Sequence record: PQ900156.1
Length of the DNA: 64,000 nucleotides
DNA from: Escherichia phage vB_EcoP_ShWW44
Reading direction: 5' to 3' (one strand)
This document shows positions 1-64,000 of the stretch, piece by piece. Positions within the stretch are counted from its first letter, which is position 1. The number at the start of each line of letters is the position of its first letter. The position numbers were made by a program, and so were the translations under genes. Below the pieces are notes generated by a model that was not told where the DNA came from, did no database searches, and was given only the letters and a program-made list of their open reading frames with translations.

Positions 1-48
1 TTGTAATGGCAGGATGGATAGCTTTTGCTATCTACTGTGTAAACAACT

Positions 49-77
49 AACCCTCTTAACGGAGGGTTTATTTTTTA
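49..77 (+). terminator. intrinsic terminator (hairpin + T-tract) ending the upstream gene outside the window
   Basis: Stem CCCTC/GAGGG with flanking A-T pairs, followed by TTTATTTTTT. Confidence 0.6.
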
Positions 78-123
78 CATGTCATGTATACTAATCCTGC
101 TATTTACTTATGAGGAAATTGAT

Positions 124-957
124 ATGCCAACTTTGAAAGTAGGTTTTAACAAAACCACTAATGTTGCAACTGTACTGGATGCAGGTGGTTCTATTCCAGG
201 TGGTTCCGTAGAAGTAGGTACTTTTGTACACCCGGATGCCACTTACCCTGATAGCTTAGTTATCTATCATGGAGTTCGTGATCTGTTGTATAAACGCTCT
301 GCTAAAAACCCTGCTGAAGAAGGCTTCTGGCCTAATAACATCGTGGATATGCAGTCTATCTCTATTGATATGAAAGCTACTCCACGACTGACTGTCGCTA
401 CCAAACTGTCTCGTGTAGTCTCCGCTATCGAAGGTGAAGACATTAACTGGCATGTTGATGTAGCAGGTGGTAAAGCACCATTTACTTATAAATGGCAATT
501 CAAAGTTGATACCGTTGGTGCAGCATTCGCTGATATTAGTTCCAGTACTAACCCATCTGCTGCTACTGCAACGCTGACTCTTAAAGACATAACAGCTGCT
601 TCTGCTGGTACTTATAAAGTGATTGTTACTGATGCTAATGGAACCACTGTAGAAGATGAGTCACTGCTGGCTGTAGGCTATTACGAAGCAAGCTCCCTGG
701 TAGCTACTCCTGCTTCACTGGCTCTGTCTGTTGCTGACGATCTTGCTGCTGGTAAAACCGTAACCATTGCTGCTATGCCTGTTGGTTCTTCTGCTGGTAC
801 TTTGTCTATCAAGACTGCTCCAGATTCTGCTCGTGCTACGGCTACCATTGCTGGTAACGTACTGACAGTTAAACCAGTGGCTGCTGGTGAAGCTACTTCT
901 GTAGTAGTTACCAATGGTACGGTCGATGTAACTATCCCTGTTACTGTTGCAGAATAA
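124..957 (+). CDS. Ig-like (Big_2-type) repeat protein, probable capsid decoration protein (N4 gp17-like by position)
   Basis: ORF track 79..957; start moved to ATG 124, which has GAGGA 8 nt upstream; Thr/Ala/Val-rich beta-repeat composition; lies first in the middle block as in N4. Confidence 0.55.
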   Translation: MPTLKVGFNKTTNVATVLDAGGSIPGGSVEVGTFVHPDATYPDSLVIYHGVRDLLYKRSAKNPAEEGFWPNNIVDMQSISIDMKATPRLTVATKLSRVVSAIEGEDINWHVDVAGGKAPFTYKWQFKVDTVGAAFADISSSTNPSAATATLTLKDITAASAGTYKVIVTDANGTTVEDESLLAVGYYEASSLVATPASLALSVADDLAAGKTVTIAAMPVGSSAGTLSIKTAPDSARATATIAGNVLTVKPVAAGEATSVVVTNGTVDVTIPVTVAE

Positions 958-979
958 GGGTATCCTTTTTTGGGGTTAT

Positions 980-1005
980 AGCCCTCCTTAGCGAGGGCTT
1001 TCTTG
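980..1005 (+). terminator. intrinsic terminator
   Basis: AGCCCTC-cttagc-GAGGGCT hairpin followed by TTTCTT. Confidence 0.6.
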
Positions 1006-1024
1006 TATCTATAGGAGAGTAAAA

Positions 1025-1339
1025 ATGGCGCAAAAATTGCGTGTATGGCACATTCCCCAAGTGCCAATGAAGGCATTTCAAGTAGAGACTAATAGTCTTC
1101 AGGAAGCTGTTAAGATTAAGAATGCGTTAGCAGATTATGATCTATTCCAATATGAGAACAATGTCAAAGGCGATTATGCTAATGCTAACGGTATTGAGAT
1201 GTGGGATGAGACTATCTCCGATCAAGAACTAGTGGAGATGGGTTTAGAAGACCGTTGGGTAGATTGGTATATTGAAACTGAAGATGGTTTCTTTGATGAC
1301 CCAGAAGAGTATCTGAATTATCTAATCAAGCAAGTATGA
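1025..1339 (+). CDS. hypothetical acidic protein (104 aa)
   Basis: ORF with AGGAGAG RBS; Asp/Glu-rich. Confidence 0.6.
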   Translation: MAQKLRVWHIPQVPMKAFQVETNSLQEAVKIKNALADYDLFQYENNVKGDYANANGIEMWDETISDQELVEMGLEDRWVDWYIETEDGFFDDPEEYLNYLIKQV

Positions 1340-1385
1340 TTGCTTTATTTGGGGTTATAAACCCTGAAATGAAACCCTCAAGTTT

Positions 1386-1415
1386 GACCTCCCTATTAAA
1401 GGGAGGTCTTTTTTT
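1386..1415 (+). terminator. intrinsic terminator
   Basis: GACCTCCC-tattaaa-GGGAGGTC hairpin followed by TTTTTTT. Confidence 0.7.
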
Positions 1416-1440
1416 GACTTAAACATTCTGGAGCCGGGAA

Positions 1441-1653
1441 ATGTATAAAGAGATTGCATTCTTCTCATTCTTACTTGGTGGTTTAATAGGTGCAGGATTT
1501 GTAGCTATTTCTAATACCTACTTTGGTTCTACTCCAAACTCTGTAACTCAAACCCTCAAGCATGAATGTGAATTGAATATCCCTCGTAATCAAAAATGTG
1601 TAATGCAGTTCGTACCGGAGAAAAATGAATATCCACAATCTACGTTTGGTTGA
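1441..1653 (+). CDS. small membrane protein (70 aa, one N-terminal TM helix)
   Basis: Hydrophobic segment FFSFLLGGLIGAGFVAI. Confidence 0.45.
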   Translation: MYKEIAFFSFLLGGLIGAGFVAISNTYFGSTPNSVTQTLKHECELNIPRNQKCVMQFVPEKNEYPQSTFG

Positions 1654-1885
1654 GAAACTGTATGAAGAATACAATGACAACCGACAGCAATTAGCTAGTT
1701 TGAAGAAGTCACCACATATGGTGAAAGTATCATTCAATGGTACGGATTTAGGACCGCAAGCCCGTACAAGAATACTTCCTGAACTACTGTCCTTTTATCA
1801 AAGGAGGGTTGCTGTTTTAGAGAAACGCTTTGAACATTTAGGTGTAGATTTATCACATCTTCCAGATGAAGGAGAAGATGAATGA
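1625..1885 (+). CDS. hypothetical protein (86 aa)
   Basis: ORF with GGAGAAAA RBS; 29-nt overlap with upstream ORF. Confidence 0.45.
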   Translation: MNIHNLRLVEKLYEEYNDNRQQLASLKKSPHMVKVSFNGTDLGPQARTRILPELLSFYQRRVAVLEKRFEHLGVDLSHLPDEGEDE

Positions 1886-2067
1886 AAGTAACCCAGTCCC
1901 AAGCAATCTTCCTTCGTATGGTTCAAGGTGGCTCTGCCACCAGCAACCGTAATAACAAAACCGCACAGTCCCTTAAGAAGCTGGGCTTAGTTCAGTTCAA
2001 TGCTGGTCTTGGGTGGTCATTAACCCTTATCGGTGTACTTAAACTCAATGAAATGAAAGGTAAATAA
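1882..2067 (+). CDS. hypothetical protein (61 aa)
   Basis: ATGA start/stop overlap with upstream ORF (translational coupling). Confidence 0.4.
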   Translation: MKVTQSQAIFLRMVQGGSATSNRNNKTAQSLKKLGLVQFNAGLGWSLTLIGVLKLNEMKGK

Positions 2068-2397
2068 ATGAAAACTTTACTTAAAGGTATTGCAGTAGCT
2101 GCGCTGATAGCTTTGGTTCCAAATGCACAAGCAGTTAAACCAGAACCAATTCTGGAAGGTGCTCAGGCTTACCTGGATGACACCCGTGATGCATTCGGAC
2201 AAGGGTTCTTCATGGGCAGTATGATCTCTTACATCGAGAACACAGATAACTGTGTACCGGATGGTATGAAGTATTCAGACATTCTGCCTAAGATTGCCAA
2301 AGTAGTTATTTATGACTCTGCAATCCTCAAATTGAAGAATACATCCCAAATTGTTGTGTACTCAGTACACAAGGCATATCCCTGCACCAAATCTTAA
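2068..2397 (+). CDS. secreted/periplasmic protein with N-terminal signal peptide
   Basis: MKTLLKGIAVAALIALVPNAQA has the n/h/c layout of a Sec signal with an AQA cleavage motif. Confidence 0.55.
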   Translation: MKTLLKGIAVAALIALVPNAQAVKPEPILEGAQAYLDDTRDAFGQGFFMGSMISYIENTDNCVPDGMKYSDILPKIAKVVIYDSAILKLKNTSQIVVYSVHKAYPCTKS

Positions 2398-2431
2398 TCA
2401 GTAATTCCATTAGCTTTAGGAGAGTAAGTAA

Positions 2432-3484
2432 ATGGCAAGCATCGACTCCTTGACCGTATGTAATACACGTCAAGCTCGTAACTTTATTATCCGTGCCCTT
2501 AGAGCAGGTAACGTACCGTTCCTGACTTCATCACCAGGAATGGGCAAATCTGCAATTATTCGTTCTGTTGCAGAAGAATTTGGTATGAAGCTGATAGACC
2601 ATCGTCTGTCTACTTCTGCCCCAGAAGATTTGTCTGGATTACCATTCCGTAATGGTGACCGTGCAGAGTTTATCCCATTCGCTGACCTATTCCCCATTGA
2701 AGGGGATGAAGTACCAGAAGGTTATAATGGTTGGCTCCTGTTCCTTGATGAGTTCCCGTCCGCTCGCAAAGAAGTAATAGCTGCTGCATACAAACTGATT
2801 CTAGACCGTATGACTGGTCAGAAAAAACTTCATCCTAACGTGATGATTGTCTGTGCTGGTAACAAAGCTACTGACCGTGCCATTGTTAACCCATTAGGTA
2901 CTGCAATGCAGTCTCGTGTGGTTCACTTTGAGATGGAACTTAACTTCGACATTTTTGTTGAAGACGTAATGATTCCTCAGCAATGGGATGAACGTCTGGT
3001 TGCATTCTTACATGCTAACCCTGGTTATCTGCATGACTTCGACCCAGCTCATAAGAACAAAACGTTCTGTTGTCCTCGTACTTGGGACTTTGTTAATAAA
3101 GACCTCAAGAACTTGCCAGAAGGTGCTCTGCCTGATGAGGATTCTATCTACTATGCAGGACACGTCACTGCTGGTAAGGCTACAGAGTTTGTTCAATTCA
3201 CTCAAGTATACAATCGTATGATTACGATTGAGAAGGTAGTTAAAGACCCACTGGGCTGTGCACTACCGGAGGATAACAACCTGTGCTGGGCTACTGTTAA
3301 CCATCTGGCTAACAAAACTACTGAAGAGAACTTTGCTGATGTTCTTCAGTACATTGAACGCTTTAAAACGTTCACCCATAAGATTCTGTACTTCCGTACA
3401 GTAGGCAATGCATTACCAGATCTTCTGGCTACCCCTGAATGGCGTAAGGCTGCTGCTAATATCTCTCGTTACATTCACGGATAA
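2432..3484 (+). CDS. MoxR-like AAA+ ATPase
   Basis: Walker A SSPGMGKSAI; Walker B LLFLDEF; AGGAGAG RBS. Confidence 0.7.
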   Translation: MASIDSLTVCNTRQARNFIIRALRAGNVPFLTSSPGMGKSAIIRSVAEEFGMKLIDHRLSTSAPEDLSGLPFRNGDRAEFIPFADLFPIEGDEVPEGYNGWLLFLDEFPSARKEVIAAAYKLILDRMTGQKKLHPNVMIVCAGNKATDRAIVNPLGTAMQSRVVHFEMELNFDIFVEDVMIPQQWDERLVAFLHANPGYLHDFDPAHKNKTFCCPRTWDFVNKDLKNLPEGALPDEDSIYYAGHVTAGKATEFVQFTQVYNRMITIEKVVKDPLGCALPEDNNLCWATVNHLANKTTEENFADVLQYIERFKTFTHKILYFRTVGNALPDLLATPEWRKAAANISRYIHG

Positions 3485-3491
3485 TCACAAC

Positions 3492-4667
3492 ATGAACCAA
3501 TTTCCTCAGCACACACTTAGTGATGAACAACTCATGCGTGAGTATGACCGTATTCAGGCTCAGGCGTTTCTCGGAGGCAGTGCTGCGTTCTTTGGTTCAT
3601 TACTGTGTAGTCTTAAATTCTCATGGAAACGCGAGGGTTGCCCCACTGCACGTACTGATGGGATAGAACTCCATTTCAATCCAGACTTCTTTATCTGGAT
3701 GTGTCCAGATGCAAGAGAAACAGTGCTTATGCATGAATTATGGCATGTGGCATATCTACATGACATTCGTCGTGGAAGACGTGACCCAGAAGTCTGGAAC
3801 CAGGCATGTGACCACTTCATTAACCTTCAGTTAGAAGAAGATGGCTACAAGTTCACTGGCATTGATAAAGGTATTTGCAAAGACCCTCAATATAAAGGAT
3901 GGGTCGAAGAAGACATCTACGATGACCTGATGAAGAACCCTCAGAAAAGGCAAAAGCCGTCGGGGGGTGCTGGAGCAGGTCTTGCTGGCGACATGAAATC
4001 CCCCACTTCGGGGCAGTCCCAGGGTGCTGTCGTCAACAACGTAGTACGTGCAATGCAGAGCCAGAAGATGGCTGGTGGACAGATGCCCGGTAAGGGTGCT
4101 GGTCGTATGGAAGAGGTTATTACCCAATTCCTTAAACCAGTAGTTCCCTGGCAGGAAGTTCTGATGAACTTCTTTACCGACATTGATGACACCCATTATA
4201 CGTGGGCCAGACCTAATCGTCGTTACACTGACATCTATCTACCTTCCCTGGAAGATGATGAAGGACGTTTACGTCACTTAGCATACTTTGAGGATGTATC
4301 TGGTTCTATTAGTGGTGCTGACTCTCTGCGTTTTAACTCAGAGGTTGCCTACGTTAAGAGCCAGTTCAATCCTAAGAAGATGTCCTTAATTACCTTCGAC
4401 GATATTATCCAAGAAGAGATGGACATCACTGAAGAAGATACTTTCGAAGAAATTAAGATTACAGGTCGTGGTGGTACAAACCTTGAACCAGTACGTGAAT
4501 GGATTATTAAGAATAAGCCAACCGCTGCAATCATATTCTCCGATATGTATGTTCGCCCAATGGAAGAATTGCCATTTGATATCCCTATCATCTGGTGTGT
4601 TCTAAATAATCCTAATGCTACCGTACCTTTTGGGGAGGTAGTTCATATCCCTAAAGGAATGAAATAA
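3492..4667 (+). CDS. VWA-domain protein with N-terminal HExxH metallopeptidase-like domain (partner of the AAA ATPase)
   Basis: HELWHVAYLH motif; start set to first ATG after the ATPase stop (track ORF begins at 3408 inside the ATPase gene). Confidence 0.6.
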   Translation: MNQFPQHTLSDEQLMREYDRIQAQAFLGGSAAFFGSLLCSLKFSWKREGCPTARTDGIELHFNPDFFIWMCPDARETVLMHELWHVAYLHDIRRGRRDPEVWNQACDHFINLQLEEDGYKFTGIDKGICKDPQYKGWVEEDIYDDLMKNPQKRQKPSGGAGAGLAGDMKSPTSGQSQGAVVNNVVRAMQSQKMAGGQMPGKGAGRMEEVITQFLKPVVPWQEVLMNFFTDIDDTHYTWARPNRRYTDIYLPSLEDDEGRLRHLAYFEDVSGSISGADSLRFNSEVAYVKSQFNPKKMSLITFDDIIQEEMDITEEDTFEEIKITGRGGTNLEPVREWIIKNKPTAAIIFSDMYVRPMEELPFDIPIIWCVLNNPNATVPFGEVVHIPKGMK

Positions 4668-5173
4668 TGGTTGTTAATGGTAATTCCCTGTATCGTTCAT
4701 CTCAACTGCTGGATGTCCCAGACCGTAAGGTATCTAAACACGGTGTAAGCTATGGATTGGGGGAAGCTGGTTATGATATTCGCATCAAACAAGATATTAC
4801 CTTCTATCGCTTATTTGGGTTGATTCCAATGGTGAAAGTCGTTGATGGAAATCAAGTATCACGCCATCTCGGTAAGTTCACATTGGCTTCAGCAATTGAG
4901 AAGTTCAACATGTCCCCATCCTGTGTAGCCATCGTTCACGATAAGTCTACTTGGGCAAGACGTGCATTATCTGTATTCAATACCGTAATAGAACCAGGAT
5001 GGAAAGGGTATTTGACTCTTGAACTGGTCTATCATGGTCGTAAGAAATTGCATATCCCGGCTGGTTCTGGGATAGCTCAAGTATTATTTCATCTGGTTCA
5101 GGAACCTGCTAATTACAATGGCAAGTACATGAACCAGGAAAACCAACCAGTAGCTGCAAGAAGCAGTAAATAA
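4667..5173 (+). CDS. dcd: dCTP deaminase / dUTPase-fold protein
   Basis: KSTWARRALSVFNTVIEPGWKGYLTLEL resembles the dCTP deaminase core; TAATG overlap with upstream gene. Confidence 0.6.
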   Translation: MVVNGNSLYRSSQLLDVPDRKVSKHGVSYGLGEAGYDIRIKQDITFYRLFGLIPMVKVVDGNQVSRHLGKFTLASAIEKFNMSPSCVAIVHDKSTWARRALSVFNTVIEPGWKGYLTLELVYHGRKKLHIPAGSGIAQVLFHLVQEPANYNGKYMNQENQPVAARSSK

Positions 5174-5182
5174 GGAAAACTC

Positions 5183-5392
5183 ATGTCAGTATTTCAAGTA
5201 ACTAATGCAACCTCAAATGTACGTGTAACCATTAATGCTGCAAACGTGATTGCAGTGGAACTGATTCCACTGTCTGATTGTGCACGTATCACATTCGTAA
5301 ATGATGGTGCTATGGAAACCAAAGAAACCTATCGTTCTGTGCGTAATTATCTGAAGAAAGCTCTTGCTCCAGCAAGTAAAGATGCTGAGTAA
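5183..5392 (+). CDS. hypothetical protein (69 aa)
   Basis: ORF only. Confidence 0.4.
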   Translation: MSVFQVTNATSNVRVTINAANVIAVELIPLSDCARITFVNDGAMETKETYRSVRNYLKKALAPASKDAE

Positions 5393-5406
5393 GTAGCTGC
5401 CTAGAT

Positions 5407-5430
5407 AGCCCAACTATGTTGGGCTATTTG
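5407..5430 (+). terminator. probable intrinsic terminator
   Basis: AGCCCAAC/GTTGGGCT hairpin followed by ATTTG. Confidence 0.45.
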
Positions 5431-5465
5431 CGAAGAAACTAACTCAACCCCACATAGGAACCATC

Positions 5466-5717
5466 ATGGAATCTTTAGCAGCAATCCTTGTACTGTTGTT
5501 TGTATTAGCCGTATACCTTATCCCTACTATCATTGCTTTTGCACGAGGTCATGCCTCTAAGTGGGGTATTGGTGTGCTTAATATCGTATTAGGCTGGTCA
5601 CTGGTATTTTGGGTAGTAGCACTTATTTGGGCACTGTCTAATAAAGGAACTACAATCGTTAACGTTGGCAGTGGTAACCAGTACAACGTGTCTCAAACGA
5701 GCAGCAAAGCAGAGTAA
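5466..5717 (+). CDS. superinfection-immunity (Imm)-like two-TM membrane protein
   Basis: 83 aa, two TM helices; LIPTIIAFARGH...LNIVLGWSLVFWVVALIWAL resembles the Imm family pattern. Confidence 0.6.
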   Translation: MESLAAILVLLFVLAVYLIPTIIAFARGHASKWGIGVLNIVLGWSLVFWVVALIWALSNKGTTIVNVGSGNQYNVSQTSSKAE

Positions 5718-5790
5718 CTAATCTAAGCATCATTAATAGGGTGCTTGTGGAAGTTACTTCCAGCTCATTGCTTATCCATCTCCTAACCCA

Positions 5791-5816
5791 AGCCCACCTA
5801 ACCCGTGGGCTTTTTT
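5791..5816 (+). terminator. intrinsic terminator
   Basis: AGCCCAC-ctaaccc-GTGGGCT followed by TTTTTT. Confidence 0.65.
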
Positions 5817-5862
5817 AATTACAGGTACTTCTTATGACAAACAGACGAATGGTAAGTCTATC

Positions 5863-6211
5863 TTGTATGGGCTGGACTTAAGTAAGCTAGAACAAACAGC
5901 AATGCTTACTTTAGGTAAAACTATCCATGACCAAGTGGAGAATGAAAATGTATTAGATCTTTACACAACAATGCAGGTTCTTGTTCAAAAAGATGGACTA
6001 CTAGCAGACCTTTTCCTTCATACATTCCCCCAGAACCGCATCTGAAATCTAAGGTAGACCGTATCATAGATAAGTTCTGGCTTAGCCCGTGTTATGACGA
6101 AATGCATCTTTACTTGGCTCAAATACAAAAGAATCCTTATACCAAAGATGTATTTAAGGGTAAGAGTACTACTCACCACTACCCCTGGTATAGAAGAGGT
6201 AGCAAATACTA
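5863..6211 (+). pseudogene. possibly frameshifted gene: ORF 5863..6045 continues in another frame to 6211
   Basis: Frame of 5863..6045 stops at 6043-6045; an ATG-less open frame runs 5946..6211 and ends overlapping the next start; homopolymer CCCCC at about 6026-6030 lies in the overlap. Confidence 0.3.
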
Positions 6212-6655
6212 ATGCGTATCCCATTCCTGAGAAAAAGGGAACGAAATCCTGTTCTTTACAATAAAGGCATAGAGGATGAGTATGAACTCAATCGTAAAGC
6301 TCGTTCCTACACAACAGAATTATTCATAGGGACTAGAAATCCTGATAGATTATTGGACTTTGTTTTTGAACAAGTCTTTATCATATACAGATTAGCTATG
6401 ACTGCTGGTTCACAAGAAGTGGGTGATAAGGCAAGACATGCTCTCTGTATGCTCCGTAAAGAGTATGAAGCCCTCATGTATGAAGACTTGTACTCCTTTA
6501 AAGAAGAAACCGCTGTAGCGTGTTCTGTGGCTCTTACTGAAGGTGTAGCAGTATTACAAGAACTACCTCGTAGTGAGTTTAAGCTGGTATACGCTCAGGT
6601 TAAGAGAATCACAGAGACGAGAAGTGGTATCACTAACTATCTAAGGTCATTCTAA
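6212..6655 (+). CDS. hypothetical protein (147 aa)
   Basis: ORF; stop overlaps thyX-like start. Confidence 0.55.
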   Translation: MRIPFLRKRERNPVLYNKGIEDEYELNRKARSYTTELFIGTRNPDRLLDFVFEQVFIIYRLAMTAGSQEVGDKARHALCMLRKEYEALMYEDLYSFKEETAVACSVALTEGVAVLQELPRSEFKLVYAQVKRITETRSGITNYLRSF

Positions 6656-7599
6656 TGATTAAGGCATCAGTTATTGCAGATTCCGTTCATCCAGAAACAG
6701 GAACTCGTATCACAACCTTTGAATTGGTTTATCCCCGATTCATTCACAGTGAATTTATGACTCACCGTGTATTCAACCGTAATGCTTCAAGTAGCCGTGC
6801 TATTCCTACTTCTAAATTAATTGAACAGGTTCGTAATGAACCAGTGATGCCAAGTCACTGGGGCAAGAACCAGAAAGGTATGCAAGCAGAAGAAGAACTC
6901 ACTCCTATGGAGATTGAGGATGCTAAGTTTATCTGGGATAACGCTGCATCTGCTGCTGCTGTGTACGCTGAACAGCTACGTCGTGGACAAGTACATAAGC
7001 AAATTGTTAACCGTATTCTGGAACCCTTCACACATATCCGTGTAGTAGTAACTTCAACTAGCTGGGCTAATTTCTATGGACTGCGTGACCACAAAGATGC
7101 ACAACCAGAGATTCGTGAACTGGCTCAAGCAATGCGTAAGGCACATGAAGAAAGCACACCAAGAGCATTACCGTATGGGCATTGGCATTTGCCATATATT
7201 GCTCATATTGACCGTGTTGGGGCTTACAATTTCTGCAAACGTAATCGAGTTACACGCGATGAACCAAGTGATGCAGAAGTATATGGCTTACTTCTCAAAG
7301 TAAGTGCTGCACGCTGTGCTCGTGCTTCTTATAACAACTTTGAAGGACGACCTTCTACTATCGAAGAAGACCTTGGCTTATTCGCTAAGTTAGTAGAAAA
7401 CCAACCTATTCATGCTTCACCAACGGAACATCAGGCTACGCCTATGAACCTTGGTGAAAAATATGTGAATAACATGAACCCAGTTACATGGGAACAAGGT
7501 GTTACATCCATGGATAAAGAAGGGAATCTGTACTCAGGTAACCTGCTCCACTTTATCCAATTCCGTAAATTAATTCCTGGTGAGACTATTACTGAATGA
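6655..7599 (+). CDS. thyX: flavin-dependent thymidylate synthase (ThyX)-like
   Basis: FMTHRVFNRNASSSRAIP fits the ThyX (R)HR-x7-S...R signature. Confidence 0.5.
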   Translation: MIKASVIADSVHPETGTRITTFELVYPRFIHSEFMTHRVFNRNASSSRAIPTSKLIEQVRNEPVMPSHWGKNQKGMQAEEELTPMEIEDAKFIWDNAASAAAVYAEQLRRGQVHKQIVNRILEPFTHIRVVVTSTSWANFYGLRDHKDAQPEIRELAQAMRKAHEESTPRALPYGHWHLPYIAHIDRVGAYNFCKRNRVTRDEPSDAEVYGLLLKVSAARCARASYNNFEGRPSTIEEDLGLFAKLVENQPIHASPTEHQATPMNLGEKYVNNMNPVTWEQGVTSMDKEGNLYSGNLLHFIQFRKLIPGETITE

Positions 7600-7834
7600 A
7601 AAACTAGCTCTATACGCAATGCTAATTAGTACCCTACTAACACTGACCTACGCATACAAAGTTGCCTTTGTCGTAGAAACAGATATGCAGTTCATTCGAG
7701 CTAGTATTCTGTTCTTTGTAAGTGAAATTGGTTTGTGGTGTATCTACTACTTTGCTCGTGACTACGAAGCAATTCGTGAGCAGGAAGAAGTAAAAAGACA
7801 AATGATACGATTTGTAGAACAAAATCGTAAGTAA
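7580..7834 (+). CDS. small membrane protein (84 aa, two TM)
   Basis: Hydrophobic segments LALYAMLISTLLTLTYAY and ILFFVSEIGLWCIYYF. Confidence 0.45.
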   Translation: MRLLLNEKLALYAMLISTLLTLTYAYKVAFVVETDMQFIRASILFFVSEIGLWCIYYFARDYEAIREQEEVKRQMIRFVEQNRK

Positions 7835-7839
7835 ACCTA

Positions 7840-7866
7840 AGACCTCCTCCGGGAGGTCTTTTTTTG
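7840..7866 (+). terminator. intrinsic terminator
   Basis: GACCTCC-tccg-GGAGGTC followed by TTTTTTT. Confidence 0.7.
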
Positions 7867-7894
7867 GTTTCAATTAACTCTTTCAGGAGGGCAT

Positions 7895-8107
7895 ATGCCT
7901 GCTAAATACCGTATCAAAGACACACCAGTAATGTGTGAAGGTGAGAAGGGTGACATTGTATATGCCTGTATTCAGGATGATTTCAATGCTGCTCTTATGT
8001 TAACCCAAATGACAAATACACTGCATGTATCAGTAACACTGGATCCTACTGGTGACTATCCATGCTTTCCTATTCCTGCCCATAACCTGGAGCAAATCCA
8101 TGATTAA
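7895..8107 (+). CDS. hypothetical protein (70 aa)
   Basis: ORF with GGAGGG RBS. Confidence 0.5.
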   Translation: MPAKYRIKDTPVMCEGEKGDIVYACIQDDFNAALMLTQMTNTLHVSVTLDPTGDYPCFPIPAHNLEQIHD

Positions 8108-8414
8108 CCCTGAAGTAATTCATAGTAAAACCGGTAAGGCTGTCCCACTTAGTGAGATTGCAGTTACAGGTGATATTGCTGCTTGTCCTGCAAATATCGC
8201 TTCCCTCTGTATGTGCATTGCCGCACTGGCAGAAGAACGTAAGTTATGGTTGGAACCAAGCAAGGAAATGATTCAGGCTGGTTTGGCTGAAGTAAAAACA
8301 CGTCTGAGAGAACTGGATGAAGAGAACGGCCCACTCCTTGGACCAACTGATAAACAAATATCAGATATGGCTGTGTTTGTATTGCAAGCAATGGCAGGTA
8401 AACGCAATGGCTAA
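8099..8414 (+). CDS. hypothetical protein (about 105 aa)
   Basis: Start trimmed to ATG overlapping upstream stop (ATGATTAA). Confidence 0.45.
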
Positions 8415-8598
8415 TGTAAATATCGCCTCAGAGAAAACGTATAGCATTCAGATTAACGGTTTAACCGAATATCAGGTCTTATTCCTAATGAATGCTTTTC
8501 AAAATAGTCCTGTAGGTCACCATCCTAATGATGAACCACGGGAAGAAGCTGAACTTCGTAAAGCTATTTTTGATAAGTGTAAACAAGTTCTAATGTAA
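8407..8598 (+). CDS. hypothetical protein (about 63 aa)
   Basis: Start trimmed to ATG overlapping upstream stop (ATGGCTAA). Confidence 0.4.
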   Translation: MANVNIASEKTYSIQINGLTEYQVLFLMNAFQNSPVGHHPNDEPREEAELRKAIFDKCKQVLM

Positions 8599-8625
8599 GC
8601 AACATTTAATCTGGAGAGTAAATAA

Positions 8626-11193
8626 ATGTTAGTTGCAGATACCAATGAAGTAGCTACCTCAGCGACACTGGGTGGCAAAGAAACAATTGCCTTTGGCATC
8701 TCTGATGACCCGGCATTCTTTCGCGTATTAAGTACTTCCCTGTATAACAATCCTACTCTGGCAGTAGTCCGTGAGACTATCTGTAACAGTTGGGATGCTC
8801 ATATTGAAGCAGGTAAAACTGATACTCCTATTCGTATCACCATTGATACAGACAACTTTATTACCTTCCGTGACTACGGTAATGGGATCCCGGATGAACT
8901 CATTGGTTCCATTTATGGTGTCTATGGTGCATCTACCAAGAAGTCCAACAGTAGTGTTACTGGTGGCTTTGGTCTGGGATGTAAATCCCCATTCGCTTAT
9001 ACAGATAGCTTCCAGGTTACTTCATGGAACCAAGGAAAGATGTCGGTATATAACGTAGCTAAGGCTGCGATTGAGAATGATGGTAAGCCGGGCATTGTTC
9101 CTATTGTTACCAATATTCCTACTGAGGAATCTGGTCTGGAAGTTAAATTCCAGTTAGGTAAACATGATGTAAATACCTTTGTGCATTACATCACATCAAT
9201 CGTATTTAACGGTGAGATTAAAGCTGAACTTAGCATTCCTAAACTAGTTAAAACAGAAGCAGGCAATAGTATTCAGCAAGGTAACTACACTTTACTGAAT
9301 ACATTGGGTATGTCATTTGAACCTGGTTCATATGATATGTCTGATAGCTGGTATCAGGGTTATATGGGTAACAGTAACATATTCGTTCGTTACGGTAACG
9401 TAATGTACCCCATAGTATCCAGCCCGGCTAGTGAAGAAGCTGTGGGCCTTATCCTCAACTTCATGAATATTATCGGTGCTGATAATTTAGTAGTTCAGGC
9501 TGCACCAGACACCTTAGCTATTGCTCCTAGTCGAGAAACGCTGTCTAACCAGAAGTTAACCGACGATGGTATTACTACTCTATGTGTAGATTTAGCAGAC
9601 CGTATGGAGAAAGAGATTAAGGCTAAGATTCCTGAAGCTATTAAACAGGTTGAAGAATACGCCTCCAAATCCTCTACTCGCTTCTGGGAATATCCATCAT
9701 TCCTGGGTGCTGTTACAGACAGAACTGTTCAACGCTATATGTCCTCTAGTTTGTGGGCTAAGCAACGTAAGCATTACATCAAGCACTGGCGTAACTTATC
9801 CAATAAGGCATTATTAGCTCGTCCTGAATATGCAGGTCTTAAAAAACTGTATGGTAAGGCTATGCGTGCTCTTAAGGATACTCGTGAAGAAAGTACATAC
9901 TCCCCATTCTCGGAATTAGTATATCGCCATCTGCACTTACCTCAGCTTGCTGCTTTAAAACCTACTGGTATTAAGTGGTCTGGTTACATAATGAATCAAG
10001 GTAACCGTGTTGACTTGGTAAAAGGTAAACTTACTGACTACTTTAGGATATACAATAACTCCCACCAAAGTATTGGCATATTCACTACCAAGAATGTTGT
10101 AGTTACCCGACGTTTATCTGATTGTGCAGACTCTTTCTCATACTTCCCTGAATACAACCGAGGTGACCTGGAGCGTACAGCTTTTGTTCACGTCGTTGGT
10201 CCTAAGAAAGGTGCAGCAGAAGAAGCTGTAGCTAAGTTCACTGCTATGGGTTATCAGGTAATTGACCTTACTCAATACAATGAGTGGGACAAACCAACTA
10301 ACTTCCGCAGAGAACAGGCTAAGTTAGTTGCTGAGAAACGTGCTAAGACAATAGCTGCTAATAAAACCAAAGCAGGAGGTAAAACTAATGCTCTGATTTC
10401 ATTGAATGCAGTTCTTGGTGCTACCCAGGTGCGGAATAAAAATGGAGATTGGGAACCCAAGCCGTATATTCAGAAAGAATTTGCTGACCCAAGCCGTCAT
10501 GAGAAATATGGTTTCGTTGAGGTAGAGAAGCCTAAGTACTACGTACTAGCCAATCAGGTTGGTTCTGGTAGTCCTGTAACTGCCAGAATTGGAACTATGT
10601 GGAAATGGTATGAGTTATCTGATGAGATGAGAGCAGAGACTGTTGTCTGCCGTAATCAAATCGAAGCTAACAAGGCCAAACGGAGAGGTGCTATCCACAT
10701 TGATGATGTTCGCTTTATGGAGCTGATGCCAGTTATTACCAGTAAAGGCTTCAAGAAATATGTTACTGAACACCGTATTGGTATTCTGGAATACGTAGGA
10801 CTGGATGACAGGGAATACTGGGAAATCCTCGACATACTGGGTCTAACATTCAAACCATTACAGAATCTGATTTTTAAACCAGAGTATGAATGGGCATATG
10901 AATTTCTACGGAATCGTCTACTCAACAACAAAGAAAAACTTGTTGAAATGGGTTGTATTAAGTCAGTGGATGACTTAGAGCCATATGCAATAATGACTAA
11001 TCCGCGTAATCATAAGTACTTTAAAATACTTAATGATTACAAAGAATTATTCAGTTATAGCTGGAATAAAAATGACATCCTACAGACGCTGGACTTAGGT
11101 AGTTTGGTCAAACACCTTAAGAAGAATCCAGAGGATATTCCTGGGTTTAAGTCCCTCTACCGTAATCGTCTAAATAAACTGAAAGGTAACTAA
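8626..11193 (+). CDS. rIIA: rIIA-like protein with N-terminal GHKL-type ATPase fold
   Basis: N-box ETICNSWDAHIEAG, G1 DYGNGIPDE, G2 TGGFGLGCKS; 855 aa; followed by a second large gene as in rIIA-rIIB pairs. Confidence 0.6.
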   Translation: MLVADTNEVATSATLGGKETIAFGISDDPAFFRVLSTSLYNNPTLAVVRETICNSWDAHIEAGKTDTPIRITIDTDNFITFRDYGNGIPDELIGSIYGVYGASTKKSNSSVTGGFGLGCKSPFAYTDSFQVTSWNQGKMSVYNVAKAAIENDGKPGIVPIVTNIPTEESGLEVKFQLGKHDVNTFVHYITSIVFNGEIKAELSIPKLVKTEAGNSIQQGNYTLLNTLGMSFEPGSYDMSDSWYQGYMGNSNIFVRYGNVMYPIVSSPASEEAVGLILNFMNIIGADNLVVQAAPDTLAIAPSRETLSNQKLTDDGITTLCVDLADRMEKEIKAKIPEAIKQVEEYASKSSTRFWEYPSFLGAVTDRTVQRYMSSSLWAKQRKHYIKHWRNLSNKALLARPEYAGLKKLYGKAMRALKDTREESTYSPFSELVYRHLHLPQLAALKPTGIKWSGYIMNQGNRVDLVKGKLTDYFRIYNNSHQSIGIFTTKNVVVTRRLSDCADSFSYFPEYNRGDLERTAFVHVVGPKKGAAEEAVAKFTAMGYQVIDLTQYNEWDKPTNFRREQAKLVAEKRAKTIAANKTKAGGKTNALISLNAVLGATQVRNKNGDWEPKPYIQKEFADPSRHEKYGFVEVEKPKYYVLANQVGSGSPVTARIGTMWKWYELSDEMRAETVVCRNQIEANKAKRRGAIHIDDVRFMELMPVITSKGFKKYVTEHRIGILEYVGLDDREYWEILDILGLTFKPLQNLIFKPEYEWAYEFLRNRLLNNKEKLVEMGCIKSVDDLEPYAIMTNPRNHKYFKILNDYKELFSYSWNKNDILQTLDLGSLVKHLKKNPEDIPGFKSLYRNRLNKLKGN

Positions 11194-11197
11194 TCTG

Positions 11198-13246
11198 ATG
11201 AAAATCGAACTGATTTCTATCATCGCACTGGCAGTTGACAGTCGTAACCTTACATTGTGGAAGCCCGATGGCTCCACGATTGTATATCCTCAGAGCGACC
11301 CACGGGTTGCTCGCATTGTATCTGAGGCTCAAACTAAAGGTCTGGGAACTACCAAAGACCAAATAGAAGTAAACATCGCACCAGAAGGAAACCTGCATAC
11401 TGAATATCTGGAAGCAGAGAAGAACACTAACGGATTCGTCCGTTTCTTCAAGGTAGCTAAAGCTAAACTCAAAGAGTTCTTCCAGGATGGTACAGGTGTT
11501 CAACCTGCACACGTATTATCTGATATTAAGCTGGGTAATCCTACTAAGACACTGGTGTCTAAAGCTATGGATACCTTCCTGGCTGTACAGGCTAATGAAC
11601 CAGAAGTAACTGTAACGAATGGTTGTTATGACAAACGTGACAACCTAATGTGGGTTACTGGCTGGGACAAAGACCATAACCATCTTGCACTGGTTCGTTT
11701 TATTAACGACGTACTGGGTTGGGGTTATGACCATACTAATCGCATCCTTGCACGGGAATGGCCTATTGGAATCCGTGCAGTATCCGATGATGAAATGAGT
11801 GAGTTTGCTAAGCAAGCCAAGCACATCAAAGGAGTGCATATTGTATTTACCAGTCGTGATGTAACGCCATTTCCATATGTAGAAGTAGCTAAAACTACGA
11901 ACCAGGATAAGCTGGCTGCTGCTTCTGAGAAGTTAGCTGCATTGGGGGCTATTAGCACCGATGATGCTAACTTCCACACCGAAGTGAAAGAAGACGAAGT
12001 GGTTGTTGCTGTTACCAACAATGGGGTTATACCTGGAGTTGAAAACCTGCATCGTCACTTGCGTCAGTCTGCCAAGCTGAAAGACTACAAGGGCTTTACT
12101 AAGTTCCTTGAGCGTCTGGCTCCGGTTATTAAAGACCGTCTGCACTCAGTAGAAGACCTGATGAAGTTCATGGAAACTGCTGAATTACCTATTGCCGATG
12201 ATGGTTCAATCCTGTTCCTTAAACGCCTTAAGTCTAGTGGTATAGAAAATGGTAAACGTGTATTCGTTGACTGTCACTCAGGTAATATTCGTCAGTGGGT
12301 AGGCTGTAAAGTGCAGGTACGTGAAGACCTGGTAGACCCTGACCGCCGTCAGGATTGTTCTAACGGTCTGCACGTAGCATCCATGAGCTATATACGTGGC
12401 TTCGGTGGTAACGTAACTATCCTTGGTAAAGTAGCACCGGAAGATGTATTTGCTGTTCCTGAGTACAGCACTAATAAGATGCGTGTATCTGCGTATCACA
12501 TTATTGCTGAACTACCGGAAGAGGAACGTAATAACGTTAACAATGGTATCTACCTGTCTAAGACAGAAGTAGGTAAGAAGCTACTTAATGATGCCATCGT
12601 TGGGAACCATAGCTCACCTACCACACTTATTATGGTTGGTGGTCATTATGGTACTAACCTCAAATACACTAATCTAACGTCCGGCTCTGTAGAACAATTC
12701 CGTACAGTTGCTAGTAAGGAAGCACTAAACATGGAAGAGTCACTGAATGAAGCTGTAGCTGCTGAACCAGTGAAAGCTACCGACCTTAAACCTGTTATTA
12801 AGAAGGCTCCTACTGTGAAAGAACAAATCCAGGAACTGGTCAAAGAGTTCCTTAATGCAACAACACCAGAAGATAAGTTAGCTGCTGCTGACCTTCTGGT
12901 AGAACTGCGTTCCAAAGCCAGAAAGCCTTGGGGTGCATTCGATGTAGGTAGTGATGTAGTAGCTAAGATTGCTGATGTACGTACTACCTATACAGCTAAG
13001 CCTATTGGTAAACCTAAAGCTGTTAAGCAGGATAAGACAGTTAAACCCACTAAATCTAAGCCTGCTATTAATGGTACTAATGCCAATATCATCAGAGGTT
13101 ATCTAGCAGATAGTGGTATGTCCGATTATCAGAAAGCCCACTCCATTCATGACCTGAAACGTGCAGCTAAGAAGTCATACGCTGCTATGGGTCTTACTGA
13201 AGAAGAGTGCAAAGCCATTGATAAACTGAAGCACCATCTTAAGTAA
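11198..13246 (+). CDS. rIIB: rIIB-like protein (by synteny only)
   Basis: 682-aa ORF immediately downstream of rIIA-like gene; no diagnostic motif read. Confidence 0.4.
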   Translation: MKIELISIIALAVDSRNLTLWKPDGSTIVYPQSDPRVARIVSEAQTKGLGTTKDQIEVNIAPEGNLHTEYLEAEKNTNGFVRFFKVAKAKLKEFFQDGTGVQPAHVLSDIKLGNPTKTLVSKAMDTFLAVQANEPEVTVTNGCYDKRDNLMWVTGWDKDHNHLALVRFINDVLGWGYDHTNRILAREWPIGIRAVSDDEMSEFAKQAKHIKGVHIVFTSRDVTPFPYVEVAKTTNQDKLAAASEKLAALGAISTDDANFHTEVKEDEVVVAVTNNGVIPGVENLHRHLRQSAKLKDYKGFTKFLERLAPVIKDRLHSVEDLMKFMETAELPIADDGSILFLKRLKSSGIENGKRVFVDCHSGNIRQWVGCKVQVREDLVDPDRRQDCSNGLHVASMSYIRGFGGNVTILGKVAPEDVFAVPEYSTNKMRVSAYHIIAELPEEERNNVNNGIYLSKTEVGKKLLNDAIVGNHSSPTTLIMVGGHYGTNLKYTNLTSGSVEQFRTVASKEALNMEESLNEAVAAEPVKATDLKPVIKKAPTVKEQIQELVKEFLNATTPEDKLAAADLLVELRSKARKPWGAFDVGSDVVAKIADVRTTYTAKPIGKPKAVKQDKTVKPTKSKPAINGTNANIIRGYLADSGMSDYQKAHSIHDLKRAAKKSYAAMGLTEEECKAIDKLKHHLK

Positions 13247-13260
13247 TAGCCTGTTCAAAT

Positions 13261-13292
13261 AGCCTCACTTATAATAAAGTGAGGCTATCTTT
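13261..13292 (+). terminator. intrinsic terminator
   Basis: 10-bp stem AGCCTCACTT/AAGTGAGGCT, loop ataata, then ATCTTT. Confidence 0.65.
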
Positions 13293-13308
13293 GAAGAGGA
13301 AATAAGCT

Positions 13309-13704
13309 ATGTCTAAAGTATTCAGAAGTAATCGCAAAGCAACTGATGAAGACATCATTCGTATGAATGCTGTTGGTCTGTCCCTCGCAACTATCGCTAA
13401 GACGTTGGGGGTTCACCCCACTACGGTTACTTTGCGATTGCGTTCTCTAAACATTGAACCAGCCGATACACGTCGGACGTTCATGGAAAACGTATTACGA
13501 CCTTTACCAACCCATGTGGCTGATTGGCTATCAGAACAAGTTGGTCCTGCTTATGAGATTCGTTCATATGTAAGAGACTTGATTCTGGAGGCATATAACA
13601 ATCGTCACCTTAACCAAGAGAGTGAGCATGACAAGTTCATCCGTTTGTACGCTGGCAAATACGGAAGCCTGGTTCCGGAAAGCAGTACCAAATCCGACGA
13701 GTAA
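13309..13704 (+). CDS. HTH DNA-binding protein
   Basis: Helix-turn-helix-like segment LSLATIAKTLGVHPTTVTLRL. Confidence 0.45.
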   Translation: MSKVFRSNRKATDEDIIRMNAVGLSLATIAKTLGVHPTTVTLRLRSLNIEPADTRRTFMENVLRPLPTHVADWLSEQVGPAYEIRSYVRDLILEAYNNRHLNQESEHDKFIRLYAGKYGSLVPESSTKSDE

Positions 13705-14083
13705 GAACATTAGTACCCAGATGGGTTGCCATCTGGAAGAAGTAGAAGAAATGCTTCAGACCATTTATCCAAATGGTAGTTACGATGCAGAATTACTGCA
13801 ACGTGCACAAGATGCCATTACAAATCTGGCAAACCATATGAAACGTAATGACGATGCTTATCGCATTGACGCTAGTACCAGTCTGCTGGATTCACTGGCA
13901 GATCAGATTGTTACAGCAACTGGCGTCGGTACTTTCCTTGGGATGAATGTCCCTGGAGCATTGGCTGAAGTCAATCGCTCAAACTATTCTAAGTTTGAAG
14001 ATGGGGAACCTGTCTTCAATGAGAATAAGAAAGTTATGAAAGGGAAAGACTACACTCCCCCGGATTTAACCCCTTACATCTAA
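13622..14083 (+). CDS. MazG-like all-alpha nucleotide pyrophosphohydrolase (start uncertain; may begin at ATG 13721)
   Basis: HLEEVEEM followed by LLDSLAD fits an EExxE...ExxD arrangement; track ORF overlaps the upstream gene by about 80 nt. Confidence 0.4.
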   Translation: MSMTSSSVCTLANTEAWFRKAVPNPTSKNISTQMGCHLEEVEEMLQTIYPNGSYDAELLQRAQDAITNLANHMKRNDDAYRIDASTSLLDSLADQIVTATGVGTFLGMNVPGALAEVNRSNYSKFEDGEPVFNENKKVMKGKDYTPPDLTPYI

Positions 14084-14104
14084 CCCTCTACGGAGGGTTT
14101 TTAC
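14083..14104 (+). terminator. intrinsic terminator
   Basis: AACCCTC-tacg-GAGGGTT followed by TTTT. Confidence 0.6.
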
Positions 14105-14115
14105 TGGAGATTTTA

Positions 14116-15426
14116 ATGTTTTCCAAACCTACCAAAGCCCCACTGAACAAGGGGCAAAAAGCGGTTGCGAAGGAGTTCTTCGACTTCCTGCTCAACCCTA
14201 ATGCTACCGAATTCAATATTAGTGGCCCTGGGGGAACTGGCAAGACATTCCTGATGTCGCACCTCATTGATGACACTATGCCTGCATATATGGAAACTTG
14301 CTCCCTTATGGGAACCAAGCCCCTGTATAACGAAGTTGTTATGACTGCGACCACGAACAAGGCTGCTGAAGTTCTGGCTCAGGCTACTGGACGTCCAACA
14401 TCTACCTATCATTCCTTTCAGGGACTGATTGTTAAGAATGACTTTAAGACTGGTGAGGCTAACGTCGTACCATCTAAATCATTCAATATTAAGAAGAACA
14501 AAATCATCTTCGTAGATGAAGCATCCATGATTGACCGTCAGTTACTTAAGTATGCTCGTGAAGGTACTCACCAGTGTAAGCTGGTATTCGTAGGAGATGC
14601 TTCTCAGCTTCTGCCTGTTAAAGAGAATAAGTCTCCGGTATATGCAGGTAATATCCCAACACACTATCTGACTGAACAGATGCGTACCGATGCACCGGAA
14701 CTCAAAGCATTGCACCAACAATTGCGTGATACGGTGGAAGGTAAGACGGGCTTCCTGCCTATTAAGTGTATTCCAGGCATTATTGACTGGGTACAAGAGG
14801 AAGAGATGGAGAAATTGGTTCTCAGTCACTTCACTCAACCTACTAATAGCCGTATTGTTGCTTATACGAATGACCAGGTTATTAATTACAATAACTACAT
14901 TCGTGAGGCCAACGGATACGTAGGTGAGTACTCCATTGGTGAACAGCTAGTCTCTAACTCTGCTGTTCGTTTAGGTGTGGATAATCGTCTGTCTATCGAA
15001 CAGGATGTAAAACTCATCGACCAGGATAGTAGTACTCGCATGATTAAGGTTACAGGTGACCTGGAACTGGAAGTTCGTGATAGTACTCTGGACCTTGGTT
15101 ATGGTGGTATTGTAAGTGAAGTTCCTGTTCCTACTGACCCAGACTACTTCAACCGTTTGGTTAAGTGGCTTGGTAAAGAGAAGAACTGGGAACCTTACTT
15201 CCGTCTTAAAGAAACCATTCCAGACCTGCGTGCTACTCATGCATGTACTGTCCATAAATCACAAGGCTCTACTTACGACACAATCTTTATTGATGCGAAT
15301 GACCTCTCAAGCTGTCGCCAACCTGATATGGTTGCTCGCCTGCTTTACGTCGGTGTGTCACGTGCCCGTAAGCGAGTAGTGTTCTATGGCAATCTTGCCA
15401 GTAAGTATGGTGGTCTAACTTTCTAA
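14116..15426 (+). CDS. SF1B DNA helicase (Dda/RecD-like)
   Basis: Walker A GPGGTGKT, Walker B IIFVDEASM, C-terminal VHKSQGSTYDTIFID. Confidence 0.8.
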   Translation: MFSKPTKAPLNKGQKAVAKEFFDFLLNPNATEFNISGPGGTGKTFLMSHLIDDTMPAYMETCSLMGTKPLYNEVVMTATTNKAAEVLAQATGRPTSTYHSFQGLIVKNDFKTGEANVVPSKSFNIKKNKIIFVDEASMIDRQLLKYAREGTHQCKLVFVGDASQLLPVKENKSPVYAGNIPTHYLTEQMRTDAPELKALHQQLRDTVEGKTGFLPIKCIPGIIDWVQEEEMEKLVLSHFTQPTNSRIVAYTNDQVINYNNYIREANGYVGEYSIGEQLVSNSAVRLGVDNRLSIEQDVKLIDQDSSTRMIKVTGDLELEVRDSTLDLGYGGIVSEVPVPTDPDYFNRLVKWLGKEKNWEPYFRLKETIPDLRATHACTVHKSQGSTYDTIFIDANDLSSCRQPDMVARLLYVGVSRARKRVVFYGNLASKYGGLTF

Positions 15427-15436
15427 GGGAGGATAT

Positions 15437-15967
15437 ATGCCTCAGATTGGTTCAGCGACTATTGGTCAGGTTGCCAATAGCAGTGAGATAGTCAAACACC
15501 TGTTCTTAGCAGAACTGGTTCGTCTTGATAGTGTGTTAAACGGTATCATTGATAAGAACGACCGTATCAATGGTATAGATGTATCGGCTGGATTCCTTTA
15601 TCAAGGGGAGTTCTATCAGCGTTCTAATGCTGCCAGACCTCCAACCTACGGTGAACGACTAACCCTTAATCCAGAACTATGGCCTGCAATGGACAAGTAT
15701 CTGAAAGCCTCCAGTCGTCTGATTATGGAAGTACACCTTGTGAACCAGACTGTATATCGCCTGGTTCGAGGTTGTATGTCTTATCAGGATGTACGTGATG
15801 CTTTACCTGAATGCCTGGTAGCTCAAGACCAGACTGGTAAGTACAAGGAACTACCACGTACTCGTGAAGCAGCCTGGACACTTGCTGGTGATCCCATGGC
15901 AATAAAACAATATGAGAAGATTCTTCCCTCTATTGAGTATTATGCAGCTTCCCATCTGATTTTCTAA
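15437..15967 (+). CDS. hypothetical protein (176 aa)
   Basis: ORF with GGGAGG RBS. Confidence 0.55.
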   Translation: MPQIGSATIGQVANSSEIVKHLFLAELVRLDSVLNGIIDKNDRINGIDVSAGFLYQGEFYQRSNAARPPTYGERLTLNPELWPAMDKYLKASSRLIMEVHLVNQTVYRLVRGCMSYQDVRDALPECLVAQDQTGKYKELPRTREAAWTLAGDPMAIKQYEKILPSIEYYAASHLIF

Positions 15968-15976
15968 GGTAAAGCT

Positions 15977-18556
15977 ATGCGTTACATCACCTCTCAAGAT
16001 ACGGGTAAGTATCCTATTGCTATCCTCGGTCATCAAATCCGAAGGGAGGAGATAATTAAAACCTACCTGCTGCCTAATGACCTAAGCATGGAAGATTTTA
16101 TCTTCATTGAACTTCATTCTGCCCCAGGTAAAAAGAAGACCCCTGCAAGGGAAATTAAAGAGTTCATACAGCAGGAACTGCAACAAGTACTGGATGATGC
16201 AGAGACTCAATACATAATCTGTACCGATTCTGATTACTTTAAAATACTGACTAAAGAAGCTAAAGCAGAGGCTAACCTCGGCTATGTTTGTGACTCAGTA
16301 TGGGGTAAGCAGAAGGTTATCTATGCACCTAGCTACAGGCAGGTCTTTTATAACCCACCTGTAGTGAAATCCAAGATTGCTCAGGGTATGGATGCATTAC
16401 TTAACCACATACGTGGTCAATATGCTGAACCAGGTCAAGGAATCATTGAGTTTGAAGCCTACCCGGATACCCCAGAAAAGATTAAAGCCTGGTTAGACCA
16501 GTTGCTTGAGATGAATAAGCCTCTGGCTATAGACATTGAAGCATTCGGTTTAAAGCACTATAACGCAGGCATAGGAACAATTACATTCTGTTGGAGTAAG
16601 ACACAAGGCATAGCCTTTAATGTGGACTACGAGCCGATTCCTGGGGCTACTGAAGCACCTTACGGGCGTATCAACAGAAATGATATTGTTCGAAATCTTC
16701 TACGTGAGTTCTTCATTAAGTACACCCAACGGCAGATGTATCACAATATTAGCTATGACGTGTACGTACTCATCTATCAGTTATTCATGGATAACCTGAT
16801 TGATACAGAAGGCTTATTACATGGCATGGAAATCATGCTACGTAACTGGGATTGCACTAAGTTAATCACCTACCTGGCTACTAATAGTTGTGCTGGTAAT
16901 CACCTTAGTCTGAAAGACCAGGCCCAGGAGTATGCTGGTAACTATGCTCAGGATGATATTAAAGACATTCGTCTTATTCCTAATGAGCAACTGTTACGTT
17001 ACAACCTCATTGATGGTTTATGTACGTGGTACACATATGAGAAGCACTGGGATACTCTCGTTGCTGATGACCAATTGGATGTTTACAACAACATCTTTAA
17101 GCCAGCTTGTGAAGATATTATCCAGATGCAGTTAACCGGTATGCCCATGAATATGGATACCGTTAACCAAGTAGCTAAGGAGATGGAAACTGACAGGAAC
17201 CAGGCTCTGAAAACTATTCGCGAGTCCAAGCTCATGAAGAACTTCACCCTGATGCTTCGTCAGGAATGGGTAGATGATAAGAATGCTAAGCTGAAGAAAA
17301 AACAAGTAACGCTTGCTGACTGTGACATCGAGTTTAATCCAAACTCTGGTCCACAACTACAGAAGCTGTTATTTGATTATATTGGCTTACCAGTTCTTGG
17401 TCTTACTAAGAGCAAGCAACCTGCTACTGATGGTGACACCATTAAAACACTGCGTACACATACGCAGAGTGAAGATGTTAAGGAACTGCTCAATGCACTT
17501 ATCGACTATAAGCTCGTGGATAAAATTATCACTTCATTCATCCCGGCTTTCCGTAATGCACAACCTGGGCCAGATGGATGGTACTACCTATTCGGCAACC
17601 TCAATCTGGGGGGAACGGTTTCTGGTAGATTATCTGCCTCCGAGCCAAATCTGCAAACCATTCCGTCTGGCTCCAAATACGCCAAGAAGATTAAAAAATG
17701 CTTCGAAGCACCACCAGGTTGGATCTTTTGTGGGCTGGACTTTGCAAGCCTTGAAGACCGTATCTCAGCTTTAACTACTAAAGACCCACAGAAGCTTAAG
17801 GTATATACCGATGGCTATGATGGTCACAGTCTCCGTGCATATGCTTACTTCGGTGAGCAGATGCCAGACATAGAAGACACGGTAGAATCCATTAACTCCA
17901 TTCAACACAAGTACAAATCATTACGTAGTGACTCGAAGGCTCCAACCTTCTTGCTTACCTATGGTGGTACGTATATGGGCTTAATGAAAAACTGTGGCTT
18001 CTCTGAAGAAAAGGCCAAGACTACAGAGAAACGTTATCACGACCTCTATGTAGTTAGCGACATGTGGGTTCAGGCTAAGCTAGACGAAGCTGCCAAAACT
18101 GGTTATGTTACTGCCGCATTCGGTTTGAGAGTGCGTACTCCTTTACTGGCTCAAGTATTACGTGGGACATGTAAGACTCCGTATGAAGCAGAAGCAGAAG
18201 GCAGAACTGCTGGTAATGCTTTAGGGCAAAGCTGGTGTCTACTGAATAACCGTGCTGGTTCAGAATTTATGCGTAAAGTCAGAGCCAGTGAGTTCAGGTT
18301 AGATATTCGTCCTAGTATTCATATTCACGATGCTCAGTACTTCATGATTCGTGACAACATGGATACCTTGCAATTCACGAACAAGCACTTGGTTGAAGCC
18401 GTTAACTGGCAAGACCATCCTGATATTGCTCATCCAGAAGTTGGTTTGGGTGGGGAACTATCCTTGTTTTACCCAACGTGGGCTAACGAGATTGAAATTC
18501 CAAATCACGCTACCCCAGAAGAAGTTCATCAAATAATTCAAAAGGCATTCGCATGA
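15977..18556 (+). CDS. family-A DNA polymerase
   Basis: Motif A GLDFASLEDR, motif B RSDSKAPTFLLTYGG, motif C IHIHDAQ; 859 aa. Confidence 0.8.
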   Translation: MRYITSQDTGKYPIAILGHQIRREEIIKTYLLPNDLSMEDFIFIELHSAPGKKKTPAREIKEFIQQELQQVLDDAETQYIICTDSDYFKILTKEAKAEANLGYVCDSVWGKQKVIYAPSYRQVFYNPPVVKSKIAQGMDALLNHIRGQYAEPGQGIIEFEAYPDTPEKIKAWLDQLLEMNKPLAIDIEAFGLKHYNAGIGTITFCWSKTQGIAFNVDYEPIPGATEAPYGRINRNDIVRNLLREFFIKYTQRQMYHNISYDVYVLIYQLFMDNLIDTEGLLHGMEIMLRNWDCTKLITYLATNSCAGNHLSLKDQAQEYAGNYAQDDIKDIRLIPNEQLLRYNLIDGLCTWYTYEKHWDTLVADDQLDVYNNIFKPACEDIIQMQLTGMPMNMDTVNQVAKEMETDRNQALKTIRESKLMKNFTLMLRQEWVDDKNAKLKKKQVTLADCDIEFNPNSGPQLQKLLFDYIGLPVLGLTKSKQPATDGDTIKTLRTHTQSEDVKELLNALIDYKLVDKIITSFIPAFRNAQPGPDGWYYLFGNLNLGGTVSGRLSASEPNLQTIPSGSKYAKKIKKCFEAPPGWIFCGLDFASLEDRISALTTKDPQKLKVYTDGYDGHSLRAYAYFGEQMPDIEDTVESINSIQHKYKSLRSDSKAPTFLLTYGGTYMGLMKNCGFSEEKAKTTEKRYHDLYVVSDMWVQAKLDEAAKTGYVTAAFGLRVRTPLLAQVLRGTCKTPYEAEAEGRTAGNALGQSWCLLNNRAGSEFMRKVRASEFRLDIRPSIHIHDAQYFMIRDNMDTLQFTNKHLVEAVNWQDHPDIAHPEVGLGGELSLFYPTWANEIEIPNHATPEEVHQIIQKAFA

Positions 18557-18858
18557 CCAAAAGTACTAAAGAAACTGTTGTCAGAAAATATCATTGGATG
18601 GTAGCAGCACAGGTAGTATTCCAACTTCCTAAAGTGGATGATGGTTCCCTGCTTACCATGAACACAATGTTGCTCACTGATGAACCTTATGTGACCTATA
18701 AAGATTTGGCCCGTGCCAATCACTCTCTGAAGATTAGTCTGGACCAGCGTTTCGATACCTCGGTTGACCTGAAAGACATCGTTTATCTGTCACTCAGCAA
18801 TCTGGGTCTGATGTCTGAACCAGAGTTCCAGGCAAACATGATTCCCAAGGGGGAATAA
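18553..18858 (+). CDS. hypothetical protein (101 aa)
   Basis: ORF; ATGA overlap with DNA polymerase stop. Confidence 0.5.
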   Translation: MTKSTKETVVRKYHWMVAAQVVFQLPKVDDGSLLTMNTMLLTDEPYVTYKDLARANHSLKISLDQRFDTSVDLKDIVYLSLSNLGLMSEPEFQANMIPKGE

Positions 18859-19325
18859 TGACTAAGCTCTCCGGTGGTCTTAATAACTACTATGTAGTTT
18901 CAGTTAAGAATCCCCAACGGAAAGAGCAAGAGCCATATCAAGCAGAGTGTGAGGATATTATCCAAGCACTGGGCATGACCTTCGATGAAGGTTGTGCCTT
19001 TAAAGCTCTGTGGCGAAATGCTGCTGCCCGTATGGGTAATGGTAAACCCGGTAATAGTGCTGTATATGATGCTGAGAAAATGGTTCATTATACGAACCGA
19101 ATTCTAGCTAAGGAGAAGTTAGTAGATGAATTGCCTGCCACAGATACCACTGCTATTGGGAGATGCTGGCATTACCCAGGAAATGGGAAGCCTTATATAA
19201 CAACAAACTTTCAGTTCATTGAGGTAGCCTACAAAGGTGAGCTAGATAATATAGTCAGCTATAACTTCGATGAGGTAGAGGGTATTCGCTGGAACCAGGT
19301 GCATAAATATAGGATTACCTACTAA
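18858..19325 (+). CDS. hypothetical protein (155 aa), possibly DUF3310-like
   Basis: YYVV...AFKALWRNAAARMGNGKPGNSAVYDAEKMVHY resembles the phage DUF3310 pattern (weak, from memory). Confidence 0.45.
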   Translation: MTKLSGGLNNYYVVSVKNPQRKEQEPYQAECEDIIQALGMTFDEGCAFKALWRNAAARMGNGKPGNSAVYDAEKMVHYTNRILAKEKLVDELPATDTTAIGRCWHYPGNGKPYITTNFQFIEVAYKGELDNIVSYNFDEVEGIRWNQVHKYRITY

Positions 19326-20305
19326 TGAAAATAACCAACAATCATGATGTCTCACTGGCTCTGGCTGTATGGCTATTACATGACGAGTATGATTACGTAG
19401 ACAATCCTAAGTATCTGTCTGTTACTACATTGCTTAAGCCCATTAAGCAAATCGTCATGAAACATCGTGTAGATTTAAGTGACCAGTCAATTGATGTTAT
19501 GGATTTTGTCTCCACATCAATGGGTACTGGTTTGCATGACTCTATCGAGAAAGCCTGGAAGCTGGGTCATAAGACTGCATTGAAGAAGTTGGGGTATCCT
19601 CAGCGAGTAATTGATGCAGTAGTCATTAACCCAACCAAAGCAGACTTTGATGCTAACCCTGACCTTATCCCAATCTACATTGAACAGCGTGGAACCAGGG
19701 TAGTTAAGGGTTGGACTATCGGTGGTAAGTTCGACATCGTAACAGAGGGTCTGTTGCAAGACTTTAAGTCCACCTCAACCTATTCCTGGGTTGCTGGTTC
19801 CCGTGATGATGAACACAAGATGCAAGGCAGCTTGTACCGTTGGATTCATAACGACATCATTACCGAGGATGTAATTCGTATTAACTACATCTTCACTGAC
19901 TTCATGAAGCATATGGCTAATAGCAATCCAAACTATCCTGCTAATCGTATTATGCATAAGGATATTCCGTTGCTATCTGTCGATAAGACTGAACGTTGGG
20001 TAGAAGAGAAGATTCACCTCATTGAGAAGTACTGGAATGCCCCTGAAGAGGAAATTCCTGAATGTACTGACGAGGAGTTGTGGCGAACAGAACCACAGTT
20101 CAAATACTTCTCTGATGCTTCTAAGGTAGATGTACCTGGAGCCAGAAGTACCAAAAACTTTGACGATATGGCATCTGCTCGTATCTTCATGGCTGAAAAA
20201 GGTGGCAAGGGTGCTATCAAGGTCGTGGAGGGGCAGGTTAAGCGTTGTCTGTACTGCCCTGTCGCATCCATTTGCAAACAAAGAGAGAGATATTTTCCAT
20301 CATGA
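19325..20305 (+). CDS. PD-(D/E)xK nuclease with C-terminal Cys cluster (RecB/Cas4-like)
   Basis: FDIV...QDFK fits D...(D/E)xK; C-terminal CLYCPVASIC (C-x2-C-x5-C) plus an upstream Cys. Confidence 0.45.
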   Translation: MKITNNHDVSLALAVWLLHDEYDYVDNPKYLSVTTLLKPIKQIVMKHRVDLSDQSIDVMDFVSTSMGTGLHDSIEKAWKLGHKTALKKLGYPQRVIDAVVINPTKADFDANPDLIPIYIEQRGTRVVKGWTIGGKFDIVTEGLLQDFKSTSTYSWVAGSRDDEHKMQGSLYRWIHNDIITEDVIRINYIFTDFMKHMANSNPNYPANRIMHKDIPLLSVDKTERWVEEKIHLIEKYWNAPEEEIPECTDEELWRTEPQFKYFSDASKVDVPGARSTKNFDDMASARIFMAEKGGKGAIKVVEGQVKRCLYCPVASICKQRERYFPS

Positions 20306-22455
20306 GTATTGACCTTACCGGAGTAGTGCATCATCCGGCGATTGAAGAAATCGTAGATGTGCTCTGCAATAAAACCCAGAATAATGACCGGGGATTTTTC
20401 CGTGTCGAAGTAGCCTACTTCTTGGCTAAAATGGCATCCTGCATGGGTGCAACCATCGTAACTAAAGATCGTGGTGACCTGCCGGTAAACATCTACGCTA
20501 TAGCGTTGGCTACATCTGGTTTCGGTAAAGGTCACTCAGTAAATATCATTGAAGACGGGTTCATGACTGGCTTCCGTAAACGCTTTATGGAAGACACCAT
20601 GCCCGTCATTGCAAATGATCGTCTATGGAAGATTGCTAACGAACGCTCTGCACGGCAGGGTACTGACCAGCAGGAAGAGTTTGATAAAGTTGAGGCAGAG
20701 TATAAACGTGCAGGGGCATATCCGTTTACGTTTGACTCAGGTACTCCACCAGCAGTTAAACAACTACGCCATAAACTATTAATGGCTGGATGTGGTTCAA
20801 TCAATCTTCAGATTGATGAAATTGGTTCGAACCTGTTGGCTAACATGGATGTACTAACCTTGTTCCTGGAGTTATATGACCAGGGAAAAGTAAAACAGAA
20901 GCTAACCAAGAATACTGCTGAAAGCGTTCGTGGTGAAGAATTGGATGGCAAAACTCCAACTAACCTGCTGCTGTTTGGTACACCAAGTAAGCTACTGGAT
21001 GGTGGTCAGACTGAAGACCAGTTCTATGGCTTTCTTGATATAGGGTATGCACGTCGCTGTCTGTTTGCCACTGGTCACTTAGACAAAAGAGCACATGCAA
21101 CACTAACCCCGGAAGAAATCTACCGTAACTTGATTAAACAAGATAACGTACAGACCCTTGGTAAGTGGGCTAACCATTTCCATAGTCTGGCTGATCCAAA
21201 CCTGTTTGGTTTTAAGATGGTTGTGGAAGATGCAGTGGGTATTGCTCTGATTGCTTACAAAATTGATTGTGAGAAACAAGCAGAAGCTATGGCTGACCAC
21301 GAAGAAATTCGTAAAGCTGAAATTTCCCACCGTTATTTCAAAGCACTTAAACTGGCAGGAGCACTGGCGTTTGTTGACCAGAGTTCATTCATTGAGATGA
21401 CTCACCTTAAACAAGCAATTCTGCTTGTAGAAGAATCTGGAGCAGCATTCCAGACAATCCTCAATCGTGAGAAGGCTTATGTGAAGCTGGCTAAATACAT
21501 TGCTTCTGTAGGTAAAGAAGTAACTCATGCTGACTTGGTGGAGTCATTGCCTTTCTATAAGAGCGGCAATGCAGCTCGTAATGAGATGATGACTCTTGCT
21601 ACAGCATGGGGATATAAACAGCACATCATCATTAAGAAAACCTTCAATGAAGGTATTGAATTCTTTCGTGGGGAAACTCTGAAAGAGACTGACATCAATG
21701 AGATGATAGTGGCATATAGTGATAGCTTTGCTTATGACTACATTGGTGAACGTGTACCGTTCGACCAGTTGCATGTATTAACCCAAGCTCCCGGTATGCA
21801 TTGGGTAAACCATCACATGAAGAATGGGCATCGTTCTGAAGAGAACGTTATTCCAGGATTTAACATGATTGTTATTGACTGTGATGGAGGAGTACCACTG
21901 CATACGTGCCATGAACTGATGAAGGAATATAAGTTCATGACCTATACCACTAAGCGTCATTCTGATGAAGAGAACCGATTCCGACTGATTATTCCAATGA
22001 ACTATGAGTTACATCTCGATACTGAGGAATACAAAGAGTTCATGAATAACGTTATGTCTTGGCTACCGTTTGAAACGGATGAATCTGCTAACCAACGGGC
22101 CAAGAAGTGGATGTCCTGTGAGACTGGTTCCTATCATTACAATCTTGAAGCAAATCTGCTGGATGTGCGTGACTTTATTCCTCGTACTAGTAAGAACGAG
22201 CAGTTCCAGAACCAGATGAAGGAAGTACAGTCGTTGGATAATCTGGAGCGTTGGTTCGCTAGTCGTATTGCTACCGGTAATCGTAATAATCAAATGATTA
22301 AGTACGCACTGGCATTGGTTGACAGTGGTTGGGACTTTGCTCAAGTACAGCAAGCCGTCCACTCATTCAATAAGAAACTGGCTAATCCATTACCAGATGA
22401 TGAATTGAATGCAACCGTAATGGTCACCGTGGCTAAACGCTTCGCTGGCAAGTAA
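20302..22455 (+). CDS. DNA primase (prim-pol-like core with PriCT-like C-terminus)
   Basis: NMIVIDCDGG DxD motif; C-terminal helical region resembling PriCT; start set to ATG 20302 after upstream stop. Confidence 0.5.
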   Translation: MSIDLTGVVHHPAIEEIVDVLCNKTQNNDRGFFRVEVAYFLAKMASCMGATIVTKDRGDLPVNIYAIALATSGFGKGHSVNIIEDGFMTGFRKRFMEDTMPVIANDRLWKIANERSARQGTDQQEEFDKVEAEYKRAGAYPFTFDSGTPPAVKQLRHKLLMAGCGSINLQIDEIGSNLLANMDVLTLFLELYDQGKVKQKLTKNTAESVRGEELDGKTPTNLLLFGTPSKLLDGGQTEDQFYGFLDIGYARRCLFATGHLDKRAHATLTPEEIYRNLIKQDNVQTLGKWANHFHSLADPNLFGFKMVVEDAVGIALIAYKIDCEKQAEAMADHEEIRKAEISHRYFKALKLAGALAFVDQSSFIEMTHLKQAILLVEESGAAFQTILNREKAYVKLAKYIASVGKEVTHADLVESLPFYKSGNAARNEMMTLATAWGYKQHIIIKKTFNEGIEFFRGETLKETDINEMIVAYSDSFAYDYIGERVPFDQLHVLTQAPGMHWVNHHMKNGHRSEENVIPGFNMIVIDCDGGVPLHTCHELMKEYKFMTYTTKRHSDEENRFRLIIPMNYELHLDTEEYKEFMNNVMSWLPFETDESANQRAKKWMSCETGSYHYNLEANLLDVRDFIPRTSKNEQFQNQMKEVQSLDNLERWFASRIATGNRNNQMIKYALALVDSGWDFAQVQQAVHSFNKKLANPLPDDELNATVMVTVAKRFAGK

Positions 22456-22456
22456 G

Positions 22457-22491
22457 CAAACAGGAGTCTTTCTTTGGTTTGAAGGACTCCT
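22457..22491 (+). other. 10-bp stem-loop downstream of primase gene, no T-tract
   Basis: AGGAGTCTTTC/GAAGGACTCC-type stem with 8-nt loop; not followed by a U-run, so terminator function is doubtful. Confidence 0.3.
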
Positions 22492-22511
22492 AAATTAAAT
22501 GAGGAAAAATA

Positions 22512-23264
22512 ATGTCCGAAGTAATTCCCAATGATATGAACACTCAGCTAATCCTGATTGCAGGATTCTCAGCGAGTGGTAAATCAGCATCACTGCGTAA
22601 CATCCGGAACCAGGAACGCTGGCTCTATCTGAATACTGAAGCAGGTAAACGTCTGCCTTTCCGTAATAAGTTCAATACCTACAACATTGAAGACCCATAC
22701 CAAATCTGGGAAGCATTTGATGTTGCATCTCCTGGTGGAGAAATGGCAGATGATGTTGATGGTATCATCATTGACTCAGCAACCTTTATGATGGATATGC
22801 TGGAATCTCAGTATGTACTGCCTTCTGCAAACACACAAAAGGCATGGGGTGACTTTGCACAGTTCTTTAAGATACTGCTGCAACAGAAAGTCGTTAAGTT
22901 TGGTAAGCCAGTGATTATTACTGCTCATGCTAAAGACGAACTGGATGAAGCTGCTGGTGTGATGAAAACGTTCATCCCAGTGAAAGGCTCTCTGAAGAAT
23001 AACGGGCTTGAAGCCTACTTCTCTACTGTGGTTTACGCAGAACGTGTAGACATCAAAGAACTGGAGAAGTATGGGAACAAGATGTTAGAAATTACGGAAG
23101 AGGAACGTGACTTAGGATATAAGCACGTATTCCAGACCCGTCCAACTAAGAAGTCGGTTGGTAAACGACTTCGTTCCCCAATGGGTATGTTCGATAAGTC
23201 CGAGACTTACATTGATAACGATGCCCAGAAACTCTTAGACCATCTGGCTGAATACTACGCTTAA
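22512..23264 (+). CDS. RecA-like NTPase (AAA_24/Sak4-like)
   Basis: Walker A GFSASGKSAS, Walker B-like GIIIDSA; 250 aa. Confidence 0.5.
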   Translation: MSEVIPNDMNTQLILIAGFSASGKSASLRNIRNQERWLYLNTEAGKRLPFRNKFNTYNIEDPYQIWEAFDVASPGGEMADDVDGIIIDSATFMMDMLESQYVLPSANTQKAWGDFAQFFKILLQQKVVKFGKPVIITAHAKDELDEAAGVMKTFIPVKGSLKNNGLEAYFSTVVYAERVDIKELEKYGNKMLEITEEERDLGYKHVFQTRPTKKSVGKRLRSPMGMFDKSETYIDNDAQKLLDHLAEYYA

Positions 23265-23303
23265 GCGTTTGCCTGGTTGTTAATCACTTATTAGGAAAAT
23301 CAT

Positions 23304-24107
23304 ATGTCATTGTTCAGTAATCTGAAAGAAAAAACCAAAAACGTTGAAGCTGTTAAAGACTCCCTGGGTGGTGGTGGCTTCGGTGCAAAAGAGTCCGATA
23401 TCTACACTGGTACTGTAAAAGTAGCTTACGTAGGCAAAGCTGACTCTGGTGCAGACTGGATGCAGTTAATCATCGAAGACCTGAAGAACTCAGATAGCGT
23501 ACCTGCCGGTGAGTTCCGTGCTCAGGTGTACTTCACTTCTGGTAATGCTAAAGGTAACAAGCCGACTTACGAGAAGAACGGTAAAGAATACTTCCTGCCT
23601 GGCTACACTGTCATTAATGACATGATGCTGATGGCTACTGGTACTGAACTGCCTGAAGCAGACTTCGAAGAGAAGATTGTTAAAGTCTACGATTTCGATG
23701 CTAAAGCAGAAGTTAATAAGTCTGTCATGGTTCCAGTTGAACTGGTTGGGCAGACTGTTACCTTCGCTCTGGAAAAGGTTCTGGAATCCAAGCAGGTTAA
23801 GGGTGACAACGGTTACGTTGATTCCGGTGAAACTCGTGAAGTAAACGAGATTCAGAAAGTGTTTCACCCGGAACTGCTGGTCACAGTCGTCGAGGCTCAG
23901 GAAGCAGAGAAGGCTGAGAAAGAACTGACCCCAGAACTGGCTGTATTCTATGCAGCATGGTTAGAGAAGAACAAAGGCAAGACTCGTGATAAGACCAAGG
24001 GTTCTGCTGGTGGTAATGGTAAAGGTGGCTTACCTCCTAAACCAGGTGCAGGTGCTGGCACGGGTACTGCTCCTGCTGGTGGTAAATCACTGTTCGGTAA
24101 ACGTTAA
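23304..24107 (+). CDS. single-stranded DNA-binding protein (N4 gp45-like by size and position)
   Basis: 267 aa, Gly-rich C-terminal tail; sits after primase and ATPase as in N4. Confidence 0.45.
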   Translation: MSLFSNLKEKTKNVEAVKDSLGGGGFGAKESDIYTGTVKVAYVGKADSGADWMQLIIEDLKNSDSVPAGEFRAQVYFTSGNAKGNKPTYEKNGKEYFLPGYTVINDMMLMATGTELPEADFEEKIVKVYDFDAKAEVNKSVMVPVELVGQTVTFALEKVLESKQVKGDNGYVDSGETREVNEIQKVFHPELLVTVVEAQEAEKAEKELTPELAVFYAAWLEKNKGKTRDKTKGSAGGNGKGGLPPKPGAGAGTGTAPAGGKSLFGKR

Positions 24108-24661
24108 TGAAAATCCCAATTGTCGGTGCAGACATTAGTCTCCGCAATTGGGGTTTAGCTCGTGGGATGCTGGACATTGAGTCCGGCGTCTTTGAGCAGG
24201 TCGAACTTAAGCTGGTTCAAACTGGAGTTGACCACAACAAACAAGTTCGAACCAACTCCAAAGATATACAAGCCGCTCACGATTTGTTTCTTGGTTGTGA
24301 GGAATGGATACGATCTGCTAAAGCAGTATTCGTAGAAGTACCGGTAGGCTCTCAGTCTGCTAACGGTATGAAATCCTACGGTGTATGCGTAGGATTAATA
24401 GGTGCATTTCGTGCATTGGGTTGTCCAATCTTTGAAGTATCCCCAATTGAAAACAAACTTGCACTGGTAGGTGATAAAACTGCAGCCAAGGACACGATGA
24501 TTCGTGCTGCTCATGCCATCTATCCTGAAGCCAACTGGCTCACTGATAAGAAAGGCAAACTTCTGAATAAGAATGAGCACTTAGCTGATGCAATCGGTGC
24601 AATCCATGCTGGTGTAAATCTCCCAGCTTTCCAGAACCTTATTAAGTTATTAAAGGCGTAA
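24107..24661 (+). CDS. RuvC-like Holliday junction resolvase
   Basis: N-terminal MKIPIVGADISLRNWGLA resembles the RuvC/YqgF first-strand Asp motif. Confidence 0.45.
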   Translation: MKIPIVGADISLRNWGLARGMLDIESGVFEQVELKLVQTGVDHNKQVRTNSKDIQAAHDLFLGCEEWIRSAKAVFVEVPVGSQSANGMKSYGVCVGLIGAFRALGCPIFEVSPIENKLALVGDKTAAKDTMIRAAHAIYPEANWLTDKKGKLLNKNEHLADAIGAIHAGVNLPAFQNLIKLLKA

Positions 24662-24662
24662 T

Positions 24663-25106
24663 ATGCAAATCATTTTGAACCAGTCCGAAGTAGAAGCTGC
24701 TGTACAGGCTTATGTAGATGATCAAATCAATCTTGCTGGTGACATTAATATTGTCATCAATGCAGATGGTACTGCCTCTGTTGGTATCAACGAAGAGGTA
24801 AGTCACGAAGATGACTCCCCACCCGTGGTAGAGAAGAAAACTCGTCGTTCTCGTAAGAACCCACAAGAAGCTAAACACCGTCCGGTAGAACCAGAGCCGG
24901 AAGAAGTAGTTGGAGAGCTAAAGGTGGAAGAAACCCAGACCTCTACTGGTGGTCCGAACGAGAGTTCTACGCCGGAACCTGAAGAAGAAGCAGTAGCTGA
25001 ACCAGAAGCACAAGAAGAAGTTGTGCAGGAAGAGGTTAAGGCTGAAGAACCGGCAGAGAAACCTGCTACTAAGCCTTCACTGTTCGCTGGCCTAAAACGT
25101 AGTTAA
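24663..25106 (+). CDS. highly acidic, low-complexity protein (147 aa)
   Basis: Glu/Pro-rich repeats (PEPEE, EEVVQEEV). Confidence 0.55.
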   Translation: MQIILNQSEVEAAVQAYVDDQINLAGDINIVINADGTASVGINEEVSHEDDSPPVVEKKTRRSRKNPQEAKHRPVEPEPEEVVGELKVEETQTSTGGPNESSTPEPEEEAVAEPEAQEEVVQEEVKAEEPAEKPATKPSLFAGLKRS

Positions 25107-25337
25107 TCTGGTAGGTGGCTCAGAAGCTGCTGCTAGGTGTGGTAGTGTTTATAGTCCTGATGCTACTACTGGTCAGGATTATAGACGTGTCGGCTCCATA
25201 CATAGCTTTTATCATCACTGTCATTATCCTGTGGAAATGCAGTGGTAAACACGGTGGTGACAAGCCGCCAGAGTAACAACAACCGAACCAGTGTGCAGGA
25301 ATACTCTCCCCTGTGCATTGGTTCAACTGAAGCTAAT

Positions 25338-25508
25338 ATGAACAAATTTACTATTCACTGGCTCAATGGAAAGGTTAGTTCTTTCATGGGTGAAGAACCC
25401 GTTGAAGGAAAGAAAGTATTTCACATTGAATCGGAAGGATGCAAAATCTTAGTACCGTATGCTTGGTATAAAGAAGGTGAAGTAGAAGCATTAAAAAAGA
25501 GTAGTTAA
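25338..25508 (+). CDS. small hypothetical protein (about 56 aa)
   Basis: Track ORF 25242..25508 starts with GTG; first ATG at 25338; weak RBS. Confidence 0.25.
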   Translation: MNKFTIHWLNGKVSSFMGEEPVEGKKVFHIESEGCKILVPYAWYKEGEVEALKKSS

Positions 25509-25907
25509 TATCGTGAAGGGTTCTGTTAGAATCCTTTGAGATAGGAACTCCTATCATAACCTTTCTTAACTTAATCCTTGCCGTATGGCACTGACGCTAG
25601 GGTTTATGCCCATCCGTCAGGTAGACTATTTTAAGAATGGGTTATCACAGAAAATGTAAAGCAACATTCGGGTTAATCAATGGCCTCTCTCTATAGGGGC
25701 CATTTCTGAATCTTAGGCTATATCCCAAAGGTTAGTATCTTTGGGATAAGGCTTCAGATCCCTTATAAACTAACGCTCATGTTGAGCATAACACTAACCC
25801 CTACTGGCGGGTAATTCGATACGCTAGTCCTACAGCATCGAATTGTTAGGTCTTACATGCAACATAGGGTATAAAGGGAGGATTCGTCCCCTCCCTCCTA
25901 TTATAAT

Positions 25908-25977
25908 GGTCGGGGTAGCACGTAGGCATGTGCAGAAGGTCGCTACTTCTCTCGCTGGTTCGAATCCAGCCCCTGAC
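25908..25977 (+). tRNA. probable tRNA (isotype unresolved; anticodon loop read as GTCGCTA)
   Basis: 7-bp acceptor stem GTCGGGG/CCCTGAC, D-stem GCAC/GTGC with GG in loop, perfect stem AGAAG/CTTCT, T-arm GCTGG-TTCGAAT-CCAGC; TATAAT element just upstream; variable loop only 3 nt. Confidence 0.45.
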
Positions 25978-26433
25978 CTACTGACATCCTATCAATGAGT
26001 ACATTAGGCTAACGTGCGGAGGTTTACACTGTAGCCGGTGTAGGTGGAGAAGACGGCAGGGTAGCTACCTGTGCTTAGTGTACTCTTTGATAGTTTTCGT
26101 AAGCGATTATGCGGTTTTTTAGAAATGAACCAATAACATAAATGCAAACGATGATGTTGTTCTGATGGCGGCGTAATAGCCTGTAAGTCAGCAAGGTCTT
26201 CCTATTCCTTGTAAATAAATTCGGCGCAGTGGCCCGCTGTAATTAATAATGGGCACACAACAGGTAAGAGCATTGGGTAATGTCAGCCTTGGTTCGAAGT
26301 CGAAAGACATGCGGTAATACCCAGCCAAAGTTCCAGTGCTCTTTCCGTTGTGGAAATGCAAGCACAACAAGTCCAGACGATATCTGAGTGACTTTAAAAA
26401 CAGATGGAGCCAGGTGGAATCCCTGGCAATCTA

Positions 26434-26499
26434 TTCCGGTGTAGGTACTAGTGTCGTGCACGGCATGAGTGTTCTGGTTCGAGTCCAGACGCCGGAACC
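26434..26499 (+). ncRNA. tRNA-like element: acceptor stem + T-arm + encoded CCA, no D or anticodon arm found
   Basis: 5' TCCGGTG pairs 3' CGCCGGA (one G-U); T-arm TCTGG-TTCGAGT-CCAGA; discriminator A then CCA; only 31 nt between acceptor and T-stem. Confidence 0.35.
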
Positions 26500-26597
26500 A
26501 ATTACCAGTTGCACGAGATGGCTTGGCATGTTCAAGTTTGGACTAAGTGTGACACCGCTAGATTGGAGGGCTGCTGCGGTAAGCTATAGACTCCAAC

Positions 26598-26625
26598 CGG
26601 GGGTTCGAATCCCTCACTGGTAACC
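26598..26625 (+). ncRNA. tRNA-like 3' module (T-arm + acceptor 3' strand + CCA)
   Basis: GGGGG-TTCGAAT-CCCTC, then ACTGGTA-A-CCA; only exact 5' partner TACCAGT is at 26502-26508, about 90 nt upstream. Confidence 0.3.
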
Positions 26626-26713
26626 AATTCAAAGTAGCATTGCACTAATCCATCCCGGAGTTCAAAGACCAAACATGGAGCAGTGCTACTTTGAATTAGA
26701 AGAATTAAGGTGG

Positions 26714-26752
26714 GTCTGGTGAAGTAGATAGGGTTCGATTCCCTCCGGTAGA
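26714..26752 (+). ncRNA. tRNA-like minihelix (acceptor-like stem + T-arm)
   Basis: TCTGGTG ... TAGGG-TTCGATT-CCCTC ... CGGTAGA; acceptor arms resemble those of element 26434-26499. Confidence 0.25.
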
Positions 26753-26794
26753 GTAATCTACTAGCGTGCTTGGTGCATGAATAAGACTTAATAC

Positions 26795-26822
26795 TGGTGG
26801 TTCGATTCCATCCCCCACTACC
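26795..26822 (+). ncRNA. tRNA-like 3' module (T-arm + acceptor 3' strand + CCA)
   Basis: GGTGG-TTCGATT-CCATC, then CCCCACT-A-CCA; no complementary 5' strand found within 80 nt. Confidence 0.25.
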
Positions 26823-27351
26823 AATTTGAGGTGTAACAGTTAAATCCAGTTGCCGGAAGTGCTATTCTAGATACGCTGCCAATGTGTGAACGGTAAGGCT
26901 GTACAGGACTCGGACTCCCACCTCAAACCAAAGTCGCCAGGTACTTATGGCAAACGGGTAGTAACGAACTAGTCATTCGTCAAACGCCCAACCTATTACG
27001 AGTCAGCAAGAACGCCTTCACTTAAACTTAAACAATATGAAAGCTTAACGCAGATAATATGTAGGGGTATGTAAGGATTGCGAAGAAGGAGCCAGTTAAA
27101 GCCTGGCATGACTCACCTATTAATAGAGAACATAGTCCTGATTGCATTGCACTCTAAAGACAATGCCGGTGAGACAGTCCGGCACTCTAATTATTGTAAA
27201 CATACCCACTGACGAGTGGGTATGAGTATGAGCAGACTATAATGCTCAAGTACAGTTATCTATTATCGGACTATCAATCCTGTTTGCTGGTACAAGCACC
27301 GGTGGTAATAGTTAACTGGCCTAGTCTCGTTAGCTGCGTTAAAGCTACTGA

Positions 27352-27376
27352 GTCCCTCTTCGGAGGAACTTTTTTA
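27352..27376 (+). terminator. intrinsic terminator with UUCG tetraloop closing the non-coding locus
   Basis: CCTC-ttcg-GAGG core with flanking pairs, followed by TTTTTTATTT. Confidence 0.5.
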
Positions 27377-27398
27377 TTTGAAAGTAGGAGAAATACTA

Positions 27399-27673
27399 TG
27401 GCTAAATATCGTAAAAAACCTGTTGAGATTGAAGCTTTTCAATGGGACGGTAGTCTTAATCTGAACAAAGAACCAACTTGGATAGTAGATGCTCTTCATA
27501 ATGGGGTAGTCTGGTTCTCTGGGAAGGATAATAAATTATGTATCAGAACTCTGGAGGGTATCTTAACTGCTTCCCCCAATGACTATATTATCCAAGGTAT
27601 ACATGGGGAGCTATATCCGTGTAAACCAGATATATTCCTGGAAACCTATATCAAATCAACAACCGTAAGCTGA
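27399..27673 (+). CDS. hypothetical protein (91 aa)
   Basis: Start set to ATG with strong RBS AGTAGGAGAAA (track ORF starts 27242). Confidence 0.6.
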
Positions 27674-27677
27674 AACT

Positions 27678-27836
27678 ATGATTGACCTAATTTCTACTCC
27701 GTATGCCTATGAGGTAACGGATAACCGAGGACATAAGTACTTGGTATTTGCAGGTAGCGTAGCCTATAACAACGCAGTCATGTTTAAGCACACACTAAAA
27801 CCACTCTATGAGGTTAATAATGGCAACAGTAAGTAA
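27678..27836 (+). CDS. small hypothetical protein (about 52 aa; below the ORF-track cutoff)
   Basis: ATG 4 nt after upstream stop; overlaps next gene start; weak RBS. Confidence 0.25.
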   Translation: MIDLISTPYAYEVTDNRGHKYLVFAGSVAYNNAVMFKHTLKPLYEVNNGNSK

Positions 27837-28200
27837 AGAAACAATCGAAGCTAAGATTAAGAGCGTTTACTATTTTAACGGTGCTGATGCAGTGAAGTCT
27901 GCATTCGTTGACCCTTCTGCACTACCGGCAGATGATTTGGCTAACCTGGGTCTAACAACCCATTGCATTATAATCCTGGAAAACGGATTCAAAATTGAAG
28001 GCGTATCTGCCTGTGTAGACCCAACTATCTATGATGAACAGAAGGGTCGTCAGTATGCATATGAAAATGCATTCAATAAGATTTGGGAATTAGAAGGTTA
28101 CCTACTACGTCAGGCACTGCATGAGAAAGAGGAGACTGCTAAAGATCTAGCTTCCTTTGCAGAAAACAACACCTGTGATGGTGGTGGTTGTACAATCTGA
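27820..28200 (+). CDS. N4 gp49-like small protein (family assignment tentative)
   Basis: Start at ATG with GAGG RBS; sits just upstream of the vRNAP gene; family recalled from memory only. Confidence 0.45.
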   Translation: MATVSKETIEAKIKSVYYFNGADAVKSAFVDPSALPADDLANLGLTTHCIIILENGFKIEGVSACVDPTIYDEQKGRQYAYENAFNKIWELEGYLLRQALHEKEETAKDLASFAENNTCDGGGCTI

Positions 28201-28282
28201 TCCAAAGGTGTAAGGTAGTTTTTACCGAAAGGTACTGAACTACCCGACAAAGTAGCAAGGCTCAAAAAGCCAAAACAAAACA

Positions 28283-28306
28283 AGCCCTCCTAGTGAGGGC
28301 TTTCTC
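28283..28306 (+). terminator. intrinsic terminator
   Basis: AGCCCTC-ctagt-GAGGGCT followed by TTCTCATTT. Confidence 0.6.
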
Positions 28307-28333
28307 ATTTAATGGAAAGACTCTAGGAGCACT

Positions 28334-28627
28334 ATGGAACTCTTTAAGAAGGGTCAGCTTATACCAAAGCGTATTGGTGGATTACATGTCCATCGTAAAG
28401 CCCGACACCGTTTAACCTTTGGTTGTGATGTACAAATTGATGGTAATAGCTGGATTGCTGTACCGGATACAGGAATTGCAATGGTTCTCTGTAAGAAGTT
28501 AGGTATTCGCAGAAACAACGGTACTTACCAAAACGTAGATGCAGATTTTGTAGATATTTACTTTGAAGCTAACAAGATTGATTATGTAATCAAGACTGGC
28601 AAAAAGATTCTTGTAGTTAAGAAATAA
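28334..28627 (+). CDS. hypothetical basic protein (97 aa)
   Basis: ORF with AGGAG RBS. Confidence 0.55.
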   Translation: MELFKKGQLIPKRIGGLHVHRKARHRLTFGCDVQIDGNSWIAVPDTGIAMVLCKKLGIRRNNGTYQNVDADFVDIYFEANKIDYVIKTGKKILVVKK

Positions 28628-28632
28628 AACAG

Positions 28633-28658
28633 AAGCCCCTCATTAGAGGGGCTTTTTC
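28633..28658. terminator. bidirectional intrinsic terminator between convergent genes
   Basis: AGCCCCTC-atta-GAGGGGCT flanked by an A-run upstream and TTTTT downstream. Confidence 0.7.
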
Positions 28659-28660
28659 AT

Positions 28661-31600
28661 TTAGTTAGTAAGATTGAGCCAAGGGTTCAGGTTATGGGCA
28701 CGCAAGCCTTGACCAAAACCGAAGGAGTAACCGAGGTTGCCCTGTGCAGCAATACTAAAGATGTTGTCCTGAATAGGCAAACCAACATTACCAAACATGG
28801 TAGGGGTTGGTGCTAACATAGCCATAGCAGCATGTACTGGGTTATTACGAATCATGGACACTGCAACTTTTGCAGAACGAATCTTAAAGTTGTAGAACCA
28901 CATCAGACCAACACTTTCCATATATCCACGGAAGCGACCAGGTAAACGGTCATAGTTAATGAACTCTTCTGTTACACGTCCCAGTGCCTCTTCACGAGTC
29001 TTACCTTTACGCTGAGTCAGTTCATCATAGATGATTGCTTTAGCAATAAAGTCAGAGTACTCAACTGTCTTCTGGATACCCTGGAAGAGAGCAGTATCCT
29101 TAGGGATAAGTGCATAACGACCTGCGTTACGTACAGACTTAGGCAGCTTATCAGCCAGCTTATCCATGTACTCGTGAAGTTTACCTTCAGTAATCAGGAT
29201 GTCATCACGTCCAATACCTGCGTCTGCAATTGAGGAGAACTCGCCAGCTTCCAGCAGAGGCCAGATACTTAAACGCTTATGGCTATCCGTGATGGACTGA
29301 ATCTCGGCCTTCAGCTTACGAATCTGGTTCGGGTTAGTAGCTGCACGTAATTCTGCTTCTGCATCTACCTGACGCAGACGAGATTTCAGGTACTGGTTAA
29401 TCTCAGCAGTCTTCTGTGGAATGCTCTTAGCAATGTTCTTAACAGGCACACCACGAGCAACCATCTGGTAAAGGTTAGCCAGGAAGTTAACAGCAGGTAC
29501 AACTACTGACTTAACCACAATCAGAGTCTTAGCTTCTTTAACTAAGTTCTGAACCAGGTTCTCACCACCCATTACATACTTATAGGCACGGTTACCAAAT
29601 ACACCCATCATAGCTTTCTTGAAGGTATCCAGTGTTTCTGGGGACCAGCGAGAATTACCAGACCAGGCATCACCAACAGAAGCTGCACGATAACCCAGAG
29701 CATCATTGAGCATGTCACGACGTACCCACAACTCACCTGGGCCAAACAGACTTTCTGCTTTCTGACGAGTTTCACTGTTCATCAGTTTAAGAGCATCAGC
29801 AGTCACTGGGTCCAGTTTAGAACCAAGAAGGTTAACGTACTGGGACTTATTAGATGCAGACATCTTAATGTCGTTCTCATACATGCTATGCAGGTTCTCA
29901 ATCAGCATATCGTTGAAACGCTGAGCCTTAGCTTCTTCCACCTGGCGACCACGCCATACACCGATTGCACGAGCAAGATGGTTCTCACCCTCAATATGCT
30001 TCAGCATGTTAGGGTCAATAGATTGCTCATAAGCAACTACATTACCATTGGCATCATATACAGGCAGCAGTGGTTCATTGCCACGTTCACCACGAGCCTG
30101 TGCTTTAGTGATACGGTCTACGGAAGGCTTGTCAGTAATACGACCAGCTACCATGGTTCCCATCGTAAAGCCTGTACCAAGGTCTACACCACCAGCAGTA
30201 TTTCGAACGTTCTGCAGGATACCTTGTGAGAACGGAGCCTGTGCCTGTACTGGTGCAAAGTAGTAGCTACGTGCTGGTCCACGGTTAGCAGAGCTACCTT
30301 GATATGTACCCAGACGTACATAGGATTTCTCAATCAAATCAGCAAACTGACTATCTTCAGCAACAATCAGGTTAACACCTTGCTTGCTATCACTAGGTAT
30401 ATATCCTTTGTACTGGTTCAAGGTTGCACGACTATCAGACTTAGCTTTAGCCATTTCATCTTTACGCTGACCAACCAGGTAAGAAGTAGCAAAGTCCATG
30501 CCTTCAATTTCTGTCTGAGCCAGTGAAGATAACACCTCACGGTCAGTCTTATTCATTGCTTCCAGTGCATACAGCGTAATGAGTTTATCCAGTTGAGCTA
30601 CATCTACAACGGAACGTGTAGTCTTACGTTCACCCAGTAAACGAGAAATTGCAGTAGCATTACGCAGCAGGTTATTACCAACCGTACCATTAATCATGTA
30701 CTGAGCCAGTTGCTTAGATTTACGATTAATCAGAGGCCAGTTACGTCCAGCTTGTTTCTGCAAATCTGCTTCCAGTTTATTAACCTCACGGTCAACAATC
30801 TTTTGGTCAGTCAGCAGGTCACGGATTTCATCCAGAGACATAGTATCTCGCAGAACAGCTAAGTCAGTTTTACCCATACCAGTATGCATTGCTTTCCACT
30901 CATCATTGGTCAGCTTACGGCTGAACTTAGATGCGATAGTGGTAGGCAAATGTTCACGGAACTGTTGACGGTCAGCCTGTACCTGTGCACGTACTGCTTT
31001 AATCAAATCATATACAGAAGCATTGCTCTTAGTACGTCCGATTATGTCATTAACCAGGTCATGGAAAGGCTGCCATACTTTACCCTGGTTCATTGCAGCC
31101 ATAACACCTTCAGCTACGATTGAACCATTCTTCTCTGTAGCAATAGCAGCTACCAATTGTGCAGCATGAGCAGCACCTTTAACCAATGGGTTCTTGGTAT
31201 TAGCTGCAACTTCACGAGCACCTTCCAAAGCACGGGTAGACAGTACATCAATAGAGTCCACCAGATACTGGTTAGCACGGTCGATAGCATTACCAGTAGG
31301 TGTAGCAACGGAATCATAGAAGGACTCTGCATTAAGACTGGTCTGCATGATTGTCTGAGCCAGTGCATCCATACCTTCCTGTACGTTAGTAGCTTTAGTA
31401 TCACCTGCTACACGAGCATTCAGACTAGCCATTGCAGCAGTACCGATGTTAGTCAGCATTGCGTCAACAGTATTGCCAGATTTCTTATCTGCTTTCATAA
31501 CAGGAATGTCAGCCAGTACCTTACGTACTTCTTCACTTACCATTGCCAGACCAACAAAGGTAGGCAATAAAGAAGAGCGACCCTGTGCATCAAACTCAAT

Positions 31601-34600
31601 GTTGTTAGCACCCATGATGGTATCGAACTTCTGCTGTGCATAGTAACGGTCAGCAGGGTTAGTACTATCTGGGTCAGCCATGAACGATTCAACAGTTAGG
31701 TTCTTAGTAACATGTGTGTAGTATTCCTGTGCACGAGCCATAGCAGCAGGGTTAATAGCAGCCTCAGTAGCCAGTGCAGCAACGATGTTAGTGAAGAGAC
31801 GCTGTTCCTGCATATTCATGGTGAAGCCATGGGCCTGAACATCACGGGTTACTTTGGTTGCATTTACTACTGCATCAGAGAACTTACCTTTACGAATTAC
31901 TTGCTGTACTGGTTCTGAACCAATGTAGTCAGTAATCAGCTTATCAAAGGTCTTACCTAACTCTTCCAGACGAGTATTGTCACCATATGCTTTGTTATGG
32001 AACAGGGTAGTGTCTTTGGCTACAGCAGCAGTAGGAGCTTGTCCACGCATTACTACAGCAGAGTTAAACAGTAGGCCAGAGAACATATCATCTGCATTAG
32101 CCGGAGCTTTCTTACGTCCAAATACCAGACGCTTGATTGCTTCATATACAGCCTGAACCATAGCTTTAAGTGCAGTGGTTTTCTTCTGCTTACCAATCAG
32201 TTCACGGTTGGTTAAACCCCAGGCCATGTACTCATTTAGTGCAGCAGCTTTAGCCATTGCTGGTTCAATAAAGCCATTGGACAGGTGACCGTTAATGGTA
32301 TTGAGTGCATCAGCATATGCTTCACGTACTGCCGGAGATTCATCCTTAACATCCAGAGCACGAAACTGGTTCATCAGGTCTTCAATATTCTGAACTGCTT
32401 CATTAGGAGTACCTTCATAATGAGCCAGTACAGATTCAAAAGTAGAGGCATGTACCAACTCATGAACCAGAGTCTCTAAGGAAGGGGTAACTAAATAGAT
32501 GGTCTTATCTTCAAAGTTAGTCCAGCCGTATGCATTACCAGCTTCAGCAGCTTCAATATCTTCCGGTGCTGGGCGAGTAATATTCTTCTCAATAGCATAG
32601 GCATCCAATTGAGCAGGTGTACCATAAACAACCTTATAGTCTTTAGCAGCGAGAGATTTCTGTATTTCTTTCAGTACTGCTTGCTGTTCAGGAGACATCT
32701 CTTTAGCCAGCTTAGAGATAGCAGTATTAGACAGCAGACGTACACCAGACTTCAGTACACGACCAACCTGTTCCATTGCTGGTACTTCTTTCACTGGTTC
32801 TGCTTTAGTAGCACGTACTGCATCACGACGCTTGTTTAATTCAGCATCAAACAGTTCGTTTAGCTTAGCTACTTGCTGGTCTACAGTAAGACCTTCCAGA
32901 GAGATTTTACCGTTGTTCACATAAGGAGCACCAACAGCAGCCATCTGGTCAACGGTGACTTGTACCTGGTCCATTACCTTGTGACGAATATCTACACCCA
33001 AAGCAATGTTACGCAGATTGCGTTCAATTAATGCAATACCAGAATCTTTAATCATAGAAATTTTATAATCTCTATCACCATCTACTCTGGTAATCTGAGC
33101 ACGCTGGTCATACTCCAGAGCAGATTTAGCGATAGCCTGTTTGGTTTCATCAGACAGTTTGCTGAAATCTACGTTCTTATGAAACTTAGCAAAGGAGTCA
33201 TAAACATTCTTGATAGGATTACCCTGCCAGGAAGTATATACAGCCTCATTAGCTTTACGACTTGCGTCAGTGATGTCATTGATACCAATGTTCATACCAT
33301 CAAAGATTTTCAGGGTATTCTTCGGAGCACCTTTCATAGTAGAAAGGGTCTGCATCATCATGCCATCACCAGTACCGATGGTCATAAACGGAATACCTGC
33401 AACACCTGCCTGTGAAGGAGCATAGATGCTCATTGGCACACGCATACGGTCATCTAAGTTGGTAGCCAATACTTGGTTAGCAACATCAGTATTCTCGCTA
33501 CCAGCAATGTAGAAAGTCTGGGAACCAGTCTCAATCATTGGAGCCAGTGGAGATAAGTGATTCTGAATTTCATTCAGTTCTTTCTGAGTTAAGAAATCAC
33601 CTTTCTTCCATGTTGGGTCTTTTTCTTTTTCTGCCAGTTTAGCCTGTACTGCCTGTTGGAACATATCCTGCAATACCAGTGATTGAATCTGAGTAGCCTT
33701 CTGCAAATTTTCAGTAGAGTACATCAGACCTTCACCAACAGTATTTCGGATACCATGTCGCATTGGCTCAACGAACAAGTGAAGCATGTTCTCTTGTAAG
33801 TTCTTCAGAGCATTACCGGATACAGTAAACTTCTGAGGGTCTAATTTACCGGTCAGAGCACCTTCTACCTGCTGAATAGACAACTCACCTTTACGCATAA
33901 CTGGAACATTGCCAGTTAGTGCTTCCATAGAAGTAAGGAAAGTATCCAGCATAGCCTGAGCATCGGCCTCAGACGCAGCCTCCTTACCAAACATAGCCAT
34001 AGCCGGGGAAATGCTAGGGTCAGCAGCACGGGCTTGCAGAACGTCACTGAAGCGTTCATAGATGGTATCAGTAATTGCACTAACCATTTTGCCAGCAATA
34101 CCACGAGCACCTGAACCATAAATGGTAATGGTCAGTGGGTTTTTAGCGATACCGCGTTTCAGGTCCAGAGTACCATCTTCCTTAAGATTGAAGTCTTTAA
34201 TGAATAGGTCCATTAACTTCTGGAGATGCTTCATCTGGTTCGTAACAGGAACGTTGTTACGATAAGTATTACGCAATTCATTCAGATGCCTTTGTAGACT
34301 ATTAGTGGATGCTTCATACAGGTCAACGCTGTCCTCATGCGAATGATGCTCGTTCATAGTCTTGCCAGCTTTACCGAAGAACAAGCCACCTTTAGCAGTA
34401 TTCTTAATCCAGTCTGGAGTGAACTTACCACCCGTCATTAATACCATTGCGTTGATTGGTCCGTTGGTTACACCATCAGCTTCAACGTACAGTGGGGTAT
34501 TAAAGTTGGCACGGTCATCACTGTTAAGATAACAGGCATACTCCATCAGAGCCATGAGAGCTACAAATGATTTATCATTACCCAAAGGGGTCTTCAGAAT

Positions 34601-37600
34601 ATCCACAGCATCAGTAGGTAAGTGCCCAGACTTATCAAACTCAACCATCATATCAACGGCAGGTTTCAATTTACCTTCCAGAGCTTTAGTCAGCTCATCC
34701 GACATAACTTCACGGGACATTTTATGAACTTTGATACCCAATGCCTGAGCCAGTCCAAGCTGGAAGTCAGAGAAGTCTTGACTGTTTTCATTACTTAAGT
34801 CGATGGTAGAGAAAGTTGGTAGGATTGCTTCACGTACCAGCTTAGCTGATTGTGGGTTGTTCTTACCAAGCATCTGCATACGACCTACACGGGTCATGTT
34901 GTAGCCGTAGTGAATAGGTGTAGTGCCAATGTCTTCTCTCTGTTCCTTAATCTGATTGATAACACCAAACAATGGAATCTTTGCATGGACTACGGACAGG
35001 TTCTTACCTTCCAGAGATTTAGCAGTATTCACATTCAGCAATTCTGGGGTAAGAGCACCAGCACCCATCAGTTCCAGAATGTTGTCACGACCCATTGCTT
35101 CATAGAAGTTAACCATAGGCATATGTACACGGAACTCTGTAGCCTGTTCTGCCTTAAGGGCAGCTTTCTGTTCCGGGGTATTCTTAACAGCCGGGTTACG
35201 TAACTGAGTTTGAGCCACAGAAGGGATATCATCACCCAGGTACAGTTTCTCTTCTGGTTCTAAAAGGACAGCTTCCTCAATAGCAGTAGGGAATTTGTTA
35301 ATGGCATCGTTATCATCTAACTTCTCAATGGTATACAGACCAACAGTCTTATTAGATTCTGGGTCAATCTCAGACACATCCAGCATAGACTCTTTAACTT
35401 CACCCATCTCAATGAGAGAAGACAGAATCTCTGTAGCCATTGCCATTGGGATACCCTTGGTATAACCCAGAGGTGCATTAGGATTACGATTAAGTCCCCA
35501 GTAAGATTCAATCTTTTGAGCCAATGAGTTAGTAGCTTCAACCAGAGTCTGAGCATTCTCGAAGTCAGCCAGAATACCTTCAGGTAACAGGGATGCTTCT
35601 ACACCAGTAATAGCAGCTACGTCTTTCATGTCTTTAATGGCAGCATTCTGTGTAGCAGTTAATCGCCATTGCAGACCAGCAAGTACAGCAGTCTCTAACA
35701 ACTGGTCATTGAACTTAAAGGTGTCACCATCTTTCTCTACGATGTTAAGTAACTTACCACCTACCCAACGGTTGGCCTCAGTACCTTCTGCAAAACGTTT
35801 ACCAACGTTCTTGTTAGAAAGGAACTTAGCAAGACGGTCAGACAGAGTAGTCTTCAGAGTTTCACCAAAATCAAACAAGTCCTGATAACGCTTAATCACA
35901 TCACTTGTGAGAGCGTTATTTTCTTTTTGAGTAAATGCTTCAAAGCGAGCAGCAGAAGACAGTGCTTTCTTAACATCAGTCAAAGGAGACACAGAACCAA
36001 TGGTACGAGACTTAGGTTCTTCTGGCAGAGAAAATGCTTTAAGGAACTGGTTCGGTGTCTTGTCATTGTTATAGACAGGGAACACTGTTTCCATTTCCGA
36101 TAGAGGTTTACCACCAACAGTATAGTCTGCTTTCAGTTGAGCCAGTGATACTTCTTCTTTCTCAACGTTATTGGTATTAAGCCCAGATGTATCTACACCA
36201 ATCTGAATCAGTGCATTGTTTGCTTCTACGAATGATTGAACAGTATTGAATTGTTCAGCAGTTAGCTTCTGATTATCAAACAATTGCAGAGATACGAACG
36301 GTTGCTCACTACCTTTATAGAAAGTAGAACGTACAGCACCAGTATCCAGAGACATGTCACGATAACCATCATGACCAAATACGTCAGACAGACTGATATG
36401 GTCGCCATTGGAACCAACAACAGTACCATCAGCGAATAGCCATGGACTATCTCTACGGTCACCATACTTATTAAGAGTATCTTGTGAAATAGTATTCTCT
36501 TTCACATAAGAATCTCTTTCAGATTCAGTAGGCTGTTCAACGATATCCTGTTTTTCAGACTGGTTCTCAGGTTCTTTTACAGTCTGTGGTTTAGACTCTT
36601 TAATAGTAGGTTCTGTTTTAACAGCTTCACTAACAGAGGGTTTAGTCTGTACAGTAGGGGTAACTGGTTCCTGTTTCGTAACAGGAGTTTCATCAACCTG
36701 ATTCACTGGTTCATTAGTCTGTTGGGATTGAGCAGCATCAAGATTGCCCTGACGGAACTCTTTAACTACCTGGGCAGCAGGTTTGTCCAGACGTGAATCC
36801 AATGGGGTAACTTTCACATGAGAAACATTAAGCTCCGGGTAAGCCGTAGCAAGTGCGTTAGCAATATCAGCTACGGTTTTGGCCTCCAGTCCTACTTGCT
36901 GGGCAAACTTAACAGACTTGGTATCATACGGATTGACACCGAGGCCAGTACGACTACGTACCCATTCACGCGAGGGAGTAAGAGCCTGATAATGGACAGA
37001 CTTATTCTTATCCGCATTCCCAGAAATCAGATGCTCATTCAACGCTCCGACCTTATTCTGCATGTGCTGGGCGAACTTCATAAAGTCGTCGAGATAAGCG
37101 GAGGCCAAATCGAAGTTACCAGAGTTGTACGCAGAACGAATGCGTTTAGCATGTTGCAACGCAGAGTACTGGCCTTCATTAGAACGAGATTCGTCGGTTT
37201 TAATCTGTTTACTAACAATGTCTTGAGGACGTAAGCCTAGTTCTTCTGCTTTAGCGTCAAATTCTCGTGCTCCTTGCAATAGAGCAGCAGCAGATTGCAG
37301 GGCAGCACGCTGACGATTCCCCAGTGTAATCTTACCTTCACTTGCATGTTTCAGAACCATGTTCACTGAATCTGCATCCAGTACTTCTGGAGACATATCA
37401 GCAGCCATAGCAATGTTGTTTGCCTGGGCTTGGTTAGCTTCTTCGGTAGCTTTCAGTTTACCTGCTTCAGCCTGTTCCTGAATCATGGAATGGATGGCAC
37501 GGAATGCACGGAGTACCTTCGGTGTATTCTGTACATTAGCCATCAGACCAGAGAACTGGTCAACGATATTAGCAGCAGGAGAACCCTGTTCCAGATTAGC

Positions 37601-39448
37601 CAGAGCACCCGGGTCACGGTTAATGAAGCTATCCATAGACATAATGTTGTCATACATCTGGATTGCAGCTTCCATTTGAACGTTAGGGTCTTCGGCAGTA
37701 TTAACCAGGTCAGCCATCTTCTGAATAGCTTCAACACGGTTAGTGGAACCAGAAACAGCTTCACGGATTGCTGGACTAGCTTGCTCCAGTTCTACTGGGT
37801 CAAACTTCATTACCTGAGTTAAGTCAGCAGCATACTGTGTAGCAGCAGCTTTCTCTTCAGGAGAAATATCCATTGCATCCACTGCTTCCTGAACAGTTGC
37901 TTGTGCTTGTTCTGCCTGAGCAGTAGCTTCTTGTGCAGCAGCGTTAACCGTAGCGTCTGATACAGGGGATGCTTGTTCGTTACGCTTAGCAACTTCTTCA
38001 CCACGCTGAACCAGGATGTTAGTAATAGGAGAAGCTACTTTTGCTAGTGCCTTACCAGCCAAAGAAGCACCAGCCAGGGTAGTACGTACAGCAGGACCAA
38101 CGGCAGCACCAGCAGCCTTAACAGTTGCACCAGGAGCTTGAGCAACTCCAGCAGAACCAAAGCCATACAATGCACCAAGACCAGTTTGTTCACCCACACC
38201 TTTAAGCAAATCACGCTTAGCATCTACATTACCCTGAATTGCCTTGTTCTGTGCGAACTGACTTGTACCAGACTGGATACCTTCTTCTACAGTCTCACGC
38301 AACATGTTAGAACCAGCACCAACCAGTGAACCTACCTTAAGTGGGTTAAGTTCAAACTTGGATACCAGTGGACCAGTAAGAGCAGCAACCGGAGCAGTTA
38401 AGCCAGCAGCAGTGATACCTGTTTCAGACGCAGTTTGACGACGTGCTTCTTCAGGAGATAAACCATCTTTAATATGCTGTTGGTATACAGGGGATTTAGC
38501 AGCCAGTTCACTGAACGGCATTTCCATAATTTCATTAGCAGTCTGTTGGTATGCTCCACCAGCTTCCATTCCACCAATTGCTATAGCAGGCGCAGCAACA
38601 CGACCAGTAGCCATTGCAACCTGTGCAGGACGTGAACCTAACTCAGCAGCTAGGGTAATACCCTTAACAGCTTTATCACCACCTACCATTACTTTACCGA
38701 GAGCAGATACACCACGGATAAGTGGACCACCGGTAAACAGAGAACCAACACCCTCAGCCAGACCATCTGTAGCAGCCATGCCATTGGACAAAGTGTTAGC
38801 AACTGAATCGTAAGCATCACGACCAATGCGAGACAGAGAAGCAACGAGTTCACTTTCTCCTTTATCAATATCCTGCTTATAGAGTTTCTCGTTTTCCTGA
38901 GCAGATATTACGTTCTGGTTCTGTACTACATTACGACGAGCATTCAGTGCATCAGACTGTAGGTTGTGTACACCTTTATTCAACCAGTCAAGACCGGAAG
39001 CAATGGATGCCCCGGCATTATCATTGACCAAACCTGTACCAAGAGCAGCAATGCCCCCAAGGGTATTAGCAACACCAAGACCAACACCAGAAAGGGTATC
39101 ACCAAGTGCTTCACCATATGTACGACTCTTAGTTAAATCACGACGAACAGCATTAGCTGCATTGACACGAGCATTGAGAATATCCATTCCTTGCTCATTG
39201 CCATACTTGTTTATGATTTCAAGAGGGGAGGCATTAGTAAAATCTGCCTGAATAGAACCTGGTTCAAATGCACCAGCACCTAAATCACCGGCACGGCCTG
39301 CCTGTAACTGGTAGGCGTTCTGTGGGGTTAATTGGAAAGGGCTTTGCCCTTGTTCAGCTTGTTTCCGAGAGGTTGCAGTAGAGACATCGACTTGCTTAGC
39401 AGTAGTGATGCTGTCTGCGAAACCTGCCAGACGGTCAAATGTTGACAT
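28661..39448 (-). CDS. giant virion-encapsidated RNA polymerase (N4 vRNAP-like)
   Basis: About 3600 aa; T7-like motif A YVEADGVTNGP, motif B RGIAKNPLTITIYGSG, motif C LKIFDGMNIG with the A and C aspartates about 392 residues apart; track start 39466 is TTG, ATG with AGGAA RBS is at 39448. Confidence 0.85.
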   Translation of the reverse strand: MSTFDRLAGFADSITTAKQVDVSTATSRKQAEQGQSPFQLTPQNAYQLQAGRAGDLGAGAFEPGSIQADFTNASPLEIINKYGNEQGMDILNARVNAANAVRRDLTKSRTYGEALGDTLSGVGLGVANTLGGIAALGTGLVNDNAGASIASGLDWLNKGVHNLQSDALNARRNVVQNQNVISAQENEKLYKQDIDKGESELVASLSRIGRDAYDSVANTLSNGMAATDGLAEGVGSLFTGGPLIRGVSALGKVMVGGDKAVKGITLAAELGSRPAQVAMATGRVAAPAIAIGGMEAGGAYQQTANEIMEMPFSELAAKSPVYQQHIKDGLSPEEARRQTASETGITAAGLTAPVAALTGPLVSKFELNPLKVGSLVGAGSNMLRETVEEGIQSGTSQFAQNKAIQGNVDAKRDLLKGVGEQTGLGALYGFGSAGVAQAPGATVKAAGAAVGPAVRTTLAGASLAGKALAKVASPITNILVQRGEEVAKRNEQASPVSDATVNAAAQEATAQAEQAQATVQEAVDAMDISPEEKAAATQYAADLTQVMKFDPVELEQASPAIREAVSGSTNRVEAIQKMADLVNTAEDPNVQMEAAIQMYDNIMSMDSFINRDPGALANLEQGSPAANIVDQFSGLMANVQNTPKVLRAFRAIHSMIQEQAEAGKLKATEEANQAQANNIAMAADMSPEVLDADSVNMVLKHASEGKITLGNRQRAALQSAAALLQGAREFDAKAEELGLRPQDIVSKQIKTDESRSNEGQYSALQHAKRIRSAYNSGNFDLASAYLDDFMKFAQHMQNKVGALNEHLISGNADKNKSVHYQALTPSREWVRSRTGLGVNPYDTKSVKFAQQVGLEAKTVADIANALATAYPELNVSHVKVTPLDSRLDKPAAQVVKEFRQGNLDAAQSQQTNEPVNQVDETPVTKQEPVTPTVQTKPSVSEAVKTEPTIKESKPQTVKEPENQSEKQDIVEQPTESERDSYVKENTISQDTLNKYGDRRDSPWLFADGTVVGSNGDHISLSDVFGHDGYRDMSLDTGAVRSTFYKGSEQPFVSLQLFDNQKLTAEQFNTVQSFVEANNALIQIGVDTSGLNTNNVEKEEVSLAQLKADYTVGGKPLSEMETVFPVYNNDKTPNQFLKAFSLPEEPKSRTIGSVSPLTDVKKALSSAARFEAFTQKENNALTSDVIKRYQDLFDFGETLKTTLSDRLAKFLSNKNVGKRFAEGTEANRWVGGKLLNIVEKDGDTFKFNDQLLETAVLAGLQWRLTATQNAAIKDMKDVAAITGVEASLLPEGILADFENAQTLVEATNSLAQKIESYWGLNRNPNAPLGYTKGIPMAMATEILSSLIEMGEVKESMLDVSEIDPESNKTVGLYTIEKLDDNDAINKFPTAIEEAVLLEPEEKLYLGDDIPSVAQTQLRNPAVKNTPEQKAALKAEQATEFRVHMPMVNFYEAMGRDNILELMGAGALTPELLNVNTAKSLEGKNLSVVHAKIPLFGVINQIKEQREDIGTTPIHYGYNMTRVGRMQMLGKNNPQSAKLVREAILPTFSTIDLSNENSQDFSDFQLGLAQALGIKVHKMSREVMSDELTKALEGKLKPAVDMMVEFDKSGHLPTDAVDILKTPLGNDKSFVALMALMEYACYLNSDDRANFNTPLYVEADGVTNGPINAMVLMTGGKFTPDWIKNTAKGGLFFGKAGKTMNEHHSHEDSVDLYEASTNSLQRHLNELRNTYRNNVPVTNQMKHLQKLMDLFIKDFNLKEDGTLDLKRGIAKNPLTITIYGSGARGIAGKMVSAITDTIYERFSDVLQARAADPSISPAMAMFGKEAASEADAQAMLDTFLTSMEALTGNVPVMRKGELSIQQVEGALTGKLDPQKFTVSGNALKNLQENMLHLFVEPMRHGIRNTVGEGLMYSTENLQKATQIQSLVLQDMFQQAVQAKLAEKEKDPTWKKGDFLTQKELNEIQNHLSPLAPMIETGSQTFYIAGSENTDVANQVLATNLDDRMRVPMSIYAPSQAGVAGIPFMTIGTGDGMMMQTLSTMKGAPKNTLKIFDGMNIGINDITDASRKANEAVYTSWQGNPIKNVYDSFAKFHKNVDFSKLSDETKQAIAKSALEYDQRAQITRVDGDRDYKISMIKDSGIALIERNLRNIALGVDIRHKVMDQVQVTVDQMAAVGAPYVNNGKISLEGLTVDQQVAKLNELFDAELNKRRDAVRATKAEPVKEVPAMEQVGRVLKSGVRLLSNTAISKLAKEMSPEQQAVLKEIQKSLAAKDYKVVYGTPAQLDAYAIEKNITRPAPEDIEAAEAGNAYGWTNFEDKTIYLVTPSLETLVHELVHASTFESVLAHYEGTPNEAVQNIEDLMNQFRALDVKDESPAVREAYADALNTINGHLSNGFIEPAMAKAAALNEYMAWGLTNRELIGKQKKTTALKAMVQAVYEAIKRLVFGRKKAPANADDMFSGLLFNSAVVMRGQAPTAAVAKDTTLFHNKAYGDNTRLEELGKTFDKLITDYIGSEPVQQVIRKGKFSDAVVNATKVTRDVQAHGFTMNMQEQRLFTNIVAALATEAAINPAAMARAQEYYTHVTKNLTVESFMADPDSTNPADRYYAQQKFDTIMGANNIEFDAQGRSSLLPTFVGLAMVSEEVRKVLADIPVMKADKKSGNTVDAMLTNIGTAAMASLNARVAGDTKATNVQEGMDALAQTIMQTSLNAESFYDSVATPTGNAIDRANQYLVDSIDVLSTRALEGAREVAANTKNPLVKGAAHAAQLVAAIATEKNGSIVAEGVMAAMNQGKVWQPFHDLVNDIIGRTKSNASVYDLIKAVRAQVQADRQQFREHLPTTIASKFSRKLTNDEWKAMHTGMGKTDLAVLRDTMSLDEIRDLLTDQKIVDREVNKLEADLQKQAGRNWPLINRKSKQLAQYMINGTVGNNLLRNATAISRLLGERKTTRSVVDVAQLDKLITLYALEAMNKTDREVLSSLAQTEIEGMDFATSYLVGQRKDEMAKAKSDSRATLNQYKGYIPSDSKQGVNLIVAEDSQFADLIEKSYVRLGTYQGSSANRGPARSYYFAPVQAQAPFSQGILQNVRNTAGGVDLGTGFTMGTMVAGRITDKPSVDRITKAQARGERGNEPLLPVYDANGNVVAYEQSIDPNMLKHIEGENHLARAIGVWRGRQVEEAKAQRFNDMLIENLHSMYENDIKMSASNKSQYVNLLGSKLDPVTADALKLMNSETRQKAESLFGPGELWVRRDMLNDALGYRAASVGDAWSGNSRWSPETLDTFKKAMMGVFGNRAYKYVMGGENLVQNLVKEAKTLIVVKSVVVPAVNFLANLYQMVARGVPVKNIAKSIPQKTAEINQYLKSRLRQVDAEAELRAATNPNQIRKLKAEIQSITDSHKRLSIWPLLEAGEFSSIADAGIGRDDILITEGKLHEYMDKLADKLPKSVRNAGRYALIPKDTALFQGIQKTVEYSDFIAKAIIYDELTQRKGKTREEALGRVTEEFINYDRLPGRFRGYMESVGLMWFYNFKIRSAKVAVSMIRNNPVHAAMAMLAPTPTMFGNVGLPIQDNIFSIAAQGNLGYSFGFGQGLRAHNLNPWLNLTN

Positions 39449-39517
39449 AGCAAGATTCCTGTTCAAACTTATATCGTATAAGAAGATTCACTGTACAGTA
39501 AGTGAATGTAAGAGAAA

Positions 39518-39533
39518 AGCCCCGGATGGGGCT
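39518..39533 (-). terminator. intrinsic terminator immediately upstream of the vRNAP gene
   Basis: AGCCCC-ggat-GGGGCT hairpin with U-tracts on both strands. Confidence 0.55.
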
Positions 39534-39551
39534 TTATTAGTATGTAAGATT

Positions 39552-41498
39552 TTATCGAGGTTGCATATAGGGAGGTAAACCCTCTGCTAATTTTCGATAA
39601 CGTTTAGCTCGTTCTTCATCTTCACGACTACGCTCACGTTCTACTGAAACATTAGAACGGAAGTTCTGTGGAACCAGGTTTCCTTGGTTAGCTACCACAG
39701 TATTAACAGCAGCATCGAGTGCAGCTCGTGCCCTTGCTAACTCAGCCTCACGAGCAGGGATAGTAGCAGCAAGCCCACTTTGACCAGCAGCTACACGACG
39801 ACGGGTATCAGCGAGTAAGGCTTCTGCTTGTGTTACCTGGTTCTGAGCGTTTTCAATATTACCCTGTACCTGAGTAAGAACATTATCACGAGCAGTAGCT
39901 TCAATACCTTCCCCACGTCGTACTGAACGTGCTAGTTCTCTGGCAACGGTATCGTCAATACGAATACCTCCTCCACCTTCATTGGAGATGAATGGGTTAA
40001 GTGCATCAAGTGCTCGACTAATCATACCTTCCGGTACGTTGGTAGTAGATTGTTTAAGAATCTCGGCAGCTACAGCAGGAGACTGCCCGGATTCCTGCAT
40101 AACATCATTCAGTCGAGCTATCATCCATCCTTTCTCAGAACCTTTGAAAGCATCCTTAAGAAGACGGTCTGCTACTTCACCAATGGTAGAGTTGTCACGC
40201 AATGCACGGGCATAGTTAGCAGTAATGGTTCCAGTATTATCTTCAGACTGACGTGCGGCAACTGTATTGCCTGCCATGTTTGAGACTACTTGTTGGGTCT
40301 GTAACTGATCAATAGGAGCACCTACTTCTGCCTGTGCAATTAACTGACGTGCTTCACTCCATGGCATATCCTTATAACCACCTACACCCAAGTCAGGCAA
40401 TGCAGCCCAAGTCTTGGAAAGGTTACCATTCTTACGGTCATTGAAGATTGCTTCAGCTATTTTGTCCTGTACTTCAGGAGTCATTTGCTGATTACGCCAA
40501 TCCGAACCAAGTACCTTGGGAGCATAGTCTTCCAGAGTAGCTTTATTAATCTGGAATGCTCCTACAGGAGAATGACCTTGCGACGGGTTATTAATCATAG
40601 TTTGCTGATGATTGGTAACCTCACCAAGGGTCATCTCGGTAATAGGCTTATCAGTAGCAGCAAAGGTATAGGTTGCATCGTAAGGTGATCCAGAACGAGT
40701 ACCAGCAGTGCCTGGAGCAGAACCAGAAGCAGACGTTGCATAAGTACCTGGGAATCTCTGGTTCACACCTCGCATGATTGCAGCACGTACACCAGGGGAA
40801 GCATTCTGCATAGCAGACTCTGCCAATGTAAGAGCATCCATAGGAGTGGAAGCACTACGGAAAATATCCGTCAGTATACCGGATGCAGCTTGTGAATCAG
40901 CATCATTACGTTGAGTCACACCCAAATCAAAGCGGTTCTGTGCTTGGTTAATAGCCTGACCACCTTGACCTTGCAGACGACTTAACATATCCAGTTGTTG
41001 GTCAGCAGGAAGTGCAGACAGTGCATCACGAGTCTGACTCAATGCAGCATTAATACGATTCTGGTCACCAGACTGATAAGCCTCAGACAATAAACGAATA
41101 GCTGGAGATGCATTATCTAATGCAGAGTCAGTATTCTGTAAACGACCAAACGTATAAGCATTGAAGTCATTAATTCCCTGTTGCCCTTGCTGAGTCAGAA
41201 GTGTACTTGCTCGCTCATCCAGATTCTGAAGGGTATGTTGGTTTACCAATGAAGGGTCAACCCCCTGAAATAGTGCACCGGATGCCAAAGCATTACGGTA
41301 TTCAGTAGGGTCTTGATACTGCATAGCATTCATCATGACGGCATTGCCAGCCTCCTGCTTGGCAGCGTTCTGGAAATTACCCAGTGCATCACTTAAGCCG
41401 GAGGTGGCGTTACCAATCATGTTGCCAAATGTGCGAATGCTGTCACCAACTCCAGAGAAGTTAGGTGCATCAACATTACGCCATGTAATTTGAGCCAT
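39552..41498 (-). CDS. virion protein (N4 gp51/52 position), possible lysozyme-like segment
   Basis: 648 aa; AGGAAA RBS; SPVGAFQINKATLEDY weakly resembles glycosidase motifs. Confidence 0.5.
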   Translation of the reverse strand: MAQITWRNVDAPNFSGVGDSIRTFGNMIGNATSGLSDALGNFQNAAKQEAGNAVMMNAMQYQDPTEYRNALASGALFQGVDPSLVNQHTLQNLDERASTLLTQQGQQGINDFNAYTFGRLQNTDSALDNASPAIRLLSEAYQSGDQNRINAALSQTRDALSALPADQQLDMLSRLQGQGGQAINQAQNRFDLGVTQRNDADSQAASGILTDIFRSASTPMDALTLAESAMQNASPGVRAAIMRGVNQRFPGTYATSASGSAPGTAGTRSGSPYDATYTFAATDKPITEMTLGEVTNHQQTMINNPSQGHSPVGAFQINKATLEDYAPKVLGSDWRNQQMTPEVQDKIAEAIFNDRKNGNLSKTWAALPDLGVGGYKDMPWSEARQLIAQAEVGAPIDQLQTQQVVSNMAGNTVAARQSEDNTGTITANYARALRDNSTIGEVADRLLKDAFKGSEKGWMIARLNDVMQESGQSPAVAAEILKQSTTNVPEGMISRALDALNPFISNEGGGGIRIDDTVARELARSVRRGEGIEATARDNVLTQVQGNIENAQNQVTQAEALLADTRRRVAAGQSGLAATIPAREAELARARAALDAAVNTVVANQGNLVPQNFRSNVSVERERSREDEERAKRYRKLAEGLPPYMQPR

Positions 41499-41510
41499 GA
41501 TGGTTTCCTA

Positions 41511-41954
41511 TTAACGAGTTAGCTTGTTAGCTGCAATGTAAGCATCAGCAGTAGATTGGTCACGGTTCTCTGCTGTAGCACGGCTACGAGCACGGTCTTC
41601 CAGCGCAGTGTTATAAGACTTAATCTGGTTGTTCAGGTTAGTGTTAGTAACACTCTTAGTAAAGTTCAACTGGTCTTTGGCTAACTTATTGGCCTGAAAA
41701 CCACCATAGATATTAGCTAATGAACCAATAGCACCTAGTCCTAACTGGAAGGTTGGTACGTTCAGACCCAACTGATTAGCTGAACCAGACAGGAAAGAAG
41801 TAGGGGTAGATGCACCCAAATTAGTACCCATACCAATAGCTGCACCTGGGTTATAGTTCATAGCTGGGGTATTAAAGTTCTGATTGTTATTAGACATCCA
41901 AGACATAGCAGCTGGCTGTGGGGTTTGGTTGCCTGTTAAGAATGACAAATCCAT
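41511..41954 (-). CDS. virion protein, hypothetical (about 148 aa)
   Basis: Start trimmed to ATG with AGGAGA RBS (track start is TTG). Confidence 0.5.
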   Translation of the reverse strand: MDLSFLTGNQTPQPAAMSWMSNNNQNFNTPAMNYNPGAAIGMGTNLGASTPTSFLSGSANQLGLNVPTFQLGLGAIGSLANIYGGFQANKLAKDQLNFTKSVTNTNLNNQIKSYNTALEDRARSRATAENRDQSTADAYIAANKLTR

Positions 41955-41967
41955 GGGGATTCTCCTG

Positions 41968-44622
41968 TTAAACAAGGTCAGTATTAAGGGTCATGTCAGA
42001 GAAGCTGCCAACCATGTTTAAAGACATGTCAGCTATATCTGAACCAGTCATGAGAGTACGTGACAGGAATGAATCCATTGACTCCATTGACACGAATTGC
42101 ATTGGGTCAATTACACCCTGTCCAGCAGTACCAAACATTTCTTCATACTGCTTATTGATTGCCATCATATCAGTATTGTACTGCTGCATTACACTCTCTG
42201 CTTTCTGAATAGTAGCAGCCGTAGATGCATTAATATACTGACTAATACCATTACCTACTGAACTGGTAAGCTGCATGATGTTTTGGGCATTCATCATTTC
42301 ACCGGCTAAGGTAGATAATGATGTACCAGTAGACATAGCAGTACCAACATTCATAGCTACCATTGAAGCAATTGCAGCAATAATAAAGCCTAGTTTGTCG
42401 CCAAACAGTGAAGTGGATACTTTAGTAATAATGGATATCAGAATCATTGCAGCAATGGCATTTGCTACAGCACCAACTATCACGGCAGCTAATCCAGCAA
42501 ACCCAAGAGATGCACCAACTGCACCATATGCTCCAAGTATACCTGCACCACCAGTACCCATAGTGAATACGGATACAACGACTGCAACTACAACCACCAC
42601 AATCTTAAAGGCAGATGTTTGATACCACTTCTGCTTAACCTTCTTATATGAGTTCATCACTAAGTAGGAACAGGCAGTAGATAATTGAGTACTTCGAACC
42701 AGTGACATTGAACGGTAGATGTTAGTGTGCAGTGGAATAATAAATCCACTCTCTTCTGCATCACCCATTGCCTCAGCAACATCAATGTGCACTGACTTAT
42801 TCTTATATACCCAGTTATTGTGGTTTAAACCTAGTACTCTGAGTTTACGGTAAGTGTTATTACCATCCTGCCAGAGTAACTCATACTCCTGCATAGAGTA
42901 GAATGTATATGTAACCTCCAGCTTCTTAACTGAACCTGAGTTACTAGCAGTATGTATGTTCTTGCGAGTAAGGGTTATATCTCCTGCATATCTGGCTCGA
43001 AGTTGTCCCTGCTTAGCACCAGACCATGCTTGCCCTGAGTGAGTAGTTTCAGATACATAGTTCCAGCCAATAGTCATGTCATACTTGTACTGCTTATTAC
43101 TATGTACCCTAAACTCTCGCTTAGGTATGACTGGGTATTCTGGTAGTGGAGGAGGTGTTCCAACAATCTGACCTTCCTGCCTGTTCCACCATTCTACATA
43201 AGCATCGACTGCATCATTAGCTGCCTGATAGCCTGCAATTACTGCTTCCAGTGTCGGGTAGGTTGGGTCAGGTGGAAATGCTTCAGTAGCCATCTGAAAG
43301 AAACGGTAGATGTATTCTTTAGCAGTATCCTCTGGGGTATTAAGAGATACACCGAATGTGCCATAAATGTACTGAATATCACCTATGTGATCATTCTTCT
43401 TAAGCTCTGTCACTACCTTATCGATTTTTCCACCAGTAGCTTTATAAAGAGCCTTTTTACAGTGAGGGTAGATTGAGTCATTCTCTACCCACTGTTTATC
43501 GTTCCTGATTGGAATGAATGGGTAGAATCGGTTATCAGTAGCCTCAGTATTAAACAGTGAGTCTAGAGCAACGTTACCAGAGTTCTGCTTATAGATAAGC
43601 ATCTTAGGTGTACCTACAGCAGTCATCTCAGTATCAGTACGAGTAGTCTGGGATGAGTACTTACGAACCAGTGTCTCTGTAGTTGTAGTAATTGTATCGG
43701 TACGGGTAACACCACCACCTATATCAACTACATTAGTTGTTACAGTAGTACTGGACTGAACCTCACCAAACTTTTTATGGGTCATTACCCTGTCAGATAC
43801 AACTACAGTTACATCATCAGGTTTCTCAGTGAATCCCTTACGGTAAACCTTAACGTAAGAGTTCCAGTTATCCACACTTGGTTCGGTGACAGTACTATCT
43901 TCATCCGGTCTACCATCAGAGTAAACAGAATGAGTATGTATAGTCTTAGTAAGATTGGTTGTATTAGCTGTTGTATCACTTGATACGGTAGTCCATAGCA
44001 AAGTGGAGGGTAAGTCATCCTCACTATCATAGACAGTAGTCGGTCCTACTACAGGTGGATTAGTAGATGGGGACTTATAGAATGAGTAATCAGCATAGAG
44101 ATACAAAGCACCTGGTTCAAAGTTAGTAGGTGTGAATTTAATAGTGGAACCTCCATCCAGAGAGGTCATAGTAATTTCATTGGTATCTTCATCAATGTCT
44201 ATGTCGAATCGTTCCATGATTCGACTTGGAGCATTCTCATAAAGATACTGGTCACACCATTGCTCAAAGTCAGCAAAGCCTATCTCTGCTGCCTGAACAT
44301 AAACGGATTCCCCAGCAGGTGGTGTAATTTGACCCTCTATTACAGTAGGGTCAATCTTAGCCAGTACACCTAATGAAGAACCAGCCATACCAACTTCTGA
44401 ATCATAGTGGTTCTTACTCCAGCTGGAGAACAGTCGCATACGAATACCCGGCCCATTCAGATAACTATCAGAGATAGTGTCTGCCATAGTGAATCCTGTA
44501 TTGGAAACAATGTTACCAATGACTACAGTCTTCATATAGTTTGGGCGTTTGTGTATATCCCCTGCCATGTTATAGACAGAGGATGCTACGTATACTTTAG
44601 TCTTCCCACTGAATAAGCCCAT
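41968..44622 (-). CDS. large virion protein with C-terminal hydrophobic Gly/Ala-rich segments (possible ejection/channel protein)
   Basis: 884 aa; C-terminal about 150 aa contain several TM-like Gly/Ala/Val-rich helices. Confidence 0.5.
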   Translation of the reverse strand: MGLFSGKTKVYVASSVYNMAGDIHKRPNYMKTVVIGNIVSNTGFTMADTISDSYLNGPGIRMRLFSSWSKNHYDSEVGMAGSSLGVLAKIDPTVIEGQITPPAGESVYVQAAEIGFADFEQWCDQYLYENAPSRIMERFDIDIDEDTNEITMTSLDGGSTIKFTPTNFEPGALYLYADYSFYKSPSTNPPVVGPTTVYDSEDDLPSTLLWTTVSSDTTANTTNLTKTIHTHSVYSDGRPDEDSTVTEPSVDNWNSYVKVYRKGFTEKPDDVTVVVSDRVMTHKKFGEVQSSTTVTTNVVDIGGGVTRTDTITTTTETLVRKYSSQTTRTDTEMTAVGTPKMLIYKQNSGNVALDSLFNTEATDNRFYPFIPIRNDKQWVENDSIYPHCKKALYKATGGKIDKVVTELKKNDHIGDIQYIYGTFGVSLNTPEDTAKEYIYRFFQMATEAFPPDPTYPTLEAVIAGYQAANDAVDAYVEWWNRQEGQIVGTPPPLPEYPVIPKREFRVHSNKQYKYDMTIGWNYVSETTHSGQAWSGAKQGQLRARYAGDITLTRKNIHTASNSGSVKKLEVTYTFYSMQEYELLWQDGNNTYRKLRVLGLNHNNWVYKNKSVHIDVAEAMGDAEESGFIIPLHTNIYRSMSLVRSTQLSTACSYLVMNSYKKVKQKWYQTSAFKIVVVVVAVVVSVFTMGTGGAGILGAYGAVGASLGFAGLAAVIVGAVANAIAAMILISIITKVSTSLFGDKLGFIIAAIASMVAMNVGTAMSTGTSLSTLAGEMMNAQNIMQLTSSVGNGISQYINASTAATIQKAESVMQQYNTDMMAINKQYEEMFGTAGQGVIDPMQFVSMESMDSFLSRTLMTGSDIADMSLNMVGSFSDMTLNTDLV

Positions 44623-44623
44623 A

Positions 44624-45466
44624 TTAGTTCAGCCCGTTGTTAGACTTCAGCTTGGTCAAAATGGTATCAATACTTGCGTTAGTGAAACCATTAGGTGGAT
44701 TCAAGCCTTCATCAATAGTTTTCTGAGTAATCCATGCATCAGTAAACAGCTTAGATGCTTTAACTTCTGCATCCCGTTGATAAGAAGTAATCTGTTGAGA
44801 GTACAACTCTTTCTGTTTACCTACAGAACCAGTAACTAGTGTTCCATCACTACGGGTATCCAGTGTCTGTGCACGTTGTGCTTCGGTCTGCTCAGTAACC
44901 AGCTTAAGCTGTTGAGGTAACATCTGACTGGCGTTAAACAATGCAGCACAGTATGTCTCAGACTCAGTAGCAATTTTCATCTTAGTAAGAGCATATTCAC
45001 TCTTAGCAGACAGTGCCTGAATCTTAGCCAATACAAACTGTGCTTTAGAAGTTGCCAGTGTGACACGAGCAGTAACTGCTTGAATCTGTGCCATAGCAGC
45101 AGCCCAGTATGCTTGGTCACGACCAAGTAAGAACTGAACAGCATTACTCATGCAGGATTCCATCATAGCAATATATGCTTTGGTATATTCACCACCTGTA
45201 ATACGGTTAGCCTTAAACTCAGCTTTAAGGTGATTATGTGCAGATTCCATTAATGCATCAAACGTACCACTACCACCTACTTCACGGGTAGTAAGTGATT
45301 CATTGGATATTTTATCAATAGCACCAAAGATTGGAGAATCATCCCCACCAGGGATATCCCATTCAGGGCCAGACATATCAATATCAGGAAGGGTAAAGTC
45401 ATCACCCTTAGTTAACTCTTCTAGGAGTCGGTTAGCTTCTACCTCAGCAGAACAAGACATAATCAT
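44624..45466 (-). CDS. virion structural protein, hypothetical (280 aa)
   Basis: ORF in late block between capsid and tail/ejection genes. Confidence 0.5.
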
Positions 45467-45536
45467 TCCTCTTGGTTCAAAAAGAAACGGCCCACGGAGT
45501 TACCCCAGTGAGCCGTGTTGAACTGTAGCTTATACG

Positions 45537-46178
45537 TTAATCGTTAAGGCTACCAGCAGCAATCTGTGCTTGAGCCAGTTGAGCTAATTCTGCTTCAGTC
45601 AACGGAGGCAGTACTTCAATGGAGAACTCACGTGCTTCTGTTGCACGGATATCTGGTAAGCCATTCTTACCTTTACGAGTGGTAATGTTAATGAACTTAC
45701 GCTCTTTAAGGAACTCGTAGATACAGTACGGAATATGATAACCATTGTCGGTTACTTCACCGAATGGAACAAACTTACGCACAGTACCCATATATTCGTT
45801 AGCTACGGTGATAATCTCACCCGGCAGGTCTTTCTTCTTGGGGTCAAGGTTCTGGATACGTACACGAATCAGTCGAGTCTGTTCTGCACGAATCTTCTGA
45901 CCCAGGGTCATCTTCTTAACGCCAGCTTCTTGATTAGCACCTAGTGGGTTAACAGCAGCTTCTTCTACTACTGGTTCATCTTTTACTTGTGCAGCTTCAA
46001 TCTTCTCACGAAGCTTCTCAACGGAAATGTTGTTAGAGAACTTGATATTCATCAACGTTGCACGTTGCTTAAGAACTTCAAGTTCACTAGGCATTGCAAT
46101 ATCGTTAACGGTATCTTCGTTGCCCTGTACGTTCACTTCTACGTCAGTGGTCGGTTTATCGTTAATGCTCATGTTCAT
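45537..46178 (-). CDS. virion structural protein, hypothetical (213 aa)
   Basis: ORF directly downstream of the major capsid gene. Confidence 0.5.
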   Translation of the reverse strand: MNMSINDKPTTDVEVNVQGNEDTVNDIAMPSELEVLKQRATLMNIKFSNNISVEKLREKIEAAQVKDEPVVEEAAVNPLGANQEAGVKKMTLGQKIRAEQTRLIRVRIQNLDPKKKDLPGEIITVANEYMGTVRKFVPFGEVTDNGYHIPYCIYEFLKERKFINITTRKGKNGLPDIRATEAREFSIEVLPPLTEAELAQLAQAQIAAGSLND

Positions 46179-46207
46179 ATTTCCTGTGGTTCATTTAGTT
46201 TTATTAA

Positions 46208-46236
46208 GAGGGGGACATAAGTCCCCCTTGTTTTAT
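46208..46236. other. GC-rich stem-loop downstream of the capsid gene; T-tract is on the plus strand
   Basis: GGGGGAC-ataa-GTCCCCC; plus strand follows with TTGTTTTATTT, minus-strand transcript follows with UCUUAAU. Confidence 0.4.
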
Positions 46237-46245
46237 TTCGGACTA

Positions 46246-47448
46246 TTACAGAGGAGCAACAGTCTTAATCAGAGCCAGACGTTCTGGGCGTTTAACCAGG
46301 ATACCATAGTACCACTTGATAGAACTGAAGCCAGTTTCACCATACGGGTCATTACGGTCAGCAGTTTCTTTACCAGGCATCTTAGTCATGATGGTGAACT
46401 TAACAGACTTACCATCAGTCTGGAAGCCAATGGTAGAGAAGGAATCATCACCAACTACCAGCATCGGGAACACATCGTAGTGCTCCTGACCAGATACCAT
46501 AGAAGTACGGTAACCTGGGTTAGTAGTAACCTGTGCACCAGCACCTGCCCAGTGCAGCATTTCAGGAACCTGGATAATACGGAACTTATCAATACAACCG
46601 ATTTCACCATTCATCAGAGTACCAGCATCAGCATAGTGCTGAACTTCGATGAATGCTTTGTTACCGAACAGGTCTTTCATCGCTTTCAGTTCTGGAACCA
46701 GCTCAGAACCAACGTACATTACACGAGTACCACCAAGTACTTTGGTATCTGTCAGTTTAGAACCAGTGATGATAGTAGTCTGGGTCGGAGTACGGTTCTC
46801 AGTAAGAATCTGGTCAAGACGCATCAGGTTCTTATAAGAAACTACAGACGGGGTAGAACCTTCACCGGTGATGGTTGCATCAGAGACAGCAGCACCTGCA
46901 TACAGTACAGTACCAGCAGCAGCCAGCAGGTCTTTTTGGAGAACAGCTTCAGTCAACTGTACAGCACCGTTCATCAGTTCACGAGACAGGTGTTCTTTCA
47001 GTTGATCATCGGAATCAAAGTCCAGAGACTCTTGAGTAAATTCGTAGAAGAAGCCGAACTTATGAATAGAACCTTCACGAGCCAGACGAGTAAAGCCTAC
47101 ACGGTTAACACGACCACCATTCTCTGACAGCAGAGGCAGTTTAGAAGTAATGTTACCTACGTCTTTGGAAGAACCGTACAGGTTACCGTTAACGATGGTA
47201 GCACCATTAGCATCAATACCCTGGTCGTTAATGTTCTTATCGTCGAGCAGAGGAACGTACTCATATACCTTAACAGTCTTACCGTAGTTCTTCGGCATGT
47301 TAACGGTGTTAGCCAGAGGCATAAAATACTGATCTTTACGGGACTGAATAATAGCTTTCTTCAGCCAGTAATAGGTATTCATCTGGTCGGAACCAGCACC
47401 ATCAATGCTAGATTTCTGACCGTCAATTGGAGCGTTATAGTTTAACAT
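46246..47448 (-). CDS. major capsid protein (N4 gp56-like by size and position)
   Basis: 400 aa; AGGAATGAGA RBS; followed by strong stem-loop; synteny with portal. Confidence 0.6.
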
Positions 47449-47464
47449 ATCATCTCATTCCTGT

Positions 47465-48685
47465 TTAAAGACTACCCGGTACTGGGAGTTTAGCGAAATC
47501 TTCATCACTCATAGCGAGTGGGTTTACAATAGGTGTTGCTTTACGTGTAGCAGCCCGATTAAGGGAAGCTGCTTTAGCTTGCTCGTTGTTAGCCAGAGTC
47601 TGCTTAGGTTGTGCCACACGCACTACCGGCTGAACTGCTGGTTTAACTGCTTGTACTGGTTCAGGCTTAGCCACTTGGTTAAATGCTCCCTGTTGTGCAA
47701 GGAGGTTACCAACGTAGTTATAAGCCTGAATGAACGGAGTACCTACCGGAATCTGACCTAACACCTGAAGACGATTCACTTCATTAGCAATGGTGTCATA
47801 AATACCATTCTCACGTTGTTCGTGAATGGTGTGGAGTAAGCCACGATTCTGATAAAGAGCATCTTTACTGGCAGCATCCCATGTCGAGCTAATAACACCT
47901 AATGTAGCTTGTCCTTCTTGAGTAGACTTTAAGTCGTCAATTTCGGTTGCAAAATCTGCTTCGGTGTCTGTAACACGGTGTTTGCCACCCTGGTAGTTAA
48001 TCTCCTCTTCTGGATTAAAGTCCAGAGGATCTGTACCAGAGTCTTTCAACAACTTTTTAATGGCTTCAGGATTCTTCTTATCCAGGTCAATCAGGAAAGA
48101 AAGTTTATCCTCATCCATTAAACCGTTGTTCTGTAGCATCAGCATTACCTTACGGTACGGCTGAAGTTCTTGCATCTTACGAGTATAGTTAGCACCCATC
48201 TGCATCAGGCTAATGGCCTCCTCCGGTGAACGGGGAGTAATCATTTTGCCGTTAGCTTTAAAAGGAGCCATCAACTTCTCATAACCTTCCTTATAGTTGA
48301 AGTCAGCAGGCAGACCTTCAGACTGTTTGCCTTCTTCTTTCTGTTCCTGGCCTGGTTCAGCAGTAGAAGGTTCAGCTTCAGTAATCGGCTTACCGTTACT
48401 ATCAACTTCTGTGTCAACAACTTTATCATCAACTTTATCAGAAGTTAAAGAATTTGCTGAATCATCTTCATCTGGGTCAGGTTCAGTGGGGGTTTCTTCA
48501 GTTGGTAGGTCTTCAACAGCAGAGGGGTCAACTTCTTCATCAGGAGTCTGTACGCCGTTGGTTTCTGGGTTGTTCTGAGTGGAAGTATCTTCCTCAGCAA
48601 TAATAGCTGGGGCTTCCATATTCAGAATCTCATCATCCGACATTGCGAGAATGTCGGAAGCTGTGGTTGCAGCTTCCGTAGTCAT
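47465..48685 (-). CDS. acidic/Pro-rich protein upstream of capsid gene, possible scaffolding protein
   Basis: N-terminal 130 aa rich in D/E/P/T; position between portal and capsid. Confidence 0.4.
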   Translation of the reverse strand: MTTEAATTASDILAMSDDEILNMEAPAIIAEEDTSTQNNPETNGVQTPDEEVDPSAVEDLPTEETPTEPDPDEDDSANSLTSDKVDDKVVDTEVDSNGKPITEAEPSTAEPGQEQKEEGKQSEGLPADFNYKEGYEKLMAPFKANGKMITPRSPEEAISLMQMGANYTRKMQELQPYRKVMLMLQNNGLMDEDKLSFLIDLDKKNPEAIKKLLKDSGTDPLDFNPEEEINYQGGKHRVTDTEADFATEIDDLKSTQEGQATLGVISSTWDAASKDALYQNRGLLHTIHEQRENGIYDTIANEVNRLQVLGQIPVGTPFIQAYNYVGNLLAQQGAFNQVAKPEPVQAVKPAVQPVVRVAQPKQTLANNEQAKAASLNRAATRKATPIVNPLAMSDEDFAKLPVPGSL

Positions 48686-48704
48686 AGGAAATATCTCCGG
48701 TTAA

Positions 48705-49049
48705 TTATTCGTCTTCAGGTTCAGCACGAACTGCATCGAGTTCTTCTTCTACCTGAAGAATAACGTCAGCTTCATTCTCACCCATACGAATGGCGAGGTC
48801 GAGCCAACGACGTAAGTGACCAGCAGCTTGGGCCATATTCAGTGCATCTGCACGGTTATTAGGTTCAAGCAGTGGGTCACCAGACTCCTGCACGTAACGT
48901 GCACAATCTTCCACACAGAACTGGCGAAGGATTACTTTACGGAACAGTGGGTTCTCCAGAAGTTTACGTACATCTTCTGCATGTGCAACTGCACCTTTAG
49001 CAGCTTCCAGTCGATGTTCCAGTCCTGCGATTGTTGATTCTTTACTCAT
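48705..49049 (-). CDS. hypothetical protein (114 aa)
   Basis: ORF between portal and scaffold-like gene. Confidence 0.5.
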   Translation of the reverse strand: MSKESTIAGLEHRLEAAKGAVAHAEDVRKLLENPLFRKVILRQFCVEDCARYVQESGDPLLEPNNRADALNMAQAAGHLRRWLDLAIRMGENEADVILQVEEELDAVRAEPEDE

Positions 49050-49062
49050 GTGAAGGTCTGCC

Positions 49063-51333
49063 TTATAAGTTCATACCAAGAGCCGATGCTGGGTCTTGGC
49101 TAGGGTCATAAAACTGGGAACTAAGTGAATAAGTCGGGTCTTGCTGTGCAGCTAAGTCACGTTCCTGTAAAGAGTTCCCGTTAGTCAAAGCATTATATCC
49201 GACAGCAGCAGATATGTTGGGGGTAGTTTCACCTTCTTTAGTAGGTGTTGTCAACGCCTTAGTTATTTGAAGGTTCTGGTTTCCTTGAGATTGTGCTTTT
49301 TGTTTCTCCATATCACGAGCATGTTTAGTACCAGATTCCTGTTCCAGATAATCCAGGTCTTTGAGGTCACCGCTAGAAATAGCTTCTTTAGCCTTAGCAT
49401 TATTGAGTGCAATCTTACTTTTCAACTCTTCATTCTCAAGCTGTGCTTTCTGAATTGCTAATTGCTTAAGCTGTTCTTCCATAGGGTCTGGTTGTGGTTT
49501 CCAGGTACGTAATTCATGAGCAAGGTCTGGCATACGTTTAAGTTCTGCAATCTTAGCTACAAGAGATAACGTAATAGTCTGGTCAACTGTATTACCTAAC
49601 GTTTGAACCATGAAGCTCAAATCCTGAGATTTCTGGTTATCAATTTCAGCAGTATTAATATCAACCTCAATATCGAAGTTACCTTTAAGGTCTTCACGGT
49701 TAATTTCTACATACTGCTCATTAGTAATACGTACTACTTCCTTCTCAGATAAGAACACAGCATTCATTGCACAAATCTTAGTACCAATGTCTGCCATACC
49801 CTTAGCTAATCGGCGAAGGATTGCCATCTCACGTTTGGATGCTGCATCAAGTGCACCGCGGATACCAGCAGCTACATCTCCATAAGCTGCACCAGTTACA
49901 CCACCAGAAAATGCTTTAACACCAGTTAGTGCCTCTGCTTCCTGGTTCTGCATCTGAGTCATTACTATTGCCGACTGAGGTAACTCAGGGAACTTGTGTT
50001 CCATAATGGCCTGACTAGGATTCCCCTGCATTGGGTTGTATTCATAGTCTTGCCCATCATCATATCGACGACGGTTTAGAGTATCTAACATCCCTTTAGG
50101 ATAACCACGTTGCCCGTTTGCACTTCGACCCAACAGGTCAATCATCCCACGCATTGTTGCACCAAGAATTGCTTGGTTATCCCCTAGTAGTTCAGCGTCA
50201 GCTTCACCAAAGAGTTCACGTTTACGTGGCATGTAAGGGACAACTACCAGAGGTAACTTACCATCTGGGAATGGGTTCTTCTCCATACGAATAAGAGTAG
50301 AACCAATCCAGGTAGCAACAATTGGTTCCAGTGAACCGTCATCATTAATGTCGTAAAATCCCCAGTACTCATAAGCAACTACTTTCTTACGTAATGCATC
50401 TTTAAACTGGAAATCACCAGGAGTTTTACTTTCATGGTCTGGGTCAGTCATAGGGCTAGAACTTTCCCAGTCAATTTTATCCAGATTGTGATAGCGGTCT
50501 TTGTTCTTCATGAGGTCTGCTTTGCAAGTCTCAAATGAGATAACTGCATAAAGAGCCTTATCCAAATCACCATTACAGCTTGGGTCAATAACTACGTTGT
50601 TGGGGTTAAGCATTTCAACAGTAGGTCTGTTAACCAGTGCTTTTTCTACTTCTACTTCAGTAACACCCGTCTGGATTGCATAGGTAGCTTCCCCAGTTTC
50701 ATTGAAGTAGTTAACAGCTTCCTTAATATCTTCTGGCATCGTTTCGTCATATTCACGAGGATTCTCTGCCTGAAGCTGTAAAGCCTGCTGAAGAATATCT
50801 GCTTGTTCCTGGTTCTCAATTGGATACAACTGGAAGACTGGGGTTTCTGTTTTAATCTTAACAGTCTTACGTTCCCAACCAATACGAGCAATGCCAGTAC
50901 CATCGTCTACGACACTGTGTACGTAATCATCCACCAGTTTTACTTTATTAAGCTGGGTACGGAATTGGTAGTTAAGCACTAGTTCATTCTGACGTGCAGC
51001 TAACTCATCCTCAAAAGTAACAGGGGTTACTTTAAAAAGTTTGTTAGACGAGAGGAATGGTTCTGACAATGGTGCATAACGCCATTCTGCCTGACGGCGA
51101 ACCAGTCTAGGCTGGACTTGGGAACGGCCCTTAACCTTTGGGGGTTTAGCCTTACCCTTAACTTCCATCAAGTCATTCCACTCACGAATCTGAGCCATGA
51201 TTGCATCGTGAGCAGGTTTAGCTGATTCCAAATCACCTTTCAGTAATTGGATACTTGGTTCCTTCTTCCAGTCCGTTAACTTCTCTGATTGAGCCGGGTC
51301 TGGTAAAGGCTTAAAAGTGTCTTGGTGTTCCAT
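49063..51333 (-). CDS. portal protein (N4 gp59-like by size and position)
   Basis: 756 aa; position between lysis cassette and capsid module. Confidence 0.55.
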
Positions 51334-51335
51334 AG

Positions 51336-51863
51336 TTATTCCTGTTCAAAAAGTTTACGGTCAGCCTGAATCTGTTTACCCAACTCAATTAGTTGGCTGT
51401 CACGGAGTCTAACAGTTGCCCGGAGTTCTTCAACCAAACGTCTGCCTTCTTCAAGACTGTTGTCGAGTCTGGCTGCATGGCTTGCAAGACTTCTGCACTC
51501 AAGGGTTCCGGCTTCGGCTTGACGTTTATATACCGATGCTCGCCTTTCAGACTGTTGCATCCGGCTGTCGTAATCACTGCTAACGCGAGCAAGCTCGCTT
51601 GCGTAATTACTCTCAGCCGTCTGCAACCGGGAAGTGAGTAACCCGACTTCATAACTATGGTTTCTTTGGAGAGCATTGTATTTGTCCTGTAATTTTTGTA
51701 TTGCCTTTTGGTCTTCAACCTTTTGGTCATCCCATTTCTTTTGAACAGTAGACTGTCCATTGGAATTACCCCAAAAGTAAATGGTGGCCCCTAGGACCAC
51801 CACCAGAAGATAAGGCCAACCTTTAGAGATTAGCATCTTCATTACATGCCTCCAGTGGCACAT
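51336..51863 (-). CDS. i-spanin (Rz-like): N-terminal TM plus periplasmic coiled-coil
   Basis: [18 protein letters not shown] then charged helical region; start may be an internal ATG (about 51842 or 51836). Confidence 0.55.
51389..51652 (-). CDS. o-spanin (Rz1-like) lipoprotein embedded in the i-spanin gene in another frame
   Basis: Signal with RRLR n-region, [12 protein letters not shown] lipobox-like, Pro-rich mature part KPKPEP; start set to internal Met of track ORF 51389..51760. Confidence 0.5.
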   Translation of the reverse strand: MKSGYSLPGCRRLRVITQASLLALAVITTAGCNSLKGEHRYINVKPKPEPLSAEVLQAMQPDSTTVLKKADVWLKNSGQLLDSVTAN

Positions 51864-52458
51864 TGCCTATTCGGTTAGCTACCCAACCATATGTAAAGTC
51901 TGGCATGTTTAATGAGGTGTAGTGGTTCAGTTGTTTGGCATCAAGTAACTTAATCATTACCTTACATGCTGCAACTTTGCCTCGTTTTTTCTGTAATGCT
52001 TTATATGCATTAACAGTACTTGCACCGACTTTACCATCAACCTGTATTTTAGGGTAGTCTTTGCCATCACGGGACATTTCATTAAGAGATTGCTGTAACC
52101 ACTTAGCCGGACGAGTTACACCAGTGTTAACACCAGCATCTACCAGCTTGTGTGTTACAGCAGGAGATATATCAGCGAAGGCTACGAAGTTAGGCTTAAG
52201 TACATAGTCATCAATGTATATCTCAGCAGCCATCTCTTTAGATAAACCTTTCATAGAACCATCCCAACCATACTCAGTAGCCAGAACTTCTTTGTGAGAT
52301 TTAGCTACAGATTGAGTAATGCCATGATTAGTTTCCCCACCTGGGTCACGAGGATTGTTTACATATCCCCCTTCCATATAGAACACTGCCCCCAGGATAG
52401 CAGCGACAACTCCTCCCACTGTACCACCTTTCGCAGCAAGTTTCTGTTTAGCTTTCAT
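51823..52458 (-). CDS. endolysin, GH108-type muramidase with possible SAR signal-anchor
   Basis: EGGYVNNPRDPGGETNHGIT motif; N-terminal Gly/Ala-rich weak TM GGTVGGVVAAILGAVFY. Confidence 0.65.
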   Translation of the reverse strand: MKAKQKLAAKGGTVGGVVAAILGAVFYMEGGYVNNPRDPGGETNHGITQSVAKSHKEVLATEYGWDGSMKGLSKEMAAEIYIDDYVLKPNFVAFADISPAVTHKLVDAGVNTGVTRPAKWLQQSLNEMSRDGKDYPKIQVDGKVGASTVNAYKALQKKRGKVAACKVMIKLLDAKQLNHYTSLNMPDFTYGWVANRIGNVPLEACNEDANL

Positions 52459-52708
52459 GTGAATCTTCCTTTGGTCGGAATCGTATCAATCTGCCTATGA
52501 TGTTTAAGGCAAACAGTGCGATTGCAATATTGGAACCATGGGGAATATCTTCCAGGATGTGACGAGGTAGTCCTGTCAGCATTGGTTGAATAATATCTAT
52601 GGCAGAAAACATAATTAACCCAAATGTACTAATCTGAATGGATGCCCACTTCCAGCATCTTTTCCAGTTAGGTACTAACTCAATCTTTCTTTTTAACCTG
52701 CGAACCAT
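52448..52708 (-). CDS. holin/pinholin candidate (two TM helices)
   Basis: TM segments ASIQISTFGLIMFSAI and NIAIALFALNIIG; immediately upstream of endolysin; start trimmed to internal Met. Confidence 0.45.
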   Translation of the reverse strand: MVRRLKRKIELVPNWKRCWKWASIQISTFGLIMFSAIDIIQPMLTGLPRHILEDIPHGSNIAIALFALNIIGRLIRFRPKEDSHES

Positions 52709-53022
52709 GCGAATATCTCCCGTCTTGCAGCAGCCAATACACCAATAATTGCACCTGCTCCAGCCCACACCCACTTACCAAAAATTCCAGCACCAACAAC
52801 TTTATGCTTAATGGTGATGAACTCTTCAATAGTAGGTTCATTTTTAGCTAAGCTATCCTCCACATTTTTCAGCCTATTGCCTATGTCATTGATTGAATCC
52901 CGTAGTTCCACCAGAGTTTCCTCCAGTTTCTCACGGTCCTGCCTGTCCCTTGTCTGGTTCTCAAACAGAGTCTTCAATCGTTCCTCCAGTCTGACTAGAA
53001 GCAGTTCACCCGATTCATTCAT
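52693..53022 (-). CDS. lysis-associated membrane protein (N-terminal coiled-coil, C-terminal Gly-zipper TM)
   Basis: C-terminal VVGAGIFGKWVWAGAGAIIGVLAAA; first gene of the lysis cassette. Confidence 0.4.
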   Translation of the reverse strand: MNESGELLLVRLEERLKTLFENQTRDRQDREKLEETLVELRDSINDIGNRLKNVEDSLAKNEPTIEEFITIKHKVVGAGIFGKWVWAGAGAIIGVLAAARREIFAWFAG

Positions 53023-53201
53023 AATATTACCGTAGTTGTGTAGTTAGATTCCCCAATAGGGCCATATCATAAGATGACTCTTAGATAATACTTAGTATGA
53101 TGGGGTACATCCAGACATAGTGTCTGCCTTAGACATTATTGTAAGAAGTGCAGGTACAGTGAGAGAATGGGGAATGCAAACAGTAAACTCTATATAGGAA
53201 A

Positions 53202-53226
53202 AGCCCCCTTAATTGGGGGCTTTTAG
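53202..53226 (-). terminator. bidirectional intrinsic terminator after tailspike gene
   Basis: AGCCCCC-ttaatt-GGGGGCT with U-tracts on both strands. Confidence 0.6.
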
Positions 53227-53238
53227 TAATGTCACATG

Positions 53239-55146
53239 TTATACAAAGTAAACCAATGTACCTATGATACGTGAATTATTCCCCAGTGCTGCAACAGAAC
53301 CAGAAATACCCACTGCTGAGGCTGTAGATGCAGAGATCATGATATTGGAGTTCAGTGCTTCTGCTCGGATATACAAGCCATAAACAGGTAAGGCAAGTTC
53401 AGCATAGTAGCCTACACTACCTGTACCTGTGGTATCACCACACGCAAAAGGCAGACCTAAAATTGCTGACTGATTCCCTGTACCAATAGTATTGATATGA
53501 ATATCAAACTCTACTGTTACCTTACGACCTTCTTTACGGTACTTACCCTTCTGAATGTTATAAGTAGCATTACCACCTACAGAAGGGGTCCATGTACCTT
53601 CTATAACATCAGAGGATGTCCATGCATTTGGTGATAATGGTGGGTTATTGACAACAGTGAATTTAGCACCAGCACCTGAGTTGTAGGGGATGAATACAGG
53701 ATTAATACGAGCAAAGGTGTTATTAACCTGTTCATCAAGGTTGTTCATATCAATCAGAACCTGTCCATTAGCAAATGTACTAACAGCAATATCCTCTACT
53801 ACCCAATCACGTAGCTTAACGTTACCATCCATCATTCCGATGATGCGACCATTATTCCCTATCTTCTCACTATGCATGTTGATGTAACAGTTACGGATTC
53901 GTACACTCTGTGGGAAAAGGTAGTTTGCAGGATTAGTCTTGTCACTAAGTACTGAAACCATCCAAGGTCGTACAGCTGTACTCACCTCTGTGTAGTATCC
54001 ATCAATAATAGCACCGTGAGCATTTGGCCCAAGAAGAATACCTCCAGTACAGTGGTGTGCGTTACCTCCAATTACACGGCACATTGTAGAGTTGATATAT
54101 GCAAAGTAACCTAAGTCTTGGTTATCGTATGCACCCATTGAGCAATCACGTATGGTAAATCGTGAGTTACCGCCATCATAGGCACTACCATCAGTCTTCT
54201 TGCCAAGGAGAGCTATGAAACTACCAGTTGCTACTGTACTGAAGTAGGTATGTTTCTCACAACACTCAATGATCCCATCCCAGTTCTCATACTGAGAATA
54301 GATGTCATAGGTTGCAGAGTTACCATAGTCCATAAAGATGCAGTATCTGATTCTAGGTGTGAATACGAAGGACTTAATGAAAATACCGAAACCTGCTTGC
54401 ACACCACCAGTGAATCGCAGACCCTCTATAGTGTATTCAGACTGATAGAAGTTATCAGCAGTAGGTGCATCTTCTGGAGTTGGGTCACCTAAGTACATTG
54501 CTGCACCAGTACCTGAGTAGTCCAGAGTAGCTGACTGAAAACCATATACTGCTACAGGGCGTGTAAAGTTTATACCAGTAGTATACTTATAATGACCAGC
54601 AGGAAAGATAACAGAAATGGGTGCAGAGTATTTGGCTCGGGAGTTTACCCAAGCAACCATAGCCTGAATAGCAGCAGTGTCATCGGTAATCCCATCACCT
54701 ACTGCACCAAAGTCCTTCAGACTTACCCAATCACCTAATGCAGCCTGTACAGTGCGAGCAACTTCACCAACACGTCCGGTAATGTGACCAACCTTACTAG
54801 AGCCAGTGTTAGAAGCCAGTTCGTCATATACTGCTGTAATGGCTTCATTGACTCGTACAGCAATGTCATTTGGTGCAGGAAGTAGACTAACGGTAATACC
54901 CCCTGGGTTATAGGTTAATTGGTCACCATTTACATTAGCAATGGTTGCCCCGGAGGGGAGAGTAGGTAAAGTCCATATCTTCTTAGCATTACGATCGAAG
55001 AGTATAGTCTTATCATCTAGCAATGTATTAGTATTCGTACTGAGAATAACTTTACCTTCTGCTACGTTACATGCACGAGCAATGGCTTGTATATTGGTAA
55101 GAATACCCGTAGAGCCTTTACCACCTTGAGAGAACATCTCGTTCAT
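53239..55146 (-). CDS. tailspike/tail fibre with pectate-lyase-like beta-helix domain (depolymerase candidate)
   Basis: DFGAVGDGITDDTAAIQAMVAW motif typical of Pectate_lyase_3 domains; 635 aa. Confidence 0.65.
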   Translation of the reverse strand: MNEMFSQGGKGSTGILTNIQAIARACNVAEGKVILSTNTNTLLDDKTILFDRNAKKIWTLPTLPSGATIANVNGDQLTYNPGGITVSLLPAPNDIAVRVNEAITAVYDELASNTGSSKVGHITGRVGEVARTVQAALGDWVSLKDFGAVGDGITDDTAAIQAMVAWVNSRAKYSAPISVIFPAGHYKYTTGINFTRPVAVYGFQSATLDYSGTGAAMYLGDPTPEDAPTADNFYQSEYTIEGLRFTGGVQAGFGIFIKSFVFTPRIRYCIFMDYGNSATYDIYSQYENWDGIIECCEKHTYFSTVATGSFIALLGKKTDGSAYDGGNSRFTIRDCSMGAYDNQDLGYFAYINSTMCRVIGGNAHHCTGGILLGPNAHGAIIDGYYTEVSTAVRPWMVSVLSDKTNPANYLFPQSVRIRNCYINMHSEKIGNNGRIIGMMDGNVKLRDWVVEDIAVSTFANGQVLIDMNNLDEQVNNTFARINPVFIPYNSGAGAKFTVVNNPPLSPNAWTSSDVIEGTWTPSVGGNATYNIQKGKYRKEGRKVTVEFDIHINTIGTGNQSAILGLPFACGDTTGTGSVGYYAELALPVYGLYIRAEALNSNIMISASTASAVGISGSVAALGNNSRIIGTLVYFV

Positions 55147-55437
55147 AGCAACCTCTTTGTTTTTCTAGAAGACCTCGCTTCAGCGGGGTCTTATAACTAG
55201 GTAAGTACACGGTAGCGTAGGCCAGTATGCATTATCTTATCTAGACTTTTCCTCTTACTAGATACAATAACCATCCATTCCCTCCTACAATGTTACACCA
55301 ACCTTTCATATTAATACTTGGAATACACTAAGAGCAAACCTAGATAGTCAGGGAACAAGTCATAGACTCCAGAGCGGCACTCATAGGTGTGCTGTGAGCT
55401 ATCATAGGTCTGCCCTTGTGTACACTAAGATATTAAC

Positions 55438-55590
55438 CTGCTTACGCAGAAGATACAGAAGGTTTCTTCATTGCACGACGTTGTACATCCTTAGCAATGG
55501 CGTAAGCCTGCTTAGGGTCACACTCTTCCTTGATGAGTTCTTCTGTGTTCCGGCGTACAGCACTTTGCTTAACTGACTTGATTAATGGCA
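55438..55590 (-). CDS. small basic protein (about 50 aa) translationally coupled to tailspike 2
   Basis: TGATG stop/start overlap with upstream tailspike gene; below ORF-track cutoff; coordinates +/-2 nt. Confidence 0.3.
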
Positions 55591-58428
55591 TCACTCTTCA
55601 GTCCCAAGTCTGCTCGTTACCTCTGGTATGACTGTCACTTGCATTGTTTGACCTGCGTGCCCATTGATTACCTTGATACGAATAAGATTAGCTGTGGAGG
55701 AATCATCACTAACAGTAATATCGCCAGTATTTACCCCTACTGCTCCGTATTTATCACCAAAGCTAACAGTAACAGAGGAACCGAATACTGCATGTCTCCC
55801 ATCGACACGATAGGAAGAAAAGTTTCCTGTAGAAACGTTACGGATAAGAACCCACAGACTAAGTCCACGGAAAGACAAAGTACCATTTGTTGATACAGGT
55901 AACTCAATAGTAGCTGACCCACCTTGTACAATTTCTCCTGCATACTTAGATTTGTATAGGTACTTCCCTGGCAAATCTAGGTATTCTTCATTTACACGAA
56001 GAAGATTGTTAATGTGCATTGCGTCAGTTCTGTTTGTAACAGGGGATTCATCAACTCCAACATCAAAGTTGTCATAACTATAAACTTTGCCGCCTGAACC
56101 ACTAAAGAGTAAGTTAGTGCCATGTAAGTTATTATGACGCACCGTATGGTTAGCACCGGAATGGCGAATAATGGTTATACCTCTAACACCAGACACACCA
56201 TAACAATCATTACCCTCAATAGAAGCGGAATCAACAGAATCATCTAAGAATATACAGTTAGGAACATCCTTGCCAGTGATATGGTTGCCACGTATAGTCA
56301 AGTTACGGTGACGACCTGTTGGGCTTTGGCCAAACTTACTGACGTAAATGCGAGGTACATTGTTTCCTACTACTGATACGTTCTCAGAGTTGTTAGATTG
56401 TGCAGTAATGAAAATCCTATCCGTGCAGGTGTTACCTATTACGTTAATGTTGCTAGTGTCATCTATCCATAGCAGTTTATGGAAGATATTACCAGTAACA
56501 ACACCGTAGCTTATCTGGTTATTCTCAATCTCTAAGGATCCATATTCATTGTCATGGTCATAGTTACCAATAACCACCAAAGAGCCGTTACCATTAATGA
56601 AGTTATAAGAAGTAGCATTCTTGCCACCATACGTCGAGTTACCTATGCACTTGGCATTGGTCACACCTACGTGTTGAAAGTGGCCTCTATCTTTACCATC
56701 TTTAGGCTGAACTGAAGTACAGCCCATAATAGAGGTGTCACGAACTACTCTGTTGGTAGGATCGCTTTCTGACGCATCGTAGGAGCGACCTCGGAAGTCT
56801 GTGTTATAGAAGAAACCCTCGAAACGCGCACCATGTACCTTGATGTCCTCATAGTCTCTACCGTCTTCATAGGCCAATATTTGAAATGCACGACATGCGT
56901 TGTCATATCTCGCAGCAGTAAGTGTCCCTGTCAAGAAACTACGAAACTTACTTGTTTTGATACGAATACACTCAAACTGCAAGTCTGCATCTCCAACTAG
57001 TGTAATAGGTTTGTCCACGGTAACAGTACCAAACCTATAGGGTCCGCCATAGAAACCTAAAGTACCTCCAGACGGAGTCGCATCAATTGCAGCTTGAATG
57101 GCGTAAGTACTATCTGTTGTAAGATTGGGCACTGCACCAAAATCTTTGACACTAACACTATCTTCTGCCCGTTCCTGCAATGTACGAGAAATTGTCCCAG
57201 GCAAAGGAATCTTAATACCAATCTTACTTGCACCGGAATCACTAGCTAAATCCGCTTTATATGCAGTCAGCTCATCTCTTACTGGAGATGGTACAGGAAG
57301 TAGATCAACAACAATTTCGCCAGGGGAATATGTTAACTTACCTGCATTAACAGACTGAATATATACATTCGCTGGTAATGAAGGTAACCCATATGACTTC
57401 TGCTCACTAACAGAGTAGACAATCTTTTTACCATTCAATAATTGCGTAGTGTCAGTGCTAAGAATTACTTCACTATCCTTAACGTTAGTAGCACGAGCAA
57501 CTTCCTGAAGAGTATGGTCTGATGTTTCCAGTACCTGTGTTTCTCCCCCAATCTGTACAATCAGACGGTCATTGGTTGCCAGCGGCTCAGTAAGAAGGAT
57601 ACGCTGGTTATCTGGGTCAGCAGTATATGACTCAGTGGTTAATCCTTTATACAAACGAAGACCATTCTTATACACAGCAGGAATAGACTGGAAGGTATAA
57701 GGAATAGTAATAACCTGCTCACCACCTACAGCAGCACCATTGTTGTATAACCAGTTAATCTGAACCCAATCACTAACATTAGGATTATCCGGTACAGCAG
57801 GAACTCCAGTCAGAAGGAATACTACTTCATCACCCTCTTCCAAAGGTTGAGCCAGAGTTACAGACAGACTATCTGCGTTAAACTCAAAGCCACGCCCTAC
57901 ATACTGCATGTCTCCATTAATAATAATGAAAGGCACACCTACCGTACCATCTGGTACGTTGATTGTAGTTTCGCCACCAGCAGCAGAACCATTGCAGTAC
58001 ACCCATGGAATATACGCACCTTCCCCGGAGGAAGTACCACCACTATTGGAGCCAGAAGTAGCAACAGTAATCCACGAACCAATTGCTTCTGGGTCATCTG
58101 GTATGATGCCGGTACGGTCACCTTCTACATATAAGTAGTCTGTTACCTGACGGTCACCTGCACGAGAGAAGCCATAGATACGTGCATACTTAGCTTTAGT
58201 AGTTAGTGCTTTGAGTTCTGCTTCAGACTGTACACCAAGTACCATTCCATACTGGTTAAGGAAATCATACAGGAGTTTAAGATTACCCAGGTTGCAGTAC
58301 ACAGTACGAACCACATGGTAAGCATTACCAAGTAGTGCATCTACCATTGGGTCATTGGAACTATTCTGGCAGTAAGGATTAGTCCAATCCTGTTTTGCAT
58401 CAAAGGGGTTGTGTGCGTTCATCGCCAT
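55591..58428 (-). CDS. tailspike with right-handed parallel beta-helix (second depolymerase candidate)
   Basis: VKDFGAVPNLTTDSTYAIQAAIDA plus repeated NxxIxGN beta-helix rungs; 945 aa. Confidence 0.65.
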   Translation of the reverse strand: MAMNAHNPFDAKQDWTNPYCQNSSNDPMVDALLGNAYHVVRTVYCNLGNLKLLYDFLNQYGMVLGVQSEAELKALTTKAKYARIYGFSRAGDRQVTDYLYVEGDRTGIIPDDPEAIGSWITVATSGSNSGGTSSGEGAYIPWVYCNGSAAGGETTINVPDGTVGVPFIIINGDMQYVGRGFEFNADSLSVTLAQPLEEGDEVVFLLTGVPAVPDNPNVSDWVQINWLYNNGAAVGGEQVITIPYTFQSIPAVYKNGLRLYKGLTTESYTADPDNQRILLTEPLATNDRLIVQIGGETQVLETSDHTLQEVARATNVKDSEVILSTDTTQLLNGKKIVYSVSEQKSYGLPSLPANVYIQSVNAGKLTYSPGEIVVDLLPVPSPVRDELTAYKADLASDSGASKIGIKIPLPGTISRTLQERAEDSVSVKDFGAVPNLTTDSTYAIQAAIDATPSGGTLGFYGGPYRFGTVTVDKPITLVGDADLQFECIRIKTSKFRSFLTGTLTAARYDNACRAFQILAYEDGRDYEDIKVHGARFEGFFYNTDFRGRSYDASESDPTNRVVRDTSIMGCTSVQPKDGKDRGHFQHVGVTNAKCIGNSTYGGKNATSYNFINGNGSLVVIGNYDHDNEYGSLEIENNQISYGVVTGNIFHKLLWIDDTSNINVIGNTCTDRIFITAQSNNSENVSVVGNNVPRIYVSKFGQSPTGRHRNLTIRGNHITGKDVPNCIFLDDSVDSASIEGNDCYGVSGVRGITIIRHSGANHTVRHNNLHGTNLLFSGSGGKVYSYDNFDVGVDESPVTNRTDAMHINNLLRVNEEYLDLPGKYLYKSKYAGEIVQGGSATIELPVSTNGTLSFRGLSLWVLIRNVSTGNFSSYRVDGRHAVFGSSVTVSFGDKYGAVGVNTGDITVSDDSSTANLIRIKVINGHAGQTMQVTVIPEVTSRLGTEE

Positions 58429-59129
58429 CCTCGTTGTTCAAATTTAGTTTCGGTAATTGAAATACTTCCATTAGCCAGGTCGTAATCAACAACCTCACCA
58501 CAGATGCTTTCATACGTTTGCAGATACTCTGCTGCCTTAGCGTTAGCTTCAGGAGTATTCAAACCAGTGTGGTAACGATAACCCACCCAGTTATGAAGTG
58601 CCGTCATTAGCGTATCAGCTAAATCAACCTCCTGTTCTTCATCACCCGTAAGTACTGGGTGCTTAGCTTGATAAGTTACGTTAAGTGCCTCGAAGTGTCG
58701 AGGTCGCATACACTGAATAGTATCAGGCCGAGGAGTGAAGATTGCATGGGGGTCTGAATCGTCGTTAAGTCTACGGCGATTCCCTAAGTTATCAAACACA
58801 TTTAAGATTTTAATAACATCATCCTGGAAAGGTTTCATGAACCCATCCATGATGTATGGATATTGAATCTCTAGAGTAGGCTTAGTAAATTTGGAGTAAG
58901 CATATCTGGATTGAAGGGGATAATCAGTACGACCTTCCTTCATCTCTACTATGCAGCTATTAGTCCTTAAAGGGAAACGACTATGTAGTCGTACCAGCCC
59001 TTCATTAATAGCAGCCAATATCTCAGGCTTGCTATCTGGTTCAATATCTAATCTGTCATCCGTGACTGCACCAGTACCTTTCAAGGTACTTAGTGCTAAG
59101 CCACGATATACTTCTGATAATTTTTGCAT
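58419..59129 (-). CDS. virion/tail-associated protein, hypothetical (236 aa)
   Basis: ORF between large terminase and tailspike genes. Confidence 0.5.
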   Translation of the reverse strand: MQKLSEVYRGLALSTLKGTGAVTDDRLDIEPDSKPEILAAINEGLVRLHSRFPLRTNSCIVEMKEGRTDYPLQSRYAYSKFTKPTLEIQYPYIMDGFMKPFQDDVIKILNVFDNLGNRRRLNDDSDPHAIFTPRPDTIQCMRPRHFEALNVTYQAKHPVLTGDEEQEVDLADTLMTALHNWVGYRYHTGLNTPEANAKAAEYLQTYESICGEVVDYDLANGSISITETKFEQRGWR

Positions 59130-59135
59130 GGTTCC

Positions 59136-60746
59136 TCACACAATATATGAACGTAGAGGGTTAACACTATCTTCTTCTTCATCATCCCACATCGGGTCAC
59201 CTTTATTATCCACCATAGTCATACCTGCTTGTGGTTTCCATGGATTGAGATAACCCAGCATAGAGATAGTATCAATACAGTCATCCTTACCTTTGATTCC
59301 ATTAATGGTAGCTAGTTTAATCTGGCCCATGAACAGACCCATAATAGTTGAATCTCTCAACTCTTCCGGGAAATACATCTTACCAGCTTTGAACCATGGA
59401 ACTACCAGGTTAAAGCGTGACAGCTTAGAAGTTACAGGACGTATGCCTGGCTTACCACCCTCAGAGGATGCAAAGTTAAAGAAGACATTACGGTTAATCA
59501 TTTCTTTCTGAAGGAGTGAAATGAATCCATTCTGTTGTCCTGTGATTTCGACCCCAACGTTTTGTGGTTGGTATTCTTGAACCAGACGGAACAGGTCATC
59601 GAAGTTTTTATCCATAAGCTGACGATTAGCCACACCATCAACCCAGAACCAATCTCCATTAGAACTATAAGCCCAAACTGATATGACACTGTAGTCACTG
59701 GTCTGTTTCTCCGAAGTAGCAAAGTCGGTTGTAATGTAATAGTTGTAGCAGGACTTCATCCTTAACAGTTGTTGTCTGCTATACCATCTAATTTCACTAT
59801 CCTGAACCAGTCTCTCATCCTCAGAACTAATACGTAACATAAGTTCCTGATAGAAGCCTGCCAGCTTACCTGTCTTAACTGCCATGTCATATTGGGCTTT
59901 AATGTAGTCGTAAGAGAAACGGTCATCCCATGCACCCTGAAATTCTTCTCTGCTACATGGGAACTTCTCACATACAGGCCATACGTTGACATCCCATGCA
60001 CCAGACTCAACTGCTTCAATGATAATGTCTTCCTTATTAAAGGGAGTACCGTTGAAGATTACTTTACGACGAGTAGGGTCAAGAGCATGGTTCACGCCTT
60101 TATAGACGGTGTCTTTAATAGCTTCCATGCTTGTCTTGGAGTTAGCATCGCCATCACTAATCAAGTCATCCAGTACACAGAGTGTTGGACGTTTACCATA
60201 TATCTTCGTACCACGAAGACCTGTCTTAGCACCAAACAGCTTAACACCAAGTCGATGCCCTTCTACATTACGAAACTCTAATAGGTTATCCGTAAAGGTA
60301 GCTTCAGGTATCCATTGCTGAAGGAACTCACTATTCTTATAACGGAACTCAATATTCTTACGTGCAGACTTAGCACCGTTATCCATTGAGTCAGATACGT
60401 AAATCATTCCTTCTACTTTACCTAGGCTAGGTAAGTGACCAAACACTGCCAGGAATAAAGTAAAGTATTCCATGAACACAGCAGTCTTACCTGCACCACG
60501 GAAGCACAGGTTAACTACATACTGGTTCGGGCTAATCATCTTATCCAGCATCTTCAAGTGAACTGGGGGTGTTTTGTTGGATTCACCTTCTTTGCCATTA
60601 ACCAACTTAATAAAGTTGGCAAAGGTAAGAGCAAACTGACTGGGAACATAGTTGGAAGAGTTTAGGTGGGAGTAATCCACCTGGTCTAGCCATTCATCCA
60701 GTTCCTGTTTAATTAACTCAGACATCTGTAATGTCCTCATCTGCAC
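59136..60746 (-). CDS. terminase large subunit
   Basis: Walker A-like RGAGKTAVF, Walker B-like region, C-terminal nuclease-like acidic residues; 536 aa. Confidence 0.7.
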   Translation of the reverse strand: MQMRTLQMSELIKQELDEWLDQVDYSHLNSSNYVPSQFALTFANFIKLVNGKEGESNKTPPVHLKMLDKMISPNQYVVNLCFRGAGKTAVFMEYFTLFLAVFGHLPSLGKVEGMIYVSDSMDNGAKSARKNIEFRYKNSEFLQQWIPEATFTDNLLEFRNVEGHRLGVKLFGAKTGLRGTKIYGKRPTLCVLDDLISDGDANSKTSMEAIKDTVYKGVNHALDPTRRKVIFNGTPFNKEDIIIEAVESGAWDVNVWPVCEKFPCSREEFQGAWDDRFSYDYIKAQYDMAVKTGKLAGFYQELMLRISSEDERLVQDSEIRWYSRQQLLRMKSCYNYYITTDFATSEKQTSDYSVISVWAYSSNGDWFWVDGVANRQLMDKNFDDLFRLVQEYQPQNVGVEITGQQNGFISLLQKEMINRNVFFNFASSEGGKPGIRPVTSKLSRFNLVVPWFKAGKMYFPEELRDSTIMGLFMGQIKLATINGIKGKDDCIDTISMLGYLNPWKPQAGMTMVDNKGDPMWDDEEEDSVNPLRSYIV

Positions 60747-61407
60747 GTACTAGTTTAGAACCAGCAACCTCTTTGGTAGGTACACCACTATTGATTGCAT
60801 TAATTTGCTGTTCAGCCAATGCAGCAAGTGTTGCCTTGAGGTCAGTTAATCCAGAGTTCTCTCTCAAGTCCAGATTGATATTCGTTACCTGGTCTTTCGG
60901 TTTAGCTAAGTGAGTAAGGATAGAGTTAGCTGCATCACATCTTACTTTCTCACTTGCTGCTGAAGTCATTAGTTCAACCTGAACGTTGATGGCCTTCTGA
61001 TAATTGTCCTGGTTCACAATCCACACTGGAACCAAACTTTGTTCCATGATGAGGTTAACTAACTTACCCCTGTGATAAGCAGATACATAAGCACTAATAT
61101 CTTTCTCACTGGTTCCTCGTGCTACTAGTTCTGCTTGTCGGTTAGGGAATGTTTTGAAGTAGGCTTCCTTATTTGAGTAGCCCATATGTTTATAAGTTAC
61201 ATACTGAACTGCATTCATGTAGTCCTGTGTCTTAAACTTACCTTCCTTCATTACACCAGAGTAGGAGATAAAGTTTTCACGGAAGGACTCAGCAACCAGT
61301 TGGTCTTGGGTAATGTTGTTAATTGTATCTACTAACTCTTGGGTCACACTGTTTTTGAAGTTAGCAGGTAGTGCATTAATAATCTGCTGCTTAGTTAGTT
61401 CACTCAT
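60718..61407 (-). CDS. first gene of late block; possible terminase small subunit (position only)
   Basis: 229-aa ORF overlapping the large terminase start by 29 nt. Confidence 0.35.
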   Translation of the reverse strand: MSELTKQQIINALPANFKNSVTQELVDTINNITQDQLVAESFRENFISYSGVMKEGKFKTQDYMNAVQYVTYKHMGYSNKEAYFKTFPNRQAELVARGTSEKDISAYVSAYHRGKLVNLIMEQSLVPVWIVNQDNYQKAINVQVELMTSAASEKVRCDAANSILTHLAKPKDQVTNINLDLRENSGLTDLKATLAALAEQQINAINSGVPTKEVAGSKLVRADEDITDV

Positions 61408-61578
61408 ACTTATCTCGCTACAAAGTTATGTCTATTAAAGAAGATTCTTTTCTTGGGGTGAGTTACCCCTTGAAGAAACGATACCATACAGTTACACTTT
61501 AGTCATGATATAGAAAAAGTTCATGATACTAAATAGTATGTAATGTTCCGATGACCCTATTCCCAAAAGGAGTAACCT

Positions 61579-61869
61579 TTGAGAATCTATATGAGAGTCC
61601 ACGACTCTAAAGATGTATACAAAGAGCTAGACCACACTAAAGCTGGTATTCTTTCAGATGACATTATCATCACACATGATGAAGACACCTACCATGAATT
61701 AGCTGGGATGATGCTTTTAGAGAATCATCCAGGCATTAAAATCTTAGAACCAAGAGAAACATACTCTTTAGAAAAACGCCTTTCAGCTCTTGTGTTCTTC
61801 ACAAAATTACCTCATAGTGTCTCCGTCAGGCGAAGCAAAGACAGTGTTCGGATGACGGTGACGATGTGA
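61579..61869 (+). CDS. early protein, hypothetical (96 aa)
   Basis: AAGGAG RBS; track start is TTG at 61579, first ATG at 61591. Confidence 0.5.
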   Translation: MRIYMRVHDSKDVYKELDHTKAGILSDDIIITHDEDTYHELAGMMLLENHPGIKILEPRETYSLEKRLSALVFFTKLPHSVSVRRSKDSVRMTVTM

Positions 61870-62017
61870 TTAGTCATGCCGCCTAGTAGACAGTGGCGGT
61901 ACTCGTAAAGAGTTAATAACTTCTACAGTCAGGGTTGCCCGGCTCCTTTCCTACCTAGTAGGCTAACGATACACATGTATCTAGGGTGATGAACTGACCC
62001 GTGATAGAAAACGGTAA

Positions 62018-62053
62018 GGGGTAGAGTCGAGAGGCTCTACCCCATTTCTTTTT
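62018..62053 (+). terminator. intrinsic terminator in early region
   Basis: GGGGTAGAG-tcgagagg-CTCTACCCC followed by ATTTCTTTTT. Confidence 0.65.
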
Positions 62054-62069
62054 AAGGAGGTATGAAATT

Positions 62070-62468
62070 ATGAGCATCTACGCTTTTGATATTGATATTA
62101 CCGGTGTACTACGCAAGCAAGAACCATATTACCTAGAGGAACCAGAGGTAGTAAGTAAGATGATTACCCCAAGACAATCAGTATTCTTTCCTGATTGCGA
62201 GGAATCACACGAGATTATTGGTTCTTTCTTCTTATCCAACCTGCAACTTAACACTGAGATACTTACTGAACCAAAGGTATATGATCTTACTGAGTATAGC
62301 GACTTCGAAACATTCTTCCCAGGAGTCAGATTCTATAAAGTACCTGGTTGGGAAATGATAGCTGACCATAACGTCTTTAATAAAACACTTTCTATTTACT
62401 TCAGACCTATCCCTAAAGGAAGGAAAATCAATCATGAAATTCATATTGACCGCCCCCAGTTTTATTAA
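62070..62468 (+). CDS. early protein, hypothetical (132 aa)
   Basis: AGGAGG RBS. Confidence 0.6.
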   Translation: MSIYAFDIDITGVLRKQEPYYLEEPEVVSKMITPRQSVFFPDCEESHEIIGSFFLSNLQLNTEILTEPKVYDLTEYSDFETFFPGVRFYKVPGWEMIADHNVFNKTLSIYFRPIPKGRKINHEIHIDRPQFY

Positions 62469-62748
62469 AGGGGAATCCTTGTACACAACAGACTTCACTT
62501 TAGAAGAGGTTATAGATAGCAACCCTCAACATGTAATCCTGGTTCCTACCTTAGAGGACTACCATGAAGTAAGAGGTCAACTCTTCTTAGCAGGGAATGA
62601 CCGTAAGGTTGTGTGTATCATTCCACCGTCTGTCTATATAGACTATCAGGCTTATGATGCTATCCCTTACATGTTGGTATCCGATGGCTACCAGTGGGAA
62701 AGTCGTTATGAGAATGAGGAATACCGTTACTACTATGTAAGGAAGTAA
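62434..62748 (+). CDS. early protein, hypothetical (104 aa)
   Basis: ORF overlapping upstream gene by 35 nt. Confidence 0.5.
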   Translation: MKFILTAPSFIKGESLYTTDFTLEEVIDSNPQHVILVPTLEDYHEVRGQLFLAGNDRKVVCIIPPSVYIDYQAYDAIPYMLVSDGYQWESRYENEEYRYYYVRK

Positions 62749-62751
62749 GCT

Positions 62752-63075
62752 ATGTACCTGTACTCATTAGTTGCACTACGTACTTGTTATTATCCCCATA
62801 CACTAACTGGACAATATTCTGGCAATGGTAAGGTGGAGAGTACTACCATCCTGTATGAGCCAAGTGAAGAAGCAGATGTGTTCATTGGTACTTGCCTGCT
62901 GTTGGGGCAACCTATCAAATTCATTAAGATAGATAGATCCGTAGAAATACCGGAACACACCAGTGTGTACATACTATCTGAGAATGAACCTATGGTAGTT
63001 ACTACCCTTACAGGTAGACTTATTACCCTCTACCCTTCCACCTCATATTTATCTAGCGACGAGTGTGCCCTATGA
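62752..63075 (+). CDS. early protein, hypothetical (107 aa)
   Basis: ORF tightly packed after previous gene. Confidence 0.5.
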   Translation: MYLYSLVALRTCYYPHTLTGQYSGNGKVESTTILYEPSEEADVFIGTCLLLGQPIKFIKIDRSVEIPEHTSVYILSENEPMVVTTLTGRLITLYPSTSYLSSDECAL

Positions 63076-63413
63076 ATAGAGTACTGTACCTTCATCAATA
63101 TACAGATGATGTCTCTGTTTACTCCGAGAATGTCAATAAAGCTATTGATTGGTTACTGCCACAAGACTGTCATATGCTTATGCTATCTGGCGAGTTAGCA
63201 GATAGTACCCGTGGTTCCATCCTTCTACTTAACAGTCTAGCTAAGTTAACCATCCTTAACCCAGGTGAATCCATAGAGATACCTGCAGGTGAATCTGCAT
63301 TTTTGTTCTTTGAACCAAGGATAGAAGAAGGGTTTGTTGGGCTTACTATAGATAGCAGACCTAATAAAGATTTTAAAAGAGTACGTATCATCACCCCAAG
63401 GGTATCTCTATGA
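63063..63413 (+). CDS. early protein, hypothetical (116 aa)
   Basis: ORF overlapping neighbours by a few nt. Confidence 0.5.
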   Translation: MCPMNRVLYLHQYTDDVSVYSENVNKAIDWLLPQDCHMLMLSGELADSTRGSILLLNSLAKLTILNPGESIEIPAGESAFLFFEPRIEEGFVGLTIDSRPNKDFKRVRIITPRVSL

Positions 63414-63739
63414 AACTAAACACATCCCCCTATCCAGTACAGCTAGAAGTAGTATTTGACCAGGATACCTTCATTAAAAAGTACAAGAAACTTAAAGGGT
63501 ATGAGCCAGACTTGGACGATTGTAAGGGGTATACTTCTTACTCTGGAAATCGAGTATTGATCGGTATCTTTAGGGAACCTTTACATACACTCATCCACGA
63601 ACTCAATCATTTCTGTTTATGGGTGTTTGACTACATAGGTATGCCTATAAACTCTGCCAATAGTGAAGCATATTGCTATTACTATGACCATATCTTCTCC
63701 CAGATTCCTTCCTCCTATTTAACTGCTTATAAGGGCTAA
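63410..63739 (+). CDS. small HExxH protein (putative mini zinc-metallopeptidase)
   Basis: LIHELNHFCLW contains HExxH; 109 aa; ATGA overlap with upstream gene. Confidence 0.5.
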   Translation: MKLNTSPYPVQLEVVFDQDTFIKKYKKLKGYEPDLDDCKGYTSYSGNRVLIGIFREPLHTLIHELNHFCLWVFDYIGMPINSANSEAYCYYYDHIFSQIPSSYLTAYKG

Positions 63740-63740
63740 C

Positions 63741-63875
63741 ATGTGGTATGTAACAGTCAAGGGCTTACCTGAACCAGTAATAGTACACAGCCTAGCTTTC
63801 GTAGAAGTTGGTGGACCATTGCTTGTAAACGGTAAGCTGTATGAGGTTTTAGGTATTAAACGCTATGACGAATAA
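63741..63875 (+). CDS. small hypothetical protein (44 aa; below ORF-track cutoff)
   Basis: ATG 2 nt after upstream stop; ends just before hairpin 63876-63893. Confidence 0.3.
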   Translation: MWYVTVKGLPEPVIVHSLAFVEVGGPLLVNGKLYEVLGIKRYDE

Positions 63876-64000
63876 GGGGTAGATAGCTACCCCAACCATC
63901 TTTCATATTAATACCTCAAAGCTATCTGCTTATAGAGATAGTGCCTATAATATTTTTGCATGTCAAAATTGTGATAGCTATGTACAGCCATAGTGGTGTG

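Follow-up and report, generated by a model that had tools for sequence, protein, structure and literature searches.

A full-length N4-type virion RNA polymerase gene (gp50) in a gamaleyavirus of Escherichia coli

The virion RNA polymerase (vRNAP) of phage N4, gp50, has already been dissected biochemically and, in 2025–2026, structurally at full length. It is a highly diverged family member that shares the right-hand fold of T7 RNA polymerase (RNAP) in crystal structures (PMC4496689), but the N4-type enzyme reads a DNA hairpin on a single-stranded template, whereas T7 RNAP uses a duplex promoter. The N-terminal domain of N4 gp50 has been linked to genome injection and to association with membranes, and cryo-EM does not resolve it (PMC13492108), the linker comprises residues 907–1006 (PMC13434306), and the C-terminal domain is needed for encapsidation and autoinhibits the polymerase (Pol) domain (PMC13492108, PMC13434306). 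The neighbouring genes of N4 encode two ejection proteins, gp51, which makes up a complex of the outer membrane, and gp52, which makes up a periplasmic tunnel (PMC13434306). A closer relative of the protein described here is gp50 of phage St11Ph5 (YP_010659910.1 / ATS92525.1), which has the same length (3595 aa), is 96% identical with zero gaps, and has the same neighbours. The gene itself is not new: in the St11Ph5 record the same locus already bears the annotation gp50.

Here we analysed a stretch of phage DNA of 64,000 nucleotides (the window). Positions 28661..39448 on the minus strand encode, with a probability of about 97%, the gp50 vRNAP of a Gamaleyavirus, an N4-like E. coli podophage. 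This gene is a hallmark of the Schitoviridae and fixes the phage type of the window.

The gp50 gene and the order of its domains

In the open reading frame (ORF) listing, the longest minus-strand reading of the locus (28661..39466) has 3601 codons and starts at an upstream TTG. The ATG start at 39448 yields a protein of 3595 aa with the N-terminus MSTFDRLAGFADS, which resembles that of N4 gp50, and the St11Ph5 gene is annotated with the equivalent ATG. The coding sequence of 28661..39448 (minus strand; ATG at 39446–39448, stop codon at 28661–28663) corresponds to St11Ph5 gp50 (37105–47892) minus an offset of 8444. An ORF of about 3600 aa had been predicted here, and the single uninterrupted ORF of 3595 codons from the ATG, for a product of ~390 kDa, bears this out; its size fits the N4-type pattern of one polypeptide of ~3,500 residues.

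Two outcomes named beforehand would have spoken against the identification, profile searches without similarity to N4 vRNAP and motifs in a non-polymerase fold; neither was obtained. The four Pfam families PF21894, PF21867, PF21769 and PF21624 (N4_RNAP_helical, vRNAP_dom_2, vRNAP_dom and vRNAP_plug) matched above cutoff with E = 1e-25 to 1e-100, and PHROG 2206 ('virion RNA polymerase') matched with E = 0 over profile positions 5–3405 of 3406. Comparison with full-length N4 gp50 (9PNQ, 9PNR, 11GP...) and mini-vRNAP (2PO4, 3C2P, 3Q0A) in the PDB also gave E = 0. Using phmmer, two stretches of the window protein, 1–990 (1229 bits) and 1132–3594 (3843 bits), were aligned to N4 gp50, and the identity is 70% across a 2482-residue alignment. 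The window protein is thus orthologous to N4 gp50 over its full length, and the order of N-terminal domain, low-complexity linker, Pol and C-terminal domain is kept.

Based on these alignments, the minus-strand ORF was divided as follows. The N-terminal domain (aa 1–900; 36749..39448), with boundaries mapped from N4, aligns to N4 gp50 1–1004 and is followed by linker 1, a low-complexity stretch rich in P, T, Q, E and K (aa 901–976; 36521..36748), and by an insertion domain (aa ~977–1109; 36122..36520). The Pol (mini-vRNAP) domain (aa 1118–2216; 32801..36097) carries the four Pfam N4 vRNAP domains and the matches to 2PO4, 3C2P and 3Q0A. The C-terminal domain (aa 2227–3595; 28664..32770) contains HELVH (aa 2329–2333; 32450–32464), a predicted zincin-like HExxH motif that is conserved in all five gp50s compared; such a region has been predicted previously (PMC5512222). 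The N4 protein has the same part order (N-terminal domain, linker, Pol, linker, C-terminal domain), catalytic motifs, plug module and HExxH region. Its identity to the window protein is 70% in Pol and the C-terminal domain and 44–88% per 100-residue bin in the N-terminal domain. The window gp50 is 95 residues longer, and the insertion and, among the contact residues, K267N also set it apart from that of N4.

The original prediction had this ORF leading the minus-strand structural block. This is so only when positions are counted along the plus strand; by direction of transcription, gp50 comes last in the late block and occupies its 3' end. Directly beyond its stop codon, a bidirectional terminator-like hairpin (28631..28656) lies between the convergent plus- and minus-strand blocks. 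A gp51 ortholog (39552..41498, minus strand; 648 aa, 46% identical to N4 gp51) is immediately upstream of gp50 in the same orientation, and a gp52 ortholog (41511..41954, minus strand; 147 aa, 59% identical to N4 gp52) lies upstream of both, an arrangement also found in N4. An ortholog of N4SSB (gp45) is located at 23304–24107. The strand layout of the window is plus / minus / plus, and an Rfam scan of the 64 kb at gathering thresholds gave zero hits.

Catalytic motifs, promoter contacts and hairpin promoters

The catalytic residues R424, D559, K670, Y678 and D951 of N4 are listed in PMC2784036, and the roles of K114, R119, W129, D901 and R904 in promoter contact are given in PMC4496689. Residue numbering for our alignment was validated on the N4 sequence. 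The T/DxxGR motif reads TRVGR (34880..34894, minus strand, as are all gp50 features of this section), with R1523 equal to N4 R424. Motif A is YVEADGVTNGP (aa 1654–1664; 34457..34489), with the catalytic D1658 equal to N4 D559, motif B is RGIAKNPLTITIYGSG (aa 1765–1780; 34109..34156), in which R1765, K1769 and Y1777 correspond to N4 R666, K670 and Y678, and motif C is IFDGM (aa 2048–2052; 33293..33307), with the catalytic D2050 equal to N4 D951. As predicted, motifs A, B and C lie in the central third of the protein (nt ~33300–34480), each occurring once, at 46–57% of its length. The two catalytic aspartates, which had been estimated to be about 392 residues apart, are separated by exactly 392 residues, and the same spacing is found between D559 and D951 of N4 (1556 and 1948 in the full-length protein). 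The match is not a chance one, because the motif blocks are identical to those of N4 inside the 2482-residue, 70%-identity alignment; all of them lie within the region that aligns to the solved N4 polymerase structures.

The description of the enzyme as T7-like is correct as regards the order and spacing of the motifs. Its motif order (T/DxxGR, A, B, C) is that of T7 RNAP, in which R425, D537, R627/K631/Y639 and D812 are the counterparts of R1523, D1658, R1765/K1769/Y1777 and D2050, and the spacing in motif B (R+4=K, K+8=Y) is the same. However, the aspartates of motifs A and C are 275 residues apart in T7 RNAP rather than 392, gp50 is four times larger, and the N4-type enzyme is virion-packaged (PMC13492108, PMC4496689). 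BLASTP between the two proteins revealed no significant overall similarity (best E = 0.2), in line with the literature on the N4 enzyme (PMC4496689), the best local match, to T7 RNAP 414–435, being at the T/DxxGR motif, and Pfam RNA_pol gave no hit in gp50 at E <= 0.01. The likeness is therefore one of motif pattern, together with the published structures of N4 vRNAP, to which gp50 is 70% identical.

Fourteen of the 15 catalytic and promoter-contact residues of N4 are identical in the aligned gp50: R424, D559, R666, K670, Y678, D951, K114, R119, W129, K268, K849, K850, D901 and R904. They include all five catalytic residues and nine of the ten promoter- or DNA-contact residues; among the hairpin-promoter contacts (K114, R119, W129, K267, K268, K849, K850, D901 and R904), eight of nine are those of N4. 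The –11 recognition element is represented by K1213, R1218 and W1228 (35765..35812), equal to K114, R119 and W129 of N4 mini-vRNAP, and the specificity-loop contacts by D2000 and R2003 (33440..33451), equal to N4 D901 and R904. The sole mismatch is K267 of the beta-intercalating hairpin, which is Asn here. The autoinhibitory plug module (aa 1558–1640; 34529..34777) is recognized by Pfam PF21624 (vRNAP_plug) with E = 1.5e-25.

Hairpin promoters had been expected in the early region. An N4-type hairpin promoter is absent from the 64-kb window, right end included, even when two mismatches are allowed, because the window is without the left 8.4 kb and begins at the equivalent of St11Ph5 position 8445. 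In St11Ph5, GCTYCGCNNNTWWTGGA occurs four times, all in the left 6 kb (nt 88, 894, 1164 and 5966), where 0.06 occurrences are expected; N4 has three (nt 93, 562 and 4551). Each of these hairpins, in both phages, consists of a 5–7 bp stem and a 3-nt loop, followed by a 4-nt A/T spacer and GG. Those of St11Ph5 have a G:C loop-closing pair, a central purine in the GGA template loop, and a GG start, and the hairpins of both phages agree with the published N4 promoter rules. The expectation of hairpin promoters in an early region, which would lie outside the window, is supported only indirectly, by the left ends of St11Ph5 and N4 and by the conserved contact residues; the four hairpins of the ~95%-identical St11Ph5 suggest what the putative cognate promoters of the window gp50 would be.

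A polymerase that acts as in N4 but has acquired an altered promoter specificity is improbable. K267N and a hypervariable region just before T/DxxGR could be read in this way; each of the four gamaleyavirus sequences in the comparison has Asn in place of K267, and St11Ph5 has four promoters against three in N4, with different stem sequences. However, the residues that make base-specific contacts (K114, R119, W129, D901 and R904) are identical, the St11Ph5 promoters obey the N4 rules, and in N4 the bases of the stem can vary freely except at the conserved positions (mechanism literature, including PMC4496689).

For an N4-type gp50, the course of events can be drawn from the biochemistry and structures of N4 vRNAP (PMC4496689, PMC13492108, PMC13434306). 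A few copies would be packed in the capsid, for which the C-terminal domain would be required, and would leave it one domain after another, like 'beads on a string', by way of the tail and a channel of gp51 and gp52. The enzyme would at first be autoinhibited, with plug and motif B loop closed and the C-terminal domain docked, and would be activated on binding, at the left genome end, a DNA hairpin promoter extruded by gyrase and stabilised by SSB. It would then transcribe the early genes, including those for the RNAPII subunits, leading to a cascade of three polymerases.

Comparison with relatives, a recombinant tract and a lone cysteine

The whole window is collinear with positions 8445–72444 of the St11Ph5 record, without indels and at ~95% identity. 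Nucleotide identity was 94.4–95.5% at 100% coverage over the 50 kb tested, and 94.4% in an ungapped comparison of 24556–41556. On this sequence evidence, together with the plus / minus / plus layout, the window phage is assigned to the genus Gamaleyavirus (Schitoviridae, Enquatrovirinae), in agreement with its original designation as N4-like. The genome announcement of vB_EcoP_ShWW44 (PQ900156) gives a length of 72,444 bp, equal to that of St11Ph5, with which this phage shares 94.72% identity at 100% coverage, and reports one tRNA-Ala; these figures agree with the measurements on the window. A divergence of 5% with no indel over 64 kb might suggest an artificially mutated copy of St11Ph5, but we rejected this reading on the basis of the share of third-position differences given below, a transition to transversion ratio of 2:1, the match of the divergent tract to a natural allele in PD205, and the publication of a phage with the same length and identity.

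In gp50, 504 of the 701 nucleotide differences from St11Ph5 (72%) fall at third codon positions, and the codon differences comprise 460 synonymous and 154 nonsynonymous changes. The gene is under strong purifying selection. Of the 154 amino acid differences, 78 are concentrated in aa 1401–1900, where the window carries a PD205/ECBP1-type allele, whereas the St11Ph5 segment is nearly identical to that of N4. A recombinant tract inside Pol (33449..35848, minus strand) shows 75–92% nucleotide identity to St11Ph5 and 91–95% to PD205, and includes a patch (aa ~1484–1511; nt 34916–34999) unlike any record in the searched collection. Among members of the genus, segments of the gp50 Pol domain are swapped by recombination.

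The window gp50 has a single cysteine, C1639 (nt 34532–34534), where the plug module ends; relative to St11Ph5 it is R1639C. By the composition of the other proteins of the same phage, ~24 cysteines would be expected in a protein of this size, and the gp50s of N4, St11Ph5, PD205 and PGN829.1 have none. The absence of cysteine is a noted characteristic of the vRNAP family, not a defining requirement (PMC2784036); strictly, C1639 breaks this trait, but in essence the protein still shows it. This single exception to a family-wide lack of cysteine is one of three details of modest value here.

These features bear on whether gp50 might be a pseudo-enzyme, a homolog that has lost polymerase activity and whose remaining role is in ejection or structure. 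Within the whole gene, divergence does peak in Pol (75–81% nucleotide identity to St11Ph5 at nt 34649–35248), in a tract that includes the patch without a known relative, and R1639C in the plug module is unique. However, the catalytic residues and motif blocks are all identical to those of N4, the divergent tract is an allele common in other gamaleyaviruses, the differences are strongly skewed to synonymous changes, and St11Ph5 keeps hairpin promoters that would otherwise have no reader. We consider such a loss of activity very unlikely. The idea that gp50 is a DNA polymerase or else anchors to the cell wall, taken from GenBank labels of homologs ('DNA polymerase' in PD205, HK2, U1G and PBM-2/3; 'gram positive anchor domain protein' in JX415535), has practically no chance of being correct and is refuted by homology, over the full length, to the RNA polymerase of N4, whose biochemistry and structure have been characterised. 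The RefSeq versions, which name these genes virion RNA polymerase, and the presence in the window of a separate DNA polymerase gene, a gp39 ortholog (15977–18556), also speak against it.

An insertion domain in linker 1

The gp50 of the window, identified above as an N4-type vRNAP, has an insertion of ~130 aa in linker 1 that N4 and PGN829.1-type gp50s do not have; PGN829.1 thus shows that a phage without it is viable in nature. Its model has a compact alpha/beta fold and is confident (pLDDT 88); a single-sequence AF2 model was poor (pLDDT 57) and was not used for the fold search. The invariant residues are SPxL, DG, DH, R and Q, and include D1016, H1017 and R1040 (D42, H43 and R66 of the segment). 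The insertion was matched by none of the models in Pfam, NCBIfam and PHROG, and no significant match was found among solved structures. In a word-indexed protein database, which does not seem to return giant proteins, a search with the single sequence of the insertion gave zero matches and a profile search matched only a 166-aa stand-alone phage protein.

Homologs of the insertion occur in some vRNAPs and in phage polyvalent proteins with SLT (transglycosylase), SNF2-type helicase or methyltransferase domains, as well as in proteins with LPD22/38/39, InPase, TrwC relaxase and LPD7 domains. One of them is a plasmid-encoded LPD7 domain-containing protein whose gene adjoins mobC. 'LPD7' was rejected as a name for the insertion, since LPD7 occupies aa 699–777 of that plasmid protein and the homologous stretch is at ~1087–1217. 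Identity to the copies in non-vRNAP proteins is 60–65%, which suggests recent domain shuffling.

Polyvalent proteins (PMC5512222) resemble gp50 in being giant and multidomain, in being delivered with the DNA, as gp50 would be by analogy with N4, and in having a HExxH zincin-like region; Iyer et al. 2017 (PMC5512222) explicitly name N4 vRNAP as a member of the class. The partners listed for N4-like RNAP modules are MPTase, lysozyme, PBECR1 and ART, out of 131 domains in all (PMC5512222). Tentatively, it may be a previously unmodelled 'polyvalent-protein' domain that is injected as an extra 'bead' and has an early effector role of its own, perhaps in countering host defence or in acting on the incoming DNA, although we regard this as a possibility on the doubtful side. 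Linker 1 of an injected polymerase can accommodate an optional domain that is shuffled horizontally, and this bears on 'beads-on-a-string' translocation and on phage cargo.

Virion RNA polymerase gene and its catalytic motifs

The gene for gp50, the ortholog of the virion RNA polymerase (vRNAP) of the reference Escherichia phage N4, occupies a single minus-strand ORF, 28661..39466. The TTG six codons before the ATG is a mechanical extension, and the ATG at position 39448 gives a protein of 3595 residues with the N-terminus MSTFDRLAGFADS. Motif A (YVEADGVTNGP; aa 1654–1664, nt 34457–34489), motif B (RGIAKNPLTITIYGSG; aa 1765–1780, nt 34109–34156) and motif C (IFDGM; aa 2048–2052, nt 33293–33307) are all encoded on this strand, so that the sequence-level claims of the original prediction, a giant minus-strand ORF carrying the three motifs, were all right and their coordinates were confirmed. 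D1658 and D2050, the catalytic aspartates, have a spacing of 392 residues. Alignment places their N4 gp50 counterparts at residues 1556 and 1948, corresponding to D559 and D951 of mini-vRNAP (gp50 residues 998–2103; PMC4496689; residue names from PMC2784036), and the spacing of about 392 stated for N4 mini-vRNAP is thus exact in both proteins.

The predicted similarity to N4 gp50 was borne out by both BLASTP (70% identity over 2482 residues) and profile searches. Four Pfam domains scored above threshold, namely N4_RNAP_helical (1.5e-100), vRNAP_dom_2 (5e-54), vRNAP_dom (1.5e-52) and vRNAP_plug (1.5e-25), and the PHROGs family phrog_2206 ('virion RNA polymerase') spans the whole protein. A phmmer search of PDB sequences matched the full-length N4 gp50 structures (9PNQ, 9PNR, 11GP and others) as well as the crystal structures of mini-vRNAP, all with E = 0, in two stretches (aa 1–990 and 1132–3594). 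The call is a correct identification of a gene already known and annotated. In ON922919, PP514361, MZ394712, PV029541, PV053165 and JX415535, gp50 orthologs carry a wrong label, either 'DNA polymerase' or 'gram positive anchor domain protein', the second of which probably stems from the P/T/Q/E-rich linker.

The motifs had been described as T7-like, and their order, as well as the motif B spacing (R+4=K, K+8=Y), is identical to that of T7 RNA polymerase. The best single local BLASTP alignment between the two proteins covers the T/DxxGR block (IHYGYNMTRVGRMQ in the window, IWFPYNMDWRGRVY in T7). Overall similarity to T7 RNA polymerase was not significant by BLASTP (E = 0.2), and a Pfam search of gp50 gave no match to RNA_pol. 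This agrees with the published picture of N4 vRNAP as a highly diverged family member, recognised from its motifs and crystal structure (PMC4496689).

Fifteen experimentally defined N4 residues, with roles described in PMC4496689, were transferred through a five-sequence alignment, whose numbering was validated by the agreement of every residue name with the N4 sequence. Fourteen are identical in gp50, namely the catalytic residues R424, D559, R666, K670, Y678 and D951 and the contact residues K114, R119, W129, K268, K849, K850, D901 and R904 (N4 names). The sole exception is K267 of the beta-intercalating hairpin, replaced by Asn (aa 1366, nt 35348–35350, minus strand) in all four gamaleyavirus sequences (window, St11Ph5, PD205 and PGN829.1). 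The HExxH motif of the N4 vRNAP CTD, a predicted zincin-like peptidase according to Iyer et al. (PMC5512222), is kept as HELVH at aa 2329–2333.

Genome layout and relation to phage St11Ph5

The window is collinear with positions 8445–72444 of St11Ph5 (NC_070873.1; Gamaleyavirus, Schitoviridae), shifted by 8444 throughout; megablast aligned the 50 kb tested at 94.4–95.5% identity and 100% coverage in single ungapped pieces, which upholds the assignment to the N4-like phages. Ungapped identity over window 24556–41556 is 94.4%, and nucleotide divergence is about 5%, with no indel detected in the approximately 67 kb compared. The genome announcement of vB_EcoP_ShWW44 (PQ900156) likewise gives 72,444 bp, the length of St11Ph5, with 94.72% identity and 100% coverage to that phage, and one tRNA-Ala, values in keeping with the window. 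The differences of the window from St11Ph5 look natural: 504 of 701 fall at third codon positions, 460 of the differing codons are synonymous vs 154 nonsynonymous, and the transition to transversion ratio is 2:1. The gp50 annotation of St11Ph5 (37105–47892) corresponds exactly to window 28661–39448, and gp50 of the two phages aligns gap-free at 96% identity.

Large ORFs occupy the plus strand up to about 24.1 kb, with smaller genes on to about 28.6 kb, switch to the minus strand for 28661–61407, and return to the plus strand from about 61.6 kb (St11Ph5 annotation). The three-block layout originally proposed is thus real and common to the window and St11Ph5, and the left 50 kb of N4 contains the same plus-to-minus switch at gp50. 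This gene leads the minus-strand block only in having its lowest coordinate (28661); in transcription order it is promoter-distal, the last gene of the late block, stopping 5 nt short of a bidirectional terminator-like hairpin (28631–28656). Directly upstream are the orthologs of gp51 (46% identical to N4) and gp52 (59%); in N4 the first makes up an outer-membrane complex and the second a periplasmic tunnel, and vRNAP is released through these (PMC13434306). A 366-codon plus-strand ORF (46027–47127), on the strand opposite the region of the major head protein gene (46246–47448, minus strand), is most likely spurious.

The Pol domain of gp50 is a recombination mosaic. In a tract at about nt 33449–35848 (minus strand), nucleotide identity is 75–92% to St11Ph5 and 91–95% to PD205; the window is PD205/ECBP1-like there, and the St11Ph5 segment is nearly identical to N4. 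Just before T/DxxGR, a collection search revealed a private patch of about 28 residues (nt 34916–34999, minus strand), for which no record in the collection exceeded 87% identity over 95 aa. The only cysteine of gp50, C1639 (TGT, nt 34532–34534, minus strand), sits where the plug module ends, 19 residues ahead of the motif A aspartate. The family is otherwise cysteine-free (none in N4, St11Ph5, PD205 or PGN829.1 gp50), relatives have Arg at this position (CGT in St11Ph5), and the Cys allele was found in none of 147 phage records and in no IMG/VR contig; this cysteine could be a genuine, rare variant or an artefact of sequencing.

ARAGORN detected a plus-strand tRNA-Ala(CGC) gene at 25908–25979, also annotated in St11Ph5; it fell below every Rfam gathering score (best, tRNA-Sec, 30 bits vs a threshold of 47). 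Downstream on the same strand, a stretch of about 1.1 kb (approximately 26000–27100) that carries no gene annotation in St11Ph5 is better conserved than anything else in its surroundings (98.6–99.4% identity to St11Ph5 vs about 94–95%). It contains four extra T-arm motifs, GGTTCGAnTCC (26474, 26602, 26732 and 26799), and sub-threshold tRNA-like candidates under relaxed ARAGORN settings. These motifs may represent degenerate or non-canonical tRNA genes.

An insertion domain in linker 1

Alignment revealed an insertion of about 130 residues, not of low complexity, in linker 1, between the NTD and Pol parts of gp50 (aa ~977–1109, nt 36122–36520, minus strand). Neither N4 nor PGN829.1-type gamaleyaviruses carry it; 28 gamaleyavirus records do, G7C among them. 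It had no sequence match in Pfam, NCBIfam, PHROG or PDB and no significant match among solved structures. When 1.84 billion cluster representatives were searched exhaustively with HMMER, 21 homologs came up, among them one distant vRNAP and a 166-aa stand-alone protein on a phage-like contig. One giant-protein homolog also has SLT, ResIII/Helicase_C, methyltransferase and LPD39 domains, and others have LPD38, LPD22, InPase, SLT or TrwC relaxase domains. A Vibrio plasmid protein encoded next to mobC likewise contains the homologous region, outside its LPD7 domain. In a 19-sequence alignment, certain S, P, L, G, D, H, R and Q residues never vary, and AlphaFold2 run with this alignment gave a model with pLDDT 88 and pTM 0.80. 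Homologs thus occur in polyvalent proteins of phages and plasmids and as the stand-alone protein. The most fitting description of the insertion is that of a polyvalent-protein domain so far unmodelled.

Hairpin promoters and proposed mode of action

The window starts at St11Ph5 position 8445, past the RNAPII genes, and the early region therefore lies outside it. From the coding-strand sequences of N4 promoters P1 (GTTGC-TTC-GCAAC-TTAT-GGA) and P2 (GAAGC-TCC-GCTTC-TTTT-GGA) we derived the degenerate pattern GCTYCGCNNNTWWTGGA, which had no match in the window, lacking that region, even with two mismatches. It matched three sites in N4 (93–109, 562–578 and 4551–4567, the last just upstream of gp15) and four in St11Ph5 (88–104, 894–910, 1164–1180 and 5966–5982) vs 0.06 expected, each of the latter upstream of early genes. 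Thus, St11Ph5 has one more promoter than N4, upstream of a gp2-like gene cluster. Under the published N4 rules (PMC4496689), a G:C pair closes the loop, the loop has 3 nt with GGA or GAA on its template strand and a central purine at -11, the A/T 'ruler' is 4 nt long, and the start is CC on the template. All N4 and St11Ph5 sites obey them, so that the predicted reading of hairpin promoters by vRNAP is, by analogy with N4, well supported for the lineage.

On the N4 model (PMC4496689, PMC13492108, PMC13434306), a few copies of gp50 would be packaged in a CTD-requiring manner, and receptor binding would lead gp51 and gp52 to assemble a trans-envelope conduit, whose channel of about 30–35 Å the loosely linked domains of vRNAP could thread. 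The enzyme would be kept inactive by contacts of the plug and of the motif B loop, as well as by CTD docking. Supercoiling driven by gyrase would extrude the promoter hairpins, with E. coli SSB stabilising that of the template strand, and binding via W129, R119 and K114 (-11/-10) and D901 and R904 (-9/-8) would open the cleft. Early transcription would then begin and help to draw the genome in. At the sequence level, every element needed for this N4-type mechanism is conserved, and gp50 would be expected to share the activities of its N4 counterpart.

Follow-up and report, generated by a model that had tools for sequence, protein, structure and literature searches.

An N4-type lysis cassette with an embedded o-spanin gene and a predicted SAR endolysin in a Gamaleyavirus podophage

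Organisation of the lysis cassette

The 64,000-nt stretch of DNA analysed here (the window) comes from a Gamaleyavirus (Schitoviridae, N4-like; a G7C/St11Ph5-like podophage) and carries on its minus strand a compact cassette, in the order gp63-like, gp62-like, gp61-like and gp60-like i-spanin gene, with an o-spanin gene embedded in the last of these. The upstream neighbour of the cassette encodes a pectate-lyase-type tail fibre and the downstream neighbour an SU10-type portal protein (1.9e-150). The features of the locus are as follows:

53199..53220, minus strand: intrinsic terminator-like hairpin GCCCCC-aattaa-GGGGGC-tttt, read from the sequence
52693..53022, minus strand: gp63 orthologue, probable pinholin, 109 aa (N4 gp63, 68%; PHROG 5211)
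52448..52708, minus strand: gp62 orthologue, two-TMD holin by N4 homology, 86 aa (Pfam DUF7940; PHROG 1356)
51823..52458, minus strand: gp61 orthologue, N-acetylmuramidase (GH108 + PG_binding_3), 211 aa (Pfam; N4 gp61, 67%)
52375..52428, minus strand: predicted SAR domain of the endolysin, residues 11-28 (composition and N4-like alignment)
51336..51842, minus strand: gp60 orthologue, i-spanin, 168 aa (PHROG 6197; N4 gp60, 54%)
51389..51652, minus strand: gp60a orthologue, o-spanin, 87 aa (lipobox, N4 gp60a and conservation)

At the DNA level, the cassette region is 96.4% identical to that of Escherichia phage St11Ph5 and 95-96% identical to those of the annotated Gamaleyavirus relatives (G7C, St11Ph5, Bp4, pSb-1 and UE-M6), and the five products show 54-68% identity to N4 gp63, gp62, gp61, gp60 and gp60a, which occur in identical order. 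Successive cassette genes overlap by 16, 11 and 20 nt, and just 2 nt separate the i-spanin stop codon from the portal ATG. All of the open reading frames listed in the original prediction are present at their minus-strand positions, and the placement of a lysis cassette between tail and portal genes is confirmed by both flanks, with St11Ph5 being annotated likewise. The feature is an already known one: an N4-type lysis cassette, annotated in sister phages and tested experimentally in N4.

The hairpin, whose complement was picked up on the plus strand (53205-53219) by the hairpin scan, lies past the tail-fibre stop codon, ahead of the cassette, and marks the upstream boundary of the cassette transcription unit. 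A promoter scan of the 216-nt gap upstream of gp63 found no sigma-70-like site on the minus strand, and a search of positions 51000-53400 against Rfam returned no RNA family.

The overlapping spanin genes

The i-spanin (PHROG 6197, 'Rz-like spanin', 6.5e-78) exhibits an N-terminal 17-residue TMD (hydropathy 1.87) followed by a periplasmic helical domain, and its ATG at 51842 is preceded at 6 nt by the Shine-Dalgarno sequence GGAGG. The o-spanin ORF (51652-51389) lies wholly inside this gene, as had been proposed, with the offset of 190 nt placing it in the +1 frame; an alternative start 24 nt upstream, at 51676, is the one annotated in St11Ph5. Its signal fits the PROSITE PS51257-type rule, with a Lys among residues 1-7 and a TAG/C lipobox at Cys32 (codon 51557-51559), in agreement with the lipobox-like signal noted originally. 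The mature protein has 56 aa with Asn, not Asp, as the +2 residue and contains 4 Pro (7%): the description of it as Pro-rich was overstated. It is equal in length to mature N4 gp60a (56 aa) and 78% identical to that protein by BLASTP over residues 30-87.

Relatives of the i-spanin in IMG/VR came from only 12 loci, mostly near-identical, and diverse relatives were drawn from a tblastn search against GenBank phages; the conservation set comprises 16 N4-like loci from several Schitoviridae subfamilies. The embedded frame is open in 16/16 of these loci, with the lipobox Cys aligned and a mature part of 56-63 residues. In comparisons with loci outside Gamaleyavirus, o-spanin identity is 50-78% versus 35-58% for the i-spanin. 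Synonymous differences in gp60, when pooled over comparisons that lack phylogenetic independence, amount to 165/602 (27%) inside the overlap versus 184/361 (51%) outside, whilst in 12/12 comparisons identity at third codon positions is greater inside the overlap than outside: both overlapping spanin frames are under purifying selection. The six frames of the 64-kb window hold 3 ORFs of the PS51257 type, versus 0-3 in 20 triplet shuffles, and as this count is at chance level the pattern proves nothing alone; comparative evidence was used instead, and it is position together with conservation that identifies the embedded o-spanin gene as real. By analogy with N4, the gp60/gp60a orthologues are an embedded two-component spanin pair, for which disruption of the outer membrane is predicted.

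The endolysin and its N-terminal segment

The GH108-type endolysin of the original prediction was readily recovered in Pfam (Glyco_hydro_108, 6.1e-20; PG_binding_3, 4.9e-08). The protein shows 66.8% global identity to N4 gp61, with the motif EGGYVN.P.DPGGETNHG conserved, and is 97% identical to UE-lysin from UE-M6; the nearest solved structure is 6v3z (Sen1395, 2.2e-27), and the sole NCBIfam match, 'holin-associated N-acetylmuramidase', fell below the cutoff. Its N-terminus consists of a basic head, MKAKQKLAAK, and an 18-residue uncharged run, GGTVGGVVAAILGAVFYM, which contains 50% Gly/Ala/Ser/Thr, has a mean Kyte-Doolittle (KD) value of 1.73 and directly adjoins the catalytic E29-G-G-Y. A SAR-like, Gly/Ala-rich run of this kind is found in 14/16 N4-like GH108 endolysins, always adjoining the EGG motif, and no other run in the family is as weakly hydrophobic as that of the window (mean KD 1.73 vs 2.48 in N4), whose retention in the membrane could therefore differ. 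Residue G15 in the window aligns with N4 gp61 G12, the residue altered in the rapid-lysis mutant G12E. The assignment as a SAR endolysin is supported, with its behaviour in the window phage being predicted from sequence and homology; the proposal of a SAR endolysin under pinholin-type control likewise gains from the 67% identity to N4 gp61, which is experimentally of the SAR type.

The idea that the SAR domain co-varies with the gp62/gp63 pair was also considered and rejected, since the correlation is not clean: Pastis is without both the SAR domain and the gp62/gp63 pair, and in Philippe and CRC2 no gp62 or gp63 could be detected by BLAST, yet a SAR-like endolysin is present. The endolysin and the holin of UE-M6, 97% and 95% identical to the window proteins respectively, have been cloned and expressed, and expression of the endolysin alone slows the growth of E. 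coli (PMC12661215).

The two membrane proteins upstream of the endolysin

In the gp63 orthologue, a coiled-coil region at the N-terminus gives way to a hydrophobic segment, VVGAGIFGKWVWAGAGAIIGVLAAA, towards the C-terminus; its 'LIN' segment, PTIEEFITIKHK, is conserved, and its only TMD, which is rich in Gly/Ala, is C-terminal. Identity to N4 gp63 is 68% overall and rises to 43/47 residues from P63 to the C-terminus, a stretch that comprises LIN segment and TMD and is nearly invariant among relatives; of the N4 LIN positions, T65, I70, T71 and I72 are kept in the window, and S62 is replaced by Asn. The cytoplasmic domain, in contrast, differs strongly between N4 and the window. Within a single genus, at least three swapped alleles of it exist, and it lies at the edge of a variable host-recognition module, with the N-domain of the window being the pSb-1/St11Ph5 allele and not that of G7C or IME11. 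The PHROG match of the protein is to family 5211, of unknown function (3e-50). By orthology with N4, the gp63 product is a probable pinholin. A dual start for gp63 was set aside: N4 Met17 corresponds here to a TTG codon after GAGGAA, but most relatives have a plain Leu codon.

The gp62 orthologue exhibits two hydrophobic segments within 86 aa and matches Pfam DUF7940 (1.2e-13, above cutoff) and PHROG 1356 'holin' (8e-30). It is 61% identical to N4 gp62 and 95% identical to the UE-holin of UE-M6, for which DeepTMHMM gives two TM helices. The original prediction of a two-TM holin thus stands as far as the two segments and the PHROG assignment are concerned; the likely pinholin, however, is by orthology the gp63 product, which had been described as a membrane protein only. 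In searches of the gp63 and gp62 products for membership of the S21 family, Pfam and NCBIfam gave only DUF7940.

The gp62 ATG at 52708 is preceded at 8 nt by the Shine-Dalgarno sequence GGGAG, and a longer form of 108 aa from GTG 52774 is possible. Most relatives have NTG codons at the start of this long form. A dual-start gp62 with an antiholin form was nevertheless rejected, as the upstream NTG codons are dictated by the overlapping, conserved gp63 K-W-V-W codons and as a stop codon interrupts the upstream frame in three relatives: conservation of NTG is forced and does not constitute independent evidence for the long form. By homology with N4, the gp62 orthologue would be a late-triggering large-hole holin that serves as back-up or modulator.

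Relation to N4 and other lysis systems

The main experimental source for N4 is a preprint (Awuah et al., bioRxiv 10.1101/2025.11.12.688109), in which gp61 is a membrane-associated SAR endolysin triggered by a pinholin: it complements endolysin defects in both lambda holin and phage 21 pinholin backgrounds, and charge substitutions in its SAR domain, such as G12E, result in rapid lysis. According to the same preprint, N4 gp63 is the pinholin, as it complements S21 and not S105, is conditionally essential and makes small holes through which the SAR endolysin is released and a soluble one is not; gp62 is a large-hole holin that triggers only after ~2 h and can be deleted, and the embedded gp60/gp60a pair complements lambda Rz/Rz1. 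Weaker membrane anchoring of the SAR domain abolishes lysis inhibition in N4. Phages of the G7C type are reportedly without the lysis inhibition of N4, and regulation in the window phage need therefore not equal that of N4.

The window shares with the N4 cassette (Stojkovic & Rothman-Denes 2007, J Mol Biol 366:406) the five genes, their order and their site between tail genes and portal gene (gp59 in N4), a SAR run that adjoins EGGY, a 56-residue mature o-spanin in the +1 frame and a nearly identical gp63 LIN segment and TMD. The differences to N4 comprise the diverged cytoplasmic domain of gp63, in which N4 Met13 and Met17 are replaced by CTG and TTG Leu codons, the lower hydropathy of the SAR run (KD 1.73 vs 2.48), a different tail-fibre module as upstream neighbour and an o-spanin signal peptide devoid of internal Met, which implies a signal sequence of 31-39 residues. 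Gene calls identical to those of the window are found in the Gamaleyavirus records G7C (NC_015933), St11Ph5 (MG208881), Bp4, pSb-1 and UE-M6; the embedded spanin is annotated as gp60' ('embedded within ORF60') in G7C and as gp60.1 in St11Ph5, whose record also lists gp60.2 as a spanin, gp61 as an N-acetylmuramidase and gp62 as a holin. These records differ from our reading in that they do not term the endolysin SAR.

The paradigm SAR systems are S21/R21 of phage 21 and Lyz of phage P1 (Xu et al. 2004; Pang et al. 2009). As in these, a Gly/Ala-rich N-terminal TMD would tether an inactive muralytic enzyme in the window phage, with small-hole depolarisation freeing and activating it. The window enzyme is a GH108 muramidase, whereas R21 and P1 Lyz have a T4-lysozyme-like fold, and the unrelated S21 pinholin possesses a pair of TMDs, the first being SAR-like, in contrast to the single C-terminal TMD and long cytoplasmic coiled coil of the gp63 orthologue. 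The gp63 product may work like S21 but belongs to neither the S21 nor the R21 sequence family. The spanin genes resemble lambda Rz/Rz1 (Summer et al. 2007; Kongari et al. 2018), with the gene for an outer-membrane lipoprotein being embedded in the +1 frame of one that encodes a type II inner-membrane protein. Intermolecular disulfides are known for lambda Rz1; the mature o-spanin of the window (56 aa, 7% Pro) differs in exhibiting the predicted lipidated Cys only, and hence would not form intermolecular disulfides as in lambda.

Alternative readings

Databases and record annotations apply the name holin to the two-TMD gp62-like protein (PHROG 1356), and this protein could itself act as the (pin)holin and trigger the SAR endolysin, as the original prediction implicitly had it, leaving the gp63-like protein as a regulator or antiholin. 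The mild toxicity of UE-holin (95% identical) on expression would be in keeping with such a swap of roles, as would the term 'activator of gp61' used for N4 gp63 in earlier work and the strong divergence of the gp63 cytoplasmic domain between N4 and the window. Despite this, we consider a swap improbable: it is N4 gp63 alone that complements the S21 defect and is conditionally essential, whilst gp62 triggers at ~2 h and is deletable, and in the membrane-proximal LIN segment and TMD 43/47 residues of gp63 are the same as in N4. That the endolysin N-terminus, in place of a releasable SAR domain, is an ordinary Sec signal peptide subject to cleavage, or else a signal anchor that is never released, appears more improbable still, even though signal peptides too have a hydrophobic run after a basic n-region and small residues (V-A-A) are present inside the uncharged run. 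A polar c-region is missing: the run stops at M28, with catalytic E29 of EGGY next, and signal-peptide cleavage would thus fall inside the h-region. The run is furthermore 50% Gly/Ala/Ser/Thr with low hydropathy, and N4 gp61 is membrane-associated, pinholin-compatible and a rapid lyser once the segment carries charge.

The reading that we credit least is that of the embedded ORF as a chance open frame, with outer-membrane disruption being left to the i-spanin-like protein on its own or to another gene. It draws on the lipobox-pattern count (3 vs 0-3 in shuffles) and on the 87-aa product, which no Pfam, PHROG or NCBIfam model matches, those for Rz1 included. However, a frame that stays open across 16/16 divergent loci, keeping the Cys in register and a mature part of 56-63 residues, that exceeds its host frame in protein identity and that suppresses synonymous change in the host frame is effectively refuted as a product of chance by these conservation, identity and synonymous-site data; the N4 gp60-gp60a construct additionally complements lambda Rz/Rz1.

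Proposed course of lysis

With a probability of roughly 0.87, we take the cassette to be the Gamaleyavirus lysis cassette, a gene-for-gene orthologue of N4 gp63-gp62-gp61-gp60/gp60a that acts as follows. The five genes would be expressed late as a tightly packed block that runs into the portal gene, with the observed overlaps of stop and start codons making translational coupling across the cassette probable. Judging from its sequence and from N4 gp61, the GH108 muramidase would be exported by Sec via its SAR domain in an N-in/C-out orientation and would stay tethered to the inner membrane in an inactive state, with Glu29 at the membrane boundary. The tail-anchored gp63-like protein would meanwhile build up in the inner membrane and fire as a pinholin, if it behaves as its N4 homologue does. 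Collapse of the membrane potential would then allow the weakly hydrophobic SAR helix to exit the bilayer, upon which the enzyme could refold and degrade the peptidoglycan; the two-TMD gp62-like protein would provide a second, late large-hole holin, as back-up or modulator, on the model of N4. Following loss of the wall, the i-spanin in the inner membrane and the o-spanin as an outer-membrane lipoprotein would bridge the periplasm and break open the outer membrane.

A further suggestion concerns regulation: the Gamaleyavirus cassette could be a natural 'rapid-lysis' variant of that of N4, in which a weakly hydrophobic SAR domain and swapped gp63 N-domains explain the missing lysis inhibition. 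We regard this as rather unlikely; if true, the gp63 N-domain would be an exchangeable sensor of lysis inhibition.

Implications

As a discovery the cassette carries little weight, given that it is annotated in the nearest relatives and that the mechanism has been dissected in N4, the family's type phage. The gain is one of annotation: the upstream gene of 109 aa can be labelled a probable pinholin and the endolysin can be labelled as SAR-type. If the N-terminal 28 residues of the endolysin serve, as predicted, to anchor the protein in the membrane and do not belong to the enzyme proper, this matters for the cloning of Gamaleyavirus endolysins as antibacterials. The N4-like lineage that reportedly lacks lysis inhibition also offers a natural contrast to N4 for studies of this phenomenon. 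As a minor observation on the public records, gp63 is labelled there either as 'hypothetical' or, wrongly, as 'tail length tape-measure protein'.

Organisation of the lysis cassette and its relatives

The minus strand carries, from 53022 down to 51336, a row of four ORFs with overlapping ends, and a fifth is embedded in the last of them; an ORF check returned exactly the cassette coordinates of the original prediction.

Features of the cassette and its surroundings, with family matches and identity to N4 (NC_008720; proteins aligned globally)
Upstream neighbour: tail fibre, pectate-lyase-type
53220-53199, minus strand: intrinsic-terminator hairpin GCCCCCaattaaGGGGGCtttt, between the tail-fibre gene (upstream) and the lysis block
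53022-52693, minus strand: gp63 orthologue, 109 aa; N-terminal two-thirds helical and charged, single C-terminal Gly/Ala-rich hydrophobic segment; PHROG 5211, function listed as unknown (3e-50); 68% identity
52708-52448, minus strand: gp62 orthologue, 86 aa; two hydrophobic segments, alternative 108-aa form possible from GTG 52774; DUF7940 (1.2e-13), PHROG 1356 'holin' (8e-30); 61% identity
52458-51823, minus strand: gp61 orthologue, endolysin, 211 aa; muramidase domains, Glyco_hydro_108 (6.1e-20) and PG_binding_3 (4.9e-08); 67% identity
51842-51336, minus strand: gp60 orthologue, i-spanin, 168 aa; N-terminal TMD followed by a helical domain; PHROG 6197 'Rz-like spanin' (6.5e-78); 54% identity
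51652-51389, minus strand: gp60a orthologue, o-spanin, 87 aa; +1 frame, entirely within the gp60 gene; no match in Pfam, PHROGs and NCBIfam scans; 61% identity
Downstream neighbour: SU10-type portal (1.9e-150); 71% identity

The stop/start overlaps measure 16 nt (gp63/gp62), 11 nt (gp62/gp61) and 20 nt (gp61/gp60), and the portal ATG lies 2 nt past the gp60 stop; gene order and portal-adjacent position are those of N4. The hairpin is strong (GCCCCC-aattaa-GGGGGC, with an A-run and a T-run at its sides) and could serve, between tail-fibre gene and cassette, as an intrinsic terminator working in both directions; the G7C record carries a 'repeat_region' at the equivalent spot.

A megablast search with 51000-53300 as query matched 87 phage records, the best being Escherichia phage St11Ph5 (Schitoviridae, Enquatrovirinae, Gamaleyavirus), which covers 100% of the query and is 96.4% identical to it. 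The window also contains a 3601-aa ORF (28661-39466), which we take to be of the size expected for an N4-type virion RNA polymerase. In St11Ph5 the same genes are called gp59 (portal), gp60.2 and gp60.1 ('Rz/Rz1 spanin'), gp61 (N-acetylmuramidase), gp62 (putative holin), gp63 (hypothetical) and gp63.1 (tail fibre), whilst the G7C record describes gp60' as 'embedded within ORF60; potential Rz/Rz1-like spanin' and in several Center-for-Phage-Technology records of remoter N4-like phages the homologues appear explicitly as 'SAR endolysin N-acetylmuramidase', 'i-spanin' and 'o-spanin'. The cassette is real and complete, and the original prediction interpreted it correctly, but it is typical of this phage family and not new: its closest relatives already annotate it, and the N4 version has been characterised by experiment.

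The endolysin N-terminus

The proposal of a signal-anchor-release (SAR) domain in the endolysin agrees with the features of its N-terminus: a basic head with four Lys within residues 1-10 precedes an uncharged run of 18 residues (50% Gly/Ala/Ser/Thr, mean hydropathy 1.73, the lowest in the family; N4 2.48), which stops at M28, directly before the catalytic Glu of the EGGY motif at residue 29, and hence leaves no space for a signal-peptidase c-region. Such a run directly abuts the EGG motif in 14 of 16 homologous endolysins; that of IMGVR7085 has a similar run ahead of a variant EGGE motif, and only that of Erwinia phage Pastis is without an N-terminal hydrophobic run. A SAR-like assignment is what these data suggest.

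N4 gp61 is a SAR endolysin that functions with a large-hole holin and with the phage 21 pinholin, leads to slow rounding if expressed by itself, and acquires rapid-lysis mutations such as G12E that introduce charge into the SAR domain, as described in a preprint from the Ramsey laboratory extending Stojkovic & Rothman-Denes 2007 (bioRxiv 10.1101/2025.11.12.688109); G15 of the window protein aligns to N4 G12. In the same genus, the endolysin and holin of UE-M6 (97% and 95% identical to the window proteins) have been cloned, and each expressed alone gave mild growth inhibition (PMC12661215).

Codon 28 of the endolysin is an ATG (52375-52377, minus strand; FYM-EGGY), as in Gamaleyaviruses, KP8, Zuri and CRC2, with Val or Leu at this position in N4 and others. 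Initiation here would yield a soluble enzyme lacking the SAR domain; no convincing Shine-Dalgarno sequence was seen for this ATG.

Assignment of the holin roles

The original prediction took the two-TM protein as its holin candidate; by N4 orthology this would be the accessory late holin, and the pinholin role is predicted to fall to gp63, the 'membrane protein' with a single TMD encoded upstream of it. In N4, gp63 is a conditionally essential pinholin that complements S21 and not S105, and gp62, a large-hole holin, triggers late and is dispensable (bioRxiv 10.1101/2025.11.12.688109). Over the stretch that runs from P63 to the C-terminus, gp63 shares 43 of 47 residues with N4; within the LIN domain, where the N4 rapid-lysis mutations S62F, T65I, I70T/N, T71A and I72L cluster (bioRxiv 10.1101/2025.11.12.688109), T65, I70, T71 and I72 match, whilst S62 is Asn in the window, at a position variable across the family.

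The cytoplasmic domain of gp63 has diverged from N4, and three alleles of it exist in Gamaleyavirus. At the DNA level, identity to G7C drops along the cassette (gp60 97%, gp61 93%, gp62 86%), the 5' half of gp63 being barely alignable and the upstream intergenic region unalignable; this homology breakpoint spans 52843-53260 (minus strand). IME11 gp63 and its counterpart in Klebsiella phage KP8, a member of a different genus, have identical N-domains. G7C does not show the lysis inhibition of N4 (bioRxiv 10.1101/2025.11.12.688109), which the sequence differences from N4 noted here, among them the less hydrophobic SAR run and the diverged gp63 domain, might conceivably explain. At gp63 codon 16 (52975-52977, minus strand), TTG stands where N4 has the alternative start Met17, preceded by GAGGAA at 4-nt spacing; a second start here is conceivable, and most relatives have Leu at this position.

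BLAST for gp62 and gp63 gave no match at the Pastis locus (L024; endolysin 1286-1825), and both were undetectable in Philippe and CRC2, though these retain the SAR-like run: the family has thus exchanged its holin partners on more than one occasion. In Bp4, KP8, Fifi287, Frozen and UE-M6 (loci L002, L016, L020, L022 and L027) gp63 homologues are called 'tail length tape-measure protein', apparently an annotation error copied from record to record, which the N4 pinholin work now permits correcting.

The embedded o-spanin

A lipobox-type signal on an ORF is by itself not beyond chance in 64 kb, with three such ORFs observed and 0-3 in shuffles. We therefore consider the conservation of the embedded ORF across 16 N4-like loci, taken from phages of Escherichia, Shigella, Klebsiella, Achromobacter, Burkholderia, Erwinia, Stenotrophomonas and Pseudomonas: the +1 frame is open and the lipobox Cys aligned in all 16, with a mature part of 56-63 residues and a near-invariant core (INVKP...LQAMQP.ST..L......W...SG.LLDSV). 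Relative to loci outside Gamaleyavirus, the embedded protein is better conserved (50-78% identity) than its host i-spanin (35-58%). Third-codon-position identity in gp60 is higher in the overlap than outside it in 12/12 pairwise comparisons, and synonymous differences among codons with unchanged amino acid fall from 51% outside to 27% within (pooled Fisher test, P = 2.6e-13, indicative only as the comparisons are phylogenetically non-independent). This pattern is the signature of dual coding and bears out the proposed o-spanin in another frame of the i-spanin gene; calling its mature part Pro-rich was overstated (4 Pro in 56 residues).

Lambda Rz1 forms intermolecular disulfides; the mature window protein, having a single Cys that is the lipidated one, is unable to do so. 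Its start is ambiguous between ATG 51652 (weak Shine-Dalgarno) and ATG 51676 (AGGA 8 nt upstream; the equivalent is used in St11Ph5), and the mature lipoprotein is identical from either. The frame is also present in N4, though NC_008720 does not annotate gp60a, and its mature product likewise has 56 residues; N4 gp60 and gp60a form an embedded spanin pair able to complement lambda Rz/Rz1 (bioRxiv 10.1101/2025.11.12.688109).

Proposed course of lysis

Beyond what is seen directly in the sequence (gene content, order and overlaps, domain matches, TMD and lipobox features, dual-frame conservation), homology to N4 suggests that the muramidase would be Sec-exported and membrane-tethered, that the gp63 pinholin would trigger and depolarisation free the enzyme, with gp62 as a late back-up, and that the spanin complex would then disrupt the outer membrane. 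From sequence features, gp61 is predicted to be N-in/C-out by the positive-inside rule and probably inactive whilst tethered, as its catalytic Glu lies at the membrane boundary; the o-spanin would be sorted to the outer membrane, since it has Asn, rather than Asp, at position +2.

Other observations in the window

Antisense to the i-spanin/o-spanin overlap runs an 82-aa ORF (51393-51641, plus strand), most likely a frame kept open because the other strand is under strong double constraint. Another lipoprotein-pattern ORF, of 143 aa (27242-27673, plus strand; …NWPSLVS|C, Cys32), may be a chance match or a genuine phage lipoprotein. One tRNA-Ala gene (anticodon CGC) is located at 25908-25979 (plus strand).

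Follow-up and report, generated by a model that had tools for sequence, protein, structure and literature searches.

Genomic context of the tailspike genes

The window analysed here, a 64,000-nt stretch of Escherichia phage vB_EcoP_ShWW44 (PQ900156.1), is by its sequence a G7C-like Gamaleyavirus, i.e. an N4-related podovirus. The features of the tailspike locus are listed in Table 1. Two tandem open reading frames of 635 and 945 aa, pointed out in an earlier sequence-only reading, are present on the minus strand and correspond to gp63.1 and gp66. The gene order gp63, gp63.1, small ORF, gp66, gp67 and TerL is common to the window and phage St11Ph5, and the order in G7C is the same except that the small ORF is missing. 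The spike genes are placed between the homologues of N4 gp63 and gp67, without a gp65 sheath gene. The gp67 protein matches PF24175 (SU10_adaptor) with 26.4 bits, slightly under the cut-off of 27 bits, and its stop codon overlaps the probable gp66 start as ATGA. The true start of gp66 is probably the ATG at 58422, giving 943 aa. This codon is preceded by GAGG 6 nt upstream and agrees with the annotated start of G7C gp66 as well as with the length of the homologue P0121. At the other end of the locus, the scan places the hairpin that follows gp63.1 on the plus strand as well.

Table 1 Features of the tailspike locus in the ShWW44 window. Boundaries given with a tilde are approximate
Feature	Position	Strand	Basis or remark
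Terminator-like GC-rich hairpin, then T-run	53204..53221	-	Just after the gp63.1 stop; read from sequence
Block identical to St11Ph5, 4,275 nt	53105..57379	.	0 mismatches
gp63.1-like secondary tailspike, 635 aa	53239..55146	-	Protein 100% identical to St11Ph5 gp63.1
gp63.1 aa ~514-634, C-terminal beta-sandwich domain	53245..53607	-	AF2 secondary structure
gp63.1 aa ~140-500, right-handed parallel beta-helix body	53647..54729	-	AF2 pLDDT 86; Foldseek
gp63.1 aa 1-95, conserved N-terminal peptide MNEMFSQGGKGSTGILTN and head domain	54862..55146	-	Homology to G7C gp63.1
Stem-loop AGACCCCGCUGAAGCGAGGUCU, then gp63.1 ribosome-binding site	55169..55192	-	Counterpart of the G7C inter-spike stem-loop
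Vectrevirus-type patch, ~1.9 kb (gp66 body, small ORF, ~220 nt of downstream non-coding sequence)	55219..57154	-	Nucleotide identity
49-aa basic ORF, SP6 gp51 / K1-5 gp48 family (phrog_2423)	55442..55591	-	ATG overlaps gp66 stop (TGATG)
gp66-like primary tailspike, 945 aa (probable start 58422, 943 aa)	55591..58428	-	St11Ph5 counterpart annotated gp66 'tail protein'
gp66 aa ~803-938, C-terminal beta-sandwich domain	55615..56022	-	AF2 secondary structure and pLDDT
gp66 aa ~424-785, right-handed parallel beta-helix body	56074..57159	-	Holds invariant E633, E635, D656, D657
gp66 aa ~300-380, internal 'head' domain	57289..57531	-	Paralogous to gp63.1 N-terminal domain
gp66 aa ~140-295, two T4 gp10-like branching domains XD2/XD3	57544..58011	-	Boundaries approximate
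gp66 aa 1-135, virion-attachment domain	58024..58428	-	74% to G7C gp66; PDB 9d80_D E 6e-158
gp67, virion structural / adaptor protein	58419..59129	-	phrog_2125 E 1.3e-91

Over positions 53000-58600, the window and St11Ph5 share 97.4% nucleotide identity. The mismatch-free block takes in gp63.1 completely, the small ORF with the intergenic region, and the part of gp66 that starts at aa 350. Its flanks are 87-96% identical (95.1%, 87.3% and 95.7%), and in the first 350 codons of gp66 about 13% of the nucleotides differ. Since the cassette is identical but the backbone is about 5% off St11Ph5, ShWW44 is a different phage with the same cassette. On the sequence evidence, the block appears to mark a recent exchange of the host-recognition cassette between two backbones of Gamaleyavirus that are about 5% apart.

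Domain organization and fold of the two tailspikes

As judged from the alignments, gp66 is mosaic: its N-terminal part is of Gamaleyavirus type, whereas its beta-helix body is foreign. Residues 3-377 are 74% identical to G7C gp66, and residues 3-79 also match the N4 '60 kDa protein' (9lc0_A), although weakly (E 3.9e-4). Residues 140-381 align to residues 19-246 of CBA120 TSP2 (6w4q_A, E 4.5e-31), so that, at the level of sequence, a virion-binding N-terminal domain is followed by XD2/XD3, whose domain roles are taken from PMC8825819. By analogy with G7C, the XD2/XD3 region of gp66 may contain the docking site for gp63.1.

In gp63.1, each of the N-terminal 18 residues agrees with G7C gp63.1 (over 87 aa, the identity is 40%), and the head region matches the PDB entries 4qnl_A (E 1.2e-10) and 4oj5_A (E 3.1e-12). 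Again by analogy, residues 1-95 would form the module that docks onto gp66. The two proteins had been described as differing in their N- and C-terminal regions. This holds for the bodies and the C-termini, which are unrelated, but not for gp63.1 aa 19-202, which are homologous to gp66 aa 307-479 (39% identity, E 3e-31).

That both proteins are beta-helix tailspikes, as had been proposed, is borne out by profile matches, structure models and structure comparison. PF12708 (Pect-lyase_RHGA_epim; gathering score 27 bits) is matched above the cut-off in both proteins, with 45 bits (E 1.5e-11) and 28.9 bits (E 1.2e-6), and both matches are limited to the N-terminal cap and the first rungs. The AF2 models of gp63.1 and gp66 (pLDDT 86.4 and 82.2) each contain a complete beta-helix as the central body, and Foldseek relates both models to many tailspikes with a probability of 1.0, the body of gp63.1 to those of CBA120 (TSP2), Det7, HK620 and Sf6. 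A regular expression search over all six frames of the whole window found the motif DFGA...AIQ at two sites only, namely at 54664-54714 in gp63.1 (DFGAVGDGITDDTAAIQ) and at 57094-57144 in gp66 (DFGAVPNLTTDSTYAIQ). Since the latter lacks GDG, the strict form DFGAxGDG is confined to the 635-aa protein; of the longer motif first ascribed to both proteins, DFGA...AIQ is what they share.

The fold by itself does not reveal the chemistry of the two bodies, which may be that of a polysaccharide lyase or that of a glycoside hydrolase. In the helices of gp66 and gp63.1 (here D273, E287, D324, D334 and E387), acidic residues are invariant or nearly so across homologues of 35-94% identity, both models are confident, and many intact relatives of both bodies are found in lytic phages and prophages. 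These findings argue against the reading that at least one body is binding-only or vestigial and that a receptor other than O-antigen is recognised directly, with no true dual depolymerase specificity. We regard this reading as unlikely, although it draws some weight from the missing GDG in gp66 and from data on St11Ph5, which carries the same cassette: the LPS profile of resistant host mutants is unchanged, and rough mutants of E. coli 4s are infected at low efficiency (PMC6393563). A dependence on O-antigen is therefore doubtful, and O-antigen may not be what the spikes act upon. The unchanged LPS profile would still be compatible with a capsule or another glycan as the substrate. A dual polysaccharide specificity of two enzymatically active spikes, as suggested in the sequence-only reading, is a plausible hypothesis.

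A foreign patch and its small ORF

The patch listed in Table 1 shares 90.4% nucleotide identity with Vectrevirus T205P5 over 55408-57154, 98.4% with ACG-C91 over 55318-55445 and 87.4% with Citrobacter phage CrRp3 within 55219-55443. At the protein level, the junction in gp66 lies near aa 425-447. The left limit of the patch appears to be marked by the stem-loop in front of gene 63.1, and exchanges of g66 that are bounded by the inter-spike stem-loop have been described (bioRxiv 10.1101/542787). The apparent donor is an SP6/K1-5-like phage (Vectrevirus), with the direction of transfer read from the distribution only.

The small basic ORF within the patch encodes 49 aa from its ATG (55591-55589), which overlaps the TGA of gp66 by 1 base, and 50 aa from an alternative GTG at 55594; the 49-aa version has a pI of 9.8. 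Its only PHROG match is phrog_2423 (E 1e-21), labelled 'unknown function'. It is 73-88% identical to copies in Vectrevirus and Zindervirus, of which that in ACG-C91 is annotated 'similar to SP6 gp51', and every name given to its homologues by the source records is 'hypothetical' or 'uncharacterized'. Among the 115 phage records with the small ORF, two St11Ph5 records are the only N4-like ones; the others listed have sizes of about 43-47 kb and belong to SP6-like phages.

An assembly chaperone had been suggested, that is, a dedicated, translationally coupled protein for the folding or trimerisation of gp66. The TGATG overlap is found in T205P5 as well, and in SP6-like phages the small ORF is always packed tightly behind the last tailspike gene and is under purifying selection (median dN/dS 0.14); moreover, it travelled together with the tailspike body. 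Nevertheless, we consider such a function very improbable. Proteins of 73-88% identity are encoded behind tailspike genes of unrelated types, and the reading frames in front of them range from 511 to 818 aa. Among these spikes are endosialidases, which bring an intramolecular chaperone of their own. In L023, the gene for a distant family member precedes those for the terminase large subunit and the portal, with no adjoining tailspike. No Pfam family was found for the small ORF at E-values up to 10, and no similarity to known chaperones. In a second Gamaleyavirus (L028, a contig assembled from a sequencing run, whose viability as a phage is unproven), the small ORF has lost codons 1-38 by deletion, while both tailspike genes are intact and their products are 94% (gp66) and 98% (gp63.1) identical to those of the window. 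The small ORF thus shows neither the association with one cognate fibre nor the retention wherever this fibre is kept that would mark a chaperone. In addition, 15 SP6-like copies all have the motif SGR, which is replaced by EEC in the window lineage only, and dN/dS is higher for the window pairs (0.25) than the median of the SP6-like phages. By sequence, the small ORF looks like a real gene of SP6-like phages that was a passenger of the transfer and is dispensable here. In the window, its reading frame is unbroken and closely coupled to gp66, so it may be expressed and have some function.

Proposed assembly

Taken together, the locus very probably represents a St11Ph5-type cassette that encodes a branched gp66/gp63.1 adhesin, with the small ORF as a passenger of the Vectrevirus patch. 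The N-terminal domain of gp66 would provide anchorage at the neck of the virion, followed by the two branching domains, the head domain and, last, its own beta-helix receptor-binding body. The conserved N-terminal peptide and head domain of gp63.1 would dock onto gp66 and thereby add the second, unrelated beta-helix body. With gp63.1 carried on gp66, each appendage would be a branched two-spike adhesin that is able to engage two surface glycans. The gp66 body, the 49-aa ORF and the adjoining non-coding sequence would have entered as a single patch from an SP6/K1-5-like phage, reaching the conserved stem-loop ahead of gene 63.1, and the whole cassette would recently have been swapped between the Gamaleyavirus backbones.

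Two separate sets of spikes with independent attachment to the virion and no branched complex are hardly credible: gp63.1 does have its own head domain, homologous to the heads of stand-alone Kuttervirus tailspikes, but it has no counterpart of the virion-binding domain of gp66 (the region of homology starts no earlier than gp66 aa 307), it shares its N-terminal 18 residues with G7C gp63.1, for which attachment to the virion through gp66 is reported (Prokhorov et al. 2017, in the passages of PMC6393563 and PMC8825819 that cite it), gp66 has retained the branching domains XD2/XD3, and in a relative (L029) a 375-aa gp66 that consists of the N-terminal part alone adjoins a gp63.1 allele, an arrangement that is sensible only if gp66 serves as an adaptor. 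The branched adhesin, offered by the sequence-only reading as one of two options, is thus the better-fitting one, as suggested by the similarity of both N-terminal regions to G7C; as a whole, that reading is partly supported.

Comparison with known systems

The adsorption module of St11Ph5 carries analogues of gp66 and gp63.1, described as genes 76 and 77 in PMC5764931 (2018), with the gp63.1 analogue named gp78 in PMC6393563 (2019). They are analogues of the G7C proteins gp66 and gp63.1, which form a branched complex (PMC5764931, PMC6393563, PMC8825819). The window shares with G7C the locus between gp63 and gp67, the N-terminal 375 aa of gp66 (74% identity) and a stem-loop with ribosome-binding site between the spike genes. 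In contrast to G7C, both receptor-binding bodies are beta-helices, unrelated to those of G7C, where gp63.1 is an SGNH-type O-antigen deacetylase and the inter-spike spacer comprises just 47 nt without a small ORF. PDB entry 4qnl, and probably also 9d80, belongs to the G7C gp66/gp63.1 system.

In SP6-, K1-5- and K1E-like phages (Vectrevirus, Zindervirus), with tailspikes in tandem, a tailspike gene is likewise followed by SP6 gp51 / K1-5 gp48. Between the 552-aa tailspike of T205P5 and gp66 aa 400-945, the identity is 87%. Behind this spike gene, T205P5 has a 49-aa ORF that overlaps it by 1 nt, as in the window, and the sequence further downstream is similar too. The first tailspike of this phage is unrelated to gp63.1. 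The spikes of SP6-like phages reportedly attach via a separate adaptor protein, at the right end of the genome, while in the window the body is fused to the N-terminal scaffold of Gamaleyavirus gp66.

The XD2/XD3 and head domains are alike in sequence to those of the multi-tailspike complex (TSP1-4) of the Kuttervirus phages CBA120 and Det7 (6w4q, 4oj5), and the logic that one spike bears others is common to both systems. There, however, four spikes are borne by a myovirus baseplate, and the anchor domain and the bodies differ from those of the window. Overall, the system is an ordinary one that has already been described, and what is new is confined to small points, namely the apparent donor from another family and the hitchhiking ORF.

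Organization of the tailspike locus

Every gene between 49 and 61 kb of the window lies on the minus strand, and the two large tailspike ORFs are located exactly where the sequence-only reading had placed them. In Escherichia phage St11Ph5 (Schitoviridae, Gamaleyavirus), to which positions 53000-58600 are 97.4% identical, these ORFs are annotated as gp66, the primary tailspike, and gp63.1, the secondary one. Both had been said to carry a DFGAxGDG...AIQ motif. In a six-frame regular-expression search of the window, DFGA...AIQ was confined to these two ORFs, but only gp63.1 has the complete form (DFGAVGDGITDDTAAIQ); the gp66 sequence, DFGAVPNLTTDSTYAIQ, lacks GDG. Pfam profile PF12708 matches both proteins above threshold.

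Translation of gp66 probably starts at the ATG at 58422, two codons inside the listed ATG at 58428, because this codon overlaps the gp67 stop codon (ATGA), has GAGG 6 nt ahead of it and agrees with G7C gp66, whose annotated start is the equivalent codon, as well as the 943-aa homologue P0121. At its other end, the TGA of gp66 overlaps the ATG of a small ORF (TGATG) encoding a basic product (pI 9.8). Between 52400 and 59200, promoter-like sites were fewer and terminator-like sites only slightly more numerous than expected from shuffled sequences. A search for direct and inverted repeats around gp63.1 gave short chance-level matches only.

Features of the tailspike locus in transcription order
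Feature	Position	Strand	Remarks
229-aa ORF		minus	first in transcription order of 49-61 kb; gp69 in St11Ph5, annotated hypothetical
Terminase large subunit	59136-60746	minus	
gp67	58419-59129	minus	virion/adaptor protein, 236 aa
gp66	55591-58428	minus	945-aa ORF
Small ORF	55442-55591/55594	minus	49/50 aa
Spacer			295 nt, between small ORF and gp63.1
Stem-loop	55169-55192		adjoins left end of SP6-like patch, with gp63.1 ribosome binding site (RBS); both conserved with G7C
gp63.1	53239-55146	minus	635-aa ORF
gp63, holin, endolysin, spanins, portal		minus	after gp63.1

A recognition cassette identical to that of St11Ph5

A base-by-base comparison with St11Ph5 gave 0 mismatches over 4,275 nt (53105-57379), between a point 134 nt past the stop codon of gp63.1 and gp66 codon 350. 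Identity is 95.1% at 50000-53100 and 95.7% at 58429-61600, and 87.3% at 57350-58428, where gp66 codons 1-350 lie. Several Gamaleyaviruses resemble the backbone to much the same degree (~93-94%), and the published ShWW44 genome shares 94.72% identity with St11Ph5 at 100% coverage (PMC12243467). The zero-mismatch block inside diverged flanks thus marks a phage that is distinct from St11Ph5 and carries the same, recently exchanged recognition cassette.

Codons 1-350 of gp66 (57380-58428) have diverged further from St11Ph5 than the backbone around them (~95% identical) and are about 88-90% identical to EC1-UPM, ZQ2, Bp4 and others. On both grounds, this segment seems to derive from yet another lineage.

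Origin of the gp66 body

Parts of the cassette resemble SP6-like phages. Positions 55408-57154 are 90.4% identical to Vectrevirus T205P5, which has a tandem pair of tailspikes (652 and 552 aa) and, directly after them, a 49-aa ORF that overlaps by 1 nt in the same way. Further, ACG-C91 shares 98.4% identity with 55318-55445 in the stretch that lies downstream of its gp51-like gene, and Citrobacter phage CrRp3 shares 87.4% identity with pieces inside 55219-55443. Together, these comparisons define a patch of ~1.9 kb (~55219-57154) of SP6-like origin, comprising the receptor-binding beta-helix body (from about gp66 residues 425-447), the small ORF and a non-coding flank of ~220 nt. For exchanges of g66 in G7C-like phages, the stem-loop has been described as the limit on that side (bioRxiv 10.1101/542787). 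The small-ORF protein and its ACG-C91 copy are only ~84% identical, compared with the much higher value for the non-coding part, so the best match among Vectreviruses differs by part of the patch. The flank at 55318-55445 may represent an element that SP6-like phages conserve close to the right end of their genomes.

The gp66 body recurs at 87-88% identity in 552-aa tailspikes on 43-46-kb contigs, Vectrevirus T205P5 included, and at 45-50% in P22-like prophage tailspikes. The gp63.1 body is found at 76-98% identity in other ~70-kb contigs and at ~55% in P22-like E. coli prophage tailspikes with a PF09008 head-binding domain. Its closest non-N4 relatives (75%) are tailspikes of 658 aa on ~45-kb contigs; in one of these contigs, the neighbouring genes (DUF1833, SNF2, methylase and PolA) suggest a different phage type, possibly a siphovirus. 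A search of 5,426 complete E. coli genomes for prophage tailspikes returned partial matches at 66-70% nucleotide identity and no close copy; these matches are too distant for receptor or specificity to be read from prophage tailspikes. A literature search on host and serotype returned no paper that mentions Vectrevirus T205P5 or T205P4. A joint occurrence of both bodies in one Vectrevirus was also considered and rejected, as T205P5 has a first tailspike without relationship to gp63.1. In the chromosomes of the laboratory strains E. coli B, BL21, REL606 and C (e.g. NC_012967.1, 797019-797675), a 'hypothetical protein' gene shares ~66% nucleotide identity with a portion of the gp63.1 beta-helix. 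This gene, probably that of the 445-aa homologue cluster P0028 (56% amino acid identity), is presumably what remains of a prophage tailspike.

The small ORF as a probable passenger

The small ORF matches phrog_2423 ('unknown function') with an E-value of 1e-21; Pfam searches with the protein and its distant relatives, at E-values up to 10, returned nothing informative. It corresponds to '48' of K1-5 and gp51 of SP6, whose function is listed as unknown (PMC4837284). By tblastn it is present in 115 phage records, the only N4-like ones being two St11Ph5 records; those listed belong to SP6/K1-5/K1E-like phages with sizes of ~43-47 kb (Vectrevirus, Zindervirus and related phages from Klebsiella, Vibrio and Proteus). 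In SP6-like phages its place is directly behind the last of the tailspike genes, close to the right end of the genome. In 15 such loci, the preceding reading frames measure 511-818 aa and include endosialidases, with junctions of +1, +23, -1, -6, -7 or -11 nt. A median pairwise dN/dS of 0.14 indicates purifying selection among SP6-like phages, and the small ORF is therefore a real gene there.

Its universal occurrence in SP6-like phages and its restriction to this cassette among N4-like phages argue, at the level of sequence distribution, for a transfer from an SP6-like donor. In pairs with the window copy, dN/dS is higher (0.25), and the window copy reads EECDPKQAYAIAK where SGRDPKQAYAIAK is otherwise invariant. 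A second Gamaleyavirus, assembled as a Logan contig (SRR30129659; L028, 6832-7213), carries the same two tailspike alleles (gp66 body 94% identical; gp63.1 apparently homologue P0001, 98% identical). After its gp66 stop codon, ~115 nt are missing, and codons 1-38 of the small ORF are gone, with only the 3' end left. This deletion, seen in an assembly rather than an isolate, fits a passenger decaying after transfer and is evidence that the small ORF is dispensable in the Gamaleyavirus setting. It is at odds with a required chaperone; the chaperone role first suggested for the small ORF is not supported. The spacer ahead of gene 63.1 in this contig also differs from that of the window.

Alternatively, the small ORF could be a portable accessory factor that moves with the terminal tailspike cassette from Autographiviridae to Schitoviridae and might, for example, tune the expression, assembly or release of the preceding spike. 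This is considered very improbable. Were it so, the cassette could, together with the O-antigen independence of St11Ph5, define an infection strategy unlike that of G7C. The passenger reading is preferred here.

A distant phrog_2423 member (E-value 8.5e-15; MPLIKSVKPAAFKKNVATEVKAGKPVKQAVAIAYSEKREAQKKGKKK) was found in an IMG/VR metagenome contig (L023, 3776-8052) just upstream of terminase large subunit and portal genes and with no adjoining spike. Its DPKQAYAIA motif also occurs inside longer reading frames of two other contigs (L021, L022).

Architecture of the two spikes

Residues 3-377 of gp66 are 74% identical to G7C gp66. The protein matches PDB 9d80_D (E-value 6e-158) and Gp49 of 9d83 (1.4e-140); residues 140-381 match the XD2/XD3 branching domains and head region of CBA120 TSP2 (6w4q, 4.5e-31), and residues 3-79 weakly match the N4 '60 kDa protein' (9lc0, 3.9e-4). 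The N-terminus of gp63.1, MNEMFSQGGKGSTGILTN, is the same as in G7C gp63.1, and the head domain that follows this shared peptide is 40% identical; matches extend to 4qnl (G7C gp63.1), 4oj5 (CBA120 TSP1) and Gp48 of 9d84. A literature search on PDB codes 9D80, 9D81, 9D83 and 9D84 returned unrelated papers only.

The terminal regions of the two spikes had been described as different. This holds for their unrelated bodies and for ~300 extra N-terminal residues of gp66, but residues 19-202 of gp63.1 are paralogous to residues 307-479 of gp66 (39% identity, E-value 3e-31), and head, neck and first rungs are therefore common to both. In G7C, gp63.1 is reported to be attached to the virion via gp66, with the XD3 domain needed for binding (PMC8825819, PMC6393563), and St11Ph5 has been described as sharing this organization, with different receptor-recognition units (PMC5764931). 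By analogy with this characterized system, to which homology is strong, a branched assembly in which gp66 would carry gp63.1, one of the options raised by the sequence-only reading, is the best reading.

In another Gamaleyavirus, a 70-kb ENA metagenome contig (L029, 3826-6905), gp66 has 375 aa and consists of the anchor and branching part without a receptor-binding body; the gene after it is a gp63.1 allele that shares 76% identity with that of the window. Gp49 of 9d83 (410 aa) looks like such an adaptor-only gp66.

Fold and possible glycan targets of the bodies

AlphaFold2 models were built from alignments of 34 sequences for gp63.1 (mean pLDDT 86.4) and 27 sequences for gp66 residues 384-945 (82.2). 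The gp63.1 model begins with a small beta domain, passes through a helical neck (residues 95-111) into a long run of short strands (~140-500) and ends in a C-terminal beta-sandwich (514-634); in gp66, a beta-helix (~424-785) precedes a C-terminal beta-sandwich (~803-938). Foldseek matched gp63.1 to the CBA120 TSP2, Det7, HK620 and Sf6 tailspikes in the PDB, and the gp66 body to AM24, Sf6, phage P1, Kp9 gp42 and HK620, all with probability 1.0. Both bodies are thus modelled as pectate-lyase-like right-handed beta-helices; a spike lacking this fold would have spoken against two tailspike enzymes. When the two bodies were compared with PDB sequences by profile, matches were restricted to head domains and first beta-helix rungs, hence neither body has a solved close relative.

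The fold alone gives no choice between lyase and hydrolase chemistry. Conserved acidic residues, D273, E287, D324, D334 and E387 in gp63.1 and E633, E635, D656 and D657 in gp66, could be catalytic. That one of the two bodies is not a working depolymerase is rather unlikely.

For St11Ph5, whose cassette is the same, O5ab host mutants that resisted the phage showed an unchanged LPS profile, and rough mutants of E. coli 4s were infected at low efficiency; its authors concluded that O-antigen recognition can be bypassed, despite the predicted lyase gp63.1 (PMC6393563). Dual polysaccharide specificity of the two spikes is therefore only a reasonable, unproven inference, and a capsule or other glycan is as likely a target as the O-antigen.

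Comparison with known systems

Earlier publications on St11Ph5 and G7C have already described this locus, and the cassette analysis raises no new question. G7C shares the stem-loop and the gp63.1 RBS with the window, but its inter-spike gap measures 47 nt and contains no ORF. Established for G7C-like phages are the branched gp66/gp63.1 adhesin and the swapping of its C-terminal bodies by recombination. Modestly new are the precise boundaries of the shared cassette and its presence, at 4.3 kb, in two backbones ~5% apart; the evidence that the gp66 body derives from a lytic SP6/K1-5-like podovirus and not a prophage, bringing along a gp51-type gene and non-coding flank; and the evidence that this ORF is a hitchhiker, dispensable in its new setting. 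Since the swap points are defined, the comparison is useful for annotation and host-range engineering.

Follow-up and report, generated by a model that had tools for sequence, protein, structure and literature searches.

The seven-gene block at positions 61579-63875 of the Escherichia phage vB_EcoP_ShWW44 sequence (PQ900156.1; the whole 64,000-nucleotide stretch analysed is hereafter referred to as the window) lies at the right end of the linear genome of a G7C-like (Gamaleyavirus) N4-like coliphage, the end that is injected last. We interpret the block as a right-terminal accessory module of this phage rather than as an early host-takeover block, and the probability of this interpretation, including the functions proposed below, is put at roughly 55%. 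The gene order is a gp70-like gene, a structured RNA with a terminator, a gp71-like gene, three paralogs, a gene for an HExxH protein, and a gp72 ortholog. N4 has just gp70, the RNA, gp71, and gp72 here, and therefore the lineage of the window phage expanded the gp70/gp71 family from two to five copies and gained the HExxH gene between gp71 and gp72.

Although N4 has long served as a model phage, no function has been assigned to gp70 to gp72 at its right end. The paralogy of gp70 and gp71, the expansion of this family in a mosaic hotspot, and the conserved RNA provide testable handles on the right end of N4. The block shares with that end its position, its orientation, and its order (a gp70-like gene, a structured gap of about 200 nt, a gp71-like gene, and gp72 last), and ORF1, ORF2, and ORF7 are homologs of gp70, gp71, and gp72, respectively. 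In contrast to N4, the window phage carries three further family members (ORFs 3-5) and, between gp71 and gp72, the HExxH gene, and the paralog region is mosaic among its close relatives.

Genomic position and gene content

The closest relative was phage St11Ph5. The block region was 92.9% identical to St11Ph5 69844-72444, which is the end of that record, and the block itself mapped to the final 2.3 kb, past the terminase genes and in divergent orientation to them. The St11Ph5 record starts with the conserved left-end sequence, and its start and end do not overlap. In the circular record of Bas96, the block continues straight into the left-end genes. [quoted passage not shown] The features of the block are listed in Table 1.

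Table 1. Features of the right-terminal block and its borders in the window, with PHROG matches and pN/pS values.
Feature	Position	Strand	PHROG match (E-value)	pN/pS	Description
Small terminase gene	60718-61407	minus		0.12	pN/pS control
Divergent intergenic region, small terminase gene / ORF1	61408-61578				from sequence reading
ORF1	61579-61869	+	phrog_7213 (8e-44)	0.24	96 aa from TTG; alternative ATG at 61591 gives 92 aa; annotated gp70 in St11Ph5
Structured RNA	61867-62057	+			about 190 nt, eight helices, terminator last
ORF2	62070-62468	+	phrog_9160 (1.8e-64)	0.21	132 aa; gp71 ortholog
ORF3	62434-62748	+	phrog_11661 (1.5e-61)	0.23	104 aa; paralog by profile similarity, gp70/gp71 family
ORF4	62752-63075	+	phrog_12099 (1.9e-48)	0.35	107 aa; subfamily B of the gp70/gp71 family, by profile similarity
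ORF5	63072-63413	+	phrog_12606 (1.2e-53)	0.15	113 aa from ATG; 116 aa from GTG at 63063; subfamily B, by profile similarity
ORF6	63410-63739	+	phrog_1365 (2.5e-30)		109 aa; stand-alone mini HExxH...E (gluzincin-like) protein
ORF7	63741-63875	+	phrog_19797 (1.7e-31)	0.17	44 aa; gp72 ortholog
Terminal hairpin GGGGTAGATAGCTACCCC	63876-63893	+			directly 3' of the ORF7 stop codon

All seven plus-strand ORFs that had been called in the initial annotation were present at the same coordinates and were confirmed as genes. Each product matched a PHROG family of its own (E-values of 2.5e-30 to 1.8e-64), homologs of ORF6 were found (see below), and all seven are annotated as CDS in St11Ph5 under labels such as gp70, gp71, and gp71.1. 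In addition, six of the seven (all but ORF6) were under purifying selection, with pN/pS of 0.15-0.35; an antisense ORF used as the second control gave 0.77. The initial annotation had also described the genes as tightly packed, which holds for ORFs 2-7 but not for ORF1, separated from ORF2 by a 200-nt gap (61870-62069).

ORF7 was 68% identical to N4 gp72. The terminal hairpin that follows it has no T-run on the plus strand, and its 5' arm matches the 5' arm of the terminator of the structured RNA. None of the seven block proteins had a match in Pfam, NCBIfam, or PADLOC, and scans of IMG/VR loci recovered close relatives only. Literature searches on the function of gp70-72, gene essentiality in N4-like phages, small phage metalloproteases, and non-coding RNAs of N4 found nothing relevant.

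A conserved structured RNA between ORF1 and ORF2

Between ORF1 and ORF2 lies a conserved structured RNA of about 190 nt that ends in an intrinsic terminator, formed by an 11-bp stem (62018-62043) followed by ATTTCTTTTT. The T-run extends to 62053 and abuts the ribosome-binding site of ORF2 (AAGGAGG, 62054-62060). The RNA was 91-99.6% identical in 56 Gamaleyavirus records, a level of conservation above that of the flanking genes. It had not been described in the initial annotation.

RNA sequences were compared using a curated alignment and a covariance model. In eight sequences, the 47 base pairs of the structure were 99.2% paired, and eight pairs had changed on both sides, compared with 1.7 in shuffles; two pairs of the terminator stem were compensated in Moo19. 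The covariance model detected the RNA at full length, on the plus strand, and at the same position in Moo19, in KP8-like phages, and in N4, with E-values of 8e-46 to 5e-9 (3e-9 for the N4 copy). The comparison across the four genera gave 26 pairs with changes on both sides; shuffles gave 16.2 and slid controls 1-6. Searches of Rfam 15 gave no match within 61867-62057 at E ≤ 1 and none in the window at gathering scores. A 40-aa ORF on the minus strand (61955-62077), considered as a coding explanation of the gap, was rejected because of a 1-nt indel among close relatives and the compensatory changes in the stems.

A lesser though serious possibility is that the RNA is a cis-acting leader (an attenuator, a riboswitch-like element, or a processive-antitermination element) that gates ORFs 2-7, rather than a trans-acting sRNA or an element of the ORF1 3'-UTR. 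The arrangement is suggestive of such a role, in that a strong terminator comes after a domain of several helices and its T-run stops at the base before the ribosome-binding site of ORF2, and this arrangement is retained in four genera. However, a terminator followed by a ribosome-binding site also occurs at many ordinary gene boundaries in the genome, and because such junctions are common, the terminator alone is no proof of regulation. Neither an alternative antiterminator pairing nor a riboswitch match in Rfam was found. In addition, LUZ7, an N4-like phage of Pseudomonas, produces discrete late sRNAs from an intergenic region (PMC9163698). The RNA predicted here resembles those sRNAs in being non-coding, terminator-bounded, shorter than 250 nt, and intergenic in an N4-like phage; it belongs to another genus and another locus.

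ORF6, a stand-alone HExxH protein

The HExxH motif reported for the 109-aa product of ORF6 (LIHELNHF) was located at residues 61-68 and is evolutionarily fixed. By chance, about 0.002 such motifs are expected per 109 aa and 0.33 in the large ORFs of the window taken together, which contain three; the motif of ORF6 is meaningful because it is invariant in homologs. There were 126 close homologs. Distant ones formed at least 621 clusters at E ≤ 1e-3, whose representatives were almost all 95-190 aa long, and the family spans Schitoviridae, Ackermannviridae, Guernseyvirinae, and other groups. Residues H63, E64, H67, E86, and Y90 were invariant in 42 homologs that were 23-44% identical to ORF6. The glutamate of the motif (E64) was kept in 17 of 18 close and 42 of 42 distant homologs, the exception being a natural homolog, P0089, with alanine at this position.

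The initial annotation, which had proposed structure prediction as a check, had seen no recognisable fold in any of the seven products. This fails for ORF6, whose AlphaFold2 model (pLDDT 92.7) has a zincin-like topology of strand-helix-strand-strand-helix(HExxH)-helix(E86). In the model, H63-E64-x-x-H67 lies inside helix 57-75, and E86, 19 residues past H67, opens helix 85-96, which by sequence and secondary structure fits the third ligand of gluzincins, a glutamate on the next helix some 18-30 residues further on. The HExxH helix comes after a three-stranded sheet and a backing helix. Given the invariant residues and this layout of the HExxH and E86 helices, ORF6 can reasonably be read as a minimal zinc hydrolase and most likely as a peptidase, in agreement with the earlier suggestion of a minimal zinc metalloprotease. 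The protein is probably active as a zinc-dependent hydrolase, and narrow-specificity peptidase activity is its likeliest function. The predicted metal ligands are H63 and H67, which share a helix, and E86 on the following one, and E64 would serve as the catalytic base.

Gluzincins are thermolysin-like enzymes with HExxH and a downstream glutamate, and the archaeal 'minigluzincins' are, to our knowledge, the smallest of them. ORF6 shares with gluzincins the helix-borne motif, the glutamate at +19 at the start of the next helix, the small sheet and backing helix ahead of the motif, and a size of about 100-110 aa. It differs in that its family resides in phage genomes and an invariant tyrosine lies four residues past the glutamate, and its sequence and structure matches to solved or curated zincins fell short of significance.

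A structural search of BFVD with ORF6 retrieved 20 phage proteins at E < 1e-3, and weaker matches included proteins named 'IrrE' and 'PolyVal metallopeptidase'. The weak matches to curated families or solved proteins were all zincins, namely SprT-like, DUF4344, astacin, M78, SPRTN, BMP-1, bacillolysin, and CapP. Nothing was above threshold in Pfam searches with 52 ORF6 homologs (42, then 10) or in Pfam, NCBIfam, and PADLOC searches with ORF6 itself, and comparison of the family profiles with PDB sequences gave matches at E ≥ 0.25 only. ImmA/IrrE (M78), CapP, and PolyVal/ArdC-type metallopeptidases have HExxH...E like ORF6 and cleave one specific regulator. ORF6 differs from them in being roughly half their size and in having no adjacent HTH partner; no HTH repressor gene was found next to it, and its neighbors ORF5 and ORF7 contain no Pfam domain. 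PF06114 (M78) was matched by one of the 42 family members, below threshold (E = 0.21).

Outside the window, homologs of ORF6 were encoded in replication, recombination, or terminase modules and not in early regions. In phiEap-2 the gene lies between DNA polymerase I and a helicase, in Maynard it follows the gp47/gp46 nuclease downstream, and in Possum it separates the small terminase gene from the large one. Such contexts would suit a SprT/Wss1-like protease that acts on DNA-bound or crosslinked proteins and aids phage replication, recombination, or packaging instead of countering immunity, an identity that we regard as unlikely for ORF6. Similarity to SprT, SPRTN, and Wss1 was very weak but recurrent. 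The SprT-like family (PF10263) was matched by six of the 42 family members (best E = 0.034), and SPRTN (6mdw) was both the top Foldseek match of the model in the PDB and a weak profile match. However, all of these similarities were non-significant, the Pfam scores being below threshold. The third ligand of SprT-type enzymes (SPRTN and Wss1) is a histidine, whereas the ORF6 family has no third invariant histidine and the invariant candidate ligand is a glutamate. Moreover, a length of 109 aa leaves no space for a DNA-binding or zinc-binding subdomain, and ORF6 has no such accessory region.

It is improbable that ORF6 is no protease at all but a metal-dependent hydrolase of another kind (an RNase like YbeY, for example) or a catalytically silent binding protein on a zincin-like scaffold. 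The alanine at position 64 in one homolog and the very small size of the protein, which leaves little substrate cleft, would be in accordance with this alternative. In contrast, the retention of the HExxH glutamate in all but one of the homologs counted above is typical of an active general base, and the signature of YbeY is a histidine triad of the HxxxH type, not HExxH...E. ORF6 represents a large family that lacks annotation, is distributed across unrelated phage groups, and consists of zincin-type proteins close to the minimum possible size; if active, it would define a new peptidase family and offer a compact scaffold for enzymology.

Transcription timing and promoters

In the initial annotation, the block was taken to be early and to occupy the position of host-takeover genes, which was not borne out. 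The heptamer of the vRNAP hairpin promoter (GCTCCGC) had no match in the whole 64-kb window. In the left 9 kb of St11Ph5, it occurred four times against 0.23 expected, upstream of gp1, gp1.2, gp2, and gp15, and each site lay in a stem-loop followed by TnTGG. In N4, vRNAP promoters are found only at the left end, the first part of the genome to be injected (PMC4496689). The block has neither the GC-TCC-GC hairpin promoter nor the left-terminal, first-injected location of the N4 early class. The label 'early' is not supported, because the heptamer is missing from the window and the block lies at the end that enters last. For small unknown genes of N4-like phages, genome polarity and the hairpin-promoter motif should be checked before an early or host-takeover label is given.

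Two scenarios would assign the block to the conflict with the host. The first, which seems rather doubtful, is a regulated counter-defence cassette of N4 and its relatives, in which the RNA, not described before and conserved across Enquatrovirinae, would control or accompany small gp70/gp71 inhibitors that expand in tandem and ORF6 would be the founder of a new family of minimal phage zinc peptidases (at least 621 clusters) that cleave host immune or DNA-bound proteins. The second, an operon for early host takeover or anti-defence, with the HExxH protein cutting a host defence factor soon after infection, is quite unlikely. The genes are small, fast-diverging, and variably present, like many counter-defence genes, the catalytic signature of ORF6 is conserved, and circularised records place the block directly upstream of the left-end early genes in the same orientation. 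However, the vRNAP hairpin promoter is found nowhere in the window, injection of the right end, where the block lies, comes last (PMC4496689), homologs of ORF6 in other phages occur in late or DNA-metabolism modules, and no PADLOC-related signal was detected.

Transcription of the block, as part of the accessory module favored here, probably falls in the middle or late phase, with ORFs 2-7 expressed via read-through of the terminator of the structured RNA. This timing is argued by exclusion, because no promoter of the block was identified. A sigma-70 scan gave fewer sites than in shuffles, and the sole sigma-70-like match on the plus strand in the region before ORF1 (61355-61383) was weak. The 9-mers common to the block and the rest of the window were noise. 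Inspection of the intergenic regions of St11Ph5 recovered the vRNAP promoters and many terminators and gave no clear middle-promoter motif. The word ACTTTAG, common to the window and the region upstream of gp70 in N4, was considered as a promoter candidate and rejected, as it was not enriched at gene starts.

A conserved hairpin, GGGGTGAGTTACCCC, was identified at 61455-61469 between the small terminase gene and ORF1, and the same stem is present in N4 as GGGGTTAGCACCCC. The ribosome-binding site of ORF1 (AAGGAG) lies at 61567-61572. Positions 61485-61565 were invariant in nine Gamaleyavirus sequences, whereas the coding sequence of ORF1 was variable in the same set.

ORFs 1-5 and the gp70/gp71 family

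By profile similarity, ORFs 1-5 are diverged copies of one family that includes N4 gp70 and gp71, and the same comparisons indicate that gp70 and gp71 are paralogs of each other. ORF1 was 33% identical to N4 gp70 (tblastn), and ORF2 aligned with N4 gp71 and with proteins of KP8 and Moo19. ORF3 has no counterpart in N4; it matched phrog_16338 (E = 1.9e-4), which was also matched by ORF1. The likeness among ORFs 1-5 was absent from the initial annotation.

Comparison of profiles with hhalign gave P values of 1.1e-5 for ORF2-ORF3, 8e-5 for ORF1-ORF3, 1.4e-5 for ORF1-ORF5, and 5.9e-4 for ORF4-ORF5. Paralog pairs (P of 1e-5 to 6e-4) aligned in one register, and controls with ORF6 and ORF7 gave P ≥ 0.045. 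An iterated HMM search of 1082 six-frame ORFs recruited only ORFs of the block, N4 gp70 and gp71, and the homologs of KP8 and Moo19. E-values were at most 2.4e-23 for ORFs 1-3 (2.4e-23 for ORF1), 5.3e-22 for N4 gp71, and 3.2e-12 for N4 gp70, and ORF4 was recruited from the ORF5 seed at 1.3e-31. The link of ORFs 4 and 5 to ORFs 1-3 is a profile comparison of a core of about 50 residues with one invariant glycine; the profiles of family A and family B were aligned by hhalign with a probability of 95.9% (E = 5.1e-9, 52 columns). Pairwise identity is just 14-27% with that single invariant glycine, but the common register of all pairs, P values down to 1e-5 against the controls, the retrieval of block ORFs only among the 1082 candidates, and the family-level probability make it very improbable that the likeness reflects chance or composition among unrelated genes.

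Both profile similarity and genomic position place the proteins in the uncharacterised, Enquatrovirinae-specific gp70/gp71 family of N4. The top match of the family in the database search was N4 gp70, and all database relatives were located on contigs of about 70-74 kb. Pfam searches with 34 family members gave nothing above threshold, and the family profile had no match among PDB sequences. The AlphaFold2 model of ORF3 (pLDDT 83.3) showed an alpha/beta fold. The paralogs are probably small non-enzymatic alpha/beta binding proteins diversifying against variable targets of the host or of competitors.

The paralog segment is the mosaic, fast-diverging portion of the block. Identity to St11Ph5 was 76-88% across ORFs 2-4 and 100% across ORFs 5-7 and the non-coding parts, ORF4 being the most divergent segment (76% DNA identity). 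The presence of ORF5, ORF6, and ORF7 varied among relatives, and the alleles of ORF5 among Gamaleyaviruses fell into two classes, about 90% and about 40% identical. Two copies of the gp70/gp71 family were counted in N4 and five in the window phage, and relatives reached five to six in this mosaic hotspot.

Organization and genomic position of the right-end module

The right-end module opens with a gp70-like gene (ORF1), which is followed in order by a terminator-bearing structured RNA, the gp71-like ORF2, three more paralogs (ORFs 3-5), a mini HExxH protein (ORF6), and a gp72-like gene (ORF7). All seven ORFs (hereinafter referred to as the block) were present in the window at the coordinates of the initial annotation (see table), and each matched its own PHROG family of unknown function (E 2.5e-30 to 1.8e-64). 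Their description as tightly packed applied to ORFs 2-7 and not to ORF1, which lies 200 nt from ORF2; ORF2/3 overlapped by 35 nt, ORF4/5 and ORF5/6 by 4 nt each (ATGA), and the remaining spacings within ORFs 2-7 were 1-3 nt. The pN/pS values against orthologs in related loci were 0.24 (ORF1), 0.21 (ORF2), 0.23 (ORF3), 0.35 (ORF4), 0.15 (ORF5), and 0.17 (ORF7), compared with 0.77 for an antisense ORF and 0.12 for the small terminase gene. For ORF6, the fetched loci contained a single, identical ortholog, but the protein has 126 close homologs. The hairpin following ORF7, without a U-run on the + strand, shared the word AAGGGGTAGA with the terminator of the RNA (62016-62025).

The last 2.6 kb of Escherichia phage St11Ph5 (69844-72444), a Gamaleyavirus (G7C-like, Schitoviridae, Enquatrovirinae), was 92.9% identical to window 61400-64000. 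This query matched 58 related records, only 12 of which covered at least 80% of it. In St11Ph5, the block genes are annotated as gp70, gp71, gp71.1, gp71.2, and three unnamed CDS, divergent from gp69/gp68 (small/large terminase genes), and position 8445 is the counterpart of the window start. Since the end and start of the St11Ph5 record had no sequence in common and conserved left-end sequence was present at its start, the block occupies the right-hand terminus of the unique sequence in a linear genome. The circularised record of Bas96 shows it continuing directly into the left-end genes with unchanged orientation. Upstream of ORF1, the intergenic region that separates it from the divergent small terminase gene was almost invariant among Gamaleyaviruses (61485-61565 was 100% identical in 9 sequences), and it contained a hairpin, GGGGT...ACCCC, whose stem is kept in N4 too; this region probably holds a putative leftward late promoter and a putative ORF1 promoter.

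The corresponding end of N4 is limited to gp70, gp71, and gp72, with a gap of 210 nt between the first two. Homology links the block to these N4 genes, for which no function is known, and ORF7 was 68% identical to N4 gp72. A literature search found no paper on gp70-72-type genes, the RNA, or the mini-zincin family. Overall, the block consists of variations on known kinds of element, phage accessory genes and zincins, together with an undescribed RNA.

Elsewhere in the window, a tRNA-Ala(cgc) was called by ARAGORN at 25908-25979 and was unreported by the Rfam scan at gathering thresholds. The ~1.4 kb after tRNA-Ala in St11Ph5 (34424-35841; window counterpart about 25980-27400) is without annotated gene.

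Coordinates of features in the window and in related phages (L numbers denote loci of the phages named)
Feature	Position	Strand	Remark
ORF1	61579-61869	+	gp70/gp71 family
ORF2	62070-62468	+	gp70/gp71 family
ORF3	62434-62748	+	gp70/gp71 family
ORF4	62752-63075	+	gp70/gp71 family
ORF5	63072-63413	+	gp70/gp71 family
ORF6	63410-63739	+	109-aa HExxH protein
ORF7	63741-63875	+	gp72-like
Divergent intergenic region	61408-61578		small terminase gene / ORF1
Hairpin GGGGT...ACCCC	61455-61469		
Structured RNA	61867-62057	+	between ORF1 and ORF2
RNA, N4 (L016)	3862-4059		
RNA, KP8 (L012)	3062-3305		
RNA, Moo19 (L015)	55-255		
Intrinsic terminator	62018-62043		11-bp stem; T-run to 62053; end of gap 61870-62069
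Hairpin GGGGTAGATAGCTACCCC	63876-63893	+	directly after ORF7 stop codon
ORF with HExxH motif VLMHELWHV	3408-4667	+	residue 109 of 419-aa middle-region protein
ORF with HExxH motif LVHELVHAS	28661-39466	-	residue 2335 of 3601-aa virion RNA polymerase
ORF6 homolog, Possum (L028)	1816-2163		
vRNAP hairpin promoters, St11Ph5 (L014/L029)	78-100, 890-905, 1160-1175, 5963-5978		outside window

A paralogous family encoded by ORFs 1-5

Sequence comparison assigns five of the seven block genes, ORFs 1-5, to one family. Inspection by eye and alignment revealed a common central motif, ILVPxxExxHExxGxxLLxN....ILxP, and both ORF1 and ORF3 matched phrog_16338. With hhalign, ortholog profiles matched in one register throughout (P = 1.4e-5 for ORF1-5, 1.1e-5 for ORF2-3, 8e-5 for ORF1-3, 5.9e-4 for ORF4-5, and 1.6e-3 for ORF1-2), while any pairing with ORF6 or ORF7 gave P of at least 0.045. 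Iterated HMM searches were run against 1082 six-frame ORFs taken from the window together with related loci. The ORF3-seeded model gathered ORFs 1-3, N4 gp71 (5.3e-22), N4 gp70 (3.2e-12), and homologs from KP8 and Moo19 with 0 decoys; the ORF5-seeded model gathered ORFs 4-5 and, weakly, ORF1. The two family profiles matched each other with 95.9% probability (E 5.1e-9, 52 columns).

About 5-6 members per genome were found in Gamaleyaviruses, Moo19, and KP8-like phages; all database relatives were on ~70-74 kb contigs, and no sequence relatives were found in Pfam or PDB. The AlphaFold2 model of ORF3 (pLDDT 83.3) was a small alpha/beta domain with a conserved core of a strand and the main helix. 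DNA identity to St11Ph5 was mosaic, being 76-88% in ORFs 2-4 and 100% in ORFs 5-7 and the non-coding parts, including the terminal non-coding 125 nt, which indicates apparent recent recombination within the block. Among close relatives, ORFs 5, 6, and 7 were variably present or represented by very different alleles. The array probably encodes small binding proteins diversified by duplication and recombination.

A structured RNA between ORF1 and ORF2

Across nine Gamaleyavirus sequences whose ORF1 coding sequence varied freely, three stretches were near-invariant: the intergenic region preceding ORF1, the final 85 nt of ORF1, and the gap. Because synonymous sites were invariant as well in these last ~85 nt (61784-61869) while the rest of ORF1 varied, an overlapping RNA or DNA signal is suggested, e.g., the 5' part or promoter of the downstream RNA. 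Gap identity was 91-99.6% in 56 records and 76% in Moo19. A 40-aa minus-strand ORF in the gap was ruled out by a 1-nt indel among close relatives.

An eight-helix structure fitted the alignment, consisting of a 5' hairpin, a small hairpin, a long-range two-part stem around two hairpins, a further hairpin, and the terminator; 99.2% of cells were paired, and both-side changes occurred in 8 pairs (1.7±1.1 in shuffles, 0-2 in slid controls). A covariance model derived from this structure gave full-length, + strand matches at the same position in Moo19 (156 bits), KP8-like phages (35-42 bits), and N4 (35.5 bits, E 3e-9), and no match elsewhere. Four Enquatrovirinae genera carry the RNA, at about 190-245 nt, between a gp70-like and a gp71-like gene. 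In the four-genus alignment, whose fitting to the covariance model favours the structure, 96.6% of cells paired, with both-side changes in 26/47 pairs (shuffles 16.2±1.8, 0/500 reaching 26; slid controls 1-6). G·U pairs conserved on the + strand indicate that the RNA would have the same polarity as the block genes. No match was found in Rfam.

The RNA may act as a cis leader, as a 3'-UTR element, or as a trans sRNA. Its strong terminator is followed, right after the T-run, by the ribosome-binding site of ORF2, an arrangement in line with a cis leader; such junctions are common in the phage genome, and therefore the terminator alone is no proof of attenuation. Late intergenic sRNAs are produced by the N4-like phage LUZ7 (PMC9163698).

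ORF6, a mini HExxH protein

The HExxH motif noted initially in ORF6 was found at residues 61-68 (LIHELNHF). The large ORFs of the window contain three such motifs where 0.33 would be expected, so conservation counts, not presence alone. In 18 N4-like homologs, H63, N66, H67, E86, and the SEAYCYY segment were invariant. Searching 1.84 billion cluster representatives with a profile yielded 621 relatives at E<=1e-3, nearly all of 95-190 aa; in 42 of them (23-44% identity to ORF6), Y8, G40, H63, E64, H67, E86, and Y90 were invariant columns. The confident AlphaFold2 model (pLDDT 92.7, pTM 0.83) was ordered as strand, helix, strand, strand, HExxH-bearing helix, and a helix beginning at E86, which is the element order expected of a gluzincin catalytic core.

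ORF6 thus resembles gluzincins in motif and topology, whereas every test against curated families failed, with no match to Pfam, NCBIfam, or PADLOC models. Outside confirmation of the gluzincin-like fold was weak: PDB profile matches (E>=0.25) did not extend beyond the strand-plus-HExxH segment in SPRTN, astacins, bacillolysin, and, unexpectedly, the N4 virion polymerase, and the family profile matched solved N4 vRNAP chains in the region of LVHELVHAS only weakly and not significantly (E about 1). In BFVD, 20 uncharacterised proteins matched at E<1e-3, the named ones being from diverse phages; weaker matches bore the names PolyVal metallopeptidase, SprT-like, and IrrE.

ORF6 probably acts as a zinc hydrolase, and a narrow-substrate peptidase is the likeliest kind, with H63, H67, and E86 as putative ligands and E64 as putative base. 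A non-proteolytic role is a less likely rival reading; among the 18 N4-like homologs, E64 was replaced once, by Ala. An SprT-like DNA-associated protease is another, likewise less likely, rival. ORF6 is best described as representing a new zincin-like family rather than assigned to SprT, M78, or another named one.

The gene was found in 96 records of annotated phages, with identities of 54-100% for Gamaleyavirus alleles, 67% for KP8, 31% for Possum and phiEap-2, and about 27% for Ackermannviridae. Its neighbours vary from phage to phage: in Pectobacterium phage Possum, a more distant schitovirus, its place is within the late operon, flanked by the small and the large terminase gene, in phiEap-2 between DNA polymerase I and helicase, and in Maynard downstream of the gp47/gp46 nuclease.

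Timing of expression

In N4, early genes have hairpin promoters that are read by the injected virion RNA polymerase and confined to the first-entering left end, and late transcripts run leftward (PMC4496689). As a positive control, four N4-type promoters were identified at the St11Ph5 left end, upstream of gp1, gp1.2, gp2, and gp15, with a 5-6-bp stem around GC-TCC-GC followed by TnTGG. The GCTCCGC heptamer occurred there 4 times (0.23 expected) and 0 times on both strands of the whole 64-kb window. The block had been proposed as early on account of its location, with its proteins as anti-defence or host-shutoff candidates; given the absent heptamer and its position at the right end, it is probably not early. 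Neither a convincing sigma-70 promoter nor a middle-promoter motif was assignable to the block. By exclusion, its timing would be middle or late; the module would be expressed once the early phase is over, and ORFs 2-7 would rely on read-through of the terminator.
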